A stretch of DNA of 62,262 nucleotides from positions 1-62,262 of the forward strand of contig JAEYRA010000148.1 of NCBI GenBank assembly GCA_023409755.1, given 5' to 3'. Shown here one piece after another: positions 1 to 62,262 of this stretch. A program made the translations under genes and the position numbers. The notes below the pieces were generated by a model. That model had not been told where the DNA came from, did not search any database, and worked only from the letters and a program-made list of their open reading frames with translations. This DNA comes from Bacillota bacterium (lineage in GTDB: Bacteria > Bacillota > Clostridia > Christensenellales > UMGS416). Every line of letters starts with the position of its first letter. Within the stretch, counting starts at the first letter, position 1.

Positions 1-530
1 CGGCGGTGGATCTGCGGGGCGAGGTATTGGTGCCGGAGGTATCCTCATTCATCGGCTGGAATGTTGATGCGAAACTGCTGATGAGCCAAAACGACACAGC
101 GTCGCCGAGCGCCATGACGTTCACCCACCTGGATGGGCGGCAGTTCACCATTGAGAGAGCCTCCTACGTTTCCCGTATGGCTGACGACCGGCTGCTGGTG
201 TACCTAGAAGCGACGGAAGAAAATGGCTATAACAGCCTGGTGGGCATGACCGACGACGACGGCAACTGGATTCTGCCGCCAGAGTATGAGCGGCTGGAGT
301 GGATTGGCAACGGCGTGCTGGTTGCCGGGCGGCGGCAGGCCAATGGGCTGCTGCTGTGCGGCCTGATGGATATGGACGGCAAGGAAGTGCTGCCGGCGAA
401 GTATGACTCGCTGTGGAACACCTACGAAGGGAATCTTTTGCACGCCCGGGTCAGCACGCGCTATGGGCTCATTGACCGGAAGGGAAACTGGGTGTGGTCA
501 GCATCCGACTACAGCACACTTGTGGATTAA
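1..530 (+). CDS. WG-repeat (WG_beta_rep-like) protein, 5' end cut by window edge
   Basis: The frame is open from the window start. Repeated motifs (GNWILPPEYERLEW, DGKEVLPAKYDSLW, KGNWVWSASDY) are typical of WG-containing repeat proteins. Confidence 0.6.
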   Translation, partial: AVDLRGEVLVPEVSSFIGWNVDAKLLMSQNDTASPSAMTFTHLDGRQFTIERASYVSRMADDRLLVYLEATEENGYNSLVGMTDDDGNWILPPEYERLEWIGNGVLVAGRRQANGLLLCGLMDMDGKEVLPAKYDSLWNTYEGNLLHARVSTRYGLIDRKGNWVWSASDYSTLVD

Positions 531-545
531 CAGGAGGAAGAGGGC

Positions 546-1565
546 ATGAAGACCATTCGTGTATGCGCCTTGGCATTGGCGCTGCTGCTGGCCGGCTGCA
601 CTGGGCCGGTGAGCGGAACGACCACCACCGCCGCCGCGACAGCAACCCCCACAATGTCAACGGAAGCCGCCGCGGCGTCGCCCACCCCAATGGCAACCAC
701 CTCGCCCAGCTCGTCACCTTCGCCGTCCGTCACGGTATCCACGCCGCCCGCCGTGGCGTCCAGCCTCCATCTTTCGGTGGAGGATTACCCAGTCGTGGAT
801 GGCTCCACCGCCACGCTGCCGCTGGCCATTGCCGTGCGGGCGTCGGTGACTGGTGAGACCGCTGTGCAAAGCGAGGAGGGGACGCGATTCTCCACCACCG
901 GGCCGGCCTGGCTGGCCCTGCAGCAGGGCACGGCCGATATTCTCATCGTCTACGAGGCCTCCCAGACCATACAGCAAGAGCTGGTGGGGGAGTACGACAA
1001 GTTCCTCAAGACGCCCATCGGCCTGGACGCGCTGGTGTTCCTGGCCAACGAGGGCAACCCCGTGGAGAGTCTGACCCGCCAGCAGATCGTCGACATTTAC
1101 AGCGGCAAGACGACCAACTGGAAGGATGTGGGGGGCAAGGATCAGCAGATCGTGGCCTTCCAGCGGGATGAGAACTCCGGCAGCCAGACGCTGATGAAAA
1201 AGCTGGCAATGGGCGGCACCCCCATGATGGACGCCCCGGCGGAGCTTCGCCCCAGTGAGATGGCGGGTCTCATCACCGACCTGGCCACCTACAACAACGG
1301 CGCCAACGCCCTGGGCTACTCGGTGTACTACTACGTGAAGAACATGTACCAGGCACCGGGCGTGAAGCTGCTGGCGGTGGATGGCGTTTCCCCCACTAGC
1401 GACACCATTGCCAGCGGGCAGTATGCCTACTGCAATCCGTTCTATGCCGTCATCCGCGCTGACGAGCCGGCCGACTCGCCGGCCCATAAGCTCTATGACT
1501 GGCTGACCGGCGCCGAAGGGGCTGCCGCTGTGGAGGCCGTCGGCTACGTGCCGTCGAACCGGTAA
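546..1565 (+). CDS. Lipoprotein with PstS-like periplasmic-binding (PBP-like) substrate-binding domain
   Basis: RBS AGGAGGAAGAGGG lies upstream. There is a signal peptide with lipobox LLAGC, then a T/A/S/P-rich linker. The DGSTATLP...IVAFQRDENSGSQ... region resembles phosphate-binding-like SBPs. Confidence 0.7.
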   Translation: MKTIRVCALALALLLAGCTGPVSGTTTTAAATATPTMSTEAAAASPTPMATTSPSSSPSPSVTVSTPPAVASSLHLSVEDYPVVDGSTATLPLAIAVRASVTGETAVQSEEGTRFSTTGPAWLALQQGTADILIVYEASQTIQQELVGEYDKFLKTPIGLDALVFLANEGNPVESLTRQQIVDIYSGKTTNWKDVGGKDQQIVAFQRDENSGSQTLMKKLAMGGTPMMDAPAELRPSEMAGLITDLATYNNGANALGYSVYYYVKNMYQAPGVKLLAVDGVSPTSDTIASGQYAYCNPFYAVIRADEPADSPAHKLYDWLTGAEGAAAVEAVGYVPSNR

Positions 1566-1576
1566 TGGAGGAGCAC

Positions 1577-2039
1577 ATGATTCGCCGCGCCGCCCAAGAG
1601 GACATTGCCGTGTGCCGGGATATCATTTGGGACAGTGAGTTGTTCCGCACCTGGCACGCGCCAGATTGTGGAGGACAGCCTGCGTTCGCGCTTCGGGGCG
1701 GAGGAACTGTACCTGTCGCTTGACGAGAAAGGCCAGCCGGAAGGCGTGCTCTGGTTCACCTGGCAGGGAGCGTTTCACAGTTTCCCCTATCTGCACATTC
1801 TGGCGGTGAAGGAAAGCAGCCGCAGCCGAGGTGTGGGTTCGCGCCTGTTGATGTTCTTTGAGGAGCAGGCCTTTGCCAAGGCGAACCAGGCGTTCCTGGT
1901 GGTGGCCCACACCAACCCGGCTAAGGCGCTCTATGAGCGCCAGGGCTATGAAGAAGTGGGGGCCATTCCTGGCCTCTACCGGTCGGAGCTGACCGAGTGC
2001 CTGATGCGTAAACGCCGCTCGGCAGACCCAACCCGTTGA
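1577..2039 (+). pseudogene. GNAT family N-acetyltransferase, apparently frameshifted near 1650-1662
   Basis: The ATG at 1577 has RBS GGAGGAG and encodes a GNAT-like N-terminus (MIRRAAQEDIAVCRDIIWDSELFRTW) that stops at 1721-1723. The rest of the fold, including the acetyl-CoA motif (RSRGVGSRLL...YERQGYEEVG), is in the frame of ORF 1605..2039. Confidence 0.55.
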
Positions 2040-2063
2040 CAACCGAAGCGATTCTGGTATACT
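2036..2063 (+). promoter_or_regulatory. Sigma-A type promoter for the proS leader
   Basis: TTGACA (2036-2041), a 16-nt spacer, then extended -10 TGgTATACT (TATACT at 2058-2063). Confidence 0.55.
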
Positions 2064-2069
2064 GATACA

Positions 2070-2296
2070 ATCAAATGGCAGTGACGAGGAACATGCCCGT
2101 ACCACGCGCCAAAGAGAGGGAACTCACCGGCTGAGAGGTTCCCGCGCGGTCGACGGTCCATCCCGCCCCCGATGCCGCGTAGGGGTCGCAACCTTCGCCG
2201 TGTGCCCGCGTTAAGGGCTTGAGCGCCCGGCTGCGGCCGGGAAGCAAGGTGGTACCGCGGTCAACGCCGCCCTTGAGGAATCAGGGGCGGCTTTTC
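2070..2296 (+). promoter_or_regulatory. T-box leader (tRNA-sensing transcription attenuator) controlling proS
   Basis: AGAGAGGG box at 2113-2120. Canonical T-box sequence AAGGTGGTACCGCGG at 2246-2260. This is followed by terminator GCCGCCC...GGGGCGGC + TTTT (2266-2295). The specifier codon was not confidently assigned. Confidence 0.75.
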
Positions 2297-2316
2297 ATTT
2301 GGAAAGGAGCATCCGT

Positions 2317-3762
2317 ATGGCTGGCAAGAATCAGGAGTTTGTCACCCACATCGCCGACATTAACGTCGATTTCCCCCAGTGGTACACCGACGTCGTCCTC
2401 AAGGCCGAGCTCGTGGATTACGGCCCGGTCAAGGGCACCATGGTCATTCGCCCCTATGGGTATGAGATCTGGGAGCGTATCCAGGAGGAACTGGGCGGGC
2501 GCATCAAGGCCACCGGCCACCGCAACGCCTACTTCCCCATGTTCATCCCAAAAAGCTACCTCATGAAGGAGGCCGAGCACGTCGAGGGCTTCGCGCCCGA
2601 GGTCGCCTGGGTCACCAAGGGCGGCAACGAGGAGTTGGCTGAACCGCTCGTCGTCCGCCCCACGTCGGAGACAATCATCTGCTCCATGTATGCCAAGTGG
2701 ATTCAGAGCTACCGCGACCTGCCGGTGCTGATGAACCAGTGGTGCAACGTCGTCCGGTGGGAGAAGTCTACCCGGCCGTTCCTGCGCACCAGTGAGTTCC
2801 TGTGGCAGGAAGGCCACACCGTGCACGAAACGGCTGAGGAGGCTCAGGAGGAGACCCTCAAAATGCTGGAGGTCTACCGCGAGTTTACTGAGAACGTGCT
2901 GGCCATCCCGCTGTCGCTGGGTCTGAAGACCGAGAAGGAGAAGTTTGCCGGTGCCGTGGCCACCTACGCCATCGAGGCGCTGATGCAGGACGGCAAGGCC
3001 CTGCAGGCCGGCACGTCCCACAATCTGGGGCAGCACTTCTCCAAGGTGTTCGACATTATGTACCAAAGCCGCGAGGGCAAGCAGGAGTACGGCTGGCAGA
3101 CAAGCTGGGGCGTCAGCACCCGGCTCATCGGCGGGCTCATCATGGTGCACGGCGACCAGCGCGGCCTGGTGCTGCCGCCCCGCGTCGCGCCCATTGAGGT
3201 CGTCATTCTGCCCATCGCCGCCCACAAGCCCGGCGTGGCTGAGCGCTGCGCTCAGGTGCGTGACGAGCTCGCCGCCGCCGGCATCCGCGTGAAGCTTGAC
3301 GACCGCGACACCGTCTCGGCCGGCTGGAAGTTCAACGAGTGGGAGTTGAAGGGCGTGCCGCTGCGGCTGGAGATTGGCCCCCGTGACATGGAGAATGGTG
3401 TGGCGACCGCCCTGCGGCGCGACACGCTGGAGAAGTTCACCCTGCCGCTCGATGGCATCGCCGCCGCAGCCAAGGCCAAGCTTGATGAGATTCAGAAGGA
3501 TCTCTACGCCAAGGCCAAGGCTTACCGCGACGCTCACACCTTCGACGCCCAGGACATGACCGGACTCCAGGACGCCCTGGACAACGGCCATGGCTATGTG
3601 CGCGGCATGTGGTGCGGCGACCGCGCGTGCGAGGACGCGGTGAAGGAGCGCACCGGTGCCACGGCCCGCTGCATGCCCTTCCACCAGGAGCACATCGGCG
3701 ATACCTGCGTCGTCTGCGGCAAGAAGGCCGACAAGCTGGTGCTGTGGGCGCGCGCTTACTAG
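2317..3762 (+). CDS. proS: Proline--tRNA ligase (archaeal/eukaryote-like class II ProRS, about 480 aa)
   Basis: RBS GGAAAGGAG precedes the ATG at 2317. The protein starts MAGKNQEFVTHIADINVDFPQWYTDVVLKAEL and ends with the C-terminal Zn motif CVVCGKKADKLVLWARAY. Its sequence and length match the short ProRS type. Confidence 0.95.
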   Translation: MAGKNQEFVTHIADINVDFPQWYTDVVLKAELVDYGPVKGTMVIRPYGYEIWERIQEELGGRIKATGHRNAYFPMFIPKSYLMKEAEHVEGFAPEVAWVTKGGNEELAEPLVVRPTSETIICSMYAKWIQSYRDLPVLMNQWCNVVRWEKSTRPFLRTSEFLWQEGHTVHETAEEAQEETLKMLEVYREFTENVLAIPLSLGLKTEKEKFAGAVATYAIEALMQDGKALQAGTSHNLGQHFSKVFDIMYQSREGKQEYGWQTSWGVSTRLIGGLIMVHGDQRGLVLPPRVAPIEVVILPIAAHKPGVAERCAQVRDELAAAGIRVKLDDRDTVSAGWKFNEWELKGVPLRLEIGPRDMENGVATALRRDTLEKFTLPLDGIAAAAKAKLDEIQKDLYAKAKAYRDAHTFDAQDMTGLQDALDNGHGYVRGMWCGDRACEDAVKERTGATARCMPFHQEHIGDTCVVCGKKADKLVLWARAY

Positions 3763-3766
3763 ACTA

Positions 3767-3789
3767 GAAGGGGGATTCCATCCCCCTTC
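3767..3789 (+). terminator. Hairpin after proS (weak terminator, no clear U-tract)
   Basis: GAAGGGGGA / TCCCCCTTC stem with a 5-nt loop immediately after the proS stop. Confidence 0.4.
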
Positions 3790-3933
3790 CGAACCTCCCC
3801 CTGATGTTTGCGGGTGCCGACCTTGGTGGGGCTTGGCGGCGAGTGAATCGCCGCTGCGCACCGAGGTTCGGCGGGCTGGCGGGGAAACGACGGAGAAACC
3901 CTGGGAGCGCTGGCCCTTCGCGTGGAGGAAGGA

Positions 3934-4338
3934 ATGGAGAAGCGTTATTTCCTCGTGTTCCCCAAACACGACGACCTGGAGGCCAGGTTCGCCCGTCTGG
4001 GCATGACTCGCAACGACCAGGGGCCGTGCCTGTGGGTTGATGAGGATCCCTGGTGTGAGATTGAACCGGCGGACTACTACCATGACGGCTTTTTTATGTA
4101 CGAACGGCAACCTGCCTTGCCTGTGGAGCGAGTGTGGGAGTTGTTTGTACACTCCCGCGACGAGGGCAACCGAATGGGAGCCATCAGCCAGATTTTGAAT
4201 CATGAGCCCCATGATGACATTCTGGCCCACTGGGCGGCGTTGCGGTCCCAATCCCCTTCCGGCAGAGCGGTTCGAAGAGCCTTGAAGACGCTGGAAACGC
4301 TCTATGTATTTCAGTTCGGTGAGAGGAAGCGGCCGTAG
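3934..4338 (+). CDS. Hypothetical protein
   Basis: RBS GGAGGAAGGA precedes the ATG at 3934 (MEKRYFLVFPKHDD...). I recognised no family. Confidence 0.5.
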   Translation: MEKRYFLVFPKHDDLEARFARLGMTRNDQGPCLWVDEDPWCEIEPADYYHDGFFMYERQPALPVERVWELFVHSRDEGNRMGAISQILNHEPHDDILAHWAALRSQSPSGRAVRRALKTLETLYVFQFGERKRP

Positions 4339-5289
4339 TTGAAACGGGAAGATACAAAGGACAGCAGCCGAAGTGCCACCGATGACGGTGGCAAGGCCGG
4401 CTTCCCCGCCGCCTGCCGGCTGTGTCCGCGTCGGTGCGGGGCCAATCGGCTGACCGGTGTGGGAGCATGCGGGGTGGGTGCGGGGCTGCGGGTGGCGCGG
4501 GCCGCGCTGCACCACTGGGAGGAACCCTGCATCTCCGGCACGAAGGGGTCGGGCACGGTGTTCTTCTCGGGCTGTGCGCTGCGGTGCTGCTTCTGTCAGA
4601 ATTACCCCATCAGCGCCGGTGCCTTCGGGCGGGACATTTCGGTGGAACGCCTGGCGGAGATCTTCCTGGAGCTGCAGGGCCAGGGGGCTCACAACATCAA
4701 CCTGGTGAACCCAACCCATTACGCACCGCCCATTGCCGAGGCTCTGCGGTTGGCCAAGGCCCGGGGCCTCACGCTCCCTGTCGTCTGCAACTCCGGCGGG
4801 TACGACTCGCCTGCGGTGTTGGCGGCCTTGGACGGGCTGGTGGACATTTACCTGCCCGACCTCAAGTACCGCAGCCAGCAGGCGTCGGCGGCTTACTCCG
4901 GCGCAGCGGATTATTTCGCCGTGGCGTCGCGGGCCATCCCGGCGATGCTTGCACAGGTGGGCCTGCCAGTCTTTGATGGCGACGGACTGTTGCGCCGCGG
5001 TCTCATCGTGCGGCACCTGGTGCTGCCGGGGCAGGCCGCCGATTCGCTGGCCCTGCTCGATTGGCTGGCCGGGGCACTGCCGGCGGGTAGCTTTCTTTTG
5101 AGCCTCATGTGTCAGTACATCCCCAGCCACCGTGCGGCCGAGCACCGCGAGCTCAATCGGCGGCTCACGACGCTGGAATACCAGAAGGTGCTGCGCCGTG
5201 CCGATGAGCTGGGCCTTGCAGGGTTCCGGCAGGAGCGGCCATCGGCCAGCGAGGCCTATGTACCCGATTTCAACCTGGAGGGTGTCTGA
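4339..5289 (+). CDS. Radical SAM protein (PflX-like pyruvate formate-lyase-activating-enzyme-related)
   Basis: CALRCCFC gives the CX3CX2C cluster motif. An N-terminal CxxCxxxC segment is also present. Overall similarity is to the PflX family. TTG start directly after the preceding stop. Confidence 0.8.
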   Translation: MKREDTKDSSRSATDDGGKAGFPAACRLCPRRCGANRLTGVGACGVGAGLRVARAALHHWEEPCISGTKGSGTVFFSGCALRCCFCQNYPISAGAFGRDISVERLAEIFLELQGQGAHNINLVNPTHYAPPIAEALRLAKARGLTLPVVCNSGGYDSPAVLAALDGLVDIYLPDLKYRSQQASAAYSGAADYFAVASRAIPAMLAQVGLPVFDGDGLLRRGLIVRHLVLPGQAADSLALLDWLAGALPAGSFLLSLMCQYIPSHRAAEHRELNRRLTTLEYQKVLRRADELGLAGFRQERPSASEAYVPDFNLEGV

Positions 5290-5299
5290 CGACTTGTAG

Positions 5300-5328
5300 T
5301 TGTCACAACGATACTTTTCCTGTATACT
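5300..5328 (+). promoter_or_regulatory. Sigma-A type promoter upstream of the YebC-family gene
   Basis: TTGTCA (5300-5305), 17-nt spacer, TATACT (5323-5328). Confidence 0.55.
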
Positions 5329-5388
5329 TATCAATTGCCAATGACAAAACACGCCGCCACTGGGCGGAGTTTGATACGGAGGGATTCG

Positions 5389-6129
5389 ATGTCCGGCCAT
5401 TCCAAGTGGGCAACCATGCACAGAAAGAAAGAAAAGATCGACGCGGCCAAGGGGAAGATCTTCACACGCCTGGGGCGGGAGATCATGGTGGCGGTCAAAG
5501 AGGGCGGCGGCCCGAACGTTGACGCCAACATGCGCCTGAGCGCGGTGATCGAAAAGGCCAAGGCCGCCAACATGCCCAACGACAACATCAAGCGCCTCAT
5601 TGAAAAGGCCGCTGGTGCTGCCGCCGGTGAGGGCTACGAGGAGATCACCTACGAAGGCTATGGCCCCGCTGGCATCGCAGTCATCGTCAATGTGCTGACC
5701 GACAACCGCAACCGCACCGCGCCGGAGGTTCGCCACCTCTTTGACAAGGCTGGCGGTTCCCTGGGTGCCAACGGCTGCGTCAGCTGGATGTTTGACCGCA
5801 AGGGTGTCATCGTGATTGAGGAACCGGGCAAGCACACCGAGGACGACATCATGATGGTGGCGCTGGAGGCCGGTGCCGAGGACATCGAGAGCGACGAGGG
5901 GATGTACGAGATCACCACCGCGCCCCAGGACATGCCCGCCGTGCGGGACGCGCTGGAGGCCGCCGGTATCCCCGTCGCGTCCGCCGAAGTCTCCATGGTG
6001 CCCCAGAACACCACCGAGGTAACCGGCGAGACCGCTGAGAAGTTCGTCCGCCTCATTGAAAACCTGGAGGACAACGACGACGTGGACAGCGTGTTCCACA
6101 ACGCCGACATCCCCGAGGAGTATCTGTAA
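5389..6129 (+). CDS. YebC/PmpR family DNA-binding transcriptional regulator
   Basis: N-terminus MSGHSKWATMHRKKEKIDAAKGKIFTRLGREI is diagnostic of the YebC family. ATG at 5389. Confidence 0.95.
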   Translation: MSGHSKWATMHRKKEKIDAAKGKIFTRLGREIMVAVKEGGGPNVDANMRLSAVIEKAKAANMPNDNIKRLIEKAAGAAAGEGYEEITYEGYGPAGIAVIVNVLTDNRNRTAPEVRHLFDKAGGSLGANGCVSWMFDRKGVIVIEEPGKHTEDDIMMVALEAGAEDIESDEGMYEITTAPQDMPAVRDALEAAGIPVASAEVSMVPQNTTEVTGETAEKFVRLIENLEDNDDVDSVFHNADIPEEYL

Positions 6130-6144
6130 GCCGAATGGAATCGT

Positions 6145-6172
6145 GGGGGAGTGGGATGCTCCCCCTTTTTTT
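6145..6172 (+). terminator. Intrinsic terminator after the YebC-family gene
   Basis: GGGGGAG...CTCCCCC stem followed by T7 (6166-6172). Confidence 0.7.
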
Positions 6173-6187
6173 ATTGGAGGTGCTGGC

Positions 6188-6598
6188 ATGGTCGTGATGA
6201 TTGTGGACGGGCAGGGTGGCGGCGTGGGCCGGGCGCTGGTAGCAGCCCTGCGGGCGAAGCTGCCGGCGGGGCACACCATCCGCGCGCTGGGCACCAACTC
6301 GGCGGCAACGGCGGCGATGCTGCGCGCCGGAGCAGACGAAGCCGCCACCGGGGAGCACGCCATTGTGCATAACGCGCCACGGGCCGACGTCATTGCCGGG
6401 CCCATCGGCATCGTGCTGGCCAGCTCTCTGCTGGGGGAGTTGACGCCTGCCATGGCAGCTGCCATTGCGGGCAGTGATGCCCAGAAGGTGTTGCTGCCCA
6501 TGGAGCGCTGTCAGACCCATGTGGTCGGCGCGGTGCCACTGCCCCTGGGGGAGGCCGTGGATCGTGCCGCTGACCTCATCCTGTCCCTTTTGGCCTGA
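6188..6598 (+). CDS. DUF3842 family protein
   Basis: MVVMIVDGQGGGVGRALV...ALGTNSAATAAMLRAGADEAATGE matches the DUF3842 pattern. ATG at 6188. Confidence 0.75.
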   Translation: MVVMIVDGQGGGVGRALVAALRAKLPAGHTIRALGTNSAATAAMLRAGADEAATGEHAIVHNAPRADVIAGPIGIVLASSLLGELTPAMAAAIAGSDAQKVLLPMERCQTHVVGAVPLPLGEAVDRAADLILSLLA

Positions 6599-6602
6599 TT
6601 CC

Positions 6603-6631
6603 TTGACCCGGAGAGCCGCACCCGCTATAAT
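6603..6631 (+). promoter_or_regulatory. Sigma-A type promoter for the cbiM operon leader
   Basis: TTGACC (6603-6608), 17-nt spacer, TATAAT (6626-6631). Confidence 0.6.
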
Positions 6632-6698
6632 AACCTGTGGTGCATTGGGTCATGAAGGCCCCGCCACCTGACCTGGACACCAACGTAGAAATGGACTG

Positions 6699-6753
6699 CC
6701 ATGAAGGCCGTCGGACCGCAGCAGCGGGCCGCGCTTCATGGTATTTTTGTTTT
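6699..6753 (+). terminator. Leader terminator (attenuator) directly upstream of the cbiM RBS
   Basis: CCATGAAG (6699-6706) pairs with CTTCATGG (6734-6741) around a GC-rich interior, followed by TTTTTGTTTT. A second CATGAAGGCC copy at 6650-6659 could form an alternative pairing. Confidence 0.6.
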
Positions 6754-6768
6754 GAGGGGGATTTTGTC

Positions 6769-7827
6769 ATGCACATGTCAGATGCGCTCATCAGCCCCGT
6801 GGTCGGCGGTGTGCTGTGGGCCGGGGCCGTGGGGGCCGCGGCGTACTCGGCGCGCAAGCTCGCCAAGGACGACCTGATGGAGAGCCGCAAGGTACCCATG
6901 ATGGGCGTCATGGGGGCCTTCGTCTTTGCCGCGCAGATGATCAACTTCACCATCCCCGGCACAGGTTCCAGCGGCCACATCGGCGGCGGATTGCTGCTGG
7001 CCGCCCTGTTGGGGCCGGAGGCTGGCTTCCTGGTGCTGATGGCGGTGCTCGCCATTCAGGGGTTGTTCTTTGCCGATGGCGGTCTGCTGGCCATGGGCTG
7101 CAACATCATCAACATCGGCTTCTATGCCTGCTTCCTTGCCTATCCTTTGATTTTCAAACCGTTGACAGGCAAGGGCACTTCCCCGGGCCGCACTACGCTG
7201 GCGGCGGTGCTGTCGGTTGTGGTCGGGCTGCAGTTGGGGGCGTTCTCCGTGGTGTTGGAGACGCTGCTCAGTGGCCGCACCCAGCTTCCTTTTGGCTCCT
7301 TCCTGCTGCTGATGCAGCCCATTCACCTGGCCATCGGTGTGGTGGAGGGGCTCATCACCGCGGCGGTGCTGGTGTTCCTGCGCCGCGCCGCGCCGGAGGC
7401 CCTGCCGGAGAGCCAGACGTCGGTTTCCGGCGGTTTCCCCAAGCGGGCGGTGGCGATCGTGGCTGTGTTGACGCTGGTGACCGGCGGCGCGTTGTCGTGG
7501 TTGGCCTCCACCCACCCCGATGGGCTGGAGTGGTCGATTGCCGGTGTCACCGGGGGGAGCGAGTTGGCCTCCAGCGGCGCGGTGTACGACTCACTGGGCC
7601 AACTGCAGGAGAAGACGGCCTTCCTGCCGGACTATGGCTTCCGCGCACCGGCTGACGATGCGGCGGCGGAGGCCGAAGCACAGTGGCCGGCGGTCAGCGC
7701 GGGTACCTCGGTGGCCGGCGTGGTGGGCAGCGCACTTACACTGGCGGTGGCGGTGGCGGCGGGCCTGCTGCTGTGGCTGCCCCGACGCAGGCGAGCGGCG
7801 CGGGCGGCCCACGGCGACGCCGCTTGA
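6769..7827 (+). CDS. cbiM: ECF-type Co/Ni transporter substrate-capture component CbiM/NikM with C-terminal PDGLE (CbiN-like) extension
   Basis: MHMSDALISPVVGG...AAQMINFTIPGTGSSGHIGGG is the CbiM signature. The C-terminal part contains THPDGLEWSIAG (PDGLE domain) and a terminal TM helix. RBS GAGGGGGA. Confidence 0.85.
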   Translation: MHMSDALISPVVGGVLWAGAVGAAAYSARKLAKDDLMESRKVPMMGVMGAFVFAAQMINFTIPGTGSSGHIGGGLLLAALLGPEAGFLVLMAVLAIQGLFFADGGLLAMGCNIINIGFYACFLAYPLIFKPLTGKGTSPGRTTLAAVLSVVVGLQLGAFSVVLETLLSGRTQLPFGSFLLLMQPIHLAIGVVEGLITAAVLVFLRRAAPEALPESQTSVSGGFPKRAVAIVAVLTLVTGGALSWLASTHPDGLEWSIAGVTGGSELASSGAVYDSLGQLQEKTAFLPDYGFRAPADDAAAEAEAQWPAVSAGTSVAGVVGSALTLAVAVAAGLLLWLPRRRRAARAAHGDAA

Positions 7828-7887
7828 CAGGGTAGGGTCGGCAACACAACAGGCGGGCCGGCGGCCCGCCTCGACTTGTCAATAGAG

Positions 7888-8116
7888 GTGGGATAAGGAT
7901 TGGGAGTATGGGCCGACCGACGGTTTATCCGGCGGGAGGGAGACATAAATCAATGGAAAAAGCAGACGCAAAAACTCGCCCGTGGCGAAACGTATCCGAT
8001 GAAAGCTGCATGAGTGCTATGGGTGGGTATCGTTCGGCGACATGCGCGGCGAACGATACGAGAAAACCGAAACAAGCAGTCTGAATCGCGGACGTCGCCG
8101 CAGCGGCGTACGTGAA
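7888..8116 (+). repeat. Copy 1 of the multi-hairpin intergenic element family, between cbiM and cbiQ
   Basis: It shares the ordered motifs with the other five copies: HP1 CGACGG-TTTAT-CCGGCG + GGGAGG; CGCC-CGT-GGCG + AAACGTA; ATGAG; GTATCGTTCG-GCGACATGCGCGG-CGAACGATAC; AACAAGCAGTCTGAAT; and CGCGGACGTCGC-CGCA-GCGGCGTACGTG. Confidence 0.85.
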
Positions 8117-8135
8117 CCGAAGGAGGAACGGGCAA

Positions 8136-8942
8136 ATGGGTACGGCAGACCGGGCGATGGCGTCGTTGGGGCGCATGGAGGCGTTGACACGGCAGGACAC
8201 GCCCATTCACCGGCGGCACCCGCTGGCCCACCTGTTGGTGGCGCTAGGGTACCTCGTCACGCTGGCCTCCTTCAGGCGGTATGAGCTGGCTGGCCTGCTG
8301 CCCTTTCTCTTCTACCCGTTGGCGGTGGCCGCGCTGGGGGAGCTGCCGCTGGGGGACTTGATGCGACGGGGACTGCCGGTGCTGCCGCTGGTGCTGTTTC
8401 TCGGGGCGTTCAACCCCATCTTTGACCAGAACGTGCTGCTCTTTGCCGGGTATCGGCTGTCTGCGGGTTGGCTCTCTCTGGTGAGCATGACGCTGCGGGG
8501 GATACTGAGCGTGTTGGCGGCGCTGCTGCTGGCGGCCACCGCCGGTATGGCCGGGCTGGGCCGGGCGCTGGGGCTGCTGCGGGTGCCCCAGGTGATTGTG
8601 ACCCAACTGCTGTTCACCTACCGGTATCTCTTTGTGCTGGGGGGCGAGGGTGGCCGCATGTGGCTGGCGTACAGCCTGCGTGCCTCGGGGCAGCGGGGGG
8701 TGGCATTCCGCCAGTGGGGCAGCTTCGCCGGCCAGTGGCTGCTGCGCTCCCTCCACCGGGCGGAGCGCATCCACGCCGCCATGCTCTGCCGAGGGTTCGA
8801 CGGTGCCATGCCCGGGGGCCCGGCAGTTCCGTTCGCCTGGGCGGATGGCCTGTATGCCGCCGGGTGGATTGCCTTCTTTGTGGCTGCGCGGCTTGTGAAC
8901 CTGCCGCTGTGGCTGGGATCGCTGTTGATAGGAGGAACCTGA
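8136..8942 (+). CDS. cbiQ: ECF transporter transmembrane (T) component CbiQ
   Basis: RBS AGGAGG at 8121-8126 and ATG at 8136. Multi-TM protein with CbiQ-like sequence, positioned between cbiM and cbiO. Confidence 0.85.
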   Translation: MGTADRAMASLGRMEALTRQDTPIHRRHPLAHLLVALGYLVTLASFRRYELAGLLPFLFYPLAVAALGELPLGDLMRRGLPVLPLVLFLGAFNPIFDQNVLLFAGYRLSAGWLSLVSMTLRGILSVLAALLLAATAGMAGLGRALGLLRVPQVIVTQLLFTYRYLFVLGGEGGRMWLAYSLRASGQRGVAFRQWGSFAGQWLLRSLHRAERIHAAMLCRGFDGAMPGGPAVPFAWADGLYAAGWIAFFVAARLVNLPLWLGSLLIGGT

Positions 8943-8944
8943 CC

Positions 8945-9679
8945 ATGCCCATCATCGAAGCCCAAAGCATGCAATATGCCTACCCTGACGGCCACCCGGC
9001 GCTGGGGGGGCTCACCTTTGCCGTGGAGCCGGGGGAGCGGGTGGGCCTGGCCGGCCCCAACGGTGCGGGCAAGTCCACGCTGTTGCTGCTGCTGGCCGGT
9101 GTTCTGCTGCCTGGCAGCGGTGTGCTCACCATCGCCGGGCACCGGGCGCAGAAGGGTACATTGCCGGCCATTCGCCGGGCGGCGGGGCTGGTGTTTCAGG
9201 ATTCGGACGATCAGCTCTTCTGCTCCACCGTGCGGGAGGATGTGGCCTTCGGCCCCCGCAACCTGAAACTGCCCGAGGCCGAGGTGGCCGAACGGGTGGA
9301 GCGTGCGCTTGCGTTGACTGGCGCGGCACCCCTGGCTGACCGGCCGCCCTACAAACTCTCCGGCGGGGAGAAGCGGGCCGCCGCCGTGGCCGCGGTGCTC
9401 GCCATGGAGCCGCAGGTGCTGCTGCTCGATGAGCCTTCGTCCTCCATGGACCCGCAGGCGCGCCGGCGGCTCATTCGCCTGATGCAGGGCCTGCCCCAGG
9501 CACAGATTGTGGCGTCTCACGATCTTGACCTGCTGTGGGACGTGTGCGACCGGGTGCTGGTGCTGCGCCAGGGTGCCATCGCCGCCGACGGCCCGGCCCA
9601 CGATGTGCTGCGCGATGAAGCGCTGCTTGCCTCCTGCGCGCTGGAGCTGCCACTGCGCCTGCAACCCCTGGGGGTATGA
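8945..9679 (+). CDS. cbiO: ECF transporter ATPase CbiO
   Basis: Walker A GPNGAGKST, signature LSGGEKRAAAVA and Walker B LLLDEP. It starts 3 nt after the cbiQ stop. Confidence 0.9.
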   Translation: MPIIEAQSMQYAYPDGHPALGGLTFAVEPGERVGLAGPNGAGKSTLLLLLAGVLLPGSGVLTIAGHRAQKGTLPAIRRAAGLVFQDSDDQLFCSTVREDVAFGPRNLKLPEAEVAERVERALALTGAAPLADRPPYKLSGGEKRAAAVAAVLAMEPQVLLLDEPSSSMDPQARRRLIRLMQGLPQAQIVASHDLDLLWDVCDRVLVLRQGAIAADGPAHDVLRDEALLASCALELPLRLQPLGV

Positions 9680-9733
9680 TAGCCGACCCGAATTGCCATA
9701 CTATTCCCAAAGGATGTTCCGGAGGGATGGGCA

Positions 9734-10381
9734 ATGCGAAAGGGAACGCAGGTGTCGCTCATTGTGGCGGGCGCACTGCTGTGTGCGGCGGGGGTACTGA
9801 CCGCCGTCGTCCACGAGGTGTGGGGTGGCAGCATTCCGCTGTTCCCGAAGCTGGGGGTGGAACCCCAGCTGGGCGTGTTGGCCACGGCCCAGCCCTTCCC
9901 TACTGGGGTGGATGCCACCGCCCAGCCGGCGGGGGTGAACCTGGGTCAGACGCTGCCTGCGTCCACCTCGGCAGCTGGCGTCATCCGCGAAGACATGAGC
10001 GTCTTCTGGGTCACCCGCTACACCTCCTGCGGGCATGAGGTGGTGCGGGAGCGTGCTCCCGACCCCGAGACCATCGGCTGGAGCTACGATCGCTTTGCCC
10101 GGTATTACCCCGGCTACACCATGACACCCCTGGGCACGAACCTGCGGATGGAGCATGTCATCGCCCAGTATTGCCCTACCCATTACCTCATCCGCAGCGA
10201 TGAGAGCGGCGCCATCTACGTCTACCGCAATGTGGAGGGGGAGGGCACGCTGACCCAGCTGACCCGCATGAACTTCACCGTGGACATGGTACCGCAGGAT
10301 TACCAAGACCTTCTCAAGGAAGGCATGGTCTTTGACAGTCTGGAGGAAATCGAGGGGCTCATTGAGGACGCGGAGACGTGA
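9734..10381 (+). CDS. Membrane-anchored hypothetical protein
   Basis: RBS GGAGGGATGGG, an N-terminal TM helix and a conserved-looking C-terminal domain (YCPTHYLIRSDESGAIYVYR). Family not confidently recognised. Confidence 0.6.
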   Translation: MRKGTQVSLIVAGALLCAAGVLTAVVHEVWGGSIPLFPKLGVEPQLGVLATAQPFPTGVDATAQPAGVNLGQTLPASTSAAGVIREDMSVFWVTRYTSCGHEVVRERAPDPETIGWSYDRFARYYPGYTMTPLGTNLRMEHVIAQYCPTHYLIRSDESGAIYVYRNVEGEGTLTQLTRMNFTVDMVPQDYQDLLKEGMVFDSLEEIEGLIEDAET

Positions 10382-10484
10382 AGCACCTGATACCCAAAGG
10401 GACGTCGAGACGGCGTCTCTTTTTTCTTGCCCGTATGCGGCCCATTTGGTATCATCTTGATGATTACATTGAGGAGGGACGACG

Positions 10485-12152
10485 ATGGGCAAATATGCCA
10501 TTGGCGTGGATTTCGGTACCCAATCCGGCAGGGCGGTGCTGGTGGAACTGGGAACGGCAAAGGAGCTGGCGGCAGCGGTGCTGGCCTACCCCCACGGGGT
10601 GATGGACGAGGCGCTGCCCGATGGCACACCCCTGCCGCCTGATTGGGCGCTGCAGCACCCGGCGGATTATCTGGCAGTGTTGGAGTCCACGATCCCCGCT
10701 GTGCTGCGGGATGGTGGCATTGACCCGGCTGATGTCATTGGCGTAGGCATCGACTTCACCGCCTGCACCATGCTGCCCACAACCGCCGACGGCACGCCGC
10801 TGTGCCTGCTGCCCCAGTGGCAGCACAACCCCCACAGCTACATCAAGCTGTGGAAGCACCACGCCGCCCAGGACGAGGCCAACGACCTCAACGCCATCGC
10901 CGGGGAGCGGGGCGAGGGGTTCCTCAAGCGCTATGGCGGCAAGATCTCCTCGGAGTGGATGTTCCCCAAGGTCTGGCAGATCCTGAATGAGGCGCCGGAA
11001 GTCTACGCCGCCGCTGACCGATTCCTGGAGGCGGCCGACTGGGTCATCTGGCAGCTCACCGGCCAGGAGCGGCGCAACTCCTGCACGGCGGGGTATAAGG
11101 CCATGTGGTCGCGCACCGAGGGCTATCCCTCCAACGATTTCTTCCGCGCGCTGGACCCGCGGCTGGAGCATGTGATTGAGGAGAAATTCTCCACCGACAT
11201 TTACCCCCAGGGGGCCAAGGCTGGCGAGGTGACCGCCGCCATGGCCGCGCGCACCGGACTCAAAGCCGGTACCGCCGTGGCGGTGGCCAATGTGGACGCT
11301 CACGTCACCGTGCCGGCGGTGGGCATTACCGGCCCGGGCAAGCTCCTGATGATCATGGGCACCTCGACCTGCCACGTGCTGCTGGGGGAGGAGGAGAAGC
11401 TCGTCCCAGGCATGTGCGGCGTGGTGGTCGATGGCGTGCTGCCGGGCCTGCCGGGCTATGAGGCCGGGCAAAGCTGTGTGGGAGACCACTTCGAGTGGTT
11501 TGTGGAGAATTGCCTGCCCGCCGCCTACGAGCGGGAGGCCCAGGCCAGGGGCATCGGCGTGCACCAGCTGCTGACCGAGAAAGCCGCCGCCCTGAAGGTG
11601 GGCGAGAGCGGCCTTGTGGCCTTGGATTGGTGGAACGGCAACCGCTCGGTGCTGGTGGACGTGGACCTGACGGGCTTGCTCTTGGGCTGCACGCTGCTGA
11701 CCAAGCCCGAGGAGATCTACCGTGCCCTCATCGAGGCCACGGCCTACGGTACCCGCATGATCGTGGACAACTTCAAAAAGAGTGGCGTGGATGTGACCGA
11801 GCTGTATGCCGCCGGCGGCATCGCCCAGAAGAACGAACTGATGATGCAGATCTACGCCGACGTCACCAACATGGAAATCCGCATTGCCCAGTCGGCCCAG
11901 GCACCGGCGGTGGGTTCGGCCATGTTTGCCGCCGTGGCCGCCGGCGCAGCCCGCGGGGGGTATGACAGCATCGTGGATGCCGCACAGGAGATGGGCCGCG
12001 TTATGGACCGGGTGTACCGGCCCATCCCGGCCAACGTCGCCCTGTATGAGCGTCTCTATGCCGAGTATGTGACGCTGCACGACACCTTTGGCCGTGGCAC
12101 CAACGACGTGATGAAGCGCCTGAAGGCCCTGCGGGAGGAGCAGAAGGCGTAA
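10485..12152 (+). CDS. araB: Ribulokinase (FGGY carbohydrate kinase)
   Basis: [22 protein letters not shown]..., about 555 aa, with AraB-type sequence throughout. RBS GAGGAGGG. Confidence 0.9.
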
Positions 12153-12186
12153 TCTGTATCTTCCTCCAAGCTGGCGCAGGTATAAA

Positions 12187-12224
12187 ACAAAAGAACCGGA
12201 ACGAGTTCGTTCCGGTTCTTTTCA
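12187..12224. terminator. Bidirectional intrinsic terminator after araB
   Basis: AAAAGAACCGGAACGA / TCGTTCCGGTTCTTTT perfect palindrome flanked by A- and T-runs. Confidence 0.75.
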
Positions 12225-12413
12225 TCCTTCCAAACAATACCCCGGGGCGGGGTGTGTGGATTCATTGATACTGTTACGGACACGTTCTGCTTCCACACGA
12301 TGCCCTTTGTGATGCCTTCATTGGCTATTTCCCTATGTTTGGCAGGGCCCATGCGGTATAATGGAGGCAAAGGCTCCGGCGAGGAGCCAACACAAACCAA
12401 ATGGGAGGCGCTT

Positions 12414-13226
12414 ATGAAACTGCAGTATCTGGGCACCGCGGCGGCGGAGGGGATCCCCGGTATTTTCTGCCGGTGTGAGGTGTGTCAAAAGGCCCGTGTG
12501 CTGGGTGGCAAAGATCTGCGCCGCCGCTCCGGCGCGTTTCTGGACGATCGGCTGCTCATCGATGTGCCGCCGGACCTCTATGCGGCATCGCTGGCATTGG
12601 GCATCGATCTGTCCGTGGTGGAGGACATCCTCGTGACCCACGTGCACCGTGACCATTTCTACCTGCAGGAGCTCGACGACTATGCGCCCATGTTCGCCCA
12701 TCGCAAGGGTGTGCCGGCGGTGCGTCTCCATGGCAGCGAGACGGTGCGGGACGATTTCCGGCGGGAATACGAATGGCGGCTCGATGGCTTTGTGGAGCCG
12801 ATGGTCGTCCACCCCTACCGTGCGGTGGAGATTGCCGGCTATACCGTGATGCCGCTGCGTGCCAGCCACGGCGCTGGCATCAGCCTCATCTATGCCATTG
12901 AGGGCGGCGGCAAGCGGCTGCTCTATGCCAACGACACCGGCTTCCCCGGTGAGGAGGTGTGGGAGCACCTGAAGGGCATGCGCTTTGACCTCGTCAGCAT
13001 GGACTGCACCAGCGTTGCCGGCCCTGCTTACGAGAGCCACATGAACATCGAGGGCAACCTCAAAATGCGGCAGCGGCTGCTTGACATGGGGTCGGCTGAT
13101 GAAAAGACGGTGTTCGTGGTGACGCACTTCTCCCACAATGGGGGGTTGCTGCACGACGAAATCGTAGCCCGGTTTGCCGATGTGGGCGCTCTGGTGGCCT
13201 ACGACGGCTTCACGGTGGAGGTGTAA
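12414..13226 (+). CDS. MBL-fold metallo-hydrolase
   Basis: RBS GGGAGG, start MKLQYLGTAAAEG, and the HxHxDH motif (THVHRDHF). Confidence 0.8.
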   Translation: MKLQYLGTAAAEGIPGIFCRCEVCQKARVLGGKDLRRRSGAFLDDRLLIDVPPDLYAASLALGIDLSVVEDILVTHVHRDHFYLQELDDYAPMFAHRKGVPAVRLHGSETVRDDFRREYEWRLDGFVEPMVVHPYRAVEIAGYTVMPLRASHGAGISLIYAIEGGGKRLLYANDTGFPGEEVWEHLKGMRFDLVSMDCTSVAGPAYESHMNIEGNLKMRQRLLDMGSADEKTVFVVTHFSHNGGLLHDEIVARFADVGALVAYDGFTVEV

Positions 13227-13474
13227 GCACTTCCGCCCGTTGACGCATCCCTCTCTTTACATCGCCGCCGAATTCTGTTACCATACAACCATTCCAACAA
13301 GGAGGACAACGAGGAGTGGAGATCCGCGCGTAATCGGCCAGAACACCGAACCCGCCGCCATTGGCTGCGGGGGGACTGTTTTGCCGGAAGCGCGCCGTTG
13401 TACTCCGTCCGTTGGGTCAACAGGTCTATTTTGCGCTTCCGGTGGGGAGAAATCCTCAAGGAGGCGCATTTTTT

Positions 13475-15082
13475 ATGCTAGTGATTAAGGCACAGAAACT
13501 GCTGGTCGAGTTTGGCCAGCGCACGCTTTTTTCCATCGATGAACTTGAGTTGCACAGCGGCGACCGTGTTGGGCTGGTGGGCCGCAATGGCGAGGGCAAG
13601 ACCACGCTCTTGAACGTCCTCTCCGGCTTTGCAGAGCCGACCACCGGCACGGTGCAGACGTTGGCCCCGGTCGCCGTCATCCCCCAGTTTGCCGATGATA
13701 CCGACACCACCGGCGTGCTGGCCCGCCAGCGGGAGCTGTGGGGCATCCCCGAGCAGGCCATGAGCGGCGGGGAGAAGACGCGGCTGCTCATCGCCCGTGC
13801 CCTGGGGCGGGAGAGCGGCGCCCTCTTTTGCGACGAGCCGACCTCCAACCTCGACGCCGAGGGAGTGGAGCGGCTGGAGCAGGAATTGCTGCAATACGAA
13901 GGGGCACTGGTCGTCGTGTCCCACGACCGGGCGCTGCTTGATAAACTTTGCGACCGCATGTGGGAGCTGGAGGATGGGAAGCTGACGGTGTACCGGGGCA
14001 ACTGGACGGCTTACCGCCAGCAAAAGGAGCACAAGCGCCAACGGGCCTGGCAGGAGTATGAGCAGTATGTGGACCAGCGTGACCACCTGACCGAGGCCGT
14101 GCGGGGCGCCATGCAAAAGAGCAAGTCCGTGCGCAAGGCCCCCAAACGCATGGGCAACTCAGAGGCGCGGCTGCATCGGCGGGAGGCGACCGAGATCTCC
14201 CAAAAGCTGGCGCGCAGTGCCCACACCATTGAGACACGGCTGGAGAAGCTGGAGCGCAAGGACAAGCCCCGGGAGGATGCCCGGGTGCGCATGGCGGGCA
14301 GCGCCGCCGACGGCCCCGGCGGCCGCGTGGCCCTGCGGGTGGAGGATCTCCGCTTTGCCTATCCCGATGGGCCGCAGGTGCTGCGGGGCGTCAGCTTTGA
14401 GGTGCCCACCGGTGCGCGGCTGGCGGTGACGGGCCCCAATGGCGCAGGGAAAACCACGCTGCTAAACTGCATCGCCCGGGGCGACACGGGCGTGCGCCCG
14501 GCTCCGGCAGTGCGGCTCGCGTACTTCCGGCAGGACCTGGCTCTGCTGCGTGACGATCAAACCGTGCTGGAGAACGTAATGGACGGCGCGGCGGTGCCTG
14601 TGCAGACGGCGCGCAACATGCTGGCGCGGGTGCTGCTGCCGGCGGAAGCCACGGCCAAGCAGGCGGGGGTGCTCTCCGGTGGGGAGCGGGCCAAGGCGAC
14701 TCTTGTGAAACTGCTGGCCTCCCAGGCGAATCTCCTGCTGCTCGATGAGCCCACGAACTTTCTCGATGTCTACGCCCTGGAGGGGCTGGAGGATCTGATG
14801 GAGCAGTTCCCGGGCACGGTGCTCTTCGTCAGCCACGACCGGTACTTTACCGAGCGGGTGGCGACCGGCGTGTTGCGGCTGGTGGATGGCCGCCTGCGGG
14901 ACGAACGCAACCAACCCAAGCCCGCCATGACCCTCTCGGACGGGGAGCGGCTGCAGCTGACGCTGCGGCGCGACATGCTGCTCTCCCGCGTGTCCACCAT
15001 GGGCGACGGAGCCGAGCGGGACGCCATGCTGGCTGAGTACCAGGAACTGACCGACCGCCTGAAGCAGGGCGGGCGCGGTTGA
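13475..15082 (+). CDS. ABC-F family ATPase (ribosome-associated, possible ARE-type protection protein)
   Basis: Two ABC cassettes (GRNGEGKTT, GPNGAGKTT; LSGGEKT/LSGGERA) are separated by a charged linker, and there are no TM segments. RBS AAGGAGG before the ATG at 13475. Confidence 0.85.
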   Translation: MLVIKAQKLLVEFGQRTLFSIDELELHSGDRVGLVGRNGEGKTTLLNVLSGFAEPTTGTVQTLAPVAVIPQFADDTDTTGVLARQRELWGIPEQAMSGGEKTRLLIARALGRESGALFCDEPTSNLDAEGVERLEQELLQYEGALVVVSHDRALLDKLCDRMWELEDGKLTVYRGNWTAYRQQKEHKRQRAWQEYEQYVDQRDHLTEAVRGAMQKSKSVRKAPKRMGNSEARLHRREATEISQKLARSAHTIETRLEKLERKDKPREDARVRMAGSAADGPGGRVALRVEDLRFAYPDGPQVLRGVSFEVPTGARLAVTGPNGAGKTTLLNCIARGDTGVRPAPAVRLAYFRQDLALLRDDQTVLENVMDGAAVPVQTARNMLARVLLPAEATAKQAGVLSGGERAKATLVKLLASQANLLLLDEPTNFLDVYALEGLEDLMEQFPGTVLFVSHDRYFTERVATGVLRLVDGRLRDERNQPKPAMTLSDGERLQLTLRRDMLLSRVSTMGDGAERDAMLAEYQELTDRLKQGGRG

Positions 15083-15214
15083 CGGCGGACCCGCCAAACC
15101 CTATACTGAGTACAACTTCGCGCACCCCAACGACGGGGACGGGCGGCAGCGCAGGCCTTCCGCAAGGAGGGGCCTGCGCTTTGCACACCCAGCGCAACGG
15201 GTGGGGAGAGGAAC

Positions 15215-17623
15215 ATGCTCTTTGAATACCGACAACGGGGGGCGGAGGCCGACCCCGCGGTGACGGCGGCGCTGGCGCAGGCATTGGAGGTGACGCCGGT
15301 GCTGGCCGGGCTGCTTGCCAGCCGTGGGGTGACGACCGAGGAGGAGGCACGGCGGTTCTTTGCCGCCGGGGCTGAGACCCTGCGCGACCCGCTGGGCTTG
15401 GCGGGCATGGGGCAGGCGGTGGAGCGCGTGCGCCTGGCCTTGGCAGCTGGGGAGCCCATCGTCGTCTACGGCGACTACGACGTGGACGGCGTGTGCGCCA
15501 CCTCCATCCTGGTCAGCTACCTGCGGGAGCAGGGCGGAGACGTGGCGTTCTACATCCCGTCCCGCCACACCGAGGGGTACGGCCTCAACCGCGCGGCCAT
15601 TGAGACGCTCACCGACCGGAAACTGCTCATCACCGTGGACTGCGGCGTCTCCAACCGGGAGGAGGTCGCCCACGCCCGCTCCCTTGGCATGGACGTCATC
15701 GTGACCGACCACCACGAGTGCCCGGAAGAACTGCCCGACTGCACGGCGGTCATCAACCCCAAGCGGCCCGGGCAGGACTATGGCTTTTCGGGCTTGTGCG
15801 GGGCGGGGGTGGCCTTTCAGCTGGTGCGGGCGTTGGGCGGGCTGGAGGCGGCCCTTGCGCGGGTGGATCTGGCCGCGCTGGCCACGGTGGCCGACCTGGT
15901 GCCGTTGGTGGACGAGAACCGCGCGCTGGTGCGGTTGGGTCTCGCCAGCATGAACGCCGCGCCTCGACCAGGCGTCGCCGCGCTCATGGAGGTGGCGGGC
16001 CTCAATGGCCGGCCGCTCAAGGCCGGCAACATCGCCTTCGGCCTGGCCCCGCGCATCAACGCCGGCGGGCGGATGGACTACTCCCGCAAGTCGGTGGAGA
16101 TGATGCTGACCGACGACGCCGAGGCCGCCCGCGCCACTGCCCAGGAGCTTGACGACGACAATCGCGACCGACTGGCAGTGGAGGACGCCATGCTGCGGGA
16201 GGCCGTGGACATGGTGGAGCGGGACTACGACTTCGCCGGCCGGCGGGCCATCGTGCTCTGCCAGCCCCACTGGAACACCGGCGTCACCGGCATCGTGGCG
16301 GCGCGGCTGGTGGAGCGGTATAGCCGGCCCACGATCCTCTTTGGCGCAGGGGAGGGGGCCTGCTATGGCTCAGGCCGCAGCGTCCCCGGCGTGCACCTCT
16401 ACCGGGCGCTGCTGGCCTGCTCGCGGTTCTTCCTGCGTTTCGGCGGGCACGAGCAAGCCGCCGGCTGCGCCCTGGTGGAGGAGAACCTTGACGCCTTCCG
16501 TGACGCGCTGGACGAGCACCTGCGGGGGGCCTGCCCGCAGGAGGTGTTCCTGCCCAGCCGGGCATACGACCGGGATTTGGAGCTCACCGAGGTGGGTCTG
16601 GCCCTGGCGCGGGAGCTGGAACAGATGGAGCCCACGGGCTTTGGCAACCCCAAGCCGGTGTTTCTGCTGCGGCAGGCCCCCCTTTCGGGCCTCTCACGCA
16701 CGCGGGATGGAAAACACCTGCGCATGCGCTTTGGCGGGGGTGACGGACTGGAGGGCATCGCCTTCCGGCAGGGCGACAGCTTCGACATGCTGAACCGGTC
16801 GCCGGCCTGCGATGCGCTGGTGGTGCCGGATGTCAATGAGTTCCGCGGGGTGCAGCGGGTGCAGGCCCAGGTGGAGCACCTGCGTCCCCCGCAGGACGAG
16901 GCCTTTGCCCGGGCGGTGGTGGCCGGGGCCGGTGCGGCGGTGCAGCGTGCCCTGTGCGCCGGCGGCGATGACGTACCCGCTGCCGGTGCTGCGTGCGTTC
17001 CCTGGCAGCAGGGGATGGGGGAACTCATCGCTGCCCTGCAGGAGAGCCCCTGGGGCACACTGGTGCTCTGCCGCACCCAAAGCAGCGCTGCTGCGGTGCT
17101 GGATGGCTTGGCAGCGGCTGGCTGCCTTGGGCGTGTCTACGTGGGGGAGGGCATTGCCCCCCAGGCCCGCCGGCGGGAGAATGCCATCGTCCTCGCCCCC
17201 GACGTCACTCGCCTGCCCCTCCATCAGTTTGGCCGCATCTACCTGCCCGACGGGCCGTTGGCCCTGCCGCTGGCGGGGCAATTGAATAATGACGGCCGCT
17301 GCATTATAATGAACGATAACCATAAATCCGGTCGGCTGGCGGAGCTTTTCTGCCGGGAGGGATTGCTGGACGTGTACCGCCGCATGCAAACAGCGCTGCG
17401 GGCCGGCAAAGGACCTGACGGCCCCGCTGACTGGGACTGGCTGGGGGCTGAGGGCCCCACCGGCTGGGCGGCGGAGGTGGCCGCGCGGGTCTTCCAGGAA
17501 CTGGGGTTGCTTGCGGCCCTCGACCGTGCGCCGTGGCTTGCCGTTCCCCCACGAGGGGAGCGAACCGATCTCTTATTGAGTGCCATTTACAGGCGGGTCA
17601 CCGCCTGCCTGACGGAGGTGTAG
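15215..17623 (+). CDS. recJ: Single-stranded-DNA-specific exonuclease RecJ
   Basis: DHH motifs (VVYGDYDVDGVCATS, IVTDHHE) and the DHHA1 region, in an 802-aa protein. Confidence 0.9.
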   Translation: MLFEYRQRGAEADPAVTAALAQALEVTPVLAGLLASRGVTTEEEARRFFAAGAETLRDPLGLAGMGQAVERVRLALAAGEPIVVYGDYDVDGVCATSILVSYLREQGGDVAFYIPSRHTEGYGLNRAAIETLTDRKLLITVDCGVSNREEVAHARSLGMDVIVTDHHECPEELPDCTAVINPKRPGQDYGFSGLCGAGVAFQLVRALGGLEAALARVDLAALATVADLVPLVDENRALVRLGLASMNAAPRPGVAALMEVAGLNGRPLKAGNIAFGLAPRINAGGRMDYSRKSVEMMLTDDAEAARATAQELDDDNRDRLAVEDAMLREAVDMVERDYDFAGRRAIVLCQPHWNTGVTGIVAARLVERYSRPTILFGAGEGACYGSGRSVPGVHLYRALLACSRFFLRFGGHEQAAGCALVEENLDAFRDALDEHLRGACPQEVFLPSRAYDRDLELTEVGLALARELEQMEPTGFGNPKPVFLLRQAPLSGLSRTRDGKHLRMRFGGGDGLEGIAFRQGDSFDMLNRSPACDALVVPDVNEFRGVQRVQAQVEHLRPPQDEAFARAVVAGAGAAVQRALCAGGDDVPAAGAACVPWQQGMGELIAALQESPWGTLVLCRTQSSAAAVLDGLAAAGCLGRVYVGEGIAPQARRRENAIVLAPDVTRLPLHQFGRIYLPDGPLALPLAGQLNNDGRCIIMNDNHKSGRLAELFCREGLLDVYRRMQTALRAGKGPDGPADWDWLGAEGPTGWAAEVAARVFQELGLLAALDRAPWLAVPPRGERTDLLLSAIYRRVTACLTEV

Positions 17624-17626
17624 CAG

Positions 17627-18142
17627 ATGAACCTGAAGGACAAGGTGCGGGTCATCCCCGACTTCCCGATGCCGGGCATCCGGTACCGGGACATCACGAC
17701 GCTCTTGAAAGACGGCGAGGCGTATGCCGAGTTGCTGGAGCGTATGTACGAGCACTTGAAGGACCGGGGCGTTGCGCTCATTGCCGGGCCGGAGGCCCGC
17801 GGCTATGTCATTGGCGCGCCGTTGGCCTATATGCTGCGGGCCGGCTTTGTGCCGGTGCGACGCCCCGGCCGCCTACCTGCTGAGGTGTTCCGCTATGAGT
17901 ACCAGATCGAGCAGGGGCGCAGCGATACACTGGAAGTGCACCGCGACGCCATCCTGCCCGGGCAGAAGGTGGTGGTGGTGGACGACCTGCTTGCCACCGG
18001 CAGCACGGCGCTGGCCACCTGCCAGCTGCTGCAGCGCATGGGGGCGGAGATCGTATCGGTCTGCTTCGCCATGGAAATGACGATGTACTCCGGTAGGGAG
18101 ATCCTCTCGGACTACGAGGTGTTCTCGGCGATCAAATTCTAG
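17627..18142 (+). CDS. apt: Adenine phosphoribosyltransferase
   Basis: 171 aa with PRPP motif VVVVDDLLATGST. The recJ-apt-relA order is conserved. Confidence 0.95.
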   Translation: MNLKDKVRVIPDFPMPGIRYRDITTLLKDGEAYAELLERMYEHLKDRGVALIAGPEARGYVIGAPLAYMLRAGFVPVRRPGRLPAEVFRYEYQIEQGRSDTLEVHRDAILPGQKVVVVDDLLATGSTALATCQLLQRMGAEIVSVCFAMEMTMYSGREILSDYEVFSAIKF

Positions 18143-18248
18143 GGATCAACGGGCAGGAACTGTGAGCCGTGGCGTGAGACGCGTGATGGCCGGGCAGTTC
18201 ATTTGGCCCGGCACGGTGACCGCCGGATGACCGGCCAGAGGTGACAGT

Positions 18249-20405
18249 TTGCATGGCTTTCTGGAAAAACTGAAGAGCGGCAATTATCAACGGCTGGACG
18301 CTGGCCTCATTGAGAAGGCCTACGCCTATGCTGAGGCTGCCCATCGGGGGCAGGAGCGCCAATCCGGCGAGCCGTACTTCACCCACCCCTGTGCCGTGGC
18401 TGTCATCCTCATGGACATGGACATGGACACCCAGACCATCGTGTCGGCGCTGCTCCATGACGTGGTGGAGGATACCCCCACCACCCTTGATGAAGTGCGC
18501 ACCGCCTTCGGGTCGGAGGTCGCTCTCATCGTCGATGGCCTGACCAAGATCAGCAAGGTGGAATACGCCAGCAGCGAGGAGCGCAAGGCCGAGAGCATCC
18601 GTAAGATGCTGCTGGCCATGAGCGAGGACATCCGTGTCATCCTCATCAAGCTTGCCGACCGCCTGCACAACATGCGAACCCTGGACGCGGTGCCGAGGGA
18701 GAAACAGCTCGCCGTGGCGCGGGAGACGCAGGATATCTACGCCCCGCTGGCGCACCGGCTTGGTATCTTCCGCATCAAGATTGAGTTGGAGGACCTGGCT
18801 CTCAAGTACCTCGACCCCGAAGGGTTTGAGCAAGTCGTCGCCAGTGTTAACGACAACCGCTATGCCCGCCACGACGAGATCAACACCATCATCGAGCAGA
18901 TTCAGGAGCGGCTGAAGGACGCGGGCATTGAGGCTCACATCGAAGGGCGCCTCAAGCATTACGCCAGCATCTACCGCAAGATGAAGCAGCAGCACAAGTC
19001 CATCGAGCAGATCTACGACCTCGTCGCGGTGCGTGTCATCGTGGAGTCGGTCAAGGACTGCTACGGCGTGCTGGGCCTGCTGCACACCATGTGGCGGCCT
19101 CTGCCCGGGCGCTTTAAGGACTACATTGCCGTACCCAAGGCGAACCTCTACCAGAGCCTGCACACCACGCTCATCGGGCGGGGCGGCATGCCGTTTGAGG
19201 CGCAGATTCGCACCTGGGACATGCACCGCACGGCGGAATACGGCATCGCGGCCCACTGGAAGTACAAGGAGAACGCCGGGGAAAGCACGCTTGACAACAA
19301 GCTTGCGTGGCTGCGGCAGATTCTGGAGTGGCAGAACGAGACCAAGGATGCCCAGGAGTTCATGGACACCCTGAAGGTGGACCTCTTCAATACCGAGGTA
19401 TTTGTCTTCACCCCCAAGGGAGACGTCGTTGACCTGCCACGGGGTGCCACGCCCATTGACTTCGCCTATATGATCCACTCAGCCGTCGGCAACAAGTGCG
19501 TCGGTGCCAAGATCAACGGGAAACTGACGAACCTCAACGTGGAGCTTAAAACTGGTGACATTGTGGAGATCATCACCTCCAACACCAGCCGGGGCCCCAG
19601 CCGCGACTGGCTCAACGTCGTCCGGACCCCTCAAGCCCGCAATAAGATTCGCACCTGGTTCAAGAAGGAATACAAGGACGAGAACATCGAAAAGGGCCAG
19701 GATATGCTGGAGGAAGCCGCCAAGCGCACCGGCTTGTCCCTGCCCGAGCTTTGCCGGCCTGAGTGGCTGCAAAAGGTCTTTAAAAAATTCACCCTGGGCT
19801 CGGTGGAGGACATGTATGCCGCCGTGGGGTATGGCGGCATCTCCACCGGGCAGGTGATGCAGCGCCTGCTGGCGGAGTACAACCGCGAGCAGAAGGCCCG
19901 CCAGATTCGCCAGCAGGAAGCCCAACAGGCCGAGAGCAAGCCCGCCCGGCGTGACACTGCCAGCCGCGGTGTCATCGTAAAGGGGCACAAGGGGATGCTG
20001 GTGCGCTTCGCCCAGTGCTGCAACCCCGTGCCGCACGACGACATCATCGGTTTCATCACCCGGGGCCGCGGCGTGTCCGTACACCGGAGGGACTGCACCA
20101 ACGTCTTCGACATCTCCAACGACCCCAGCCGCTTCATCGAGGTGAGCTGGGAGGACGACGCGTCCTCGGCCTACCGTGCGCGGCTGCAGCTGGCGGCCTA
20201 TGACCGGCCCGGCCTTATTGTGGATATTTACAAGGTCATTGACGGCCAGAGCGCCAGTCTCGTGGAGATCAACGTGAAGGTTAGCGCCAAGGGTGTGGCC
20301 AACATGGCCATGCTCGTGCAGATCAAGGACAAGACCCAGCTCGAGTCGCTCATCAAGGGCTTCCGCAAGATGCCGGAGATGATCGACGTCTACCGGGGGT
20401 CATGA
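18249..20405 (+). CDS. relA: Bifunctional (p)ppGpp synthetase/hydrolase (RSH family)
   Basis: HD hydrolase motif ([16 protein letters not shown]), synthetase domain, TGS domain and C-terminal ACT domain. The apparent start is TTG at 18249, so the start position is uncertain. Confidence 0.9.
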
Positions 20406-20854
20406 TGCGTGCGGTGGTGCAGCGCGTCACCGGCGCGCGGGTGGAAGTGGACGGCGTTGTCACCGGTGCCATCGGCCGGGGGTTCCTGGTGCTGCTAGGC
20501 GTGGAGCAGGGCGATGGCGAGGCGGACCTCGCCTACATTGTGAGCAAAATTGAGGGCCTTCGGGTTTTTGAGGACGACGGGGGCAAGATGAACCTTGCCC
20601 TGGCAGATGTGGGCGGTGCGGTGCTACTGGTGTCCCAGTTCACGCTGTGCGGCGACGCCCGCAAGGGCCGGCGGCCCAGCTTCTCCGCCGCCGCCGCGCC
20701 TGCTGACGGCGAACTCTGGTACCAGCGAGCCATCGAGGGCCTGCGTGCCGTGGGGCTGCCGGTGGAGACGGGCCGCTTCGGCGCTGATATGCAGGTGCAT
20801 CTTGTCAACGACGGCCCGGTCACATTGCTGCTCGATAGCAGGAGGTTGTTTTGA
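20402..20854 (+). CDS. dtd: D-aminoacyl-tRNA deacylase
   Basis: MRAVVQRV...VSQFTL motif, 150 aa, ATGA overlap with the relA stop. Confidence 0.95.
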
Positions 20855-21477
20855 ACCAACACCGCATTCAGATCTTCCCCACTGGCCGAATGGACGGCCG
20901 CAGCTATCTCATCGTCTGCCCCCACACCGGGCAGGCGGCCATTGTGGACCCCGACGTGAACGACGCAGCCCTGCTGGCCGCCGTGGCGCAGCAGGAGCTG
21001 GCGGTGCAATACGTCCTGTTGACCCATTGCCACTTCGACCACATGTCGTCGGCCGACCGCGTACGCGCAGCCACCGGCGCGCAGACGCTCATCCACCGGT
21101 TGGACGCGCCGGGCCTGGCAGACCCGCGGCTCAACATGTCGGTGATGGACGCCGAGCGCATCCATGGCCGGCAGGTGGACCGGATGCTGGAGGACGGCGA
21201 CCGGCTCCTCCTTGGCGAGGTGCCGGTGGAGGTGCTGCTGACGCCGGGCCACTCGCCGGGCAGTGTCTGCTACCGGGTGGGGGACGACCTGCTGACCGGT
21301 GACACGCTGTTCCGTGGTTCCTACGGTAACCCGAACTTCCCCGGCGGGCACCTGCCCACCCTGCGGCAGTCCTGCCTTGCACTCTTTGCGCTGCCCGACG
21401 AAGTGCGGGTCTATCCCGGTCACGGCGAGCCCACGACCATCGGGCAGGAAAAGCGCTCCAACCCCATTCTGTTATGA
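20851..21477 (+). CDS. MBL-fold metallo-hydrolase (glyoxalase II-like)
   Basis: THCHFDH motif, 208 aa. The TTG start overlaps the dtd stop. Confidence 0.8.
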
Positions 21478-22928
21478 TCGTACTGCGCACCAACCAACCG
21501 GAATTTGCCAATGACCTGGCCGACGTGGTGCGGCTTTTCTTTGGCATGGAGAAGATTGCTGACAGTGGCGAGGGGGACCTCACGCTGGAGCACTTTTTTT
21601 CGGATGAGGGTGACAACTGGCGGCAGAAGGTGATGCTGACAGCTGAAGGTGCCCCCACCATGCGGGAGGATGTGCGCCCCGCCATCCCTGCCGACGACCG
21701 CCTGCGGTGGGAGCGGCACCGCCGTCGCCACGCCAAGCTGACGCTCTATGCCCTGCTGCGGGATGTGACCGGCATCCACCCGCCTTGGGGGTCACTCACC
21801 GGCATCCGCCCCACCAAGGTCGCTCGTCAGCTCATCGACGAGGGGACCGCCCACGCTGGCGTGGCCGAGGCACTGGAGACGGTCTACGACGTGACCCCGC
21901 CCAAGGCTGCGTTGGTGGCCGACATCCTGCACGCCCAGCGCGATGTGTGGCGCTGGGGGCAGGAGGATGCCTTTGACGTCTACATCGGCATCCCATTCTG
22001 CCGCACCCGATGCCTGTACTGTTCCTTCTTCAGCGCTGATTTGCGCCGCCCCGGCCGGGTGTCGGCCTATGTTGCCGCGCTCCTGCGGGAGATTGACGCC
22101 CTGGGCCGGGCCATGGCGGGCCGGCACTGCCGGGCTGTCTATGTGGGCGGCGGCACGCCTACTTCCATTCCGCTCTGCGACCTCGAAGCCATCCTGACGG
22201 CGGCGAAGGCGGCCTTCCCGGGGGCGGGGGAATGGACGGTGGAAGCCGGCCGGCCCGATTGTGTCACCGCAGACACCTTTTCGCTGCTGGCGGGGCAGGG
22301 TGTGGGCCGGGTGTCCATCAACCCCCAGACGATGAACGACGCCACGCTTGCGGCCATCGGTCGCGACCACACCGCCTCCGACGTGCTGCGCGCTTATGAT
22401 GAGGCCCGTGCCGCCGGCATCCGTGAGGTCAACATGGACCTCATTGTGGGCCTGCCCGGTGAGGATGACGCCGCCATGGCCCGTACGCTCACGGCCCTGG
22501 AAAGGCTCGCCATGGACAACCTGACCGTCCACACCCTGGCCATCAAGCACTCCTCCCGGTTGAACGAGCGGTTGGCGGAGTACCCGCTGCCCGATGATGA
22601 CGAGGCCACCCGCATGCTGGAGCGCTGCCATGCCTTCGCGCGGGCGCAGGGGATGGAGCCCTATTATATGTATCGCCAGAAGTACATGCGGGGCAACCTG
22701 GAAAACGTGGGCTACGCCCTGCCAGGCCGGGCCTGCGTCTACAACGTGGACATGATGGAGGAGACCCACAACATCGTGGCACTGGGGGCCGGTGCGGTGT
22801 CCAAGCGCATGTTTTACGCCCAGACCCGGCACGAGCGGTATCCCAACCCCAAGAGCGTGGAACACTACTGCTCCCGGGTCGATGAGCTCATCGCCGGTAA
22901 AATTGCGTTTTTCGACCCTGCTCGCTGA
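21474..22928 (+). CDS. hemZ: Coproporphyrinogen dehydrogenase HemZ-like radical SAM protein
   Basis: N-terminus [23 protein letters not shown] is typical of HemZ. CRTRCLYCSF is the radical SAM motif. The HemN-like C-terminal part is present. Confidence 0.8.
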   Translation: MIVLRTNQPEFANDLADVVRLFFGMEKIADSGEGDLTLEHFFSDEGDNWRQKVMLTAEGAPTMREDVRPAIPADDRLRWERHRRRHAKLTLYALLRDVTGIHPPWGSLTGIRPTKVARQLIDEGTAHAGVAEALETVYDVTPPKAALVADILHAQRDVWRWGQEDAFDVYIGIPFCRTRCLYCSFFSADLRRPGRVSAYVAALLREIDALGRAMAGRHCRAVYVGGGTPTSIPLCDLEAILTAAKAAFPGAGEWTVEAGRPDCVTADTFSLLAGQGVGRVSINPQTMNDATLAAIGRDHTASDVLRAYDEARAAGIREVNMDLIVGLPGEDDAAMARTLTALERLAMDNLTVHTLAIKHSSRLNERLAEYPLPDDDEATRMLERCHAFARAQGMEPYYMYRQKYMRGNLENVGYALPGRACVYNVDMMEETHNIVALGAGAVSKRMFYAQTRHERYPNPKSVEHYCSRVDELIAGKIAFFDPAR

Positions 22929-22945
22929 CCTCGTGTGGAAATCCA

Positions 22946-22974
22946 TTGCCAGTCCCGCTTCATTGTGGTAAAAT
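22946..22974 (+). promoter_or_regulatory. Sigma-A type promoter of the cggR-pgk-tpiA-gpmI operon
   Basis: TTGCCA (22946-22951), 17-nt spacer ending in TGG, TAAAAT (22969-22974). Confidence 0.55.
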
Positions 22975-22980
22975 CTGCGT

Positions 22981-23016
22981 TGGGACGCGAGGGCCGATGC
23001 GGGCCAAATCTGTCCC
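22981..23016 (+). promoter_or_regulatory. Candidate CggR operator
   Basis: TGGGACGCGAGGGCCGATGCGGGCCAAATCTGTCCC, just downstream of the -10, partially resembles the B. subtilis CggR operator repeat (CGGGAC-N6-TGTC, recalled from the literature). Confidence 0.4.
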
Positions 23017-23032
23017 ACAAGGGGGCTGGGCG

Positions 23033-24061
23033 GTGAACGCAGTGTTGTCTATGTTCCGACGCCTGGTGCCTGAGATGGTCGACACCGCCCGCACCCGGTT
23101 TGAAATGCTGGAGGCTGTGGCGCTGATGGCCCCGGTGGGCCGGCGGGCGCTGGCCGTCCACCTGGACTTGCCCGAGCGTACCGTGCGCGGCGAGGCCGAA
23201 CACATGAAGGAGCTGGGGCTCATCCGCTTTGCGCCCGATGGCATGCACCTGACCGACGAGGGCAACGAGGTGCTGGGTGAGTTGCGGTCTCGCATGGACT
23301 TGCTCTTTGCCGAGCCGCTGGCCGACCGCATCCGTCAGGAGACGGGCATTGCTTCGGTCATGGTTGTCGCCGGGGATTCGGTGGTGGATGAGGTCTGCCG
23401 CCGGGCGCTCTACCGAAAAACGGTACAGTACCTCACGACGGTGCTGCGGGATGGCATGACGCTGGCGGTTGTGGGCGGCTCCACGATGGCCGGGGTGGCC
23501 GCCCAGACCCAGACCGACGGACAGGGCTTGCCCAACCTCTTGGTGGTGCCGGCCCGCGGCGGCCTGGGGGAGGAAATGGAGATCCAGGCCAACACCGTGG
23601 CCGCGCGGCTGGCGCAGGGCTTCCGGGCCCGCCACCGGCTGCTGCACTGGCCCGACGACATGCCGGCCGAGGCCATCCCCGCGGGGGATAGCCGGCTGAC
23701 CCAGTGGCTGGCCAGCGTGCGCAACGCGGACGTGCTGCTCTTTGGCGTGGGGCGTGCCGACCAAATGGTGCGTAGGCGCAACCTGCCGCCCGACGTCGCC
23801 GGGCGCATCCGCGCGGGCGGTGCGGCGGCGGAGGCATTGGGTTACTACTTTGACCGACAGGGCGGCGTGGTCTACGCCGCCAGCGGGCTGGGGTTGGCGC
23901 TCAACCAGTTCATGGGTATCCGGCGTCGCATCCTGGTCGCCGGCGGGGCTGAGAAGGCCGAGGCCGTGCTGGCGGTGGCCCGTGGCTGCCGGCCCACGGC
24001 CATCATATTGGACGAGACGGCGGCGGCTGGCATCTGCGTGCTGCTGGACTCCCAGGCCTGA
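23033..24061 (+). CDS. cggR: SorC/CggR family sugar-binding transcriptional regulator (central glycolytic genes regulator-like)
   Basis: N-terminal wHTH and a SorC sugar-binding domain, located directly upstream of pgk. The GTG at 23033 has RBS AAGGGGG; the alternative ATG at 23051 lacks an RBS. Confidence 0.75.
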   Translation: MNAVLSMFRRLVPEMVDTARTRFEMLEAVALMAPVGRRALAVHLDLPERTVRGEAEHMKELGLIRFAPDGMHLTDEGNEVLGELRSRMDLLFAEPLADRIRQETGIASVMVVAGDSVVDEVCRRALYRKTVQYLTTVLRDGMTLAVVGGSTMAGVAAQTQTDGQGLPNLLVVPARGGLGEEMEIQANTVAARLAQGFRARHRLLHWPDDMPAEAIPAGDSRLTQWLASVRNADVLLFGVGRADQMVRRRNLPPDVAGRIRAGGAAAEALGYYFDRQGGVVYAASGLGLALNQFMGIRRRILVAGGAEKAEAVLAVARGCRPTAIILDETAAAGICVLLDSQA

Positions 24062-24128
24062 CAGGCCATCATTGCATGGGGCATTACAGGCTTTGCCTGA
24101 TCAATTCTGACAAGGAGTGAATGGGACC

Positions 24129-25319
24129 ATGGCATTGAACAAAAAGACGATTGAGAACATCGACGTGAAGGGCAAGCGGGTCCTGGCCCGTGTGGACTTC
24201 AACGTGCCGCAGAACGAAAAGGGTGAAATCACCGACGACAACCGCATTCGCGGCGCGCTGCCGACGATTGAGTACCTTTTGAGCCATGGCGCCAAGCTCA
24301 TCCTGTGCACGCACCTGGGCCGCCCGAAGGCCAAGGTTGACCCGGCTTTCACCCTGAAGCCCTGCGCGGAGCGCCTCAGCGCCCTGCTCGGCAAGCCCGT
24401 GGCGCTGGCCGCTGACGTGGTTGGCCCCGACGCCCAGGCCAAGGCTGCCGCCCTCGGAGAGGGTGAGGTCATGATGCTCGAAAACGTGCGCTTTGAGGCT
24501 GGTGAGGAGAAGAACGACCCGGAACTCTCCAAGCAGCTCGCCGCGCTGGCAGATATCTACGTCAACGATGCCTTCGGCACCGCCCACCGCGCCCATGCCT
24601 CCACCGCTGGTGTGGCGGCCTACCTGCCCGCCGTGGCCGGTTTCCTCATGAAGAAGGAAATCGAGATCATGGGTGACGCGCTGGAAAACCCGCAGCGGCC
24701 CTTTGTCGCCATACTGGGCGGCGCCAAGGTGAAGGACAAGATCGGCGTTGTGGCCAACCTGTTGGAGAAGGTCGACACCCTGATCATCGGCGGCGGCATG
24801 GCCTACACCTTCCAGAAGGCGTTGGGCGGCACCATCGGCAAGTCTCTGCTCGATGAGTCCCGCATCGAATATGCCAAGGAAGTGATGGCAACGGCGGAGA
24901 AGAAGGGCATTAAGCTTCTGCTCCCCATCGATAACGAAGCGTCCCAGGAGTTCAGCAACGACGGCCTGCGCGCCACCTTCCACAGCCGGGAGATTCCCGA
25001 TGGCTGGGAGGGCATGGACATCGGTCCCGACACCCAGCGCATTTTTGTGGAGGAAGTTAAGAAGGCCCGCACCATCATTTGGAATGGCACGATGGGCGTC
25101 AATGAGTTCTCCCACTTCGCCCACGGCTCCCGCGTGGTGGCGGAAGCCATGGCCAACAACCCCGGCGTGACCATCGTGGGCGGCGGCGACACCGCGGCGG
25201 CTGTGGAGAGCTTCGGCCTAGCCGATAAGATGACCCACGTCTCCACTGGCGGCGGCGCGTCGCTGGAGTTCCTGGAAGGCCTGGAGCTGCCCGGTGTGGC
25301 GGCGCTCAACAACAAGTAA
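24129..25319 (+). CDS. pgk: Phosphoglycerate kinase
   Basis: [27 protein letters not shown]..., 396 aa, RBS AAGGAG. Confidence 0.95.
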
Positions 25320-25327
25320 TTGCCCAC

Positions 25328-25352
25328 GGGGCCGAACCAGTGGTTCGGCCCC
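25328..25352 (+). terminator. Hairpin between pgk and tpiA (partial terminator or processing site)
   Basis: GGGGCCGAACCA-G-TGGTTCGGCCCC stem with a poor U-tract (GGGCTTGTTT). Confidence 0.5.
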
Positions 25353-25456
25353 GGGCTTGTTTCCCCCAACCTTGCCTTTGGGCAGGCGGGGGCGTATGAT
25401 GAGGAAAGCAGAGCGACGCCCGGCAAGCGGGCCGCTTTTTGATGAGGAGTACGAAC

Positions 25457-26203
25457 ATGAGAACACCGATCATCGCAGGAAACTGGAAGATGAACAAGAC
25501 CCCGCAGGAGGCGGTCGCCCTCATTGCGGAGCTGAAGCCCCTGGTGGCCGACGCGGCCTGCACCGTCGTCGTGTGCCCGCCCTATGTGTGCCTGCCTGCC
25601 GCTGCGGAAGCGCTGCGGGGCAGCAACATGCACCTGGGTGCCCAGAACATGCACTGGAAGGCCAGCGGTGCCTACACCGGCGAGGTATCGGCGGATATGC
25701 TTAAGGCCTTGGGCGTGGAATACGTCATCCTCGGCCACTCCGAGCGCCGCCAGTACTTCGCGGAGACCGACGAGACCGTGAACCTCAAGACCAAGGCCGC
25801 GCTGGCCGCGGGGCTCATTCCGATCGTGTGCGTGGGTGAATCTCTCGCCGAGCGGGAGCAGGGCGTGACCGCCGATGTTGTGCAGCGCCAGACCGCCGCG
25901 GCTCTCGAAGGCCTGACCAGTGCGGAGGCCGCCACCGTCGTCATCGCCTATGAGCCCATCTGGGCCATTGGCACCGGCCGCACCGCCACCTCCGCCGACG
26001 CCAACGAGGTCATCGGCCTCATCCGCGCCACGGTGGAGCGCTGCTTTGACTCCGCCACCGCCGCAGCCATCCGCATCCAGTACGGCGGCAGCATGAACCC
26101 CTCCAACGCCAGCGAACTGATGGCCATGGAGCACATCGACGGCGGGCTCATCGGCGGCGCCAGCCTGAAGGCAGCCGACTTCTCGGCTGTCGTGCATTTC
26201 TAG
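25457..26203 (+). CDS. tpiA: Triose-phosphate isomerase
   Basis: MRTPIIAGNWKMNKT...ILGHSERR...AYEPIWAIGTG. RBS GAGGAG. Confidence 0.95.
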   Translation: MRTPIIAGNWKMNKTPQEAVALIAELKPLVADAACTVVVCPPYVCLPAAAEALRGSNMHLGAQNMHWKASGAYTGEVSADMLKALGVEYVILGHSERRQYFAETDETVNLKTKAALAAGLIPIVCVGESLAEREQGVTADVVQRQTAAALEGLTSAEAATVVIAYEPIWAIGTGRTATSADANEVIGLIRATVERCFDSATAAAIRIQYGGSMNPSNASELMAMEHIDGGLIGGASLKAADFSAVVHF

Positions 26204-26217
26204 AAGCGAGGAAACCC

Positions 26218-27759
26218 ATGAAAAAAATGGTTGCATTGTTGATCCTGGATGGCTTTGGCTACCGCGCCGAGCGCGAGGGCAACGCCATCATTCCCCAGAA
26301 CATCCCCAACGTTGAGGTCATGATGGCGACCTATCCCCATACTCTCATCGGGGCCAGCGGCCTCAATGTGGGCCTGCCCGATGGGCAGATGGGCAACAGC
26401 GAAGTGGGCCACACCAACATTGGCGCGGGCCGCATCGTGTACCAGGAGCTGACCCGCATCACCAAGGAGATTGAGGACGGAATGTTCTACGCGAACGAGG
26501 CCCTGGTGGGCGCGGTGGACAACGCCCTTACCAAGGGTACGGCGCTGCACCTCATCGGCCTGGTGTCCGACGGCGGCGTCCACAGCCACATCGATCACCT
26601 GGAGGGCCTGCTGCGGCTCTGCCAGCGCAAGGGCCTCAACCGTGTCTTTGTCCACTGCCTGATGGACGGCCGCGACACCCCGCCGACCAGCGGCAAGGGG
26701 TATATTGAGGACCTGGAGCGCCGCATGGCCGCCATCGGCACTGGCAAGATTGCCACGGTCATCGGCCGCTACTGGGCCATGGACCGCGACAACCGCTGGG
26801 ATCGCGTCAAGCGTGCGTTCGACGCCATTGCCGAGGGCAAGGGCGAGCCTGCCGCCAGCGCCGTGGCGGCCATGGAGCAATCCTATGCCAAGGGAGAGAA
26901 CGACGAATTCGTGCAGCCCACGGTGGTCACGGACGGCGGTCAGCCCCTCGCCAAGCTGGGGGCTGACGATTCCATCGTGTTCTTCAACTTCCGCCCCGAC
27001 CGCGCCCGCGAGCTGACCCGCGCCTTCATTGAGCCGGATTTTGCGGCCTTTGAGCGCGACGGCGGCTACCGTCCGGTTTATTACGTCACCATGACCCAGT
27101 ACGACGCCACGTTCCGGAACGTACACATCGCCTTCCACCCCCAGAGCCTGGACAACACCTTCGGCCAGTACATTGCCGAAAAAGGCCTGACCCAGCTGCG
27201 CATTGCCGAAACCGAGAAGTACGCCCACGTGACGTTCTTCTTCAACGGCGGGGTGGAGCAGCCCAACCCCGGGGAGGATCGGGCGCTCATTCCCTCGCCC
27301 AAGGTAGCGACCTACGACCTGAAGCCCGAGATGAGCGCTTACGAGGTCACCGACGAAGCCGTGCGCCGCATTGAGAGCGGCAAGTACGACGTGATGATCC
27401 TGAACTTCGCCAACTGCGACATGGTGGGCCACACCGGCTTCTATGACGCCGCGTGGAAGGCCGTACACACCGTCGACGAGTGCGTCGGCCGGGTGCTGAA
27501 GGCCATCCTCGCCACCGGCGGTGCGGCCATCGTGACCGCCGACCACGGCAACGCTGAGATGATGGTGGACCCCGAGACCGGCGAGCCCTTCACGGCCCAC
27601 ACCACCAACCCGGTGCCCTGCATCCTGGTGGACGACAGCCGCAAGGACGCCGCCCTGCGCAACGGCGGTCGCCTCTGCGACCTGGCCCCGACGCTCCTCG
27701 ACCTGCTGGGCCTGCCCCAGCCGGCGGAGATGACCGGTACCAGTCTGATCGCGAAGTAA
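26218..27759 (+). CDS. gpmI: 2,3-bisphosphoglycerate-independent phosphoglycerate mutase
   Basis: 513 aa with iPGM motifs (MGNSEVGHTNIGAGR, ADHGNAE). Confidence 0.95.
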   Translation: MKKMVALLILDGFGYRAEREGNAIIPQNIPNVEVMMATYPHTLIGASGLNVGLPDGQMGNSEVGHTNIGAGRIVYQELTRITKEIEDGMFYANEALVGAVDNALTKGTALHLIGLVSDGGVHSHIDHLEGLLRLCQRKGLNRVFVHCLMDGRDTPPTSGKGYIEDLERRMAAIGTGKIATVIGRYWAMDRDNRWDRVKRAFDAIAEGKGEPAASAVAAMEQSYAKGENDEFVQPTVVTDGGQPLAKLGADDSIVFFNFRPDRARELTRAFIEPDFAAFERDGGYRPVYYVTMTQYDATFRNVHIAFHPQSLDNTFGQYIAEKGLTQLRIAETEKYAHVTFFFNGGVEQPNPGEDRALIPSPKVATYDLKPEMSAYEVTDEAVRRIESGKYDVMILNFANCDMVGHTGFYDAAWKAVHTVDECVGRVLKAILATGGAAIVTADHGNAEMMVDPETGEPFTAHTTNPVPCILVDDSRKDAALRNGGRLCDLAPTLLDLLGLPQPAEMTGTSLIAK

Positions 27760-27785
27760 GGACACCTACAACGAGCCCAATGGCA

Positions 27786-27821
27786 AAGCCCGTCCGCCTA
27801 TCCAGGCGGGCGGGCTTTTTG
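27786..27821 (+). terminator. Intrinsic terminator after gpmI
   Basis: AAAGCCCGTCCGCC-TATCCA-GGCGGGCGGGCTTTTT. Confidence 0.8.
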
Positions 27822-27918
27822 CTGGCATGGTTTTGCTACACAGGCGAGGAGGTGACGACCCAGGGGGCTTGCCCCTTGGGAATCCCCGCGATTCTTGTGT
27901 AGGCGAGTGCTGAAATGG

Positions 27919-28147
27919 CCCATTACGGAGCGAAGCCCCTGAACCCGCAGGCCGGTTCATCCGGCCAAGGGTCGAAGCAACTGGTGGTGGCACGCACCCC
28001 TTCCCGCCCGCAGGCGCGTCTCCTCGTAAAATTCATACGGCAAAATCAACAGAGAAGCCGCCCGGCGACCTGTGCGCCGGGCGGCAGTATGATAATCTCT
28101 GGCGAGCTTTCCTGCTCGCGACCGTCGCGAATGCGGCGGGCGCGAAC
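27919..28147 (+). repeat. Copy 2 (most diverged) of the multi-hairpin intergenic element family
   Basis: Motifs in the same order as the other copies: GGCCGG-TTCAT-CCGGCC (27950-27966); CGCC-CGCA-GGCG; GCCGCCCG-GCGACCTGTGCGC-CGGGCGGC; and CGCGACCGTCGC-GAAT-GCGGCGGGCGCG (28117-28144). It ends about 2-5 nt from the stop codon (28149-28151) of the convergent RidA gene. Confidence 0.75.
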
Positions 28148-28148
28148 G

Positions 28149-28610
28149 TCAGTCCTTGATAGAAAGGATCAGCTCGAACTCAGCGGCGGTGTTGCCCACC
28201 GGCATGTTGCGGCTGCCCATGATCGTGCGGGTGTGCACGCCACGGTTGCGGAAGACCTCATACAGCACGTCGGCAAAGCCGTCATAGACCTTGTCGAGGT
28301 CATGGAAGTCGTCGTCGCAGGCGATGAGCCCGAAGCCTTTGATGATCTGATCCACGCGATCCAGATCGCCGAGCTCCTCACGGATCATCATGAGCTGGAT
28401 GAGGGCGATGTGCTGGCAGGCGGCGTAGCCATCCTCAATGGTCAGGTCCCGGCCGATGAGGCCCTGACGGAACTCGGCGCAGCCGGAGCCGGAGGTGTAG
28501 AGCAGGTTGCCGACCCGGCGGCACCCAACGAGCGCCCGGCCCTTGTAGCTCAGGTAGTCGATGTCCAGTTCCTTTGCCTTTTTATCCAAAAGATCGTTGA
28601 TGGCAGACAT
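28149..28610 (-). CDS. RidA/YjgF/TdcF family (reactive enamine/imine deaminase-like) protein
   Basis: RBS AAGGAGGAG before MSAINDLL... About 153 aa with a YjgF-fold sequence. Last gene of the operon. Confidence 0.85.
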   Translation of the reverse strand: MSAINDLLDKKAKELDIDYLSYKGRALVGCRRVGNLLYTSGSGCAEFRQGLIGRDLTIEDGYAACQHIALIQLMMIREELGDLDRVDQIIKGFGLIACDDDFHDLDKVYDGFADVLYEVFRNRGVHTRTIMGSRNMPVGNTAAEFELILSIKD

Positions 28611-28623
28611 GTTCTTCTCCTCC

Positions 28624-29139
28624 TTACTTGCGAATCTGAATGATGGCGTCGCAGACGATCGGCACGTTGTTGTTGAGGTTTGTGGCGCCCATATCGGAGC
28701 GGGCGTGCATGCCGCGCTCGCCAAAGACCTCGGTCATGAGGTCGGTGAAGCCGTCCGCCACCTGGGGCAGGTCGCCGAAGCCCGGCACGCCGTTCACCAG
28801 TGCATAGACTTTCAGAATGGCCTCCACATTGTCGAGGTCGCCCAGCGCGTCCTTGATGATCGTCAGCATGTTGATGGCGATGAGGCGCGCGGCCTTGTAG
28901 CCCTCTTCCACGCTGAGTTCGCCACCCAGGCGGCCGACGAAGGCCGGCTTGCCGTCGGGGCCGGTGGGCTCCATGGCGGAGATGAACAGCAGGTCCTCGT
29001 GAATCTTGTATTTGCAGGTGCCGCGGCCGGTGCGATAGGGGGTCTCGCCCTTCGGCTTGTTCCCTACGACATTGATTCTTGCGTCGTCGTCAAACAGTTG
29101 CAGACCCAGGTCCGCCAGTCTCTTTTCCGCAATGCTCAT
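28624..29139 (-). CDS. RidA family protein (paralog of 34334..34801)
   Basis: RBS AAAGGAGG before MSIAEKRLADLGLQL... About 171 aa. Clear paralog of the MGIAEQKLQKMGIQI protein. Confidence 0.8.
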   Translation of the reverse strand: MSIAEKRLADLGLQLFDDDARINVVGNKPKGETPYRTGRGTCKYKIHEDLLFISAMEPTGPDGKPAFVGRLGGELSVEEGYKAARLIAINMLTIIKDALGDLDNVEAILKVYALVNGVPGFGDLPQVADGFTDLMTEVFGERGMHARSDMGATNLNNNVPIVCDAIIQIRK

Positions 29140-29161
29140 ATTAGTGCCTCCTTTGATTGAT

Positions 29162-30295
29162 TTAGCGCGCCGCTTGCAGCACACGGGTTTGGGCGATGAT
29201 TTCCCGAACGACGACGGATACCTCGTCGTCCGTCAGCAGCAGGGGGTTGATGAAGATGCCGTTGGTGCAGGTGTCAGGCCCTGTCTTGCAGATGAGGATG
29301 CCGGGCGTGCCCTCCCGCAGGACTTTCACCAGTTCTTCCGCAGGAACGTCGACCATCAGCTCCGCTGCCGAGCGGGGGTAGCACTGGCCGGTGGGGCCGG
29401 GGAATACCCGTTTGCAGCGGAAGAGACCGCTCTTGTTGAGAGCCTCGTTGATGTACTGCACACGCGCTTCGATGGTGGCAACCTTGCAGTCCACCATGCC
29501 GGGCTCCAGGTAATCGCGGATGGCGGTGTACAGCCCCACGATCTCCTCCCGGCCGATCTTGCTGGAGCGGCCGATGCCGTGTTTGGGCGCGCCCACCAGC
29601 GGGAAGCCGTCGAGCAGCCACTTCTTGCCCACCACCAGGCCGCTGCCCTGGGGGCCGCGCATGCCCTTGCCGCCGCTGAACACCGCCGCGGCCGCGCCGG
29701 CCCCGGTGAAGCGCCAGAGGTTCTCAATGGGCGGGAGCTGTGCCGCAGCGTCCACCACCACGGGCACGTTGTGGCGGTTGGCCACGGCCATCGTGTCCTC
29801 AAAGGACAGCGACGTGTCGCGGCAGCCCCACAGGTCAAAGAAGAAGATGCCCGCAGTGCGATCGTTGATGGCCGCTTCCAGTGCTTGGGTGTCGTGGGGT
29901 TTGGCGTCCACCACGATGACCTTGGCGCCCGAACACTGCAGTGCTTTGTCGTAGCCGGTGCGCTGGCCAGCCATCATGATGAGCTCATTCTTGGCCATGG
30001 AGCTCGTGTCCGGCAGCAACTTGAGAAGCTCGGGGTCGCCGCCAGTAACGAGCAGTGATGCACAATACAGCAGCCCTGATGAGGCGCCGGCGGTGATATA
30101 GGCCCCCTCGTTGTGGGAGAGTTCGGCAATGCGCCGGCCGGTTTTCTCCTCTAGGTCAGCCAGCTCCACAAAGTTGCGCGACGCGGCGTGCATGGCGTCC
30201 ATGACGTGGTCGGGCATGCGGGAACCGCCAAAGATGGAGACGGTGTCGAGTGCGTTGATGTAGGGCTTAATGCCCAGTTCCTGATAGATGCTCAT
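29162..30295 (-). CDS. SelA-like PLP-dependent enzyme (DgaE / D-glucosaminate-6-phosphate ammonia-lyase-like family)
   Basis: FSGGKGMRGPQGSG matches the SelA-family PLP-lysine motif (FSGDKLLGGPQ). 377 aa with no N-terminal tRNA-binding extension. ATGA overlap with the upstream SDR. Confidence 0.75.
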   Translation of the reverse strand: MSIYQELGIKPYINALDTVSIFGGSRMPDHVMDAMHAASRNFVELADLEEKTGRRIAELSHNEGAYITAGASSGLLYCASLLVTGGDPELLKLLPDTSSMAKNELIMMAGQRTGYDKALQCSGAKVIVVDAKPHDTQALEAAINDRTAGIFFFDLWGCRDTSLSFEDTMAVANRHNVPVVVDAAAQLPPIENLWRFTGAGAAAAVFSGGKGMRGPQGSGLVVGKKWLLDGFPLVGAPKHGIGRSSKIGREEIVGLYTAIRDYLEPGMVDCKVATIEARVQYINEALNKSGLFRCKRVFPGPTGQCYPRSAAELMVDVPAEELVKVLREGTPGILICKTGPDTCTNGIFINPLLLTDDEVSVVVREIIAQTRVLQAAR

Positions 30296-31158
30296 GGTCC
30301 TCCTCCCCGGGACTTGTCCAACGTTACCCGGTACTGTTCGATAATGTCCTCATAATCCGGCGGCTGGGGATAGGCGTCCACCCGGTGGGCCTGCATGGTT
30401 GCGCCGCCATCCTGGAAGAGCGTTGCGCCGGTCACATAGCTGGACAGATCCGACGCTAAAAAGAGCACGGTGGATGCGAGGTTAACGGCCAGCCCAGGGC
30501 CGTTCATTGGTTGATGGGCCAACAGCAGGGGGTAGTCCAGCGGGTCCGGCAGGCAGCCTTCCCACCAGGGGCGAAGCTCGCTGGTGTACACCGCTCCGGG
30601 GCAGATGACGTTGGAGCGGACGTTCCACGGTGCGTAATCCATCGCAAACGCCCGGCTCATGGCCTCGATACCGCCCTTGCTGGCGGCGTAGGCGGTATTG
30701 CCCGGCAGCGACGCGGTGGAGTTGATCGACGAGATGTGGATGACGCTGCCGCCGCCGGCGACAGCCATACCCGGCATGAAGGCCCGTGACAGCCGCAGGG
30801 CTCCCTTCAGGTTCACAGACAGCAGCCGTTCAAAGACCGCCGGGTCCTGCTCCACCAGCAGGCCGCGGTTGTTGATACCAGCCACGTTGACCAGCACGTT
30901 GATGTGGTCAAAACGGCGCTTAGCCGCCAGAGAGAATGCATCGACCTCATCGGGGATGCCCATGTCGCAGTGCTGGTAAAGGCACCCTGGCTGCAGGGCG
31001 TTGGCGTCGGCCAGGGTGATCTTCCCGGCTTCGTCGTCAATGTCACAGAAGGCCACCTGGGCCCCATGGGATGCCAGCATCAGCACGATGGCTCGGCCCA
31101 TGCCCTTGGCTCCCGCGCTGACGACGGCGCGTTTGCCATCCAAAAGTTGATTGTTCAT
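30292..31158 (-). CDS. SDR family oxidoreductase
   Basis: GKRAVVSAGAKGMGRA cofactor motif and catalytic YAASK. Start MNNQLLDG with RBS GGGGGTGA. Confidence 0.85.
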   Translation of the reverse strand: MNNQLLDGKRAVVSAGAKGMGRAIVLMLASHGAQVAFCDIDDEAGKITLADANALQPGCLYQHCDMGIPDEVDAFSLAAKRRFDHINVLVNVAGINNRGLLVEQDPAVFERLLSVNLKGALRLSRAFMPGMAVAGGGSVIHISSINSTASLPGNTAYAASKGGIEAMSRAFAMDYAPWNVRSNVICPGAVYTSELRPWWEGCLPDPLDYPLLLAHQPMNGPGLAVNLASTVLFLASDLSSYVTGATLFQDGGATMQAHRVDAYPQPPDYEDIIEQYRVTLDKSRGGGP

Positions 31159-31162
31159 CCGA

Positions 31163-31969
31163 TCACCCCCAATCCTGTACGTGGGCCAGCGCCTGAATAC
31201 CGCCGTCCACCGGCAGGTCCTCACCGGTCATAAAGGCCGAAAGGTCACTGGCCAAGTAGAGTGCCCCGTGGGCGGCGTCCTCCACGGTGGCGGGGCGGTG
31301 CAGCGGCTGTGTATTGTCGTAGCCGTTTCCACCCCGGAAACGCGGCATTTCCTGCTGGTAGGTGCGGCCCACACAGCCGAGGTTCATGCCCAGCAGCAGG
31401 TTGTTGCACCGGATGCCCCAGCGGGCGTAATCCATGGCCACCGCCCGGCCGTAGGCATTGAGCGCCCCCTTGCTGGCGGCATAGGCTCCCACCTGGGGCA
31501 CAGAGCCCCTGGTATAGTCGCTGGAGATGTTAACGATGGTGCCGGCGCGGGCCTCCAGCATGCCCGGCAGGAAGAGTGTGGTGCACCGCACGGCGCAGAG
31601 GACGTTGAGCTCCATCATTGCCCGGTACCTGGTCAGGTCTACTTGGTGGGCGTAGGCCCGCTCGAAGTGTCCGGCGTTGTTGATGAGGCAATCCACCCGG
31701 CCGAAGCGGCGAAGCACCTCGCGGCAGGCTTCCTCGATTTGGGCCCGGTCGGCCATGTCTGCCGGCAGGAAGAAGCTGCCTGGCGACAGGGCTTTGAGCT
31801 CCGCCTCCGTCCGGCGGCCCGCTTCCTCGTCAATGTCGGTGATGGCCACCGCTGCACCCTGCTGAGCGAAGAGCAGCGCGATGGCCCGGCCCACGCCGGC
31901 CGCGCCGGCGCTCACGAAGGCCCGTTTTCCTTCCAGCAATCGATCGGTTTGCATGACTGCCTCCATCAT
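31163..31969 (-). CDS. SDR family oxidoreductase
   Basis: GKRAFVSAGAAGVGRA motif and catalytic YAASK. ATGA overlap with the upstream gene. Confidence 0.85.
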   Translation of the reverse strand: MMEAVMQTDRLLEGKRAFVSAGAAGVGRAIALLFAQQGAAVAITDIDEEAGRRTEAELKALSPGSFFLPADMADRAQIEEACREVLRRFGRVDCLINNAGHFERAYAHQVDLTRYRAMMELNVLCAVRCTTLFLPGMLEARAGTIVNISSDYTRGSVPQVGAYAASKGALNAYGRAVAMDYARWGIRCNNLLLGMNLGCVGRTYQQEMPRFRGGNGYDNTQPLHRPATVEDAAHGALYLASDLSAFMTGEDLPVDGGIQALAHVQDWG

Positions 31970-32697
31970 GGGTACACCTGCTTGTGGGCGATGAGGGTGG
32001 TGCCGCCGTCGGCGACCATTGTCTCGCCGGTCACGTGCTTGGCCATGTCGCTGGCCAGGTACAGCGCCGTGTTGGCGATTTCCTCCGCCCCCAGGCGGTG
32101 GGGCAGCACCTGTGTCTCGGCCCAGAAGGTGTCGGGGTGTTCATTGTCCAGGAAACTGGCGCTGTAGAGCAGGCAGTTGGACCGGACATCGAACTTGCAG
32201 TAATCCATGGCGATGGCCTTGGAGAGGGCCGCCACCGCGCCGGACCCGGCAGCCGTGGCTGATACGCCGGGCACCACATACCGGGCATAGACCGGCAGTA
32301 CGTGCACGAACGCGCCGTGGCGGCGCTCCATCATGCCTGCAACCGCCAGCTGCACGGTGCGCAGCACGGTTTCCGGCCCGCGGGCCAGGGCGTCCCACAC
32401 GTCGGCTTCGTCTCCGTCGGCGGCCAGGGTGGGGTGGTGGCCGGTAAATATCGTCACCACCACGTCGATGTGGCCAAGATGGGCGAGCGCCGCTTGCCCG
32501 GCTCGCTCCATGCCCTCGTCGTCGTTGGCGCTCGCGGCAAACAGCGGGCAACCAGGTACGGTGGTGTCGTCCTCGCTGCCCAGCAGCGCGACCTGTGCCC
32601 CCTGAGCGGCAAAGAGTGCCGCCACTGCCCGCCGAAGCGGGCCGCCGTCGCCGGCGATGAGGGCGGTTCTATCATTGAGAAGTGCAGAGTAACGCAC
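31966..32697 (-). CDS. SDR-fold protein with degenerate cofactor and catalytic motifs (probable non-catalytic paralog)
   Basis: It aligns to neighbouring SDRs, but the Gly-rich motif is IAGDGGPLRRA and the YxxxK position reads ATAAGSG (the paralogs have AYAASKG). Confidence 0.7.
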   Translation of the reverse strand: MRYSALLNDRTALIAGDGGPLRRAVAALFAAQGAQVALLGSEDDTTVPGCPLFAASANDDEGMERAGQAALAHLGHIDVVVTIFTGHHPTLAADGDEADVWDALARGPETVLRTVQLAVAGMMERRHGAFVHVLPVYARYVVPGVSATAAGSGAVAALSKAIAMDYCKFDVRSNCLLYSASFLDNEHPDTFWAETQVLPHRLGAEEIANTALYLASDMAKHVTGETMVADGGTTLIAHKQVYP

Positions 32698-32715
32698 GAG
32701 TCCGCCTCCCTTCGC

Positions 32716-34296
32716 TTAGCGTTCGCGGCTGTAGGCCACGCCGTGGCCTGCCAGCACGCCGTTAACCCGGCCGTTCCGCAGGGCGACCTTGCCGTTCACC
32801 AGCACATACTCAATGCCGGTTGGCAGTGAGATGGGATTGGCGAACGTGGCGTTTTCACGCACCGTTGCGCCATCCAGTACCACGATGTCAGCATGCTTGC
32901 CCGTGGCAATCTCCCCGCGGTCCTTCAGGCCAAACGTTTTCGCCGGCAGGTAGGACGTGCGGTTGGCAAAGATTTCCCAGGGCATGCCATTCTCCCGCGC
33001 GATGCGCAGGAACTTGGCGAACGCACCGTAGGCTCGTGGGTGGGGGAAGATGTGGCAGGCGATGCCGTCGCTGCCCACCATGTAGTAGGGTTTGCTGAGA
33101 AGCTTGGCAAAGTCGCGGTGCAGTGCTTCATGCAGCGCCGGGTCGTCAATGTCGCCGCCCCGATAGCCGACTTCCAGGTTCTCTTCCGCCAGCAGCTCGC
33201 AGAGCATCTGGGGGATGTCCTGGCCCCGTTCCCGCGCCACATCGCCAAACCCGCGCCCGATGTATTGGGGGTTGCGCGGCAGGTGGGTGAACGTATCGTC
33301 ATCGGTAAATTGCATGTGGGCGCGCATCCAGTCAATAATTTGCTGTCGGCTGGCCGCATGTTGCAGCCTTTCGCAGGCAGCCAACCAGCCGCCCTCCACC
33401 GCCCAGGGGGGCATGAAGTAGACGCCGTAGCCGCTGCCGGTGTGAAAGGGATACATCTCCACCGTCACGCGGATGCCCTCGGCCAGCGCCGCCTCAATGG
33501 GAGCGCAGACGGCTTCCACCTGGCCCACGTTGTGGGGCCCCGTGCGGTAGTGGGAGAAGTGCAGCCGGCAGCCCGAGCGCCGGGCGATTTCAATGGCCTC
33601 GGCCACCGGGTCAAACCGCTCGCCACGGTAGACCGTGCGCAGGTGGATGGAGAACGGCGCGTCGTATTCGGCCGCAACCTTGCAGAGCTCAACGAGCTCC
33701 TCGGTGTCGGCATAGGAGCAGGGGTAGTAGCTTAAACCCGTGGAGAAACCCACCGCGCCTTCCTCGAAGCCCTGGCGCATCAGATCTTTGGCCCGGTCGA
33801 GGAAGTAGCCCCGCAGCGGTACGTCATGGAAGCCGACCGTCTCCAGCCGGAGGGCGCCGTGGGGCACCTGTACGCAGGCGTTGGGACCGGTGCGGTTAAA
33901 TTTCCTGAGGTACCCGGCGATGGTGGTGAAGTCGGCCTGGCTCTCGTCCAGCGGGCCGTTCAACCCCTGCAGATATCGGCTGTAGTCCAGCAGGTTGTGA
34001 CGGGAGAGCGGCGCGTAGGACAGACCGTCGGGGCCGGTGATGAGCGTCGTCACGCCCTGCGAGAGGGACATGACGTGCTGTCGGTTGTGCAGGAGATAGA
34101 CGTCCTCGTGGCAGTGGGTGTCGATGAACCCAGGCATCAGCACATGTCCGCGGGCGTCGATGACCTCCCGTGCCTCAACCCCTGCCAGGGCACCGACGGC
34201 AGCGATGAAGCCGCCCTCCACCGCCACGTCGGCCACACGGCCCGGGTTCCCCGTGCCGTCGTAGACGGTGGCGCCTTGAATCAGTACTTCATACAT
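32716..34296 (-). CDS. N-acyl-D-amino-acid deacylase (D-aminoacylase) family amidohydrolase
   Basis: MYEVLIQGATVYDGTGNPGRVADVAVEGGFIAAVG...GFIDTHCHED, 526 aa, Amidohydro_3-type architecture. Confidence 0.85.
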   Translation of the reverse strand: MYEVLIQGATVYDGTGNPGRVADVAVEGGFIAAVGALAGVEAREVIDARGHVLMPGFIDTHCHEDVYLLHNRQHVMSLSQGVTTLITGPDGLSYAPLSRHNLLDYSRYLQGLNGPLDESQADFTTIAGYLRKFNRTGPNACVQVPHGALRLETVGFHDVPLRGYFLDRAKDLMRQGFEEGAVGFSTGLSYYPCSYADTEELVELCKVAAEYDAPFSIHLRTVYRGERFDPVAEAIEIARRSGCRLHFSHYRTGPHNVGQVEAVCAPIEAALAEGIRVTVEMYPFHTGSGYGVYFMPPWAVEGGWLAACERLQHAASRQQIIDWMRAHMQFTDDDTFTHLPRNPQYIGRGFGDVARERGQDIPQMLCELLAEENLEVGYRGGDIDDPALHEALHRDFAKLLSKPYYMVGSDGIACHIFPHPRAYGAFAKFLRIARENGMPWEIFANRTSYLPAKTFGLKDRGEIATGKHADIVVLDGATVRENATFANPISLPTGIEYVLVNGKVALRNGRVNGVLAGHGVAYSRER

Positions 34297-34333
34297 AACG
34301 GCAGTTCCTTCCGGTGATGAAGTCGGGTGCGGT

Positions 34334-34801
34334 TCAGCTCTTGAGCTTGACGATCATATCGATGACCATGGGGACGTTGTCGGTGTGGTTGCCACAGCCC
34401 ATGGCGGCGCGGGCGTGCTGCCCCCGGTGGCCGAAGGCCGACGTGAACACATCCGAGAAGCCATTGGCCACAGCCGGCATGCCGTAGAAGTCGCCGCCGC
34501 TGTTCACCAGGGCCAGAGCCTTCACGAAGTAGTCGATGCGGTCGAGGTCGCCAATGGCATCCTTCAGGGTGGCCAGCATGCTGAGAGCCGCCAGACGGCC
34601 CGCCTCGTAGGCGTCATCGGGGGTCAGGTCTACGCCGATGCGGCCCTGCATCAGTGCCTTACCGTTCTGGTCAAAGGGCCCGTGGCCGGAGATGTACAGA
34701 AGGTCCCGGTACCGGCGCACCTTCAGCACCCCTTTGCCCTTGCGGTCGATGCTGTCGATCTGGATGCCCATCTTTTGGAGTTTCTGTTCGGCGATGCCCA
34801 T
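34334..34801 (-). CDS. RidA family protein
   Basis: 155 aa, YjgF fold, paralog of 28624..29139. Confidence 0.85.
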   Translation of the reverse strand: MGIAEQKLQKMGIQIDSIDRKGKGVLKVRRYRDLLYISGHGPFDQNGKALMQGRIGVDLTPDDAYEAGRLAALSMLATLKDAIGDLDRIDYFVKALALVNSGGDFYGMPAVANGFSDVFTSAFGHRGQHARAAMGCGNHTDNVPMVIDMIVKLKS

Positions 34802-34830
34802 TGCATATCCCTCCTGTTTGGTTGTTGGAC

Positions 34831-36861
34831 TTATTGTTTGCCCAGTTTGCGGGCGTATTCGATGGTGTAGTCAACCACGATGTCCAACTCGGACGGTTCG
34901 AGGTTCAGCGGGTTGATGGTGATGGAGTTGGTGTCGCGCCGCGCCCCCACCAGGATGCCGGGCTCACCGGCCTTGAGCGCCGCTGCCAGTTCCTCGGCCG
35001 AAGCGCCGTTGGTGAGGACGGCCTCCACCCAGTGGTAGGTCTGGCCCGTCGGGCCGGGCCACAGCTTTACGCAGCGGAACATGCCCGACGCCGTCAGCTC
35101 GTTCATGATGTATTCGCAGCTGTCGTCGATGTACTTCTGTCGGGCTTCCACCACGCCATCGGCCAGGAAGTGCTTGACCGCCGTGTAGACCCCGGCGATT
35201 TCCTCCCGCCCGGCCTTGGAGGAACGGCCCACACCCTGGTTGGGCGGGGCGATCATGGCGAAGCCATCAATGAGGGCCTTCTTGCCCACGACCAGACCGC
35301 CCTGCTGGGGCCCGCGCAGGCCCTTGCCGCCGCTGAAGAGCGCCAGGTCGGCGCCGCATTCCTGGGTGTAGTACCACAGGTTCTCCTTGGGCGGCAGCTG
35401 GGCTGCGCCGTCCACGATGACGTACACATCCCGCTCGTGGGCAATGCGCACCACTTCGGCAAGGGGCAGGCCCCGGGCGGCGAAGTAGTGGGTGTCGAAG
35501 TAGACGATGGCAGCGGTGCGGTCGGTGATGGCGGCGATGAGTTCTTCAGCAGTGGTCATCTCGGGCTTGCCAACTTCGATGAGTTTGGCGCCGCTGACCT
35601 TGATGGCGAAGTCGTAGCTGTTTCGGTGGCCGGCCATGACCAGGATTTCATTCTTCATGCCGGTGGTGTCGGGCAGCTGCTTCAGGAGTGCCTGGTTGGC
35701 ACCGCCGGCCATGCACACCGCTGAGGAGAGCAGGATGCCCGCCGAAGCACCGCAGGTGATGTAGGCAGCTTCGTTGTGGGTGAGTCGCGCCAGTTCCTCT
35801 CCAACGCGTCGTTGCAGCTGAGCCAGCTCCACAAACTCGTGGGCCGCCTCACGCATGGCGTCCAGGGTTGGCTGCTCCATGCGGGAGCCACCAATGATCG
35901 ACATGGTGTCCCAGGCGTTGATGTAAGTCTTGACGCCTAATTCCTTGTACACGTCCATGGGTTCGTTTCCTCCGTGTTGTCTGAATTCCCTTTCCTTCCG
36001 CTGGTACCCGATGCGCTTGCTGAGCGGGATCCCCGCGGGGTAAAGGTAATCGTCAATCTTATGGATTTGCAGGGCAGAGCCGCCATCCACCAGCAGGGAG
36101 CAGCCGGTGATGGCGCTCGACATATCGCTGGCGAAGAAGAGGTGGGCGTTGGCGATGTCGTCGACCATGCCTTCCATGGGCAGGGGGTTGTAAGACGCCT
36201 GCAGCGAGCGTTTGCGGTCCTGGGGGGACAGCCGCTCGTGGAAGGGTCGCGCCAGCGAGGAATACACCCCGCCGGGCAGCACCGTGTTGACGCGGATGCC
36301 GTCCTTGCCATGCTCCAGGGCTAACAGCCGCGCCAGGGCGTTGATGGCCCCCTTGCTGGCCGCGTAGCTCGAGAAGATGTTGACCGTCGCCACCGAGTGG
36401 ATGGATGAGGTGAACAGCACGCTGCCGCTGTGCCGGGCTACCATGCCCGGCAGGAAAAACCGGCACAACTGCGTGGCACTGCGTACGTTTACGCTCATGA
36501 TTCGCTCGAAACTCTCGTCCTTCAGGTCCCCGAGGAACTCGCGAATGTTGATGCCCACGTTGTTGTCCAGAATGTCCAGCCCGCCAAAGCGCTCCTGCAC
36601 CGCCTGGCACAGCGCGTCGATGTCTTCCGGCACCCCGGTGTCGGTGCGCAGAAAGAAGCACCGGGGGTCGATGGCCTGCAGTTCCCGCTCGGTCTGACGG
36701 CCCTCTTCCACCACAATGTCAGCGATGGCGACCACCGCGCCGTGCTTGGCAAAGGTCAGGGCGATTTCCCGCCCGATGCCTTGGGCACCGCCGGTGACCA
36801 GAGCGCGCTTACCCTCGAGCAGCCGGTCATAGTTGATTGGTTTGATGATTTCCTCACTCAT
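34831..36861 (-). CDS. Fusion protein: N-terminal SDR oxidoreductase + C-terminal SelA/DgaE-like PLP enzyme
   Basis: Start MSEEIIKP (ATG at 36861, overlapping the upstream gene by 8 nt). The SDR part has TGGAQGIG and YAASK. Residues from MDVYKELGVKTYINAW (35958 downward) are paralogous to 29162..30295, with PLP-lysine motif FSGGKGLRGPQ. No stop codon lies between the modules. Confidence 0.75.
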   Translation of the reverse strand: MSEEIIKPINYDRLLEGKRALVTGGAQGIGREIALTFAKHGAVVAIADIVVEEGRQTERELQAIDPRCFFLRTDTGVPEDIDALCQAVQERFGGLDILDNNVGINIREFLGDLKDESFERIMSVNVRSATQLCRFFLPGMVARHSGSVLFTSSIHSVATVNIFSSYAASKGAINALARLLALEHGKDGIRVNTVLPGGVYSSLARPFHERLSPQDRKRSLQASYNPLPMEGMVDDIANAHLFFASDMSSAITGCSLLVDGGSALQIHKIDDYLYPAGIPLSKRIGYQRKEREFRQHGGNEPMDVYKELGVKTYINAWDTMSIIGGSRMEQPTLDAMREAAHEFVELAQLQRRVGEELARLTHNEAAYITCGASAGILLSSAVCMAGGANQALLKQLPDTTGMKNEILVMAGHRNSYDFAIKVSGAKLIEVGKPEMTTAEELIAAITDRTAAIVYFDTHYFAARGLPLAEVVRIAHERDVYVIVDGAAQLPPKENLWYYTQECGADLALFSGGKGLRGPQQGGLVVGKKALIDGFAMIAPPNQGVGRSSKAGREEIAGVYTAVKHFLADGVVEARQKYIDDSCEYIMNELTASGMFRCVKLWPGPTGQTYHWVEAVLTNGASAEELAAALKAGEPGILVGARRDTNSITINPLNLEPSELDIVVDYTIEYARKLGKQ

Positions 36862-37897
36862 GGGGGTTGCCCTCCTTCCCGTCAAAGCAAATGCAGGTGG
36901 GCGTCTGGGCTGGCACATCGCCCACCGGTGTCAAAGATCCGTCGCCCAGGTGGAAGCGCAGCACCGACAGGGTGTTGCCCCGTTGGTTGGCGCACAGCAC
37001 AAAACGTCCGTCGGGGGTAAAGGCCATGTCCCGGGGGAAGTTCCCGCCGCAGTCAAACCAGCGAAGAGCCCCCAGCAACCCGTTGGCCTCCACCTGGAAG
37101 ACGGCGATGGCGTTCTGCCCGCGGTTGCCCACCAGCAGGAACCGGCCATCCGGCGACAGACGAATGGGGCCGCAGTAACTCGTTTCGCTCCAGCCCGGCG
37201 GCAGGGCGTCCACACGCTGCACCTGGTTCAGCTCTTCCCCTTGGAGGGCATAGACCAGCACATGGTTGTCCAACTCGCCGCAGACGTAGAGGAAGCGGCC
37301 ATCGGCGGCAAGCACCCCATGGCGGGGGCCAGCGCCAGTCGGTGCCTCCACAGCCCTGACACGAGCGGTACTCGTAGTATCGCCAGCGGGGAACAAAAAC
37401 AGCCGGTCCATGCCCATATCCATGACACAGAGTTGCGCACCGGGCAGGGGGAGAGTCTGATGGAAGTGAGAAGCAACCCCGGCGGGGGCACAGGGCAGGT
37501 CGCCGGCGCGGGTGGTGGCCGCCGGCTGCAGGCTGCCGTCAGGAGCCAGGGGCAGGGCGGCCAGCGCGCCGGAGAAGCACGCCGTGTACACCATGCCATC
37601 GTGCAGCAACAGATGACAGGGGCCCGGTGCGCCGGTGGGCTGGGTGTTGAGGAGCCGCATAGCGGAGCCTTCCACGGCATAGGAAGCCACAGCCCCGCTG
37701 GTTTCGCCGTTCCATTGGGCGACCTCCAGCGCGGCATAGAGCCGGCTGCCGTCCTCATTTGTGATGATGTGACTGGGATTGAGCACGGGTGTGACGCCGG
37801 CCGGCGTCAGACTGCCGTCCTCCCCCAACAGGAAGGTGAGAATGCCCGTTGCACCGTCGTTGGTGCAGGTACCGATTCGAACCATGATGGCAGGCAT
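36854..37897 (-). CDS. Lactonase, 7-bladed beta-propeller family (6-phosphogluconolactonase-like)
   Basis: Repeated ...DG..LY... blade motifs, NPSHI, PCHLLL. 347 aa. First gene after the ROK regulator. Confidence 0.75.
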   Translation of the reverse strand: MPAIMVRIGTCTNDGATGILTFLLGEDGSLTPAGVTPVLNPSHIITNEDGSRLYAALEVAQWNGETSGAVASYAVEGSAMRLLNTQPTGAPGPCHLLLHDGMVYTACFSGALAALPLAPDGSLQPAATTRAGDLPCAPAGVASHFHQTLPLPGAQLCVMDMGMDRLFLFPAGDTTSTARVRAVEAPTGAGPRHGVLAADGRFLYVCGELDNHVLVYALQGEELNQVQRVDALPPGWSETSYCGPIRLSPDGRFLLVGNRGQNAIAVFQVEANGLLGALRWFDCGGNFPRDMAFTPDGRFVLCANQRGNTLSVLRFHLGDGSLTPVGDVPAQTPTCICFDGKEGNPHE

Positions 37898-38004
37898 AGC
37901 GCGTCCTCCTCAGAGCAAGGTTACCGGGCGAGCCGGCGGGGGGAGCGGCGGTTCATTGCCGTCAAGGAAATTTCTTGCGCATCCAATCCCTGAGGGAGCA
38001 GCGG

Positions 38005-39141
38005 CTAATCGCCGCTGAGTACGTCAAAAATCGCGTTGTCAAACACCGTGGCCGCCCCGCCGGTGATGCCCGGGCAGGGGTTGACCGGCGGTGACACCCG
38101 TGTGCCAGGCAGGCCAGCCGCGCTGAAGCCGGCGTTCAGCCGCTGGTAGAGCACGTCACCAAGCACCTCCGGCACGATTCCGGCCAGTACGAAGTCGGGC
38201 ACGTCCAGCGCCACCGAGAGGTTGACCATCATCAGTGTCAGCGGCATTGCCAGATAGTCGGCAATGGCGGCGCGGCTTGCTTCGTCCAGCGGCATGGCCC
38301 GGTGGATGTCAATGCCGAAGCGCTGGCGGATGCCATTGAGGTTGACCACCTGCTCAACCCGGCGGGGCGGCAGGCCGGTCTGGGGCAGTTCGGTCAGCAT
38401 CTCGCCCACTTCACCGGTGCGGCCGTTGGTTCCGCGGCGCAGGGTGCCATCCAGCACGATGCCGCCGCCCAGCCCCGTGCCCAGCGACAGGTACACGAGG
38501 TCGTTGACCTCGCCCTGCTGACGGCGGCGGAAGAGCTCACCCACGCAGGCCAGGTTGACGTCATTCTCCAGGAAGTAGGGGAGGCCGACGGCATCAGTAA
38601 AATCTGGAAATATATCGGCGAAGGGCCGGCTTTCGTTGAGACCCATGGTGTGGTACTGCACAACGCTGGCAGAATCCGGGTCGATGATGCCGGGGAACCC
38701 GATGCCCACGCCCAGGATGGGGGACTGCTGGTTGCGGTCGCAGATCTGCCGGATGAGGGCGGCAGCTTCCTTGAGATCGGGGATCCCATCGCGCCAGGCC
38801 ACGTTCATGGCCGCTTGCTCAATGAGGTCGCCGTTCATGTTGACCAGCCCCACGCAGGCGTACTGCCCCTCAAAGAGCAGACCAATGGCACGGTAAGCCT
38901 CGGGGTTGAAGCGCAGCAGCTTCCCCTTGCGGCCCGGGGCGCTGGCGTTGGGGCGGTCGTCAGTCTCCTGCACAATGCCCTTGGCCATGAGGAAGTCGAT
39001 GATTTTGATGGCGGTGGGGAAGGACATGCCTGTATGGGTGCAGATGGCGGCACGCGTCAGCACCCCATGCCGGCGGAACAGGTCAAGCACCACCCGCCGG
39101 TTTTGCGATTTGATATAGGCTGGGAGATAGGAATCAGTCAT
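38005..39141 (-). CDS. ROK family transcriptional regulator
   Basis: N-terminal wHTH (RRVVLDLFRRHGVLTRAAICTHTGMSFPTAIKIIDFL) plus a ROK sugar-kinase-like fold, 378 aa. Confidence 0.85.
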   Translation of the reverse strand: MTDSYLPAYIKSQNRRVVLDLFRRHGVLTRAAICTHTGMSFPTAIKIIDFLMAKGIVQETDDRPNASAPGRKGKLLRFNPEAYRAIGLLFEGQYACVGLVNMNGDLIEQAAMNVAWRDGIPDLKEAAALIRQICDRNQQSPILGVGIGFPGIIDPDSASVVQYHTMGLNESRPFADIFPDFTDAVGLPYFLENDVNLACVGELFRRRQQGEVNDLVYLSLGTGLGGGIVLDGTLRRGTNGRTGEVGEMLTELPQTGLPPRRVEQVVNLNGIRQRFGIDIHRAMPLDEASRAAIADYLAMPLTLMMVNLSVALDVPDFVLAGIVPEVLGDVLYQRLNAGFSAAGLPGTRVSPPVNPCPGITGGAATVFDNAIFDVLSGD

Positions 39142-39241
39142 GTCATTCTCCCGAGTAATATTAAATAAAGTTTTATTTTACCAATTGTGGGTTGGAGGGG
39201 GAACTTTGTGCGATTTTCACGTTTCCCCACCAAACGCTGTC

Positions 39242-39270
39242 AGTATAGCACATCAATCTTGCGTCTTCAA
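39242..39270 (-). promoter_or_regulatory. Candidate promoter for the ROK regulator / catabolic operon
   Basis: On the minus strand: TTGAAG, 17-nt spacer, TATACT, within the AT-rich divergent region 39142-39371. Confidence 0.45.
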
Positions 39271-39371
39271 TGCTTCCATGGTATCATCAAGATGAATTAT
39301 TAAAGAAGGTTTAAAAAGACTGCGGCAATTGCTTGACATGGCAATTTGGCGTGGGGGATGGGGCGATTGCG

Positions 39372-40580
39372 ATGAAACAGAGCGAAACCGGCTTTCCCGT
39401 TCGGTTTTTTGTCTTCTATGTGGTGTACTATTCTTTTCAGGCCATCTACAACTCTTACACCAATTTATACCTGAACGGGATCGGCTTCAACCAGGCGCAG
39501 ATCGGCATGGCGGTTTCCATCGCCACGGGGACGCTGCTTCTCATCCAACCCCTGTGGGGGCTGGCAAGCGACCGCGCCCGGTTCAAAAACACGGTGCTCA
39601 AGATTCTGCTGCTCTCGGCTGCGGCGGCGGTGATGCTCTATCCGTTGGCGCAGCAATATTGGGGCCTGTCCAACACCTCGCCCTATGTAAAATACTGGCT
39701 GCTGCTGGGGGTGACGGCGATCTTCTCGGCCGTGTTCAGCCCCATCTCGCCCCTGCAGGACACCATCACCCTGGAGCACCTGGAGGGCAAGCGGTGGGAC
39801 TTCGGGCAAATTCGCCTGGGCGGCACGCTGGGGTATGCCTTCACCGTGCTGCTGACGGGCTGGCTGCTGCACGACAATTATTCCATCATCTTCCCGGTCA
39901 TCAGCGCGGGGCTGTTGGTGTGCTTTGGGCTATCGTTCCTGCTGCCGAAGGTCTCCGGCCACCGGCACGGCGCGCAGCGGGCGCCCATCCGCAAGATCTT
40001 TGCCAACGAGGCCATGCTTTGCCTCATCTTCTTTAACCTTGTCTATTCTTTATGCTCCAGTCTGTACTATAACTTTTATCCCATCTACTTCAGCGGCCTT
40101 GCCGGCGTGACCAGCACCCACATCGGCGCGCTCATGTTTGCCAGTGCCATTGCGGAGGTTCCCTTCCTCTTCTTCGCCAGCAAGTTTGTGGGGCGCTTCG
40201 GCATCCCGAAGATGCTGGTGGCGTCGGGGCTCATCACATCGGTGCGTTGGCTGCTGCTCTTCCTGCTGCAGAACCCCATTGCCATCATCGGCACGAACCT
40301 GCTGCACGGCCTGGGCTTTGTGGTCGTCAACTACTGCCTTGCGGTGTACATCAACACCAGCGTACCCAAGGAACTGCGAGCCACCGGCCAGACGATGATG
40401 GCCATGCTTGCGGCCATTTTCTCCCGGCTCATCTTTGGTTACCTGGGCGGCCTGGCGGCTGACTGGCTGGGCGCAGGGCGCCTGATGCTCTTCTCGGCTG
40501 TCGTCATGGTGGCGGGCACGGTGGCCTTCGCGCTGTGGTTCCGTTCCATCAACCGCAAGGCCGGGGAAGCCGCCATCTGA
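39372..40580 (+). CDS. MFS transporter
   Basis: About 12 predicted hydrophobic segments, 402 aa, start MKQSETGFPVRFFVFYVVYY. Divergent from the ROK gene. Confidence 0.85.
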   Translation: MKQSETGFPVRFFVFYVVYYSFQAIYNSYTNLYLNGIGFNQAQIGMAVSIATGTLLLIQPLWGLASDRARFKNTVLKILLLSAAAAVMLYPLAQQYWGLSNTSPYVKYWLLLGVTAIFSAVFSPISPLQDTITLEHLEGKRWDFGQIRLGGTLGYAFTVLLTGWLLHDNYSIIFPVISAGLLVCFGLSFLLPKVSGHRHGAQRAPIRKIFANEAMLCLIFFNLVYSLCSSLYYNFYPIYFSGLAGVTSTHIGALMFASAIAEVPFLFFASKFVGRFGIPKMLVASGLITSVRWLLLFLLQNPIAIIGTNLLHGLGFVVVNYCLAVYINTSVPKELRATGQTMMAMLAAIFSRLIFGYLGGLAADWLGAGRLMLFSAVVMVAGTVAFALWFRSINRKAGEAAI

Positions 40581-40596
40581 GCGGGCGCAAACCGCC

Positions 40597-40625
40597 TTTA
40601 CAGCCCCAGCGCGCCGTGCGATAAT
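40597..40625 (+). promoter_or_regulatory. Candidate promoter upstream of the GH38-like gene
   Basis: TTTACA (40597-40602), 17-nt spacer ending TGC, GATAAT (40620-40625). Confidence 0.5.
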
Positions 40626-40666
40626 GGGGCCACCAAACGGACAATCCCCTTTGTGCGGAGGAGATT

Positions 40667-43039
40667 ATGATGGAACATCGCATCAAAACGCTGTACATTG
40701 TCCACCACTCCCACACCGACATCGGCTACACCGACCTGCAGGAGCGCATCGTCGACGTGCAGGTGGAGCACATCCGTGCGGCCATCCGCGACCTCACCCA
40801 ACCTGAGAACCAGGAGTTCCGGTGGAACTGCGAGACCTACTTCTGTGTGGAGCGATTCCTGGAAGTGGCGAGCGTTGAGGAACGCCGCCAATTCTTCGCC
40901 CTGGCGCGGCAGGGGCGCATCGGCGTCTCCGCCACCTATTTAAACTTCAATGACCTGGTGGATGCCGATGTGCTGAAGCGCCGCACCGCTGAGATGGTCG
41001 GCGTCTTCGGCGGGGAGGATATCCCCGTGCGCACGGCCATGATTGCCGATATCAACGGCATCTCCATGGGCCAGCGGGATGCCCTGCTTGCCAACGGTGT
41101 GGAGTTCCTGTTCACCAACATCCACACCCACCACGGCATGTACCCCCTGTGGCGCAACCAGAACGCCTATTGGTGGGAGAATGCCGCCGGCCAGCAGCTG
41201 CTGGTGTGGAACGGCGAGCACTACAACCTTGGAAACGCTCTGGGCATCAAGCCCAACCGCATCAACTACTATATGGAGCGCAACTACTTCGGCGACCAGC
41301 ACCTCATGGATGGGGTGGAAAACCTGCATAAGAACCTGGAGCACTACCTCGCCGAGTGCGAGGAGGCTGGTTACCCCTACGACTTCATCGTGAGCGGCGT
41401 GTCCGGCGTGTTCAGTGACAACGCCCCACCCAGCCCCGAGATTCTGCGCACCATCGAGGCGTATCACCACCGGTATGGCGACGCTGTCCGGCTCCAGATG
41501 GTATCCCTGCAGGAGCTGTACGCCGCCATCGCCGACCGGCTGGGGGATCTGCCGGTCTACCATGGCGATCTCACCGACTGGTGGGCCAACGGCGTGGGCT
41601 CGGCCCCCGGTGCGGTCAAGCACTACCGCGCGGCCCAACGCATGTTCCGGCTGGCCAATACCCTGGACGACGGCCTGCGGGCCGGCTTCCCGGCCGTCAC
41701 CCGCGTGGTGGAGGACAATCTCCTGCTCTACGCCGAGCACACCTTCGGTCACTCGGCCACCGTGTCCAACCCCTATGAGACCCAGGTGCGCGACCTGGAA
41801 ATGCGCAAGTCGAGCTATGCCTCCAAGGCCCACGAGGGAGCGGCGAAACTTTTGAACCAGGCGCTGCTGCGGCGTGGCGGCACGCTGCTTTATTACAACA
41901 CCGACGGCATCATCCGTGCCACCAACGCCGGGTCTGCCGGCAGCCACCCGGTGGAGTTTTATGTGGAGACGATGACGCTCCCGGCGGTGCGAGTCACCAA
42001 CACCGGCACCGGCGATGAAATGACGGTGCAGCTCTCCACCCACCCGCGCGGGGTGCGCGTCACCTTTGTGGACGCCTTCGCCGCTGGGGAGAGCAAGGAG
42101 TACCGTTATGAGGAGCTGCCCGCGCCGCTCGTTACCCTCAATACCCGCCATGCCTTCGTAGGGGCCGAGCGGGTGCGCGACGTCGTCAACGACTTCGACC
42201 CCGAAACCTACCGCCTGACCAATGAGGTGGAGAACCCGTGGTTCCGCATCACCTACCGCGTGGGCAAGGGCTTCACGGCCTTTGTGAACAAGACGACCGG
42301 GCAGGACATGCTGGGCAGCGGCTTGGCACGGTTCTTCACCCCGGTGTATGAGCGCACCGAGCTGCGCCACCCTGCCTATGAGGAGCGGGCGCTGCTGGGC
42401 CGCAACATCCGCGGCGTCCACGCCGAGCAGTATGCCGGGGAGATGACCGGCGTGCGTTGCATCGACCAGGGGCCGGTGTTCACCACGCTGGAGTTCTCCT
42501 TCCGGCTGGAGGGGACGCGCCAGTGCTTCGTGCTGCTGCGGGTATACCGCACGCTGCCCCGGCTGGACTTCGCCCTGCGGCTCGCGAAGAATCTCTCCGA
42601 CGACATCGAGAGCGTTTACCTTCCCTTGGAGCTTAGCCTGCCCGGTCGGCAGGCTTGGCTGCGTAAAGGGGCCGAGGCCTTCCGCCCGGGTGTGGACCAG
42701 ATCCCCGGCACGTGCATGGAGTATTGGTCGACCGACGAGGGCGTGGCCTACCTCAATGCTGGGCAGGCGGTGCAGGTGTTCACCCCCGACACCCCCCTCG
42801 TCTACATGGGTGAGCTGCAGCACCACCCCATTGCCCTGTGCGATGGCAAGGAGGAGAATAACCGCCGTCCCGTCTGGTCGTGGGTGATGAACAACACCTG
42901 GGAGACCAACTTTCCGTTGGATCTGTCGGGCTTCTATGAGTTCAACTACCGGCTGGACCTGAGCGACGCCACCGATGCCGAGGCCTGCCTCGATGAGATG
43001 GCCGCCAAGTCCCTGGGCGTGTTCACCCATATGGTGTAG
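40667..43039 (+). CDS. Glycoside hydrolase family 38-like protein (alpha-mannosidase-related)
   Basis: N-terminal TLYIVHHSHTDIGYT resembles the GH38 metal-binding HSHxDxG motif. 790 aa. RBS GGAGGAG. Confidence 0.75.
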   Translation: MMEHRIKTLYIVHHSHTDIGYTDLQERIVDVQVEHIRAAIRDLTQPENQEFRWNCETYFCVERFLEVASVEERRQFFALARQGRIGVSATYLNFNDLVDADVLKRRTAEMVGVFGGEDIPVRTAMIADINGISMGQRDALLANGVEFLFTNIHTHHGMYPLWRNQNAYWWENAAGQQLLVWNGEHYNLGNALGIKPNRINYYMERNYFGDQHLMDGVENLHKNLEHYLAECEEAGYPYDFIVSGVSGVFSDNAPPSPEILRTIEAYHHRYGDAVRLQMVSLQELYAAIADRLGDLPVYHGDLTDWWANGVGSAPGAVKHYRAAQRMFRLANTLDDGLRAGFPAVTRVVEDNLLLYAEHTFGHSATVSNPYETQVRDLEMRKSSYASKAHEGAAKLLNQALLRRGGTLLYYNTDGIIRATNAGSAGSHPVEFYVETMTLPAVRVTNTGTGDEMTVQLSTHPRGVRVTFVDAFAAGESKEYRYEELPAPLVTLNTRHAFVGAERVRDVVNDFDPETYRLTNEVENPWFRITYRVGKGFTAFVNKTTGQDMLGSGLARFFTPVYERTELRHPAYEERALLGRNIRGVHAEQYAGEMTGVRCIDQGPVFTTLEFSFRLEGTRQCFVLLRVYRTLPRLDFALRLAKNLSDDIESVYLPLELSLPGRQAWLRKGAEAFRPGVDQIPGTCMEYWSTDEGVAYLNAGQAVQVFTPDTPLVYMGELQHHPIALCDGKEENNRRPVWSWVMNNTWETNFPLDLSGFYEFNYRLDLSDATDAEACLDEMAAKSLGVFTHMV

Positions 43040-43047
43040 CGGCCTTC

Positions 43048-43275
43048 GGCCTTTCGCGGTTGCCGCTGTGGCGACAGCCGCGATTCAGGCAACTTGTCCT
43101 TGACATGTGTGTCGCCCGCCGTACATGCCGCCGGGCGACATCGTAGCTTTCTCGCTCATGCTGTGTCTGGGAAACGATGTTCGCTTGTGGGCGGGTTTCT
43201 GTTTCCTGCCTGTGCCAGATACACTGTTCCTCCCGCCGAATGAATCGGCGGTCGGTTCGGGGTTGACCTCTTGAA
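43048..43275 (-). repeat. Copy 3 of the multi-hairpin intergenic element family (only minus-strand copy)
   Basis: The reverse complement carries CCGCCG-ATTCATT-CGGCGG+GAGG, CGC-CCACAA-GCG, ATGAGCG, GTCGCCCG-GCGGCATGTACGG-CGGGCGAC, CTGAAT and CGCGGCTGTCGC-CACA-GCGGCAACCGCG + AAAGG. Confidence 0.85.
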
Positions 43276-43292
43276 ACAGCTTTTTAGGTGTT

Positions 43293-43324
43293 GCGCCCGT
43301 CAGTTCCGCTGGCGGGCGTTTTTC
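43293..43324. terminator. Terminator-like hairpin between the GH38-like gene and pta
   Basis: GCGCCCGTCAG-TTCCG-CTGGCGGGCG followed by TTTTT, with an A-run on the other side. Confidence 0.6.
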
Positions 43325-43386
43325 TATGCGAAACTGCCGTTTACGGGTATAATGAGGGCAGAAACCGCGCGAAGGGGGTGCTGACG

Positions 43387-44379
43387 ATGGGATTTTTGGA
43401 ACGGATGATGGAGGAAGCCAAGGCCGACCGCAAACGCATCGTGCTGCCGGAGGCCGATGACCGCCGCACGTTGGAGGCTGCCTCGACCATTCTCCGCCTG
43501 GGGCTGGCGGATGTCATCCTGGTGGGGGACCGTGTCGAGGTGGCACGGGTGGGCGAGGGGCTGGAACTCGCTGGGGTGGAGATCGTCAACCCCGCCGAGG
43601 CACCCTGCCGGGAGACCTACGTGCAGGCGTTCTATGAGCTGCGGCGCGCCAAGGGCATGACCGAGGAGCTGGCGGCCCGCACCCTGGCCGACCCGGTGAC
43701 CTTCGCCACGATGATGGTGCGGCAGGGCGACGCCGACGGCATGGTGTCCGGCGCGGCGCACTCCACCGCCGACACCGTGCGGCCCGCGCTGCAAATCCTC
43801 AAGACCAAGCCGGGCATCAAGCTGGCATCGTCGTTCTTCGTGATGGAAGTGCCAAACCGGGAGTACGGGGCCGACGGGCTCTTTGTGTTTGCAGACTGCG
43901 GCCTGGTGGAGAACCCCACCGCCGAGGAACTGGCCCATATCGCCGTGCAGGCGGCCGATTCCTTTGCGGCGCTGGTGGGGGAGGAGCCGGTGGTGGCCAT
44001 GCTTTCTTACTCCACTTTGGGCAGTGCCCACAGTGACCAGACCGAGAAGGTGGCCCAGGCCGCCGCCCTGGCCCAAGAGCTGCGGCCGACCCTTGCACTG
44101 GATGGTGAACTGCAGGCTGACGCGGCCATCGTGCCTTCGGTGGGCCGCAGCAAGGCCCCCGGCAGCGCCGTGGCGGGCCGGGCCAATGTGCTGGTGTTCC
44201 CGGATCTCTCAAGCGGTAACATCGCCTACAAACTGGTGCAGCGGCTGGCCGGAGCACAAGCTTACGGGCCCATTTTGCAGGGCATTGCCCGCCCGGTCAA
44301 CGACCTCTCCCGCGGGTGCAGCGCTGAGGACATCGTCGGGGTTGTCGCCATCACGGCCGTGCAGGCCCAGCGGGGGTAG
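43387..44379 (+). CDS. pta: Phosphate acetyltransferase
   Basis: RBS AAGGGGG before MGFLERMMEEAKADRKRIVLPEADDRRTLEAA..., 330 aa, short Pta type. Confidence 0.9.
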   Translation: MGFLERMMEEAKADRKRIVLPEADDRRTLEAASTILRLGLADVILVGDRVEVARVGEGLELAGVEIVNPAEAPCRETYVQAFYELRRAKGMTEELAARTLADPVTFATMMVRQGDADGMVSGAAHSTADTVRPALQILKTKPGIKLASSFFVMEVPNREYGADGLFVFADCGLVENPTAEELAHIAVQAADSFAALVGEEPVVAMLSYSTLGSAHSDQTEKVAQAAALAQELRPTLALDGELQADAAIVPSVGRSKAPGSAVAGRANVLVFPDLSSGNIAYKLVQRLAGAQAYGPILQGIARPVNDLSRGCSAEDIVGVVAITAVQAQRG

Positions 44380-44382
44380 GGG

Positions 44383-45231
44383 ATGGCAACGATCACGCGG
44401 TTGGCCCCGGCCAAACTGAATCTGACGCTGGACGTGACGGGCTCCGCGCCCAACGGCTACCACACGCTGGACATGGTGATGCACACCGTGGACCTCTGCG
44501 ACACGGTGACAGTGGAGGACGCCGACGAGCTCACCATGCGCTGCCCCCAATGGCTGCCTGCAGGCCCCGGCAACCTGGCGTGGAAGGCCGCCGACCGGCT
44601 GCGGCAAGCGGCTGGAGTCACGCGGGGTGCCTGCATCACGCTGGAGAAGCGTATTCCAGCCCAGGCCGGCATGGGTGGGGGCAGTGCAGACGCCGCCGCG
44701 GTGCTGCTGGCCCTCAACGATCTGTGGGGGCTGGGCTGGACGGTGGAACGGTTGGCTGAGGCGGGCGTGACGCTGGGAGCTGATGTACCTTTTGCCTTGC
44801 GGGGCGGCACGGCGCGGGTCACCGGCATTGGCGAGCGGGTGGAGCCGCTTAAACCGGCGCGGCCCCTGTGGTTCGTGCTGGCCAAGCCCGAGGGCGGGGT
44901 GGACACCGGCGCCTGCTACCGCTGCTATGACGAACTGGGGGCGGAACGCCGCCCGGTGAACGACCGCTTTGTGCCGGCGCTGCTGGCCGGTGACCTTGCT
45001 GATATGGCGCGGTGGGGCGGCAACGCGCTGGAGCCAGCCGCGGTGGCGCTGCTGCCGGCGGTGGGGGAGCTGCTGGCGCGCCTTGCTGCCTGCGGGGGCG
45101 TGTACACCGCCATGACCGGCAGTGGCGCGGCGGTCTTTTCAACCTTCGCCAGCGAGGAGGAGGCCAGACGTGCTCTGGCTGCGCTGGGGCCAGTGCCCTG
45201 GTCGGCGGTGGCGCGGTCGTGGGCGGGCTGA
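44383..45231 (+). CDS. ispE: 4-diphosphocytidyl-2-C-methyl-D-erythritol kinase
   Basis: APAKLNLTLDV and the GHMP kinase motif GMGGGSADAAAV. 282 aa. Confidence 0.9.
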   Translation: MATITRLAPAKLNLTLDVTGSAPNGYHTLDMVMHTVDLCDTVTVEDADELTMRCPQWLPAGPGNLAWKAADRLRQAAGVTRGACITLEKRIPAQAGMGGGSADAAAVLLALNDLWGLGWTVERLAEAGVTLGADVPFALRGGTARVTGIGERVEPLKPARPLWFVLAKPEGGVDTGACYRCYDELGAERRPVNDRFVPALLAGDLADMARWGGNALEPAAVALLPAVGELLARLAACGGVYTAMTGSGAAVFSTFASEEEARRALAALGPVPWSAVARSWAG

Positions 45232-45347
45232 ATGGGGTTGCCGCAAGGCGTGAATGGAGGTTGATCTGAAGAATCCCCGTAGGGGTTTGTCAGACAGAAA
45301 AACCGGGACGCACATCTGGGTGTTGGCGCAGGCTGTCAAAAAATCGG

Positions 45348-45573
45348 CACAGGAAGAAATAGAGTGAGCCGAGCGCCGGTTCATCCGGCGGGAGGGAGCA
45401 ATTGTGGGCGTGAATACCAAATAAAATCCCGCCCGTAGGCGAAACGTATTTCCCCCAGAACCCGTATGGACGCTATCACTTGGTATCGTTCGGCGACATG
45501 TGCGGCGAACGATACGACGAAATGGGAACAAGCACTCTGAATCGCGGCTGTCGCAACAGCGGCAGACGCGAAA
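45348..45573 (+). repeat. Copy 4 (reference copy) of the multi-hairpin intergenic element family
   Basis: HP1 CGCCGG-TTCAT-CCGGCG (45374-45390) + GGGAGG; HP2 CGCC-CGTA-GGCG + AAACGTA; ATGGA; HP3 GTATCGTTCG (45483-45492) / 13-nt loop GCGACATGTGCGG / CGAACGATAC (45506-45515); GAACAAGCACTCTGAAT; HP4 CGCGGCTGTCGC-AACA-GCGGCAGACGCG (45543-45570). Confidence 0.9.
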
Positions 45574-45601
45574 AACCGGGACGCACGTCTGCGTCCCGGT
45601 T
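45569..45601 (-). terminator. Intrinsic terminator of degV (minus strand)
   Basis: AACCGGGACGCA-CGTC-TGCGTCCCGGTT. On the minus strand it is followed by TTTTTC, which overlaps the 3' end of repeat copy 4. Confidence 0.7.
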
Positions 45602-45627
45602 GCCGGTTCTCTGTGGTGTGCCTTGGC

Positions 45628-54048: not shown

Positions 54049-54546
54049 ATGAGAATACGCACACGGTTTTTGGTGCACGGGGCGTTGATTGCCGCACTGT
54101 ACATCGCGTTGGTGCTGCTGGCCACGCTGACGCCCTATGGGGCGTTGAACTTTGGCCAGGTGCAGTTTCGGCTGAGCGAGGCGCTGACGGTGTTACCCTA
54201 CTTTACGCCGGCGGCCGTGCCGGGTTTGTTTGTCGGTTGCCTGGTCAGCAACATCATCGGTACTGCGGCCGGCGTCAGTTTGGGCATCCCGGATATCGTG
54301 TTTGGGAGCCTGGCCACGGGGCTGGCGGCCTGGTGTTCCTGGGGGCTTCGGCGGTGGAAGTGGTTGGTGCCGCTGCCGCCGGTCGTCATCAACGCCGCTG
54401 CGGTAGGCACGATGCTTCATCTGGTGTTGGGCTACCCGCTTTGGCTGTCAGTACTGGCTGTAGGCGCGGGCCAGCTGGTGGTGTGTTATGGCCTGGGGAT
54501 GCCACTGTTGGTTGCTTTGGACAAAAGACGGTCTATTTTCCAGTGA
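54049..54546 (+). CDS. queT: QueT family queuosine-precursor transporter (ECF S-component-like)
   Basis: MRIRTRFLVHGALIAALYIALVLL...FRLSEALTVLPYFTPAAVPGLFVGCLVSNI, 165 aa, matches the QueT pattern. Confidence 0.85.
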   Translation: MRIRTRFLVHGALIAALYIALVLLATLTPYGALNFGQVQFRLSEALTVLPYFTPAAVPGLFVGCLVSNIIGTAAGVSLGIPDIVFGSLATGLAAWCSWGLRRWKWLVPLPPVVINAAAVGTMLHLVLGYPLWLSVLAVGAGQLVVCYGLGMPLLVALDKRRSIFQ

Positions 54547-54562
54547 GAAACCTATAAAAATA

Positions 54563-54585
54563 CTACCCATCGGTGGGTGGTTTTT
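54563..54585 (+). terminator. Terminator after queT
   Basis: CTACCCA-TCGG-TGGGTGG followed by TTTTT. Confidence 0.55.
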
Positions 54586-54623
54586 GCTACAATGGTGTGG
54601 TTTAAAGGAGGGAGTCGAACTCA

Positions 54624-55577
54624 ATGATAAAAGTCGACAACGTGACCAAACGGTATGGCAGTAAACTGGCTGTCAACAATGTCTCCTTTGAAGTCAACAA
54701 GGGTGAAGTCGTCGGGTTCCTGGGCCGCAACGGCGCAGGGAAGACGACGACCATGAACATCCTGACTGGCTACATCTCCTCCAGCGGGGGAAGCGCTTCC
54801 ATCGACGGGCATGACATCCTGTTAGAGCCCCAGGAAGTCAAACGGCGCATCGGCTATTTGCCTGAGCAGCCCCCGGTTTATATGGATATGACCGTGGATG
54901 AATACCTGACCTTCTGCTGCCGCATCAAGAACGTTAAGCCCGCCCAGCGGGCCAGTCACATCGCTGATGTGTGCGAGACGATGAAGATCACCGACATGCG
55001 CAAGCGTCTTATCAAGAACCTCTCCAAGGGGTACAAGCAGCGCGTCGGTTTTGCGCAGGCGCTCATCGGTAACCCCCAGGTTCTCATTCTGGATGAGCCC
55101 ACCGTCGGCCTCGACCCCCGGCAGATCATTGAGATTCGCAACCTCATTCGGAGCCTGGGCCGGCAGCACACCATCATTTTGAGCTCCCACATCCTGAAGG
55201 AAGTCGAGGACGTTTGCGAGCGCGTGGTCATCATCGACCATGGTCAGATTGTGGCGCAGGACACGATGGCGAACCTCGCCCAGTCGGTGGGCGATATGTC
55301 CCGGCTCGTCGTACGCGTGGGTGGGGCGGACCGCCAGGTGCAGAAGACACTGCGTGAGCTCGAAGGCATCTCCTATGTGGAGGAGATGGGCACCAAGGAG
55401 CCCGACACCATCGATTACATGATTGAAAGCCAACGCAAGGCGGACGTGCGCCGTTCGATTTTCTTCACCATGTCCAAGGTCGGCAAGCCCATCCTGATGA
55501 TGCGCCCCATGGACGTGACGCTGGAGGACATCTTCATGCAGCTGACTACGGCGGACGCCGACAGGGAGGATGAGTAA
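54624..55577 (+). CDS. ABC transporter ATP-binding protein (ABC-2 type)
   Basis: GRNGAGKTT, LSKGYKQRVGFAQA, ILDEPTVGLD. 317 aa. RBS AAAGGAGGGAG. Confidence 0.9.
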   Translation: MIKVDNVTKRYGSKLAVNNVSFEVNKGEVVGFLGRNGAGKTTTMNILTGYISSSGGSASIDGHDILLEPQEVKRRIGYLPEQPPVYMDMTVDEYLTFCCRIKNVKPAQRASHIADVCETMKITDMRKRLIKNLSKGYKQRVGFAQALIGNPQVLILDEPTVGLDPRQIIEIRNLIRSLGRQHTIILSSHILKEVEDVCERVVIIDHGQIVAQDTMANLAQSVGDMSRLVVRVGGADRQVQKTLRELEGISYVEEMGTKEPDTIDYMIESQRKADVRRSIFFTMSKVGKPILMMRPMDVTLEDIFMQLTTADADREDE

Positions 55578-55580
55578 CAA

Positions 55581-56294
55581 ATGCGCGCAGTTTACAGAAG
55601 AGAGCTGCAGGGCTATTTCCTTTCGCCCATTGCATACGTGTTCATTGGAATCTTCATGCTGGTTTCCGGCATTTTCTTTGCCATGACCAACGTGTTGTCG
55701 CAGCAGGCGGACTTCAACGGTATGCTGGGGAACCTCACGTTCCTCTTCATGCTCATCGTGCCGGTGCTGACGATGAAACTCCTGAGCGAGGAGCGCAAGA
55801 ACAAGACCGACCAGCTGCTGCTGACGGCCCCGGTGTCGCTTGTGAGCATCGTGGTGGGCAAGTACCTGGCCGCGGTCACGGTGTTCCTGGTGACGCTGGT
55901 CGTGTCGGCCATCTATCCCATCACGCTGTTCCTTTATGGCAACCCGTCGCTCGTTGAAATTCTAAACGGGTACCTCGGGTTCTTCCTGCTGGGTTCGGCC
56001 CTCATCGCCGTGGGCTTGCTCATGTCGGGCCTGTCAGAGAACCAGGTGACCGCGGCAGTTTCGACCTTTGGCGTGCTGCTGTTGCTGTGGCTGGGTGGCG
56101 ATGTGCTCTCTTCCCTCATCAGTGTTGACTGGATCAACAGCGTGCTAGACTGGTTCTCGGTGTACAACCGCTTCCAGAACTTCACGGCGGGCCTTCTGAG
56201 CATCACCCAGGTCATTTACTATATCAGTTTCTCCGCGGTGTTCGTCTTCCTGACGATTCGCCTGCTGGAGAGCAGAAGATGGAGCGAGGTGTGA
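55581..56294 (+). CDS. ABC-2 family transporter permease
   Basis: 237 aa with six hydrophobic segments. Starts 3 nt after the ATPase stop. Confidence 0.85.
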   Translation: MRAVYRRELQGYFLSPIAYVFIGIFMLVSGIFFAMTNVLSQQADFNGMLGNLTFLFMLIVPVLTMKLLSEERKNKTDQLLLTAPVSLVSIVVGKYLAAVTVFLVTLVVSAIYPITLFLYGNPSLVEILNGYLGFFLLGSALIAVGLLMSGLSENQVTAAVSTFGVLLLLWLGGDVLSSLISVDWINSVLDWFSVYNRFQNFTAGLLSITQVIYYISFSAVFVFLTIRLLESRRWSEV

Positions 56295-56299
56295 CAGCC

Positions 56300-57772
56300 A
56301 TGCACAAGCAGAATGTGAAAGGTTTTTTTGGCAACAAAAAGGTCAGATATGGCGGCTATGCGACGCTCATCACCCTCTTAGGCATCGCACTGGTTGTGCT
56401 CTTCAACATTGGTCTGAGCACGCTGGAGGAGAACTTCGACCTGAAGATAGACACCTCTCAAAGCCAGAAGTATACGTTGACTGATCAGACCAAGAAAATT
56501 CTCAACAAGCTCGACCAGGACATCTACATCTACACCGTGTTTCCCACCGGCAATGAAGATGAGAACACCGTCGAGCTGCTCAAGAAGTACAAGGGTGTCT
56601 CCGGCCACATCGTGGTGGAGAATAAAGATCCCGACCTCAACCCCGGGTTCCTCCAACAGTACACCTCCACGGGGGAGAGCATAGGCAGCGGTTCGGTCAT
56701 CGTTTCCAACAAGGATGGCAAGACCTTCCGTGTGTTGGATTCCTATGACCTCTATCAGACTTCCACCGACTCCACCACAGGGAGCACCACCGTCACACAG
56801 TTTAAGGCGGAGAGCTCTCTTACCTCGGCCATCAACTACATCGTGACGGGCTACATGCCCACGGCGTGGCTGGTGCAGGGTCATGGCGAGCCTTCTCTGA
56901 GTGAGATTTCCACCATTACCACCGCCATGGGCAACGAAAACTACAACGTGGAGACGGTCAACATCGCCCAGACCCCGGACAAGATCAAAGCGGGCGACAT
57001 CATCATGATCATCAACCCCACCACCGACTTCTCCGAGGAGGAGCGCGCGGTGCTCAAACCCCTGATGGAGAAGGGCGGGCGGTTCATCTTCCTGCTTGAC
57101 CCCACGACGATGGGCGCCAAGACGCTGACCAACCTGGAGGCTCTGCTGAAGCTCTACAACATTGAGCTCAAGCGCGGCATTGTGGTGGAGGGTGCAGCTC
57201 GATACATGATCTCCAACATGCCGGTGTACCTGTCTCCCAGCATTGAGAGCCACACCATCACCAACGCTCTGCGCACCACCAACATCCCGATCATCATTCC
57301 GCTGGGCGGCGCATTGAAATTGCCTGACGAGGCACCGGAATCGACCACCACGATCACCCCCTTGCTGCAGACCTCCGACTCCTCCTACCTGAAGGCCGTC
57401 GACAGCGACACCAGTGAGAAGGCGGAGGGTGATGAAGTAGGTCCCTTTGTGGTGGCTGCCGCGGTGGAGAACACCAACAGCAGCAACACCGACGAGAACG
57501 CTCGCATCTTCATCGCGTACAACACGACGTTTGTTACCGATACCAAAATCGGGAACTACTCGTCCAACCAGGACTTCTTCCTGAACGCGGCTGGATGGAT
57601 GCGCAGTAGCGAGGACAGCATCTACATTCGTGCCAAGTCGCTGAGCAACCCGGTTCTGGTCTTTAGAAGCCAGGCCCAGCTGCTGTCGGTTCTAGTCATC
57701 TCCGTGCTGCTGGTTCCGGTGCTCATGCTGGTCGCGGGTATCATGATTTATCTGCGGCGCAAGCACTTGTAA
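56300..57772 (+). CDS. GldG-like ABC transporter accessory protein (ABC_transp_aux family)
   Basis: N- and C-terminal TM anchors flank a large extracytoplasmic domain. The sequence (KYTLTDQTKKILNKLDQDIYIYTVF) is typical of GldG-family proteins. Confidence 0.8.
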   Translation: MHKQNVKGFFGNKKVRYGGYATLITLLGIALVVLFNIGLSTLEENFDLKIDTSQSQKYTLTDQTKKILNKLDQDIYIYTVFPTGNEDENTVELLKKYKGVSGHIVVENKDPDLNPGFLQQYTSTGESIGSGSVIVSNKDGKTFRVLDSYDLYQTSTDSTTGSTTVTQFKAESSLTSAINYIVTGYMPTAWLVQGHGEPSLSEISTITTAMGNENYNVETVNIAQTPDKIKAGDIIMIINPTTDFSEEERAVLKPLMEKGGRFIFLLDPTTMGAKTLTNLEALLKLYNIELKRGIVVEGAARYMISNMPVYLSPSIESHTITNALRTTNIPIIIPLGGALKLPDEAPESTTTITPLLQTSDSSYLKAVDSDTSEKAEGDEVGPFVVAAAVENTNSSNTDENARIFIAYNTTFVTDTKIGNYSSNQDFFLNAAGWMRSSEDSIYIRAKSLSNPVLVFRSQAQLLSVLVISVLLVPVLMLVAGIMIYLRRKHL

Positions 57773-57794
57773 GCGAAGGGACGGTTGTGCCAAG

Positions 57795-59222
57795 ATGAAA
57801 ATGAAACGCAATCTCATCATACTGGCGGTGGTGCTGGTGCTGGCCGTTGGGCTGGTCATCGGCGCCCCATACCTCAAGCCTGCTGCTGAGCCCACGCCCA
57901 CCGCGACGGTTGAGACGGAGTATCTGACCCAGTATGCCGGTGTGGACGTGAAACAGGTGCAGCTGCACAACGCCACCGGTGATCTGACGCTGGAGTACAA
58001 TGCCGACGCCGACACGGTCTCCCTGAAGGGGGATGCTGCCCCCCTGGACCAGACCTCTTCTATCAACGTGCTCAGCAACCTGGCCACCGTGTCGGTGGAG
58101 CGCGTCATTGAAGAGGACCCCACGGATCTGGAGCAGTACGGGCTGAAGTCCCCGCAGGCTACGGCGACCGTCGTCTTCAATGACGGAACCACCGCCACCT
58201 ACCTGCTGGGCAAGGCCGCCGTCACCAGCAGCACCTACTACCTCATGAAAGAGGGCGACAAGCGGGTTGTGACCGTGTGGACAAGCGTGGCCACGGCCAT
58301 GACGACCACCCGGGATTCCCTGCTGGCAAAGGCGAGCATCGGGTTAGCCCAAACCGACATCCACACCGTGACGGTACGCCGGAACGGCCAGGATTCCTAT
58401 TCCTTCACCGATCAGGACGAGTTGGGCGATGTGGGCACCTTTGCGTGGGTCATCACCTATCCCTGGAAGCGCAGCGCAGACGTGGACAAGCTGGCGGAGA
58501 TCACCGAGGGCATTGCCGGAATGGCGGTGAATGAGGTGGTCAAAGGCAACCCCACCCAGGCGGATCTGGCTTCCTATGGCCTGGACAACCCCAAGGCGGA
58601 AGTCATTGCCGAAGGGGCGGGTAAGACCGTTGATCTGCTCATCGGCGGTGAGATGGATAGCCTGTATCACTATGTAAAGTTTGCTGACGACAGCAAGGTG
58701 TACTCCATGGCCAAGACGTCACTGGCGTTCATCGACTTCGAACCCTACACGCTGACGGACGACATGATCCTGCTTGTGAACATTTCCAAGGTCAGCGGCC
58801 TGAAGGTCGATTGCCTGGGGGTGAGCGGGGAGATCGGCATCAAGCAGGTGCAAGTGCTGGACAGCAAGGGCAACCCCAAGCAGAATGCCAACGGCGCTGA
58901 CATCTACACCGAGGAGTTCACGATGGACGGCAAGGCGCTGGATGAGGACATCGGGCGGACCTATTATAGGACGGCCATCGGCATCACGACCCACAGCTAC
59001 ATTGAGGAAGGCTGGAAGCCGACTGGTGCTTCGGTTGGGACGATCTCGTTCACCCGCACCAGCAAGCCTCAGACCGTGACGCTCAAGGTCTATGCCTACG
59101 ACCAGGACTTCTACGCCGTGACGCTGGACGACGAGGATTATTTCCGTGTCACCACTGAGCGGATTCAGGCCGTGGCGGATAATCTACAGAAGCTCAAGGA
59201 CGGTACGTTGGAGGCTGACTGA
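57795..59222 (+). CDS. DUF4340 domain-containing protein
   Basis: N-terminal TM anchor and repeated beta-rich modules. It occupies the usual DUF4340 position downstream of GldG-like genes. Confidence 0.7.
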   Translation: MKMKRNLIILAVVLVLAVGLVIGAPYLKPAAEPTPTATVETEYLTQYAGVDVKQVQLHNATGDLTLEYNADADTVSLKGDAAPLDQTSSINVLSNLATVSVERVIEEDPTDLEQYGLKSPQATATVVFNDGTTATYLLGKAAVTSSTYYLMKEGDKRVVTVWTSVATAMTTTRDSLLAKASIGLAQTDIHTVTVRRNGQDSYSFTDQDELGDVGTFAWVITYPWKRSADVDKLAEITEGIAGMAVNEVVKGNPTQADLASYGLDNPKAEVIAEGAGKTVDLLIGGEMDSLYHYVKFADDSKVYSMAKTSLAFIDFEPYTLTDDMILLVNISKVSGLKVDCLGVSGEIGIKQVQVLDSKGNPKQNANGADIYTEEFTMDGKALDEDIGRTYYRTAIGITTHSYIEEGWKPTGASVGTISFTRTSKPQTVTLKVYAYDQDFYAVTLDDEDYFRVTTERIQAVADNLQKLKDGTLEAD

Positions 59223-59239
59223 GCAAACTACAAATACGG

Positions 59240-59268
59240 AGCGGGTCCGCCAAGGCGGCCCCGCTTTT
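59240..59268 (+). terminator. Intrinsic terminator after the DUF4340 gene
   Basis: AGCGGGTCCGCC-AA-GGCGGCCCCGCT + TTTT. Confidence 0.65.
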
Positions 59269-59287
59269 GCCATTCGGGCCCGCGCTG

Positions 59288-59315
59288 TTCAAGGCGGCCT
59301 TGTCTATGTTATAAT
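59288..59315 (+). promoter_or_regulatory. Sigma-A type promoter of the second degV gene
   Basis: TTCAAG (59288-59293), 16-nt spacer ending TGT, TATAAT (59310-59315). Confidence 0.55.
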
Positions 59316-59349
59316 ATACAGTACGATTTTATTGCAGAGGGTGGTTGGG

Positions 59350-60204
59350 GTGAAACCAATACAGTTGGTCGCAGACAGTACCTGTGATCTGTCCCCAGAG
59401 TTGATCGAGCGCTATCATATTTCCATCGTACCGCTTTATGTTACCATGGGGGACGAAAGCCATAAGGACGACGACCGGTTGAGCAAGCAGGCGATGTTTG
59501 ACTACACCGCCCGTACCAAACAGACACCCAAGACGGCCGCCGCCACCATCGATGACTATCTCCAGGAGTTCCGCCGGCATGTGGACGCCGGGCGGGACGT
59601 CGTGTATGTGGGTCTCTCCTCCAAGATGTCTTCCACTGTCTCCAACGCGGTCATCGCCGCAAGCGAGCTGCCGGAAGGCGCGGTGGAGGTTGTTGACTCC
59701 GAGAACCTCTCCACGGGCATTGGCCTGCTGGTGCTGCTGGCAGCACGGCTGGCGGAGCAGGGGCGAAGCGCTGCGGAGATCGCCGCCACGCTGCGCTCTG
59801 GCGCGGGGCGGGTGCGCGCAAGCTTCGTCATTGATACACTGATGTACCTGTATCGTGGCGGACGCTGTACCGCGGTGCAGGCCTTCGGCGCCAACGCACT
59901 GAACCTGAAGCCCGAGATTGTGGTGACCGACGGGCAAATGCACCCCGACCGTAAATACCGCGGCAACATCGTACGCTGCGCGCAGAAGTACGCCGAAGAC
60001 GTACTGAACGCCGCAGTGCGGCCCGACCCAACCTGTGTGTTCATCACCTATTCACCCAGTGACCCGGCGTTGGTGGAAGCCGTGCGTCAGGTGGTGGAGG
60101 CACGGGGCATCTTTCAGGAGATTCATTTGACCGACGCGGGCAGCGTGGTCACCAGCCACTGCGGCCCGAACACCATCGGCGTGCTGTACATGGAGCAAGA
60201 GTAA
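59350..60204 (+). CDS. DegV family protein
   Basis: VKPIQLVADSTCDLSPELIERYHISIVPLYV... GTG start at 59350 (or 59341). Confidence 0.85.
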   Translation: MKPIQLVADSTCDLSPELIERYHISIVPLYVTMGDESHKDDDRLSKQAMFDYTARTKQTPKTAAATIDDYLQEFRRHVDAGRDVVYVGLSSKMSSTVSNAVIAASELPEGAVEVVDSENLSTGIGLLVLLAARLAEQGRSAAEIAATLRSGAGRVRASFVIDTLMYLYRGGRCTAVQAFGANALNLKPEIVVTDGQMHPDRKYRGNIVRCAQKYAEDVLNAAVRPDPTCVFITYSPSDPALVEAVRQVVEARGIFQEIHLTDAGSVVTSHCGPNTIGVLYMEQE

Positions 60205-60214
60205 GGGGGACAAC

Positions 60215-61339
60215 ATGAATTACCGTAAGTTTGGCAACACCGGGTTTGACATTTCCGTTCTGGGGTTCGGGGCCATGCGCCTGCCGCAGAAGGAAGGTAA
60301 CGGTGAGCAGGTCTTTGACTATGACGAGAGCATGCGCATCATCCACCGCGCCTTCGAGCTGGGTGTCAACTACATCGACACCGCTCCTTACTACTGCAAC
60401 AAAGAGAGCGAGATTATAGTCGGCAAGGCGCTGAAGGGTTGGCGCGATCGAGTGAAGGTTTCCACCAAGTGCCCGCTGGATGACTGCGACACCCCGGAGA
60501 AGGTCCGTGCCATGCTGGAGCTGTCCTTGAAGAAGCTGGACGTCGACACCATCGACTTCTACCATTGCTGGGGCATTGGATGGGAGGCTTACGAGAACAC
60601 CATCCGCGGCGCCGTGCTGGAAGAACTCCAGAAGGCCAAGGCCGAAGGGCTGATCCAGCACCTGTCCTTCTCCTTCCACGATGTGCCCGAGAGCATGATC
60701 AAGCTCGTCGACACCGGCTGCTTTGAGTCTGTGCTCTGCCAGTACAACCTGCTGGACCGCTCCAACGAGCAGGCGCTGGCCCACGCCACGGCCAATGGCC
60801 TGGGCACCGTCGTGATGGGCCCGGTGGGCGGCGGGCGCCTCGGCGCGCCTTCGCCGGTCATCCAGTCCATGCTGCCGGGCGGCACCCGCAGCAGTGCGGA
60901 GACCGCGCTGCGCTATGTCCTCTCCAACCCCAACGTGTGCTGCGCCCTCTCGGGCATGGGCACCCTTGCCATGGTGGAGGAAAACTGTGAAGTCGCCTCC
61001 CGTCCGTCCACGCTGACCGAAGCCGAGAAGGCCCAGGTGCTGGCCTCGATGGAGGAGAAGAAGAAGCTGGCCGAGCTCTATTGCACCGGCTGCGGCTACT
61101 GCATGCCCTGCCCCCAGGGGGTGGATATCCCGAAGAACTTTGAGATCATGAACCTGTACCGGGTGTATGGCCTGACCGAGGCCGCCCGTGGGCAGTATGG
61201 CAACCTGGGCAAGGGTTGGGCGGCCAAGAGCCTGCCGGCCAGTGCCTGTGTGGAGTGCGGCCTGTGCGAGGAGAAGTGCCCCCAGCACATCGAGATCCGC
61301 CGGAACCTCAAGGAAACCCACGAGGCACTGGCGCGCTGA
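60215..61339 (+). CDS. Aldo/keto reductase with C-terminal 4Fe-4S ferredoxin-type domain
   Basis: AKR N-terminus MNYRKFGNTGFDISVLGFGAMRL. C-terminal CTGCGYCMPCP and CVECGLCEEKCP cluster motifs. Confidence 0.85.
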   Translation: MNYRKFGNTGFDISVLGFGAMRLPQKEGNGEQVFDYDESMRIIHRAFELGVNYIDTAPYYCNKESEIIVGKALKGWRDRVKVSTKCPLDDCDTPEKVRAMLELSLKKLDVDTIDFYHCWGIGWEAYENTIRGAVLEELQKAKAEGLIQHLSFSFHDVPESMIKLVDTGCFESVLCQYNLLDRSNEQALAHATANGLGTVVMGPVGGGRLGAPSPVIQSMLPGGTRSSAETALRYVLSNPNVCCALSGMGTLAMVEENCEVASRPSTLTEAEKAQVLASMEEKKKLAELYCTGCGYCMPCPQGVDIPKNFEIMNLYRVYGLTEAARGQYGNLGKGWAAKSLPASACVECGLCEEKCPQHIEIRRNLKETHEALAR

Positions 61340-62163
61340 TGGGGAACTGGAAGGTATTTGAGGACGACATCCGCGGGTTGGGGAGGGTGGCAATCGCCTT
61401 CTCCGGCGGGGTGGACAGCGCGCTGCTGGTACGCCTCTGCGCCGACTTGTTGGGCCCAGCCAATGTGCTGGCGCTGACGGCGGTGACCCAGCTGCAGGCC
61501 CGGCGGGAGCTCGGGGAGGCCCGCGACATCGCGGCGCTCGCCGGTGTGCGGCTGGTGGAGGTCGAACTCGACGCCCTGGCCGTGCCCGAGGTGCGTGCCA
61601 ACCCAATCGACCGCTGCTACCACTGCAAGCGGAATATCTTTACGACGCTCCTCGCCTACGCCCGACAGGAGGGGTTTGAAGCCCTGCTGGACGGCACCAA
61701 TGCCTCTGACCGGGGGGACTACCGGCCGGGGCACCGGGCTGTGAAGGAACTGGGGGTGTTGAGCCCCTTTGACCGGGCCGACATCACCAAGGCCGAGATC
61801 CGGGAGAAGTCCCAGTCCCTGGGCCTGCCCAACTGGAACGCACCGGCGGCGGCCTGCCTTGCCTCCCGCGTGCCCTATGGCACCGCACTCGATGAGGAGA
61901 CCCTCCGCCGGGTGGAGCGGGCCGAGGAAGCCCTGCTGTCCCGGGGGTTCCGGGGCTGCCGGGTGCGGGTGCACGGCCCTGTTGCCCGCATCGAGACACC
62001 GGCCGATGACATTGCAAGGCTGGCAGCACCCGATGTGCGTGAGGGACTGACCAATGAACTCAAGGCCTTAGGGTTTGACTTTGTAGCGCTGGATTTAACC
62101 GGTTACCGCATGGGCAGCCTGAACAGCACCATAGAAAAGGAAGAGAAACGTGCAGAGCGATAA
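61339..62163 (+). CDS. larE: ATP-dependent sacrificial sulfur transferase LarE (nickel-pincer cofactor biosynthesis)
   Basis: PP-loop AFSGGVDS and the conserved AAACLASRVPYG cysteine region. 274 aa. The start overlaps the AKR stop by 1 nt. Confidence 0.85.
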   Translation: MGNWKVFEDDIRGLGRVAIAFSGGVDSALLVRLCADLLGPANVLALTAVTQLQARRELGEARDIAALAGVRLVEVELDALAVPEVRANPIDRCYHCKRNIFTTLLAYARQEGFEALLDGTNASDRGDYRPGHRAVKELGVLSPFDRADITKAEIREKSQSLGLPNWNAPAAACLASRVPYGTALDEETLRRVERAEEALLSRGFRGCRVRVHGPVARIETPADDIARLAAPDVREGLTNELKALGFDFVALDLTGYRMGSLNSTIEKEEKRAER

Positions 62164-62262
62164 CATCAAAGCATTGCTGGAGGGGGTCAAGGACGGCTCC
62201 GTCGCCATCGAGCAGGCGATGGAGAAGCTGTCCGGTCTGCCCTTTGAAGACTTGGGCTATGC
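62150..62262 (+). CDS. larB: LarB-like (nickel-pincer cofactor biosynthesis, AIR-carboxylase-related) protein, 3'-truncated by window edge
   Basis: GTG at 62150 with RBS AAGGAAGAG. The N-terminus VQSDNIKALLEGVKDGSVAIEQAMEKLSGLPFEDLGY matches typical LarB N-termini. It lies directly after larE. Confidence 0.6.
   Translation, partial: MQSDNIKALLEGVKDGSVAIEQAMEKLSGLPFEDLGY

Follow-up and report, generated by a model that had tools for sequence, protein, structure and literature searches.

Here, we report that the cbiM-cbiQ spacer of a predicted cobalt/nickel importer operon in an uncultured member of the Bacillota carries a copy (copy 1) of a four-hairpin repeat. As a whole explanation, given a probability of about 0.7, we propose that copy 1 is a relic MITE-like repeat, set at an ancestral hairpin and co-transcribed as a passenger. 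The identity of copy 1 is very likely and its neutrality in the operon, judged from sequence features, reasonably likely. The in-operon copy is an ordinary consequence of the target preference of its family.

The window (the whole 62,262-nucleotide stretch analysed) is contig C180 of the G000 assembly (3.06 Mb, 208 contigs, 61.6% GC). G000 is the genome carrying the window, G003 is its sister genome, and G001, G002, G004, and G005 are further genomes of the same genus. The window encodes CbiM-PDGLE, CbiQ, and CbiO in one co-oriented cluster, the arrangement of a cbiMQO-type ECF Co/Ni importer operon (assigned with Pfam; the metal is predicted). The gene order cbiM-cbiQ-cbiO recurs in 145 loci, and cbiM and cbiQ are each single copy in the G000 assembly. 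The spacer between them (7828 to 8135, 308 nt) begins after the cbiM stop codon (TGA, 7825 to 7827). A promoter scan limited to sigma-70-like consensus sites returned a single good candidate for the cbiM-cbiQ-cbiO unit, upstream of cbiM at 6603 to 6631. Feature coordinates are collected in Table 1.

Table 1. Operon features, repeat copies in the window, and sense copies fused to ribosome-binding sites (window positions unless a G000 contig is named)
Feature	Position	Strand	Basis or remark
Promoter-like site, TTGACC-17-TATAAT	6603-6631	+	11/12 consensus matches; same motif kept in five same-genus genomes
cbiM leader: repeated CATGAAGGCC segment, and terminator-like hairpin then T run	6632-6768	+	Operon context, outside the repeat; outline conserved across the genus
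cbiM fused to PDGLE domain (substrate-binding S component, ECF Co/Ni importer)	6769-7827	+	Pfam CbiM 3.9e-53, PDGLE 2.6e-26
GC stem-loop, 9 bp + 3-nt loop, AGGCGGGCC-GGC-GGCCCGCCT	7851-7871		No + strand T run after it
Copy 1 of the four-hairpin repeat, sense	7872-8118	+	nhmmer 1.2e-60; alignments; junction inferred from G003 empty site
Copy 1, HP1	~7917-7935	+	
Copy 1, HP2	7977-7987	+	
Copy 1, HP3	8027-8059	+	
Copy 1, HP4	8087-8114	+	
cbiQ Shine-Dalgarno, AGGAGG	8121-8126	+	9 nt 5' of ATG
cbiQ (T component)	8136-8942	+	Pfam CbiQ 5.1e-21; ATG at 8136; 92% identity to G003
cbiO (ATPase)	8945-9679	+	Pfam ABC_tran 5.1e-29; 2 nt past cbiQ stop
Other window copy	43290-43048	-	Window sequence comparison
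Other window copy	45330-45576	+	Window sequence comparison
Other window copy (copy 3)	47825-48149	+	Window sequence comparison
Other window copy (copy 4)	49722-49971	+	Window sequence comparison
Fused sense copy	C182:3128		Gene behind it: MetRS
Fused sense copy	C68:2406		Gene behind it: LigT-like
Fused sense copy	C178:8280		Gene behind it: xylose-isomerase-like
Fused sense copy	C124:3359		Gene behind it: RecG
Fused sense copy (copy 1)	8118		Gene behind it: cbiQ

The original prediction described a 308-nt spacer with a GC hairpin at 7851 to 7871 and a sense-oriented repeat copy, and verification on the sequence found these coordinates right within 1 nt. Its statement that the element ends 5 nt before the cbiQ Shine-Dalgarno came close; the distance to the ribosome-binding site is 6 nt from the end of HP4 and 2 nt from the family-consensus 3' end (~8118). 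The element had also been called full, which holds for the complete four-hairpin core and not for the rest, as copy 1 is without the fifth hairpin, the right terminal inverted repeat (present in 9/33 full-length copies), and the hairpin-sized duplication of the target. Copy 1 directly adjoins the 3' foot of the 7851 to 7871 hairpin, and its left terminal repeat is degenerate (8/17). It is 72% identical to its nearest paralog and 67.5% identical to the family consensus, and despite the latter value all four helices are nearly intact. The plus strand is predicted to fold at −108.9 kcal/mol (z = −2.66), versus −86.8 kcal/mol (z = −0.94) for the minus strand. Copy 1 either lost or never carried the right repeat and the duplicated hairpin, and, with its degenerate left repeat, it is presumably an immobile relic.

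For comparison, genome and metagenome contigs supplied 145 orthologous cbiM-cbiQ junctions. Only 35 of them (gap of at most 10 nt) bear out the premise of normally adjacent or overlapping cbiM and cbiQ; the gaps have a median of 61 nt, 76 measure 41 to 130 nt, and, with 6 of at least 300 nt, the 308-nt spacer is long, not unique. A stem-loop of 6 bp or more occurs in 72 of the 76 spacers of 41 to 130 nt (12 with a T run after it), and folding of the orthologous spacers gave a mean z-score of −2.1 versus shuffles. Comparison with orthologous cbi operons, which had been suggested as a check, therefore turned out contrary to the presumed adjacency, a hairpin-bearing spacer of ~60 nt being the norm for the CbiM-PDGLE type.

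Within the genus, only G003 is close to G000 (CbiM, 91% identity; CbiQ, 92%; dS, 0.33 to 0.43). Its spacer of 87 nt lacks the element and holds the orthologous hairpin (CAACACAACAGGCGGGC-TGACA-GCCCGCCT). The spacers of G001 and G005 (62 to 63 nt) have a hairpin and then TTTTTT, that of G002 (81 nt) has a hairpin, and in G004 cbiM and cbiQ overlap. At the junction (slash), G003 reads GCCCGCCT/GAAG, and G000 reads GCCCGCCT, then positions 7872 to 8118, and then GAAGGAGG; taking the element out of G000 in silico leaves a spacer of ~60 nt of the usual kind. As the orthologous hairpin stands in G003 without the element and stem-loops are usual in orthologous spacers, the comparison of junctions shows that the 7851 to 7871 hairpin predates the element, for which it would have been the landing pad. 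A search of metagenome contigs for closer relatives with which to date the event gave a best CbiM match of only 58% identity.

The cbiM(-PDGLE)-cbiQ intercistronic stem-loop is itself widespread across phyla, which suggests a general means of setting expression of the S component apart from that of the T and A components. REP/BIME palindromes, for example at malE-malF in Escherichia coli, form stem-loops between cistrons and influence how strongly the segments of an operon are expressed relative to one another, and by analogy a role of this kind is likely for the ancestral hairpin. We know of no description of a widespread cbiM-cbiQ intercistronic stem-loop.

An nhmmer profile built from five window copies gave 154 matches in the 3.06-Mb genome. 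The family numbers more than 100 copies in G000, with a core of ~250 nt whose consensus starts with (Y)TCAGAGTGTCTACAAACC and ends with ...GACGCGAAAGGC. Four helices (34 base pairs) are common to 70 distinct near-full copies, with 93.9% of cells paired. Double changes were counted in 221 cells, versus at most 79 in 200 column shuffles and 19 to 50 with the 3' partner slid by 1 to 3 columns, counts in which independence is overstated as the copies are related. A T.G wobble in HP4, kept in 47 of 69 copies, points to a strand-biased fold. No Rfam model matched the repeat in the window at gathering thresholds, and nothing relevant was found at E ≤ 10 over 42900 to 50200 or 6500 to 8200. The family is present in G000, strong in G003, and weaker in G001 and G005, all within one genus of uncultured Bacillota. 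It was not found in the 37 other relatives searched or in 399 further genomes sampled from the class (a sample that sets a floor), and had no match in plasmid, phage, or viral-contig collections.

The family follows a hairpin-foot insertion rule. Of the 56 copies with an intact 5' end, 33 have that end directly behind a GC hairpin of 7 bp or more (0 to 3 nt away), versus 6.5% of 3,000 random intergenic positions (odds ratio, 20.6; p = 5e-24), and the target hairpins all differ in sequence. Among 78 copies for which both neighbours could be placed (rough gene calls), the flanking genes are convergent for 38, tandem for 35, and divergent for 4, and the remaining copy sits within a gene; the tandem-pair copies, 15 sense and 20 antisense, have no orientation bias. 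A fifth hairpin, whose 3' half plus TGA is TTTGTCGACAGCCTGA, occurs in 9 of 33 full-length copies. Only in 9/33 full-length copies is there a terminal inverted repeat (TCAGAGTGTCTACAAAC versus the reverse complement of the 3' end, TCAGGCTGTCGACAAAG; 14/17), and 8 of 9 terminal-repeat copies are followed by a direct duplication of the whole target hairpin (22 to 29 bp). Contigs C199 and C123 hold examples of intact copies. The same duplication accompanies several copies without the fifth hairpin, such as window copy 2 and a 590-nt variant on C99. The family thus behaves like a lineage-restricted, noncoding, MITE-like mobile repeat that would insert at the 3' foot of GC-rich stem-loops. The search for a source of transposase covered repeat-end pairs and DUF772 (PF05598) only. 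In G000, no pair of repeat-like ends 0.6 to 5 kb apart enclosed an open reading frame, which in fragmented assemblies does not imply absence of a parent element. IS1182-type DUF772 transposases had no match in G000 or G003, and those of G001 and G005 are without these ends.

Several copies depart from the common form. Long variants of ~590 nt (G000 C99:~790-1310, minus strand; C54:20700-21100) carry extra hairpin modules in HP1, HP3, and the HP3-HP4 linker and are still flanked by the duplicated target hairpin; window copy 3 has one extra hairpin module of 77 nt. In a diverged sub-group (G000 C4:50886-51316, C71:1487-1730, and others), the 3' ends continue ...GACGCGAAAG/CGAAGCG..., and two neighbouring copies on C4 are 96.6% identical. 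This sub-group may form a family of short repeats in its own right, with a relationship to HP4. In the window, smpB (Pfam SmpB, 1.7e-58; 47295 to 48306) is followed by copy 3 and not by a tmRNA gene; copy 3 was considered as a tmRNA and rejected, as neither ARAGORN nor Rfam detects a tmRNA in any part of the window. Group IIC introns also insert after terminator hairpins; they have domains V/VI, usually encode a reverse transcriptase, and exceed ~600 nt. The 250-nt element has no open reading frame and no Rfam group II match, and nothing favoured a group II intron or a guide-RNA scaffold (omega-RNA).

The history of the cbi site can be read in two directions. A tentative and rather unlikely alternative places the element already in the common ancestor of G000 and G003, with a later deletion from G003 instead of a gain in G000. 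It draws on the 28% divergence of copy 1 from its nearest paralog, which exceeds the ~21% of an orthologous shared copy, on a G003 segment (GACGGAAC) alignable with the terminal ACGTGAAC of the element, and on the site of window copy 4, where G003 keeps only a 13-nt match to the element 5' end, which indicates that near-complete deletions happen. Against it, parsimony calls for a single gain, the G003 site and the G000 flanks share the clean junction GCCCGCCT/GAAG, and young masters are likely missing from the fragmented assembly. Parsimony and the clean junction would favour a gain in G000, and the paralog distance, read in a 208-contig assembly in which repeats are under-assembled, would favour an old event.

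G003 shares two of the other window copies; a third is specific to G000 or deleted in G003, and at the site of the fourth G003 has a different insert. At the counterpart of 49722 to 49971 (G003 C41:57900-57940), the same terminator hairpin is followed by the 13-nt 5'-end match (TGAGCGTGTCTA...) and then by ~36 nt absent from G000; either G003 lost nearly all of the element at this site, or the insertion in G000 removed part of the target. Where G000 has copy 3 (47769 to 48237), G003 C41:55448-56417 carries an unrelated 969-nt insert that is AT-richer and looks coding.

Fusion to a ribosome-binding site recurs. Five of 109 copies with a 3' end, copy 1 included, end 1 to 4 nt 5' of the strong ribosome-binding site of a co-oriented gene (Table 1). 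The MetRS gene behind one of them is the only clear MetRS gene in the G000 assembly, RecG comes after FakA, the 2'-5' RNA-ligase-like (LigT-like) gene comes after a gene read as purD-like, and the xylose-isomerase-like (sugar-isomerase-like) gene sits within a co-oriented gene row. Expression of MetRS through the element, if it occurs, would make the sense strand permissive. All five fused copies are without the right terminal repeat and the duplicated hairpin. A deletion between the terminal GAAAGG of the element and AAGGAG of the ribosome-binding site is a possible cause of the fusions, as is, alternatively, a target deletion limited by selection.

For the operon, the evidence points to a passenger. 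The plus strand of the spacer (7828 to 8135) had no promoter-like site in the sigma-70-like scan and no hairpin with a T run, i.e., no intrinsic terminator; in ~70 family copies, no T run follows any of the four sense-strand hairpins. With the element in place, the cbiQ ribosome-binding site has a predicted mean unpaired probability of 0.81; in silico removal of the element gives 0.83. Between G000 and G003, dN/dS was 0.146 for cbiM, 0.103 for cbiQ, and 0.078 for cbiO (198 codons), values that average over both lineages since their split and say nothing on expression after the insertion if it was recent; as those of cbiQ and cbiO are not above that of cbiM, selection appears not to be relaxed downstream of the element. 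The original prediction offered several possibilities for copy 1. That it does not terminate transcription in the sense orientation agrees with the missing plus-strand T runs, the unpaired cbiQ ribosome-binding site, the dN/dS of cbiQ and cbiO, and the four other sense copies before ribosome-binding sites; that it provides cbiQO expression, taken as supply of a promoter, found no backing, the spacer having no sigma-70-like site and the sole good one lying at 6603 to 6631.

On the passenger reading, the stem-loop normally present in the cbiM-cbiQ spacer would have attracted the repeat, and the element now puts 247 nt between the hairpin and the cbiQ ribosome-binding site. It would be transcribed in one cbiM-cbiQ-cbiO mRNA from the promoter at 6603 to 6631. 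Its sense strand would neither stop RNA polymerase nor mask the ribosome-binding site, so that cbiQ and cbiO would still be made; any change in the CbiM:CbiQO ratio would be a side effect and not a designed function. The element-bearing genome has the stronger initiation signals (G000 cbiQ, AAGGAGG-N9-ATG, window 8119 to 8138, versus GGGGGT-N7-GTG in G003), and these might offset a real cost that the element imposes. An antisense terminator was considered as an explanation of the sense orientation and rejected; the A run before HP2 (antisense U run) occurs only in 22 of 67 copies, and tandem pairs are unbiased.

Functional readings of copy 1 were weighed against the passenger reading. The element might have been co-opted as a post-transcriptional module, with the mRNA cut in the A-rich, single-stranded HP1-HP2 linker at ~7940 to 7975 or at the hairpins, the cbiM 3' end shielded by the ancestral hairpin and HP1, and the cbiQO 5' end capped by HP2 to HP4, which would set the CbiM:CbiQO ratio. 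The 6-nt approach of HP4 to the ribosome-binding site, the fusions of the 3' end at five loci, and the near-intact helices of copy 1 at 67.5% consensus identity would suit such a role, as would the hairpins already present at relatives' junctions, some with T runs, where differential expression is apparently wanted; RNase III and RNase E are known to process Correia and ERIC elements carried in transcripts (PMC10969869). The stronger cbiQ ribosome-binding site and start codon of G000 are a hint towards a regulatory or processing role. However, most copies are convergent and intergenic with no gene downstream, so that mobility requirements explain the fold, the genes behind the five fused copies are functionally unrelated, and G003 manages without the element; we consider co-option unlikely. 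In a broader form, the sense-strand RNA would be a portable, transcription-permissive 5'-untranslated or intercistronic module, fused 1 to 6 nt 5' of ribosome-binding sites, with terminal hairpin(s) that stabilise or process the downstream mRNA, which seems to us quite improbable. If it were true, hosts would have repeatedly kept such fusions (cbiQ, metG, recG, ligT-like, and sugar-isomerase-like genes), and in the cbi operon the element would replace a simple hairpin as the setter of the ratio of S versus T and A components.

A polar insertion would have most transcription from the cbiM promoter stop at the hairpin or element, with cbiQO expressed from a new promoter in, or made by, the element and uncoupled from the cbiM leader. 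Termination or Rho action could be promoted by 247 nt of structured, untranslated insert, G000 has a stronger ribosome-binding site and start codon than G003, and the scan detects only consensus sigma-70 sites. Yet the spacer has neither a promoter-like site nor a plus-strand hairpin-T run, GC-rich HP4 occupies the place where a −10 box would have to be, and MetRS and RecG tolerate the same arrangement, which together make this reading very improbable. That the repeat is nonmobile and acts as a riboswitch- or attenuator-like cis-regulatory RNA, or makes up a family of small-RNA genes, is hardly credible; the conserved, covarying, strand-biased fold and the better folding of the plus strand speak for it, whereas the repeat has no Rfam match, occurs in more than 100 copies in both orientations to its neighbours and mostly at gene 3' ends, has terminal inverted repeats and target duplications in intact copies, occupies sites polymorphic between G000 and G003, and is confined to one genus among ~440 genomes searched.

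Known elements resemble the family in part. Chunjie, a MITE of Geobacter uraniireducens Rf4, is noncoding, ~235 bp long, and present in dozens of full and partial copies; one copy lies between genes of a phosphate-uptake operon that remains unbroken, and many copies are without terminal or direct repeats, as here (Chen et al. 2008, Genetics 179:2291, via PMC10969869). Unlike Chunjie, the present family has a covarying, strand-biased four-hairpin fold, and its co-transcription is predicted from sequence. We know of no report of Chunjie targeting hairpin feet or duplicating whole hairpins. IS1272/TnSha1 (IS1182 family, staphylococci) target a hairpin, often a terminator, with no primary-sequence specificity; they insert at its base in either orientation, leave no short target duplication, and delete part of the target (PMC4923244, PMC5678879). 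Theirs is the closest targeting behaviour, as the present family also inserts at stem-loop bases regardless of sequence, and the absence of a short duplication and the partial target deletion resemble copy 1 and window copy 4. In contrast, intact copies here come with a duplicate of the whole hairpin in place of a deletion, and IS1272/TnSha1, being autonomous elements or transposons, carry a DDE transposase, whereas no DUF772 match was found in G000 or G003. IS1630/ISMhom-1 (IS30 family; autonomous, mycoplasmas) insert at terminator-like palindromes with long duplications that include them, a habit that matches the intact copies. REPs are ~35-bp palindromes linked to RAYT (REP-associated tyrosine) transposases; the present element, unlike them, is ~250 nt long with four different hairpins. 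Correia (Neisseria) and ERIC (enterobacteria) elements are MITE-like and co-transcribed, with stable RNA folds whose cleavage by RNase III or RNase E alters mRNA fate (PMC10969869). These effects were demonstrated experimentally and concern other sequences, hosts, and targets (TA for Correia), whereas the present family is known from its sequence. The family is distinct in being gene-less, with a covarying, strand-biased four-hairpin core, whole-hairpin duplication, and no parent element found.

As a passenger, copy 1 would explain an odd operon architecture without new regulation and would offer a natural test of structured untranslated RNA tolerated by an operon, even by the leader of an essential gene. 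The sites provide junction-level data on hairpin-targeting elements, a class still poorly understood (an empty site, a relic, and intact copies that have terminal repeats and a duplicated whole hairpin). In annotating this lineage, a check of long operon spacers for the repeat should come before any proposal of regulatory RNAs.

The cbiM leader is a candidate for an unclassified attenuator or riboswitch of the Co/Ni importer. It had no Rfam match at gathering or permissive thresholds (E ≤ 10 over 6500 to 8200), and no cobalamin riboswitch lay in sense orientation directly upstream of orthologous cbi operons at the 18 loci checked. Its layout is kept in all five same-genus genomes, with a near-consensus promoter, two CAYGAAG(G) segments, and a T run just 5' of the ribosome-binding site; each of the two segments could pair with a CTTCRYGG 3' arm.

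Follow-up and report, generated by a model that had tools for sequence, protein, structure and literature searches.

A gene-less structured repeat flanked by duplicated terminator hairpins in an uncultured genus of Bacillota

Results

A repeat copy separates a GH38-like gene from its terminator

We analysed a 62,262-nt stretch of DNA (the window) from a metagenome-assembled genome (MAG) of an uncultured member of the Bacillota, referred to as G000 (96% complete, 3.06 Mb, 208 contigs). A GH38-like gene in the window ends with a stop codon at 43037-43039, and the T-run of its terminator occupies 43320-43324. Between stop codon and terminator, and antisense to the gene, lies one copy of a dispersed repeat (copy 3, Table 1). 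Read in its own direction, copy 3 consists of a left end CAACACCTAAAAAG (from 43292 downward), a four-helix core, and a short hairpin at its terminus (43051-43041), into which the 3' end ..CGCGAAAGG leads. This terminal hairpin is the local form of a variable 3'-terminal helix. The GH38 terminator has plus-strand polarity, opposite to copy 3. The predicted fold of copy 3 is more stable than that of shuffled sequences (z = -5.1).

The initial annotation described copy 3 as the sole minus-strand copy in the window, with its 3' end at a GGCC-TTC-GGCC hairpin beside the GH38 stop codon. Both statements hold, with one base separating hairpin and stop codon. Its placement of copy 3 next to the terminator hairpin was also correct, but the gap of ~20 nt that it gave shrinks to 0 nt in the family alignment.

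A sister MAG, 'Bacillota bacterium OH_SBrB_79' (G003), whose flanking DNA is ~90% identical to that of G000, holds an orthologous copy 3 with the same junctions, including an identical junction on the stop-codon side. As copies 3, 4 and 5 are occupied in both genomes, copy 3 predates their split. It is an old insertion that has retained its 5' hairpin and lost the 3' hairpin copy. The G003 ortholog (L020; C41, about 50660-50930) carries ~135 nt of extra sequence between P4 and P3; its P4 helix and stop-codon junction are almost identical to those of copy 3, and the linkers have strongly diverged.

Table 1. Repeat copies and associated hairpins in the window
Feature	Position	Strand	Remarks
Copy 1	7871-8116	+	Directly after hairpin 7852-7870; 3' end truncated just short of a ribosome-binding site
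Weak sixth copy	27909-28151		Profile search
Copy 3	43041-43292	-	nhmmer match 43048-43290, E = 5e-57; alignment with other copies
Short terminal hairpin GGCC-GAA-GGCC at copy 3 3' end	43041-43051	-	Plus-strand reading GGCC-TTC-GGCC
Target hairpin of copy 3, terminator of GH38-like gene	43293-43319	+	12 pairs, tail TTTTCTATGC (consensus scan)
Copy 4	45327-45575	+	Alignment; direct flank match GGGACGCACATCTGGGT / GGGACGCACGTCTGCGT
Copy 5 upstream hairpin copy ACGCCGCCTTGGGGCGGCGTT	47804-47824	+	
Copy 5	47825-48173	+	Only complete copy in the window; both terminal inverted repeats
Extra module in copy 5, ~80 nt	47980-48062		
Copy 5 downstream hairpin copy ACGCCGCCTTTGGGCGGCGTT	48174-48194	+	Followed by a T-run
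Copy 6	49722-49970	+	1-2 nt past the bidirectional trpB-side terminator 49695-49720

Further copies in the window

The window contains five solid copies of ~245 nt each, copy 6 among them; a further match, at 27909-28151, proved weak. Copy 5 is the clean case of duplication, reading ACGCCGCCTTGGGGCGGCGTT / element / ACGCCGCCTTTGGGCGGCGTT-TT. Copy 4 is flanked by a decayed hairpin copy upstream (45303-45326) and an intact one downstream (45576-45599); it is oriented against the polarity of its own hairpin, and its site is occupied in G003 too (L095). Copy 6 is truncated at its 3' end and reaches into the end of a convergent gene.

All of these copies had been placed a short distance downstream of hairpins. 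The association survives our alignment and the distances do not: copies 1 and 5 start directly after their hairpins, rather than ~15 and ~7 nt away, and copy 6 begins 1-2 nt, not 4-5 nt, past the trpB-side terminator. For copy 4, the hairpin CCCC-GTA-GGGG had been named, and the relevant one is instead the decayed upstream copy of its downstream hairpin.

Copy 1 sits within an operon, between tandem genes at 6637-7827 and 8112-8942, and ends a few bases 5' of the downstream ribosome-binding site. The extra module of copy 5 is itself repeated, with at least 48 BLAST matches in the genome, of which 33 lie within or next to element copies, at differing sites in their interior, and 15 lie apart from them. 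The module could represent a mini-element nested in the repeat, or a domain that is optional.

Terminator hairpins adjoin the element and are duplicated around it

We defined adjacency as a Watson-Crick hairpin of at least 7 bp ending no more than 10 nt from the 5' end of the element. The genome-wide enrichment that the initial annotation proposed to look for is present: 40 of 116 G000 loci have such a hairpin, against 5.4% of random intergenic positions (binomial p = 7e-22) and 3.6% of random positions, and the proportion rises to 24/54 (44%) among loci with a well-defined left end. The sister genome G003 replicates this result (43/91 against a control of 4.1%; 37/56 with well-defined left ends), so that adjacency exceeds the controls 8-10 times in both genomes.

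In complete copies, the same locus-specific hairpin recurs directly after the 3' end of the element. The match between upstream and downstream flanks exceeds the 99th percentile of mismatched flank pairs at 17 of 91 loci, and in 12 of the 19 complete copies, which have kept the right end. Across 18 complete copies from two genomes, the duplicated stretch spans 17-31 nt (median 24). Its limits are those of the hairpin: in 16/18 its two ends fall within 2 nt of the first and 1 nt of the last hairpin base, respectively, and in 17/18 the downstream hairpin starts at the first base past the right end of the element. The duplicated hairpins have no sequence in common.

The two hairpin copies have not survived equally. 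Over 82 loci, the upstream hairpin is preserved in 34 and the downstream one in 19; a recognised right end is absent from 63 of the 82 copies, and ~20 loci retain one. Since the hairpin is duplicated on both sides and the 3' side is lost more often, copies appear always to lie downstream of a hairpin, and the constant arrangement 'same orientation, 3' of hairpin' described earlier is largely a by-product of these two processes.

Some flanking hairpins have changed in ways of their own. At C11:262-535 of G000, the loop of the downstream hairpin is reverse-complemented relative to the upstream one (atttct versus agaaat). At three G003 loci (L088, L041, L073), the upstream hairpin comes closer to a perfect palindrome than the lone hairpin of the empty G000 site. 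A compensatory pair change is among the differences, giving the impression that one arm served as template for the other. At a further G003 locus (L068, compared with G000 C152, about 10005-10030), two unrelated hairpins flank the element; of these, the empty G000 site has only the downstream one, and the upstream one, GGCCCCGCCAGCGGCGGGGCC, may have travelled with the element.

Empty orthologous sites carry a single hairpin

We searched G003 for the joined flanks of 23 G000 copies and, reciprocally, compared 22 G003 copies with their orthologous G000 sites. G003 is empty at 8 of the 23 G000 loci, each contiguous and with a single hairpin, and G000 is empty at 13 of the 22 G003 loci, where both flanks overlap by one hairpin length. 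The filled state thus has a duplicated hairpin and the empty state has one, whatever the direction of change. In this comparison of two genomes, gain of the element and its loss, by deletion between the hairpin copies, are both possible origins of any single presence/absence difference.

Copy 6 is among the polymorphic loci, its G003 ortholog site (L025; C41:57600-58230) having no element and a single hairpin. The empty site keeps the original last codons and stop codon of the convergent gene; in G000, copy 6 and a ~35-nt deletion have replaced the end of that gene (49948-49970), which now terminates within the P4 helix.

The family is old and restricted to one genus

An nhmmer profile built from the window copies gave 151 matches in G000, corresponding to ~150 loci and roughly 1% of the genome. 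By nearest-neighbour identity (median 79%, maximum 95%) the copies are old, and recent activity cannot be demonstrated. The repeat is present in four of the seven genomes of a single genus, and was not found in 34 further genomes of the family and order. A scan of 185,579 species genomes for the exact P1 motif returned only the sister MAGs OH_SBrB_79, OH_CBB_189 and OH_PDB_213, apart from one chance match, and the same motif had no real match in JGI metagenome contigs, where two chance matches fell in coding DNA. Tandem arrays of two or more element copies occur in G000 at C65:4118-4600, C4:50883-51338, C44:20808-21297 and C189:43098-43553; they fit the re-use of a duplicated hairpin as a new target.

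Gene context and orientation

Among 80 classifiable loci, 42 lie between convergent genes, 31 between tandem genes and 7 between divergent genes. Convergent spacers make up 15% of all spacers, and the excess of elements in them is highly significant (p = 2.5e-15). The 31 loci in tandem spacers divide almost evenly: 15 elements point the same way as the genes and 16 the opposite way. This random orientation fits terminators that are targeted as DNA structures, rather than expression by read-through or a role in cis for the upstream transcript.

Element anatomy and fold

The element is about 243-278 bp long, longer variants carrying inserted modules, and its translations have no common conserved start or reading frame. 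Complete copies start with TCAGAGTGTCTACAAAC and end with GTCGACAGCCTGA. In the consensus drawn from 30 complete copies of two genomes, the left end TCAGAGTGTCTACAAA matches the reverse complement of the right end, which reads TCAGGCTGTCGACAAA, at 13/16 positions. The bounds of the element can be written TCAGAGTGTCTACAAA...TTTGTCGACAGCCTGA.

The interior folds into four helices, P1-P4, with an additional long-range pairing. RNAalifold applied to 138 copies gave only a minimal consensus, and pairs were therefore counted on a hand-set structure. On this structure P3 and P4 show covariation: a given position holds several kinds of Watson-Crick pair (GC 70 / TA 32 / CG 27 in one instance). The 3' helix, a bulge-free stem of 12 bp, contains a G-A mismatch, and the terminal helices P1 and P4 are unrelated to each other. 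The stems contain a modest excess of G-T (143) over A-C (100), and one T-G pair occurs in 92/135 copies; both hint weakly that the given strand is the one that folds, though the T-G pair may have been inherited from the source copy. A search of Rfam 15 returned no family at gathering score, and only chance-level matches at E up to 5.

Comparison of orthologous G000 and G003 copies revealed that stems are 89.9% identical and the non-stem core 72.8% (Fisher p = 4e-19), a difference to which three effects could contribute: biased alignment of the linkers, separate insertions into one and the same hairpin, and templated correction from arm to arm within palindromes. Three ortholog pairs free of indels differ in the same direction, their stems being better conserved. 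This pattern suggests a constraint on the fold after insertion.

Search for a mobilising enzyme

G000 was searched for genes with rve, RVT_1, DDE_Tnp_1, DDE_Tnp_1_6, Y1_Tnp, TnpB, IS110, Cas1, ISNCY_1 and ISNCY_2 domains, and none was found; a search of all seven genomes of the genus likewise returned no ISNCY-type transposase. In the sister genomes G003, G001 and G005, the rve genes present are of IS3 or IS30 type, with ends unrelated to the repeat. They include an intact IS3-family element with orfA/orfB and the terminal repeat TGAACTGCACCCC (L111, G003:C49) and an IS30-like transposase gene at a contig end (L117, G001:C15), neither of which has ends in common with the repeat.

The initial annotation also proposed a search for a larger autonomous element with the same ends. 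Among the genome's loci there is no split copy that encloses a gene, inverted pairs of the terminal motif 0.5-6 kb apart amount to noise, and clustering of contig ends, aimed at any other repeat that might be a collapsed insertion sequence, yielded this element family as its sole large cluster. Neither G000 nor its genus, which the searches covered in part, yielded a parent insertion sequence with these ends; the assemblies are MAGs and leave its absence unproven.

Discussion

We identify a family of short, structured, gene-less repeats whose copies lie at the feet of terminator hairpins. Integration took place at both feet of the hairpin, and the entire hairpin, whatever its sequence or length, was duplicated; the direction of the flanking genes was disregarded. 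The structure-directed targeting suggested by the initial annotation is supported by the lack of any common hairpin sequence, by a duplication that tracks hairpin length, and by empty sites with one hairpin. We consider it probable that the repeat is a non-autonomous DNA transposable element of about 250-275 bp that inserts at terminator-hairpin feet, leaving a whole hairpin on both sides irrespective of gene direction, and that it was moved by an enzyme acting in trans. Such an enzyme, encoded elsewhere and possibly no longer present, would recognise the extruded hairpin or cruciform, attack both strands at the base of the structure, and join the inverted-repeat ends there. The two feet would be adjacent in the extruded form, and an ordinary short stagger would thereby become a stagger of one hairpin length in linear DNA. 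Gap repair would then duplicate the hairpin.

Several other readings have to be weighed against this proposal. That the copies are structured-RNA genes or 3'-UTR modules, expressed by read-through or acting in cis on the upstream transcript, would account for the covarying helices, the modest G-T excess, the better conservation of stems than linkers among orthologs and the stable predicted fold of copy 3. We nevertheless regard this reading as improbable: orientation in tandem spacers is random, copies 3 and 4 oppose the polarity of their own hairpins, with copy 3 antisense to GH38, a promoter scan and Rfam returned neither a conserved promoter nor a match, and expression leaves polymorphic sites with hairpin duplication unexplained. 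The same observations on orientation and on copy 3 speak against the read-through offered by the initial annotation. Spread without any dedicated enzyme is very improbable in our judgement. It would proceed by template switching (copy choice) at terminator hairpins that stall replication, guided by microhomology between the element ends (..TT/CAGAG, GCGAAAGG..) and terminator T- or A-tracts, and some details are of the kind it predicts: in several copies, such as copy 4 and C173, no clear border separates the 3' end GCGAAAGG from the A-tract and the beginning of the downstream stem, and the flipped loop at C11 and the several 'perfected' upstream hairpins are patterns typical of template switching in palindromes. 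The junctions of complete copies are, however, precise and constant and carry inverted-repeat termini, and an untargeted error process would have had to act independently at ~150 unrelated hairpins, an extraordinary rate.

Spread through an RNA intermediate, with reverse transcription placing copies after terminators as in class C group II introns, has in its favour the same class of target, terminator stem-loops, and a conserved, strand-specific fold. It is nonetheless highly improbable, given that no RVT_1 gene was found in the genome, that Rfam returned no group II or other match at E up to 5, and that ~250 nt are too few for intron domains I-VI; the 12-bp 3' helix with its G-A mismatch is not a domain V with a 2-nt bulge, and whole-hairpin duplication and terminal inverted repeats are features foreign to introns. 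We do not take the repeat for such an intron, which the initial annotation had named for comparison, there being neither a reverse transcriptase nor an intron RNA match, and a target duplication being present. Finally, the flanking hairpin might have been a variable helix of the element itself and not its target, which would agree with its conserved structure and copy-specific sequence; empty orthologous sites, which keep the hairpin as a gene terminator where the element is missing, refute the hairpin as an element part and leave this reading a negligible probability.

We return to transposition into terminator hairpins and to the conserved fold. Stem conservation at orthologous copies is not anticipated for purely selfish, dead DNA, and we count it against our preferred explanation. 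It indicates that a folded single strand, DNA or RNA, probably matters, either for mobilisation or for later use by the host. A bolder version would hold that gene-less elements of Clostridia-like bacteria are moved by undescribed machinery that reads shape, in the form of extruded terminator cruciforms, and not sequence, and that the four-helix core is a functional folded single strand, serving as cofactor or substrate of that machinery or as an RNA recruited by the host, and selected as such at orthologous sites. We consider this version possible but doubtful.

To our knowledge, structure-defined insertion is rare among bacterial transposons. Group II introns of class C are ribozymes that measure 400 nt or more and in most cases come with a reverse transcriptase; they insert in one orientation and produce no duplication. 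They reportedly insert just downstream of intrinsic terminator stem-loops, by structure, in work of Robart, Seo and Zimmerly in 2007. The target class is all that they and the repeat have in common; Rfam gave the repeat no intron match at the gathering threshold or at E up to 5, and its 3' helix lacks the domain V bulge.

[quoted passage not shown] Typical MITEs have a sequence-defined target duplication of 2-10 bp; that of the repeat is atypical in its length and its hairpin-defined limits, and a parent insertion sequence with the same ends, a further property of MITEs, was not encountered in G000 or the genus. Bacterial MITEs and structured repeats (Correia, ERIC, BOX, RUP, SPRITE, REP/BIME) are small, non-coding, high-copy and intergenic, with terminal inverted repeats, stably folding transcripts or strands, and flanking repeats that decay with age (PMC10969869), and the repeat resembles them in all of these features. 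None of the MITEs listed in that review duplicates a whole terminator hairpin. A derivation from IS200/IS605 (PATE) or from REP/RAYT elements was rejected, as neither a Y1_Tnp nor a TnpB gene was found in G000, P1 and P4 are unrelated, and a target duplication is present.

The footprint itself appears to be of a known kind, for which the nearest precedent seems to be IS1630 of Mycoplasma fermentans, judging by the title of Calcutt et al. 1999 as cited in PMC7648426. The empty-site and duplication data give the repeat an IS1630-like behaviour. For ISMhom-1, PMC7648426 gives direct and inverted repeats of 6-15 nt. IS1630 and ISMhom-1 (IS30 family) are described as autonomous, measuring 1.2-1.4 kb, encoding an IS30-type transposase and ending in terminal repeats of 27 bp, whereas the repeat described here is gene-less, with a 16-bp imperfect terminal repeat and a conserved multi-helix interior. 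An IS30-type DDE transposase (HTH + rve) was not found in G000, and the sole IS30-like gene, in G001, has unrelated ends.

IS1272/TnSha1 elements (IS1182 family) of staphylococci insert into terminator hairpins in either orientation and with no primary-sequence specificity (PMC4923244; PMC5678879). Unlike the repeat, which duplicates the whole hairpin, IS1272 deletes or replaces part of it and makes no target duplication, and neither a DDE_Tnp_1 nor a DDE_Tnp_1_6 gene turned up in G000. The IS1202 subgroup of the IS1202 family, from Firmicutes, has direct target repeats of 27-28 bp and TGT-containing termini (bioRxiv 10.1101/2022.12.17.520857). Its repeat length is fixed by transposase subgroup, whereas that of the element described here varies over 17-31 nt and tracks each hairpin. 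A fixed-length stagger of the IS1202 kind was ruled out on this ground.

Our data provide a clean structure-defined footprint, in which the duplicated target is the terminator hairpin itself and the element ends lie at the exact feet of the stem-loop. The responsible enzyme, once identified, could help to explain the recognition of cruciform or hairpin DNA by a recombinase. Copies at gene ends add a second terminator, extend 3' UTRs and, at some loci, replace the final codons of convergent genes; the repeat has thus shaped gene ends, and broken assemblies, in this lineage. For annotation, a hairpin followed by a structured repeat at gene ends here should not be taken for a riboswitch, an sRNA gene or a group II intron.

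Many old copies end in ..GCGAAAGG followed by a short variable hairpin (GGC..GCC) and CTA or TTA, an arrangement comparable to that at 43037-43051. The CTA or TTA is the stop codon of the convergent gene, and TTTCGCG follows the hairpin on the opposite strand. The short variable hairpin at such ends may now serve as the terminator of the convergent gene.

Follow-up and report, generated by a model that had tools for sequence, protein, structure and literature searches.

The 22-nt direct repeat that flanks a short repeated element between ispE and degV is probably a target duplication of an entire terminator hairpin, made when copy 4 of a ~250-nt non-coding, non-autonomous mobile element inserted at this locus. 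The window, which is the whole stretch of 62,262 nucleotides that was analyzed, is contig C180 of a metagenome-assembled genome (MAG) of 3.05 Mb in 208 contigs (63% GC, 96% complete; hereafter G000). The closest genome in the species set is that of the sister species 'MAG: Bacillota bacterium isolate OH_SBrB_79' (G003, a MAG that is 94% complete), which is collinear with the window at ~90% nucleotide identity and encodes a DegV that is 98% identical. For the same species elsewhere, the sole further contig found is identical to the window. The ispE–degV locus is organized as follows:

44383 to 45231, plus strand: coding sequence of ispE (GHMP kinase), the upstream gene (open reading frame list; Pfam GHMP_kinases on the identical gene in L076)
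45261 to 45297, plus strand: locus-unique hairpin to the left of the repeat (RNAfold, shuffle test, no other genomic copy)
45297 to 45328, plus strand: probable left target copy, consisting of an A-run and a decayed degV hairpin (25/32 to the right copy; weak hairpin at 45303–45326)
45329 to 45569, plus strand: element copy 4, which starts with CAGGCTGTCAAAAAAT, the family 5′ terminus, and ends in ...GGCAGACGC (nhmmer, covariance model, and 5′-end alignment with its subfamily)
45570 to 45601, plus strand: probable right target copy, consisting of GAAA and the intact 12-bp hairpin at 45574–45601 (sequence, repeat search, folding)
45628 to 46482, minus strand: coding sequence of degV, the convergent downstream gene (open reading frame list; PF02645)

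A repeat search of the locus recovers the 21 of 22 matches between 45297–45318 and 45570–45591 that had been reported in the first-pass annotation, and extends them to a direct repeat of 45297–45321 and 45570–45594 (23/25, 92%). The 22-mer has no third site in the 3.05-Mb genome (blastn-short), and the local alignment of the two flanks of copy 4 scores 20.0, against a 99th percentile of 10.8 and a maximum of 14 in the mismatched-flank control. As had also been described, the right copy lies within an intact hairpin, with a perfect 12-bp stem (45574–45585 pairing with 45590–45601) and a 4-nt loop, that starts 27 nt past the degV stop codon. On the minus strand this hairpin is followed by TTTTTCGCG, provided that its two closing A-T pairs are left open; a simple terminator scan did not list it because these pairs are counted into the stem. 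From its position and shape, the hairpin is the probable minus-strand terminator of degV.

The left copy was originally thought to carry only half of the hairpin. Instead, the hairpin with its A-run can be matched over the full 32 nt (25/32 between 45297–45328 and 45570–45601), with poor agreement confined to the last 10 nt, and a weak G-U-containing fold is retained at 45303–45326; the left copy is therefore a whole but decayed copy of the hairpin. The family terminus CAGGCTGTC of copy 4 begins at 45329, one base past the 32-nt left copy, in keeping with the rule for the family described below. Matches to copy 4 extend from 45327 to 45573 with nhmmer (E 2e-66) and from 45482 to 45573 with R1, a covariance model of the element's 3′ domain, and the GAAA that follows copy 4 could belong either to the end of the element or to the duplicated target. 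The motif CAGAC does precede both repeats (45291–45295 and 45563–45567). The segment 45262–45296, which had been proposed to be a degenerate element tail, yields a local alignment score of only 7.0 against the tail consensus, a value reached by 47% of shuffles; 45261–45297 folds as a separate strong hairpin (RNAfold) that has no look-alike elsewhere in the genome. The open reading frames that overlap copy 4 are putative frame noise of a GC-rich genome. On the minus strand at 45426–45445, the second hairpin of the element is followed by TTTATTT and scores as terminator-like, and element copies might, judging from this score, terminate antisense transcription.

Copy 4 belongs to a large family. 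An nhmmer profile built from four plus-strand copies in the window gives 128 matches in G000, 47 of which span the profile of ~250 nt almost end to end, and R1 gives at least 134. Other copies in the window are located at the following positions:

7868 to 8118, plus strand: element copy immediately after a hairpin, without duplication, at a site that is empty in G003
43052 to 43283, minus strand: element copy (nhmmer)
~47823 to 48148, plus strand: element copy between the two copies of a second duplicated hairpin
~49723 to 49969, plus strand: element copy after a terminator hairpin, at a site that is empty in G003

Most full-length copies start with (T)CAGAGTGTCTACAAACC directly behind a GC-rich hairpin that is specific to the locus, and many end in ...GACGCGAAA. 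One subfamily carries an additional 3′ module, GGCTGTCGAC-TTT-GTCGACAGCC-TGA, and it is only in this module-bearing subfamily that a terminal inverted repeat of ~12 nt can be defined, with CAGAGTGTCTAC at the 5′ end matching the reverse complement of the 3′ end CAGGCTGTCGAC at 10 of 12 positions (end pair CAGAGTGTCTAC...GTCGACAGCCTG). Copy 4 and many other copies end at GCGAAA and lack this palindromic module, from which the best-defined subfamily derives its right terminal repeat. Copies further differ by indels and inserted modules, with larger variants containing nested hairpin modules of ~78 nt. Full-length copies of G000 and G003 have a median pairwise identity of 73%, and no pair within a genome exceeds 90%.

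Four hairpins are conserved in the element and covary. In the two 3′ hairpins, pairing is kept in 97% of cells, and both sides have changed in 10 of 22 pairs; these pairing and covariation values were reached by none of 500 shuffles, and slid controls collapse. A conserved T-G wobble in helix 4 (G-U in 52 cases vs A-C in 3) suggests that the plus strand would be the one that folds. Across the window, no Rfam 15 model matches at gathering score, and at E values up to 10 over 45000–50200 there are only chance-level matches. A scan of the element's 5′ region for promoters gave no sigma-70-like site.

Several partial or composite arrangements were also encountered. The window copy at 47823–48148 contains a 78-nt two-hairpin module (47983–48060) that occurs elsewhere alone or nested, up to three times (C28:37694, C44:18313, C53, C157, C111, C96), and that may be a second small hairpin-seeking module. 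At C189:43111–43401 of G000, near a contig end, the first hairpin motif CCTCCCGCCGATTCATTCGGCGGGAGG is present three times with ~134-nt spacing, and this region may be a tandem array of partial copies. Solo element 5′ ends of 20–30 nt (CAGAGTGTCTACAAACC...) are found directly after a hairpin and are followed by unrelated DNA at C112:24915 and C196:9185 of G000; at the latter, this DNA is an AT-rich segment with an open reading frame.

The hairpin duplication at copy 4 is one of many. We compared the left flank of each copy with its own right flank, using left flanks paired with the right flanks of other copies as the control. In G000, the flanks of 15 of 46 full-length copies, copy 4 included, share a repeat that scores beyond the control's 99th percentile, and all of these repeats end at the 5′ end of the element. 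The same test gave repeats for 10 of 31 copies in G003, nine of which fold as a complete hairpin of 20–33 nt, with the 3′ base of the stem coinciding with the right edge of the repeat (±1 nt) and the left edge located 0–4 nt before the stem; the tenth (L029) consists of the ascending arm only. The length of the duplication therefore tracks the hairpin and does not reflect a fixed stagger. Across the family, duplications measure about 18–33 nt, each a complete locus-specific hairpin. A second example lies within the window:

47804 to 47824, plus strand: left copy of the second whole-hairpin duplication (20/21 to 48174–48194)
48174 to 48194, plus strand: right copy of this duplication, followed by TTTTCG (20/21 to the left copy)

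About two-thirds of copies are without a detectable flank repeat. The absence of repeats from most copies had been named beforehand as an outcome that would speak against target duplication, and to that extent the survey goes against it, with only about one-third of copies keeping a repeat; the control, however, leads one to expect ~1%, and the repeats that exist are whole hairpins abutting the 5′ end of the element.

The hairpins that are used lie in the 3′ regions of genes. Among 44 scored copies, 15 are situated between convergent genes and one between divergent genes, and copies between co-directional pairs show no orientation bias relative to the terminated gene (7 sense and 6 antisense). 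Separately, in ~8 copies the 3′ end of the element (GCGAAA) is separated by 1–6 nt from a Shine-Dalgarno sequence that follows it, and the start codon is mostly found 14–18 nt downstream (window 8114–8137; C182:3129, C68:2407, and C178:8275 of G000; L157, L165, L151, and L060). This spacing is close to constant, and the element may serve as the 5′ leader of these genes.

Comparison of G000 with G003 reveals many differences in the presence or absence of an element at otherwise collinear sites. Seven pairs of filled and empty sites (filled in G003 and empty in G000 at L055:6494, L049, L025, L039, L032:5690, and L029, plus C41:17031 of G003) follow a single pattern, in which the empty site has one hairpin and a T-run and the filled site reads hairpin, element, hairpin, T-run, with the T-run retained only on the right side. 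For example, the empty site GGGGGACCGGCGAAAGCCGGTCCC-TTTTC corresponds to the filled site GGGGGACCGGCGAGAGCCGGTCCCCC / AGATTGTCTAC ... GACAGCCT / GGGGGACCGGCGAGAGCCGGTCCC-TTTTC. The element thus enters at the 3′ foot of an inverted repeat, all of which is spanned by the duplication. Some insertions that look young are without duplication (window 7868, L036, and L054). To the right of window copy 49723, the convergent gene lacks its native last codons relative to the empty site in G003 and ends inside the element (49948–49969). Pieces of the element 5′ terminus are also seen in element-free spacers, TCAGAGTG in the ispE–degV spacer of G006 (L004 1468–1486) and GAGCGTGTCTAG at the G003 empty site of window copy 49723 (C41:57905–57925), and these could be deletion remnants or chance occurrences.

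Relatives of the window also inform on the ispE–degV locus itself. In L081, a Logan contig that encodes a DegV with 94% identity, the degV hairpin of the window is present once, preceded by ACAAAAG, and there is no element. The left flank of this contig is only weakly similar to the IspE C-terminus (E 4.1), so L081 may have arisen by deletion instead of representing an original empty site. In L077, from an ENA metagenome (DegV 91%), ispE and degV are separated by a 56-nt spacer with a different hairpin and no element, and in G006 the spacer is only 15 nt. In G003 the degV hairpin likewise occurs once, but it adjoins an element through a 3′ junction shared with the window, GCGAAA-AAAACCGGG, and a different hairpin precedes that element. 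In none of these available relatives (L077, L081, G003, and G006) is the 22-mer present twice without the element. The single hairpin of L081, where the element is absent, and the single hairpin of G003 therefore support the target-duplication reading that the first-pass annotation had put forward for this terminator-adjacent site, as do the family-wide statistics and the empty and filled sites of G003.

The G003 element at ispE–degV is ~87% identical to window copy 49723 and, as judged through the identity between copy 4 and copy 49723, ~72% identical to copy 4. Different element lineages thus occupy one orthologous hairpin at two loci (45329–45569 vs L002 at ispE–degV, and C188:8610–8857 vs L141), which suggests that hairpins are used repeatedly or that elements are replaced by recombination between copies. 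With a different lineage sharing this 3′ junction in G003, more than one history can be read for ispE–degV. Tandem insertion with subsequent decay had been raised from the start as an alternative. An older element at the degV hairpin would have had its tail and hairpin duplicated by unequal or slipped recombination, or would have been joined by a second element, and would then have decayed to leave CAGAC-A-GAAAAA and a hairpin copy. Some observations fit this proposal: CAGAC, the 3′ motif of the element, precedes both repeat copies, CAGAC-GAAAAA could be the last bases of an older element, and the G003 element ends exactly there, abutting the same hairpin. Moreover, true arrays of element, hairpin, element, and hairpin exist at C13, C98:3999, and C173, with the tail of another copy lying before the left repeat. 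Other observations do not fit, as the proposed tail at 45262–45296 is not significantly element-like and 45232–45290 is without similarity to the element or to the G003 copy, despite a synteny identity of ~90%. A second insertion must in any case still duplicate the hairpin, so this history overlaps the main explanation without replacing it, and as an account of its own we consider it unlikely. An older resident element ending at the degV hairpin, as in G003, may nonetheless explain the CAGAC before the left copy, although nothing else of it is recognizable.

The distribution of the family is narrow. Matches to R1 number at least 134, 144, 136, and 112 in four species of a single genus; the other three species of that genus have 13, 3, and 3, and 16 genomes from eight other genera of the family have none. 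An exact core motif was found in only one other species genome among 185,579. Best matches between species (90–92%) join copies at non-orthologous loci; the copies C141:6256 and L039:2980, for example, match across species, and each site is empty in the other genome. Taken together, the non-orthologous best matches, the lineage differences at orthologous hairpins, and the lack of near-identical copies hint at a non-replicative movement of the element and at hairpin hot spots that are reused. Near-identical copies may be under-assembled, given that 26 of the 128 matches lie within 400 nt of contig ends. A search of G000 for excision footprints, in the form of tandem hairpins without an element, found only coding tandem repeats.

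These data also bear on whether the element might be a fixed structured RNA gene or cis-regulatory module, with flanking hairpins that are functional parts or a repeat that is coincidental. Its four covarying hairpins, the copies that end a few bases ahead of a Shine-Dalgarno sequence and start codon, and the failure to find a transposase would all suit such a module. It would not be expected, however, to be present or absent at collinear sites of sister species with clean single-hairpin empty sites, to vary from 3 to more than 140 copies in one genus yet give no match in 16 genomes from eight others of the family, or to be flanked by locus-specific hairpins identical to the resident terminator; nor is there an Rfam match. 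We regard this explanation as the least probable of those considered here.

We searched for an enzyme that could mobilize the element. There is no multi-copy open reading frame in G000. The domains PF01609, PF05598, PF00665, PF01797, PF00078, and PF07900 are absent from this MAG and do not correlate with copy number; by name, DDE_Tnp_1, DUF772, rve, Y1, and DUF1670 are without a match in G000. PF05598 and PF01609 (DUF772 and DDE_Tnp_1) are likewise absent from G003, where PF00665 is represented only by an IS3-like open reading frame. No transposase of any family searched is specific to the element-rich genomes. As G000 and G003 are MAGs, from which insertion sequences and plasmids may be missing, the absence of a transposase is weak evidence. 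No element that bears an open reading frame between matching ends was detected in G000 or in ~400 kb of G003, and a metagenome scan with the 17-nt 5′ terminus returned 41 chance matches and no element. Only G001 carries an IS30-family transposase, in several copies (L088/L089 on C15 and six other contig ends) that are mostly cut by contig ends. This IS30-type element was considered as a partner and set aside, as its end has no obvious similarity to the element, and the IS5/IS1182-like elements of G001 and G005 were likewise rejected for want of matching ends.

The reverse transcriptase domain PF00078 is absent from five genomes of the genus, four of which have more than 100 copies. Together with the terminal inverted repeats of the module-bearing subfamily, this absence favors a DNA transposon that is mobilized in trans. 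It also weighs against a SINE-like retroposition, in which an RNA of the element ending in A residues would be reverse-transcribed from a nick beside the hairpin and a second nick of variable position would give duplications of variable length. Such duplications are typical of target-primed reverse transcription, and the GAAA end of the element, its strongly covarying hairpins, and the strand-specific conserved G-U pair would also fit an RNA intermediate. With terminal inverted repeats in one subfamily that point to a DNA transposon, no PF00078, and no near-identical daughter copies, we deem retroposition very improbable.

Under the preferred explanation of target duplication, the element would integrate at the foot of GC-rich hairpins, which are mostly intrinsic terminators, and would usually duplicate the entire hairpin. 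At ispE–degV, the target would have consisted of the degV-terminating hairpin and its A-run. Insertion would have placed one copy (45297–45328) immediately 5′ of CAGGCTGTC and the other (45570–45601) 3′ of the element, where it would still serve degV; the left copy, no longer needed, would then have been free to decay in its descending arm. We infer that the shape of the DNA positions two strand transfers, one at each foot of the inverted repeat, possibly in an extruded cruciform, in which the feet would be spatial neighbors, or through another structure-guided stagger. Repair of the resulting gaps would copy the whole palindrome. The enzyme would act in trans, and movement may be non-replicative. 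More speculatively, and with considerable reservation, this activity could belong to an enzyme outside the known transposase families, or to a host structure-specific nuclease or recombinase, that reads DNA shape by recognizing the covarying hairpins of the element and joins it non-replicatively at both feet of any extruded inverted repeat. Such an enzyme would explain why old copies, at most 90% alike, have fresh duplications and why lineages differ at a given hairpin.

Several classes of bacterial elements share some of these features. Miniature inverted-repeat transposable elements (MITEs) such as Correia, RUP, and MIC231, which are non-autonomous derivatives of DDE elements, are short, carry no genes, and reach high copy numbers, and they share terminal inverted repeats, target duplications, and folded structures; their duplications are short and of fixed length, and their copies are usually near-identical. 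The element described here resembles them in its short length, its many dispersed copies, and a target duplication that is evident from empty sites. It differs in that the duplication is a whole hairpin, the copies have a median identity of ~73% and never exceed 90% within a genome, and there is no known parent insertion sequence. The insertion sites of bacterial class C group II introns lie immediately downstream of intrinsic-terminator stem-loops, and these introns consist of a ribozyme and a reverse transcriptase in more than 600 nt, without target duplication. A group IIC intron was rejected on the basis that there is no Rfam intron match and no PF00078 and that duplications are present. 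The IS200/IS605-derived PATE and REPIN elements depend on a Y1 HUH transposase and insert 3′ of a fixed tetra- or pentanucleotide without duplication. This type was also dismissed, as PF01797 is absent from G000 and uncorrelated with copy number, and the targets share no sequence and are duplicated.

Hairpins and terminators are likewise the targets of IS1272 and TnSha1 (IS1182 family) of staphylococci, which choose them by structure with no primary-sequence specificity, and part of the hairpin is deleted or replaced without target duplication (PMC4923244, PMC5678879). Here the hairpin is kept and duplicated, and this difference, along with the lack of DUF772 and DDE_Tnp_1 in G000 and G003, led us to reject transposition of the IS1272/IS1182 type. 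Long target duplications of variable length are shared with IS1549 and IS1634 (IS1634 family), whose direct repeats of 8–514 bp have no mechanistic model (PMC2266710). For these elements, bounding of the duplication by an inverted repeat is not reported, both are autonomous DDE elements, and PF01609 is absent from G000 and G003.

The closest precedent is IS1630 of Mycoplasma fermentans, a member of the IS30 family (Calcutt, Lavrrar & Wise 1999, J Bacteriol 181:7597, cited in PMC3317919). As related in PMC3317919, four of seven copies in strain M64 are flanked by duplications of 16, 23, 25, and 26 bp and the rest by none. IS1630 is autonomous and 1.2–1.4 kb in length, with its own DDE transposase, 27-bp terminal repeats, and ~7–9 copies. 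On the evidence of PMC3317919, IS1630 shares with the element described here an insertion that duplicates hairpins, the same range of duplication lengths, and the same incomplete penetrance. The two differ in that the element here is 250 nt long and gene-less, is present in more than 100 copies with covarying internal hairpins, and inhabits high-GC Clostridia. Neither G000 nor G003 (MAGs that are 96% and 94% complete) yielded an IS30-type transposase. A comparison of the ends of IS30 from E. coli K-12 with those of the element gave no significant similarity; only the variant 5′ end of C199, GTAGATTGTCAAT, was marginal (p ~0.01–0.05 before multiple testing). A literature search found no paper on a hairpin-duplicating element that lacks genes and is present in high copy number. 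This type of event is known from IS1630, and it is apparently the vehicle that is new, a structured, non-autonomous, genus-specific element of 250 nt with more than 100 copies.

Transposition in which DNA shape selects the target and the target's own hairpin sets the length of the duplication is rare and has no mechanistic explanation, and the natural insertions in these four related species, which number in the hundreds and have corresponding empty sites, are enough to define its rule and to seek the enzyme. The family also matters for annotation. Its elements sit on the terminators of more than 100 genes per genome, where they interrupt operons, provide the ends of genes, fragment MAG assemblies, and resemble structured RNA genes, and recognizing them avoids their misannotation as riboswitches or sRNAs.

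What the first reader, a model, noticed from the sequence alone, without database searches (positions are those of the whole stretch)
45348..45573. Six-copy family of ~210-310 nt multi-hairpin intergenic elements: conserved loops, covarying stems (reference copy)
The same ordered motif set occurs six times in 62 kb: about 7888-8116 (+), 27919-28147 (+), 43048-43275 (-), 45348-45573 (+), 47832-48147 (+) and 49727-49969 (+). The architecture runs: 5' leader; HP1 with a TTCAT-containing loop followed by GGGAGG; HP2 CGCC-N3/4-GGCG followed by AACGYA; a conserved ATGAG/ATGGA; HP3, an 8-10 bp stem closing a conserved 13-nt loop GCGACATGTGCGG; single-stranded GAACAAGC..TCTGAAT; HP4, a 12-bp stem CGCGGNNGTCGC-N4-GCGRCNNNCGYG; then GAA(AGG). 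The stems differ between copies but stay complementary. HP1 is CGCCGG/CCGGCG in copy 4, GGCCGG/CCGGCC in copy 2 and CGCCGA/TCGGCG in copies 3, 5 and 6. HP3 is GTATCGTTCG/CGAACGATAC in copies 1 and 4, GGTCGGTCG/CGACCGACC in copy 6, GTCGCCCG/CGGGCGAC in copy 3 and GCCGCCCG/CGGGCGGC in copy 2. HP4 inner pairs C-G/U-A in copies 4 and 5 become A-U/C-G in copy 1. Loops and linkers are much better conserved than the stems. That pattern points to selection on an RNA (or ssDNA) fold rather than simple recent duplication. The HP1 loop UUCAU is complementary to the conserved AUGAG/AUGGA, so a pseudoknot is possible. No reading frame is conserved between copies. I cannot place this in a named RNA or IS family from memory. 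At one copy per ~10 kb here, it would be highly abundant genome-wide if this window is representative.
Basis: seen in the sequence. Interest (0 to 1): 0.88.

Follow-up and report, generated by a model that had tools for sequence, protein, structure and literature searches.

The report
Structured repeat element targeting terminator hairpins
The six look-alike intergenic stretches are real copies of a very abundant, gene-less mobile element, so far seen in only two related uncultured Clostridia-like genomes, that lands beside transcription-terminator hairpins and keeps a conserved four-hairpin fold; it is a new variant of a known kind of bacterial repeat, not a new class.

Summary
A covariance model finds exactly six copies in the window (125-236 bits) and 60 more in about 270 kb of a related MAG, Bacillota bacterium OH_SBrB_79, which is 89-94% identical in syntenic DNA. 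It finds nothing credible in about 2.1 Mb from 160 or so other Clostridia. Rfam, phage, plasmid, viral and JGI metagenome searches find nothing. Four helices are kept through compensatory changes: 28 of 36 pairs change on both sides, and 90% of cells pair against 56% or less in slid controls. G·U excess indicates that the + strand folds.

New findings: the elements sit at gene 3' ends (28 convergent, 24 co-directional, 3 divergent regions). Their left end abuts a locus-specific terminator hairpin. All 12 long-form copies carry a 3' hairpin, giving 14/19 imperfect terminal inverted repeats, and are flanked by a direct duplication of the whole target hairpin (13-33 bp). Orientation shows no bias to transcription or GC skew. 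Window and MAG differ in occupancy and show mosaic replacement at shared sites.

Best reading: a non-autonomous MITE-like element moved in trans by a palindrome-targeting transposase, as with IS1630 of the IS30 family, that carries a selected single-strand fold. No transposase was found, and the role of the fold is unknown.

The parts
45331..45573 (+). Copy 4 (reference copy), core element, short form, 'c4-type' subfamily
   Evidence: CM 217 bits; sequence
45374..45390 (+). HP1 of copy 4: CGCCGG-UUCAU-CCGGCG, followed by GGGAGG
   Evidence: the closing pair covaries A-U/G-C across copies
45430..45441 (+). HP2 of copy 4: CGCC-CGUA-GGCG. On the minus strand it reads as a short hairpin followed by a T-rich tail
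45466..45470 (+). AUGGA, candidate pseudoknot partner of the HP1 loop UUCAU (45380-45384)
   Evidence: 94.7% of cells paired, one-sided changes only; G·U 40 versus A·C 5
45483..45515 (+). HP3 of copy 4: 10-bp stem closing the conserved 13-nt loop GCGACAUGUGCGG
   Evidence: 8 of 9 modelled pairs change on both sides, 96% paired; coordinates
45543..45570 (+). HP4 of copy 4: 12-bp stem with a G·A mismatch; its sequence resembles the terminal-repeat palindrome GGCUGUCG(A)C
45297..45318 (+). Upstream, partly decayed copy of the target terminator (GAAAAACCGGGACGCACATCTG)
   Evidence: direct repeat with 45570-45591, score 20 against a control maximum of 11.5; coordinates
45570..45601 (+). Downstream copy of the duplicated target. 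It is the intact bidirectional terminator (stem 45576-45599) shared by the GHMP-kinase and DegV genes
   Evidence: flank 100% identical in the MAG
7874..8117 (+). Copy 1, between cbiM and cbiQ, sense orientation, preceded by hairpin 7852-7870
   Evidence: CM 177 bits
27905..28147 (+). Copy 2, diverged 'type B' subfamily, downstream of gpmI and convergent with a YjgF-like gene. An element occupies the orthologous site in the MAG (L071 3483-3727)
   Evidence: CM 136 bits
43052..43293 (-). Copy 3, antisense, inserted between the stop of the GH38-like gene and that gene's terminator (43293-43323)
   Evidence: CM 175 bits
47827..48146 (+). Copy 5, core element of a long-form copy, downstream of smpB
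   Evidence: CM 206 bits
47986..48060 (+). Optional 75-nt structured module ('module B') inserted in HP3 of copy 5
   Evidence: 16 module copies, all inside elements, at three or more different positions
48147..48173 (+). 3' hairpin of copy 5 (GGTTTGTCGAC-TCT-GTCGACAGCC-TGA), which carries the right terminal inverted repeat
47804..47824 (+). Upstream copy of the duplicated target hairpin of copy 5 (ACGCCGCCTTGGGGCGGCGTT), without a T tail
48174..48197 (+). Downstream copy of the duplicated target hairpin of copy 5 (ACGCCGCCTTTGGGCGGCGTT), with a T tail
49723..49967 (+). Copy 6, inserted directly after terminator 49695-49722 of the TrpB-like PALP gene. The convergent ORF 49948-50949 ends inside it
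   Evidence: CM 237 bits; the site lacks the element in the MAG and in a third lineage, L291

Best explanation
This is a lineage-specific family of non-autonomous mobile elements of MITE type. The core is about 245 nt, reaching about 275 nt with the 3' hairpin and 320 nt or more with optional modules.

Shown here:
- The copies encode no protein.
- They occur about once per 7-10 kb.
- They lie at gene 3' ends.
- Their left end (consensus (T)CA-GAGTGTCTACAAA) sits 1-3 nt from the base of a GC-rich terminator hairpin whose sequence is specific to each locus.
- Complete ('long-form') copies end in a hairpin, GGCTGTCGAC-TTT-GTCGACAGCC-TGA. Its outer arm is an imperfect inverted repeat of the left end.
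- Long-form copies are flanked by a direct duplication of the entire target hairpin.
- Four helices, and probably a pseudoknot, are maintained by compensatory changes across subfamilies.

Inferred:
- A transposase supplied in trans binds the terminal repeats and attacks both strands at the two feet of a palindromic target, so gap repair duplicates the whole palindrome. This is the behaviour described for IS1630 of the IS30 family.
- Short forms arise when the two adjacent 3' palindromes are lost.
- Copies are homogenised and made mosaic by gene conversion.
- The conserved + strand fold is carried because it matters for the element's persistence. Most likely it acts as RNA that keeps the disrupted gene 3' ends terminated or protected in either orientation. 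Less likely, it is needed for mobilisation itself.
For: Copy number and restriction:
- Six copies in the window and 66 in 328 kb of window plus MAG loci.
- No credible match in 2.0 Mb from 158 other Clostridia, or in closer relatives.

Non-coding and non-autonomous:
- Every intergenic gap of about 250 bp or more in the window that is left after correcting two gene-call errors holds an element.
- The window genes are all housekeeping.
- tblastn with eight transposase, RT, integrase and resolvase queries finds nothing in 370 kb.

Terminal repeats and target duplication:
- Terminal inverted repeat of 14/19.
- Flanking duplications of 13-33 bp in 13 of 31 full copies, scoring 13-28 against a control maximum of 11.5. 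More appear on inspection, and all 12 long forms have one.
- The upstream copy lacks the T tail and the downstream copy keeps it.

Context:
- Region types: 28 convergent, 24 co-directional, 3 divergent. In co-directional regions 9 are sense and 15 antisense.
- No bias with GC skew, 35 versus 28.

Turnover between genomes about 10% apart:
- Copy 6 is absent from the MAG and from L291, which keep the same terminator.
- A MAG-only copy lies between pgk and tpiA.
- The orthologous copies 2, 3 and 4 are replaced or mosaic.

Fold:
-.

Precedent:
- IS1630 is an IS30-family element with target duplications reported as 19-26 bp (PMC2853133) and 16-26 bp (PMC3317919). The title of Calcutt et al. [quoted passage not shown]
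Against: - No autonomous partner or transposase was found. All left-end and right-hairpin motif matches lie at elements, and tblastn was negative. Only about 10% of the MAG could be read.
- No clean empty-versus-occupied pair exists for a duplication-bearing copy, so generation of the duplication at insertion is inferred, not shown.
- About half of the copies (short forms) lack both the right repeat and the duplication. Copy 6 inserted after the T tract with no duplication and with 36 nt replaced.
- A double-strand DDE mechanism gives no reason for internal hairpins to covary, so the fold needs a separate explanation.
- The nearest copies differ by 9-14%, so there is no sign of current activity.
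Confidence: 0.55

Rival explanations
1. RNA-dependent mobile element. The conserved fold is the working part. Either it is a SINE-like template recognised by a reverse transcriptase that primes at nicked hairpin feet, which would also give variable, hairpin-length duplications. Or it is an element-encoded RNA cofactor for a recombinase that targets hairpins.
For: - Strong covariation in four helices with conserved loops, between subfamilies as different as 55% identity.
- G·U excess on the + strand.
- Structured optional modules inserted at helix tips with the core kept, as in large RNAs.
- The left end always abuts the 3' foot of a hairpin, as group IIC introns do (the group IIC habit is from general knowledge).
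- No DDE transposase found.
Against: - Terminal inverted repeats are a DNA-transposon hallmark.
- No 5'-truncated series and no A or U tails.
- No RT detected in 370 kb (a weak test).
- No group II or other Rfam model matches.
- Orientation is random relative to transcription and no consistent promoter was found.
Confidence: 0.2
2. A host-serving RNA or 3'-end module. Each copy functions where it sits, for example as a terminator, an mRNA 3' stabiliser or a protein-binding RNA. Mobility is incidental or extinct.
For: - Location at gene 3' ends, often 6-23 nt from a convergent stop codon.
- In antisense, HP2 reads as a hairpin plus U-rich tail.
- Old copies (9-14% apart) still pair at 90%.
- bcr1 of Bacillus is a precedent: a transcribed mobile repeat with compensatory changes (PMC3184786).
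Against: - Copies are gained, lost, truncated and replaced between genomes about 10% apart.
- Both orientations occur.
- Relatives at 80-90% protein identity do without them at the same genes.
- The apparent extra conservation of the HP3 loop within the main subfamily is an artefact of how the loci were fetched.
Confidence: 0.12
3. A single-strand DNA element of the IS200/IS605 or REP/RAYT kind (a PATE-like derivative, possibly with a guide-RNA scaffold), moved by an HUH tyrosine transposase that reads hairpins.
For: Hairpins lie near both ends. The fold could equally be ssDNA. Hairpins are targeted.
Against: - Target duplications are present.
- HP1 and HP4 are dissimilar.
- No conserved 4-5-nt target motif beyond 'CA'.
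- No bias with GC skew, 35 versus 28.
- HEARO and IS605-orfB Rfam models are silent.
- The flanking hairpins are locus-specific, not REP-like.
Confidence: 0.05
4. Plain segmental duplicates with no selection on structure.
For: Gene conversion between copies is evident.
Against: 28 of 36 pairs change on both sides while 90% of cells stay paired, against 56% or less in slid controls and 0 of 500 shuffles. Flanks are unrelated between copies.
Confidence: 0.02

Closest known systems
IS1630 of Mycoplasma fermentans and ISMhom-1 (IS30-family insertion sequences)
   Same: They insert at inverted repeats or terminator-like palindromes of variable sequence and duplicate the whole palindrome. Target duplications are reported as 19-26 bp (PMC2853133) and 16-26 bp, found in only about half of the copies (PMC3317919). 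PMC7648426 notes that insertion-site-specific repeats kept the flanking ORFs intact. Here the duplications are 13-33 bp, are locus-specific hairpins, and occur in about half of the copies.
   Different: Those are 1.2-1.4-kb autonomous elements with 27-bp terminal repeats and a DDE transposase, in low-GC Mollicutes. These are 245-320-nt elements without a gene, with 16-19-bp imperfect repeats and a conserved internal multi-hairpin fold. No IS30-type gene was found.
Structured MITE-like repeats of Firmicutes, e.g. bcr1 of the Bacillus cereus group (also RUP, BOX and SPRITE of pneumococcus)
   Same: Small, non-coding, high-copy, strain-variable intergenic elements. bcr1 is transcribed, and compensatory changes keep its RNA structure (review PMC3184786).
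   Different: bcr1 is about 155 bp with fixed 5-bp duplications and a two-stem cruciform. Here there are four helices plus a possible pseudoknot, optional 45-135-nt modules, hairpin-length duplications and terminator targeting. No sequence relationship was tested or expected.
Group IIC introns
   Same: They insert immediately after intrinsic terminator or attC stem-loops and recognise the structure rather than the sequence (general knowledge). Here the left end lies 1-3 nt from a hairpin foot.
   Different: No domain V/VI, no GUGYG...AY ends, no RT, a size of about 245 nt, and no hit to any group II Rfam model. Both orientations occur relative to the terminated gene. Target duplication and terminal inverted repeats are present.
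REP / BIME / REPIN elements with RAYT transposases
   Same: Abundant GC-rich extragenic palindromes at gene 3' ends.
   Different: In REP systems the repeated unit is the 20-40-nt palindrome itself. Here the flanking palindromes all differ, and the repeated unit is a 245-nt multi-hairpin element.
Transposon-encoded guide RNAs (omega RNA of IS200/IS605; bridge RNA of IS110)
   Same: Structured RNA of 150-300 nt encoded at a transposon end, with covarying stems.
   Different: Those accompany a TnpB, IscB or recombinase gene and have variable guide loops and no long target duplication. Here the loops are the conserved part, no such gene is nearby, and the Rfam HEARO and IS605-orfB models do not match.

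Membership tests
Bacterial MITE (non-autonomous derivative of a DDE insertion sequence) | Short (<~500 bp), no coding capacity, many dispersed copies | tested here: met
   245-320 nt. Copies occupy intergenic gaps. 66 copies in 328 kb. The alignment has indels and no shared frame.
Bacterial MITE (non-autonomous derivative of a DDE insertion sequence) | Terminal inverted repeats | tested here: met
   TCAGAGTGTCTACAAACCC against the reverse complement of the long-form right end, TCAGGCTGTCGACAAAGTC, gives 14/19. Short forms share only a GTCTRC core, which is weak.
Bacterial MITE (non-autonomous derivative of a DDE insertion sequence) | Target-site duplication flanking the copy | tested here: met
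   Direct repeats of 13-33 bp in 13 of 31 copies by an automatic test against a shuffled-pair control. All 12 long forms have one. The length is variable and equals the target hairpin, which is atypical.
Bacterial MITE (non-autonomous derivative of a DDE insertion sequence) | A cognate autonomous element with the same ends | tested here: inconclusive
   None found in about 370 kb. The rest of the genome could not be scanned.
IS30-family / IS1630-type transposition | [quoted passage not shown] | tested here: met
   The published range is 16-26 bp (PMC3317919, PMC2853133).
IS30-family / IS1630-type transposition | IS30-type DDE transposase acting on the ends | tested here: inconclusive
   tblastn with E. 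coli IS30 InsI found nothing in 370 kb. This was a partial sample with a distant query.
Group IIC intron | Ribozyme domains (D5 catalytic hairpin, D6), GUGYG 5' end, usually an RT ORF | tested here: not met
   No group II Rfam model matches even at E<=10. HP4 has no bulge and no GNRA loop. No RT was found.
Group IIC intron | Sense insertion after terminator stem-loops | tested here: not met
   The element lies adjacent to hairpins, but 9 sense versus 15 antisense in co-directional regions.
IS200/IS605 derivative (PATE) or omega-RNA element | No target duplication; insertion 3' of a fixed 4-5-nt site; strand bias with replication | tested here: not met
   Duplications are present. Only 'CA' is shared at the left junction. 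The GC-skew-oriented counts are 35 versus 28.
REP/BIME/REPIN | The repeated unit is a conserved 20-40-nt palindrome (often with GTAG), linked to a RAYT gene | tested here: not met
   The flanking palindromes are all different, and the repeat is a 245-nt element. A RAYT gene was not searched for specifically.
Any Rfam 15 RNA family | Covariance-model match at or near the gathering score | tested here: not met
   0 hits at gathering over the whole window. Only chance-level hits at E<=10 on copies 2-6.
Riboswitch / 5' leader cis-regulator | Sense orientation upstream of the regulated gene | tested here: not met
   51% of copies lie in convergent regions and only 3 of 55 in divergent ones. Copy 4 lies between two gene 3' ends.
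bcr1-like structured mobile repeats | Sequence or structure homology to bcr1 | not tested
   No bcr sequences were on hand. The resemblance is functional only (PMC3184786).

The most novel reading that the evidence does not exclude
The conserved four-helix fold is an element-encoded RNA (or single-strand DNA) that is required in cis for mobility. It would be either a bacterial SINE-like template or a cofactor that directs an as yet unseen enzyme to the feet of arbitrary terminator hairpins. That would be a structure-targeting, RNA-dependent transposition system with modular RNA expansions, distinct from the IS30, IS200/IS605, IS110 and group II mechanisms.
Probability: 0.17. Interest if true: 0.9.

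Novelty: new variant of a known kind. Interest (0 to 1): 0.6.

Why it matters
If the reading holds, a few percent of this uncultured Clostridia lineage's genome is one structured element that colonises terminators.

- It gives a natural series of about 70 sampled insertions (probably hundreds genome-wide). These show how whole-hairpin target duplication preserves termination for both neighbouring genes.
- It extends IS1630-type behaviour from a handful of Mollicute insertion sequences to a high-GC Firmicute and to a non-autonomous element.
- It provides an unusually well-covarying 245-nt fold, absent from Rfam, whose role is directly testable. Candidate roles are transcript 3'-end protection, a protein-binding site, and a mobility cofactor.
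- For annotation, the covariance model would mask these repeats in related MAGs and flag assembly breakpoints.

Tried and rejected
Searches that found no homologue or known family:
- Rfam at gathering and at E<=10.
- blastn against phage and plasmid collections.
- JGI metagenome scan with a 29-base three-part pattern: 0 hits. The pattern was validated on the window and loci.
- A second metagenome scan for module B was wasted by a typo in my pattern, an N that excluded the common variant.
- A relaxed two-motif scan of genome contigs and viral contigs returned only chance hits outside the one MAG.

Search for an autonomous partner:
- All-against-all ORF comparison found only paralogous host genes. 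The 'repeats' in L038 are tandem MCP genes.
- A motif scan for ends not attached to a core found none.
- tblastn with IS30, IS5, IS1 and IS3 transposases, an RT, an integrase and a resolvase found none.

Search for a clean empty site for a duplication-bearing copy:
- The MAG site for copy 5 is occupied by an unrelated 0.9-kb insert.
- Relatives at 87% identity or less are too diverged.
- Only copy 6, which has no duplication, has an empty-site counterpart.
- The look-up of encoding contigs with two window ORFs failed, probably because of my start-codon choice.

Other points:
- The singleton-depletion test for selection after insertion is rejected as an ascertainment artefact. L001-L021 were fetched by an exact HP3-loop match.
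- Ideas considered and dropped: T-box or riboswitch (context); tmRNA next to smpB (no ARAGORN or Rfam hit); CRISPR-like repeat duplication or casposon (no array, no cas genes seen); a 3'-transduced old target hairpin (made unlikely by its 14/19 match to the left end).
- IS1182-family long duplications (0-60 bp) are recalled from memory only. A literature search did not confirm them.
Full report

Yes. The six stretches align over about 245 nt. nhmmer with a profile of the core finds exactly six matches in the window. A covariance model (R1: 245 positions, 36 base pairs) run with filters off gives six matches of 125-236 bits and nothing else above short single-hairpin echoes.

Refined coordinates are 7874-8117+, 27905-28147+, 43052-43293-, 45331-45573+, 47827-48146+ and 49723-49967+. 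Motif counts exceed dinucleotide-shuffle expectations.

Three details need correcting:
- The element begins about 15 nt further upstream than stated.
- Copy 5 is long because a 75-nt module sits inside HP3.
- Copy 2 belongs to a diverged subfamily.

**2. Where else does it occur?**

An exact two-motif scan of one genome per species found 23 matches, all in a single MAG, Bacillota bacterium OH_SBrB_79 (JAEWRW01, GCA_023398815.1). A relaxed pattern added more loci from that MAG and otherwise only chance hits in GC-rich genomes.

R1 finds 66 copies in 328 kb of window plus MAG loci. That sample is biased, because most loci were fetched through a copy. The window is not in the genome collection, but it is syntenic with MAG contig 47 at 89-94% nucleotide identity. 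In that unbiased 28-kb overlap the MAG has four copies and the window five, about one per 7-10 kb.

A metagenome contig 99.98% identical to the window exists in ENA.

The following searches found nothing:

| Search | Result |
|---|---|
| 2.0 Mb around smpB and a GH38-like gene in 158 other Clostridia | none |
| Closer relatives found through the TrpB-like protein (87%, 80% and >=90% identity lineages) | none |
| JGI metagenomes | none |
| Viral contigs | none |
| Plasmids and phages | none |
| Rfam at any threshold | none |

**3. The fold**

On a structure-blind MAFFT alignment of 38 copies:
- 91% of cells in my four-helix plus pseudoknot model form standard pairs, against 31-50% when partners are slid.
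- 13 pairs change on both sides.
- 7 of 9 HP3 pairs covary.

On the 66-copy model-fitted alignment, which leans toward the model:
- 28 of 36 pairs change on both sides, in 233 cells.
- 90.3% of cells pair, against 56% or less in slid controls.
- No shuffle out of 500 reaches the observed values.

The UUCAU/AUGAG pseudoknot is 94.7% paired but varies on one side only, so it is compatible and unproven.

G·U pairs outnumber A·C mismatches 56 to 21 in stems and 40 to 5 in the pseudoknot. The + strand is therefore the one that folds, as RNA or as ssDNA. RNAalifold and single-sequence folds agree only on HP1-HP4, and long-range pairings are unresolved.

One caveat on sampling. Loci L001-L021 were fetched by an exact HP3-loop and HP4 motif. 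Conservation of those motifs within the main subfamily is therefore partly built in, and my singleton-depletion test is void. In the window's own six copies the 13-nt loop still differs at only 7 of 78 positions, while the copies overall share 55% column identity.

**4.

(a) *Left end.* In nearly every copy the sequence (T)CA-GAGTGTCTACAAA (GGCTGTCAAAAAA in the copy-4 subfamily) begins 1-3 nt after the foot of a GC-rich hairpin. The hairpin sequence differs at every locus, and an A tract often precedes it.

(b) *Right end.* 'Long-form' copies continue after ...GACGCGAAAGG into a conserved hairpin, GGCTGTCGAC-TTT-GTCGACAGCC-TGA. The reverse complement of this end (TCAGGCTGTCGACAAAGTC) matches the left end (TCAGAGTGTCTACAAACCC) at 14 of 19 positions. 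That is an imperfect terminal inverted repeat. HP4 is itself a more degenerate palindrome of the same GGCTGTCG(A)C motif.

(c) *Flanks.* 13 of 31 full copies have a direct repeat between the two flanks scoring 13-28, against a maximum of 11.5 for mismatched flank pairs. The repeat is the whole target hairpin, 13-33 bp. The upstream copy lacks the T tail and the downstream copy keeps it. In the window this applies to two copies:
- Copy 5: 47804-47824 and 48174-48194.
- Copy 4: 45297-45318 and 45570-45591, where the upstream copy has decayed in its 3' arm.

Every one of the 12 long-form copies has such a duplication. Most short forms have none.

(d) *Context.* With a codon-position GC gene caller checked against Pfam results:
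- 28 copies lie in convergent intergenic regions, 24 in co-directional ones (9 sense, 15 antisense) and 3 in divergent ones. This is the distribution expected for terminators.
- There is no orientation preference relative to transcription.
- Orientation is also unbiased relative to local GC skew, 35 versus 28.

In the window:
- Copy 3 lies antisense between a gene's stop codon and its intact terminator.
- Copy 4 sits between two convergent genes.
- Copy 1 is inside a cbiM-cbiQ operon.

(e) *Coding content.* The window encodes only housekeeping genes. Once two gene-call errors are corrected, all remaining intergenic gaps of about 250 bp or more in the window hold an element.

**5. Comparison of the two genomes**

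| Window copy | State at the orthologous MAG site |
|---|---|
| 2 | An element is present, but its 3' half, including three compensatory HP3 pairs, is of another variant |
| 3 | Same ends and flanks, but the interior resembles the copy-4 subfamily, with a 135-nt insertion after HP3 |
| 4 | Downstream terminator flank 100% identical, but the element belongs to a different subfamily and is preceded by an unrelated hairpin |
| 5 | Replaced by a 0.9-kb low-GC ORF-bearing insert |
| 6 | Absent. The MAG has 36 nt in its place, including GAGcGTGTCTAgCCC, which resembles a left-end remnant |

A third lineage (L291) keeps the same terminator, AAAAGGCGCGGC-AGAT-GCCGCGCCTTTTT, directly followed by unrelated sequence. 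This is an empty site showing that copy 6 was inserted just after a pre-existing terminator, in this case without duplication.

Conversely, the MAG has a copy between pgk and tpiA where the window has a 92-nt spacer with an HP4-like remnant.

The family has therefore been gained, lost and converted since the two genomes split. The closest copies are still 9-14% apart, so there has been no very recent burst.

**6. Optional modules**

A 75-nt three-stem module (...GCAACAC-UUC-GUGUUGC...CUCUCAA-CGAUUC-NNNN-GAAUCG-UCUGCC...) occurs 16 times. It is always inside an element, at three or more different positions: the HP1 5' arm, the HP1 3' arm and HP3. Its own long stem covaries. Other inserts occur in the HP4 3' arm (about 45 nt) and after HP3 (about 135 nt). 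Expansions at helix tips with an intact core are typical of structured RNAs. This is the best argument that the fold matters as a folded strand.

**7. What it is and how it most likely works**

Shown here:
- A dispersed, non-coding, lineage-restricted repeat with terminal inverted repeats.
- Its left end abuts terminator hairpins.
- About half of the copies have hairpin-length flanking duplications.
- Occupancy is polymorphic between relatives.
- Four helices covary.

Inferred:
- A trans-acting transposase recognises the repeats and a palindromic target, and cuts the two strands at opposite feet of the palindrome. Repair then duplicates the whole palindrome. The terminated gene keeps a hairpin, and the downstream copy keeps the hairpin plus T tail.
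- This matches what is published for IS1630 and ISMhom-1 of the IS30 family (PMC2853133, PMC3317919, PMC7648426; title of Calcutt et al. 1999, which I could not read).
- Random orientation with respect to transcription and GC skew fits a double-strand, symmetric target better than lagging-strand ssDNA or sense-only intron insertion.
- Short forms may be long forms that lost the two adjacent 3' palindromes. Examples are L062 and L008, where the T tract directly follows ...GCGAAA. This step is conjecture.

The fold itself is not explained by a DDE mechanism. My preferred reading is a passenger RNA structure that makes insertions at gene ends tolerable in either orientation: HP2 and HP4 read as hairpins on the antisense strand too. 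It could instead be needed for mobility.

**8. Rivals**

They are an RNA-dependent (SINE-like or cofactor) element (0.2), a host 3'-end RNA module (0.12), an IS200/IS605- or REP-type ssDNA element (0.05) and plain duplicates (0.02). The evidence for and against each is listed in the Rival explanations section.

**9. Comparison with known families**

- Functionally closest are IS1630-type insertion (for the flanks) and bcr1-like structured MITEs of Firmicutes (for a mobile repeat with compensatory changes; PMC3184786).
- It fails the defining tests for group IIC introns, IS200/IS605 derivatives, REP/REPIN elements, riboswitches and every Rfam family (see the membership table).
- It meets the MITE criteria except for a known autonomous partner. 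None was found in about 370 kb, which is roughly a tenth of the MAG.

**10. Verdict**

The finding is real and well supported. The element is not in the reference libraries searched here (Rfam; phage and plasmid collections). I class it as a new variant of a known kind: a structured, non-autonomous, terminator-targeting repeat. It remains open whether the fold is an RNA cofactor or template for mobility. I put that at about 0.17, and it would be much more interesting if true.

Noticed in passing
window 47986-48060; also L017 5588-5662 and 5777-5851, L038 350-423 and 531-605, L001 5890-5964 and others: A 75-nt three-stem module with its own covarying long stem occurs 16 times. It is only ever found inside the elements, at three or more different insertion points (HP1 5' arm, HP1 3' arm, HP3). 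It behaves like a mobile RNA or DNA domain specific to these elements. A metagenome scan for it was spoiled by a pattern typo.
   Followed up: partly
L199 17209-18178 (MAG contig JAEWRW010000047.1), at the site of window copy 5: Downstream of smpB the MAG carries a 0.9-kb low-GC insert with a 272-aa ORF that has no Pfam hit on record, where the window has copy 5. This spot appears to be an insertion hot spot. No tmRNA gene lies next to smpB in either genome.
   Followed up: partly
window 25353-25445 versus L071 730-1038: The MAG has a diverged element (with module B) between pgk and tpiA. The window has only a 92-nt spacer that keeps an HP4-like piece (GCCTTTGGGCA...GAGCGACG). This looks like an element largely deleted in the window lineage.
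   Followed up: partly
window 49948-50949 (- strand ORF) and L199 19650-19700: The convergent 333-aa gene ends inside copy 6, so its last codons and stop come from the HP4 region of the element. The MAG orthologue stops in a different 36-nt sequence that resembles an element left-end remnant (GAGcGTGTCTAgCCC).
   Followed up: partly
window 45426-45445 (- strand) and 43179-43196 (+ strand): Read on the antisense strand, HP2 plus the conserved A-rich tract before it looks like a short intrinsic terminator (4-8-bp stem, T-rich tail). It could stop transcripts entering the element from a convergent gene.
   Followed up: no
L038 711-3152, 3892-6435 and 7055 onward; L006 ~4263-6887: Tandem paralogous methyl-accepting chemotaxis protein genes, each followed within about 23 nt of the stop codon by an antisense 'type B' element. 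The element was probably duplicated together with the gene.
   Followed up: partly
L002 5980-6448 and L014 3254-3704: Type B elements occur as head-to-tail tandem pairs about 40 nt apart. This fits insertion next to the HP4 hairpin of an earlier copy. L013 6019-6261 likewise sits directly after the 3' hairpin of L013 6330-6574.
   Followed up: no
window 28149-30295 versus 34334-36918: A paralogous block (a YjgF-like protein plus an aminotransferase-like protein) is present twice on the minus strand, and short-chain dehydrogenase genes lie between the two blocks (31163-32697). The second copy is fused to a short-chain dehydrogenase domain. This is unrelated to the repeat family.
   Followed up: no
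L018 2635-2680 and window 45331-45372: The copy-4 subfamily leader has a sigma-70-like arrangement: TTGTCA-N17-TATAAA in L018, and a weaker CTGTCA...GAAATA in the window. The main subfamily leader has none, so any internal promoter is subfamily-specific.
   Followed up: no
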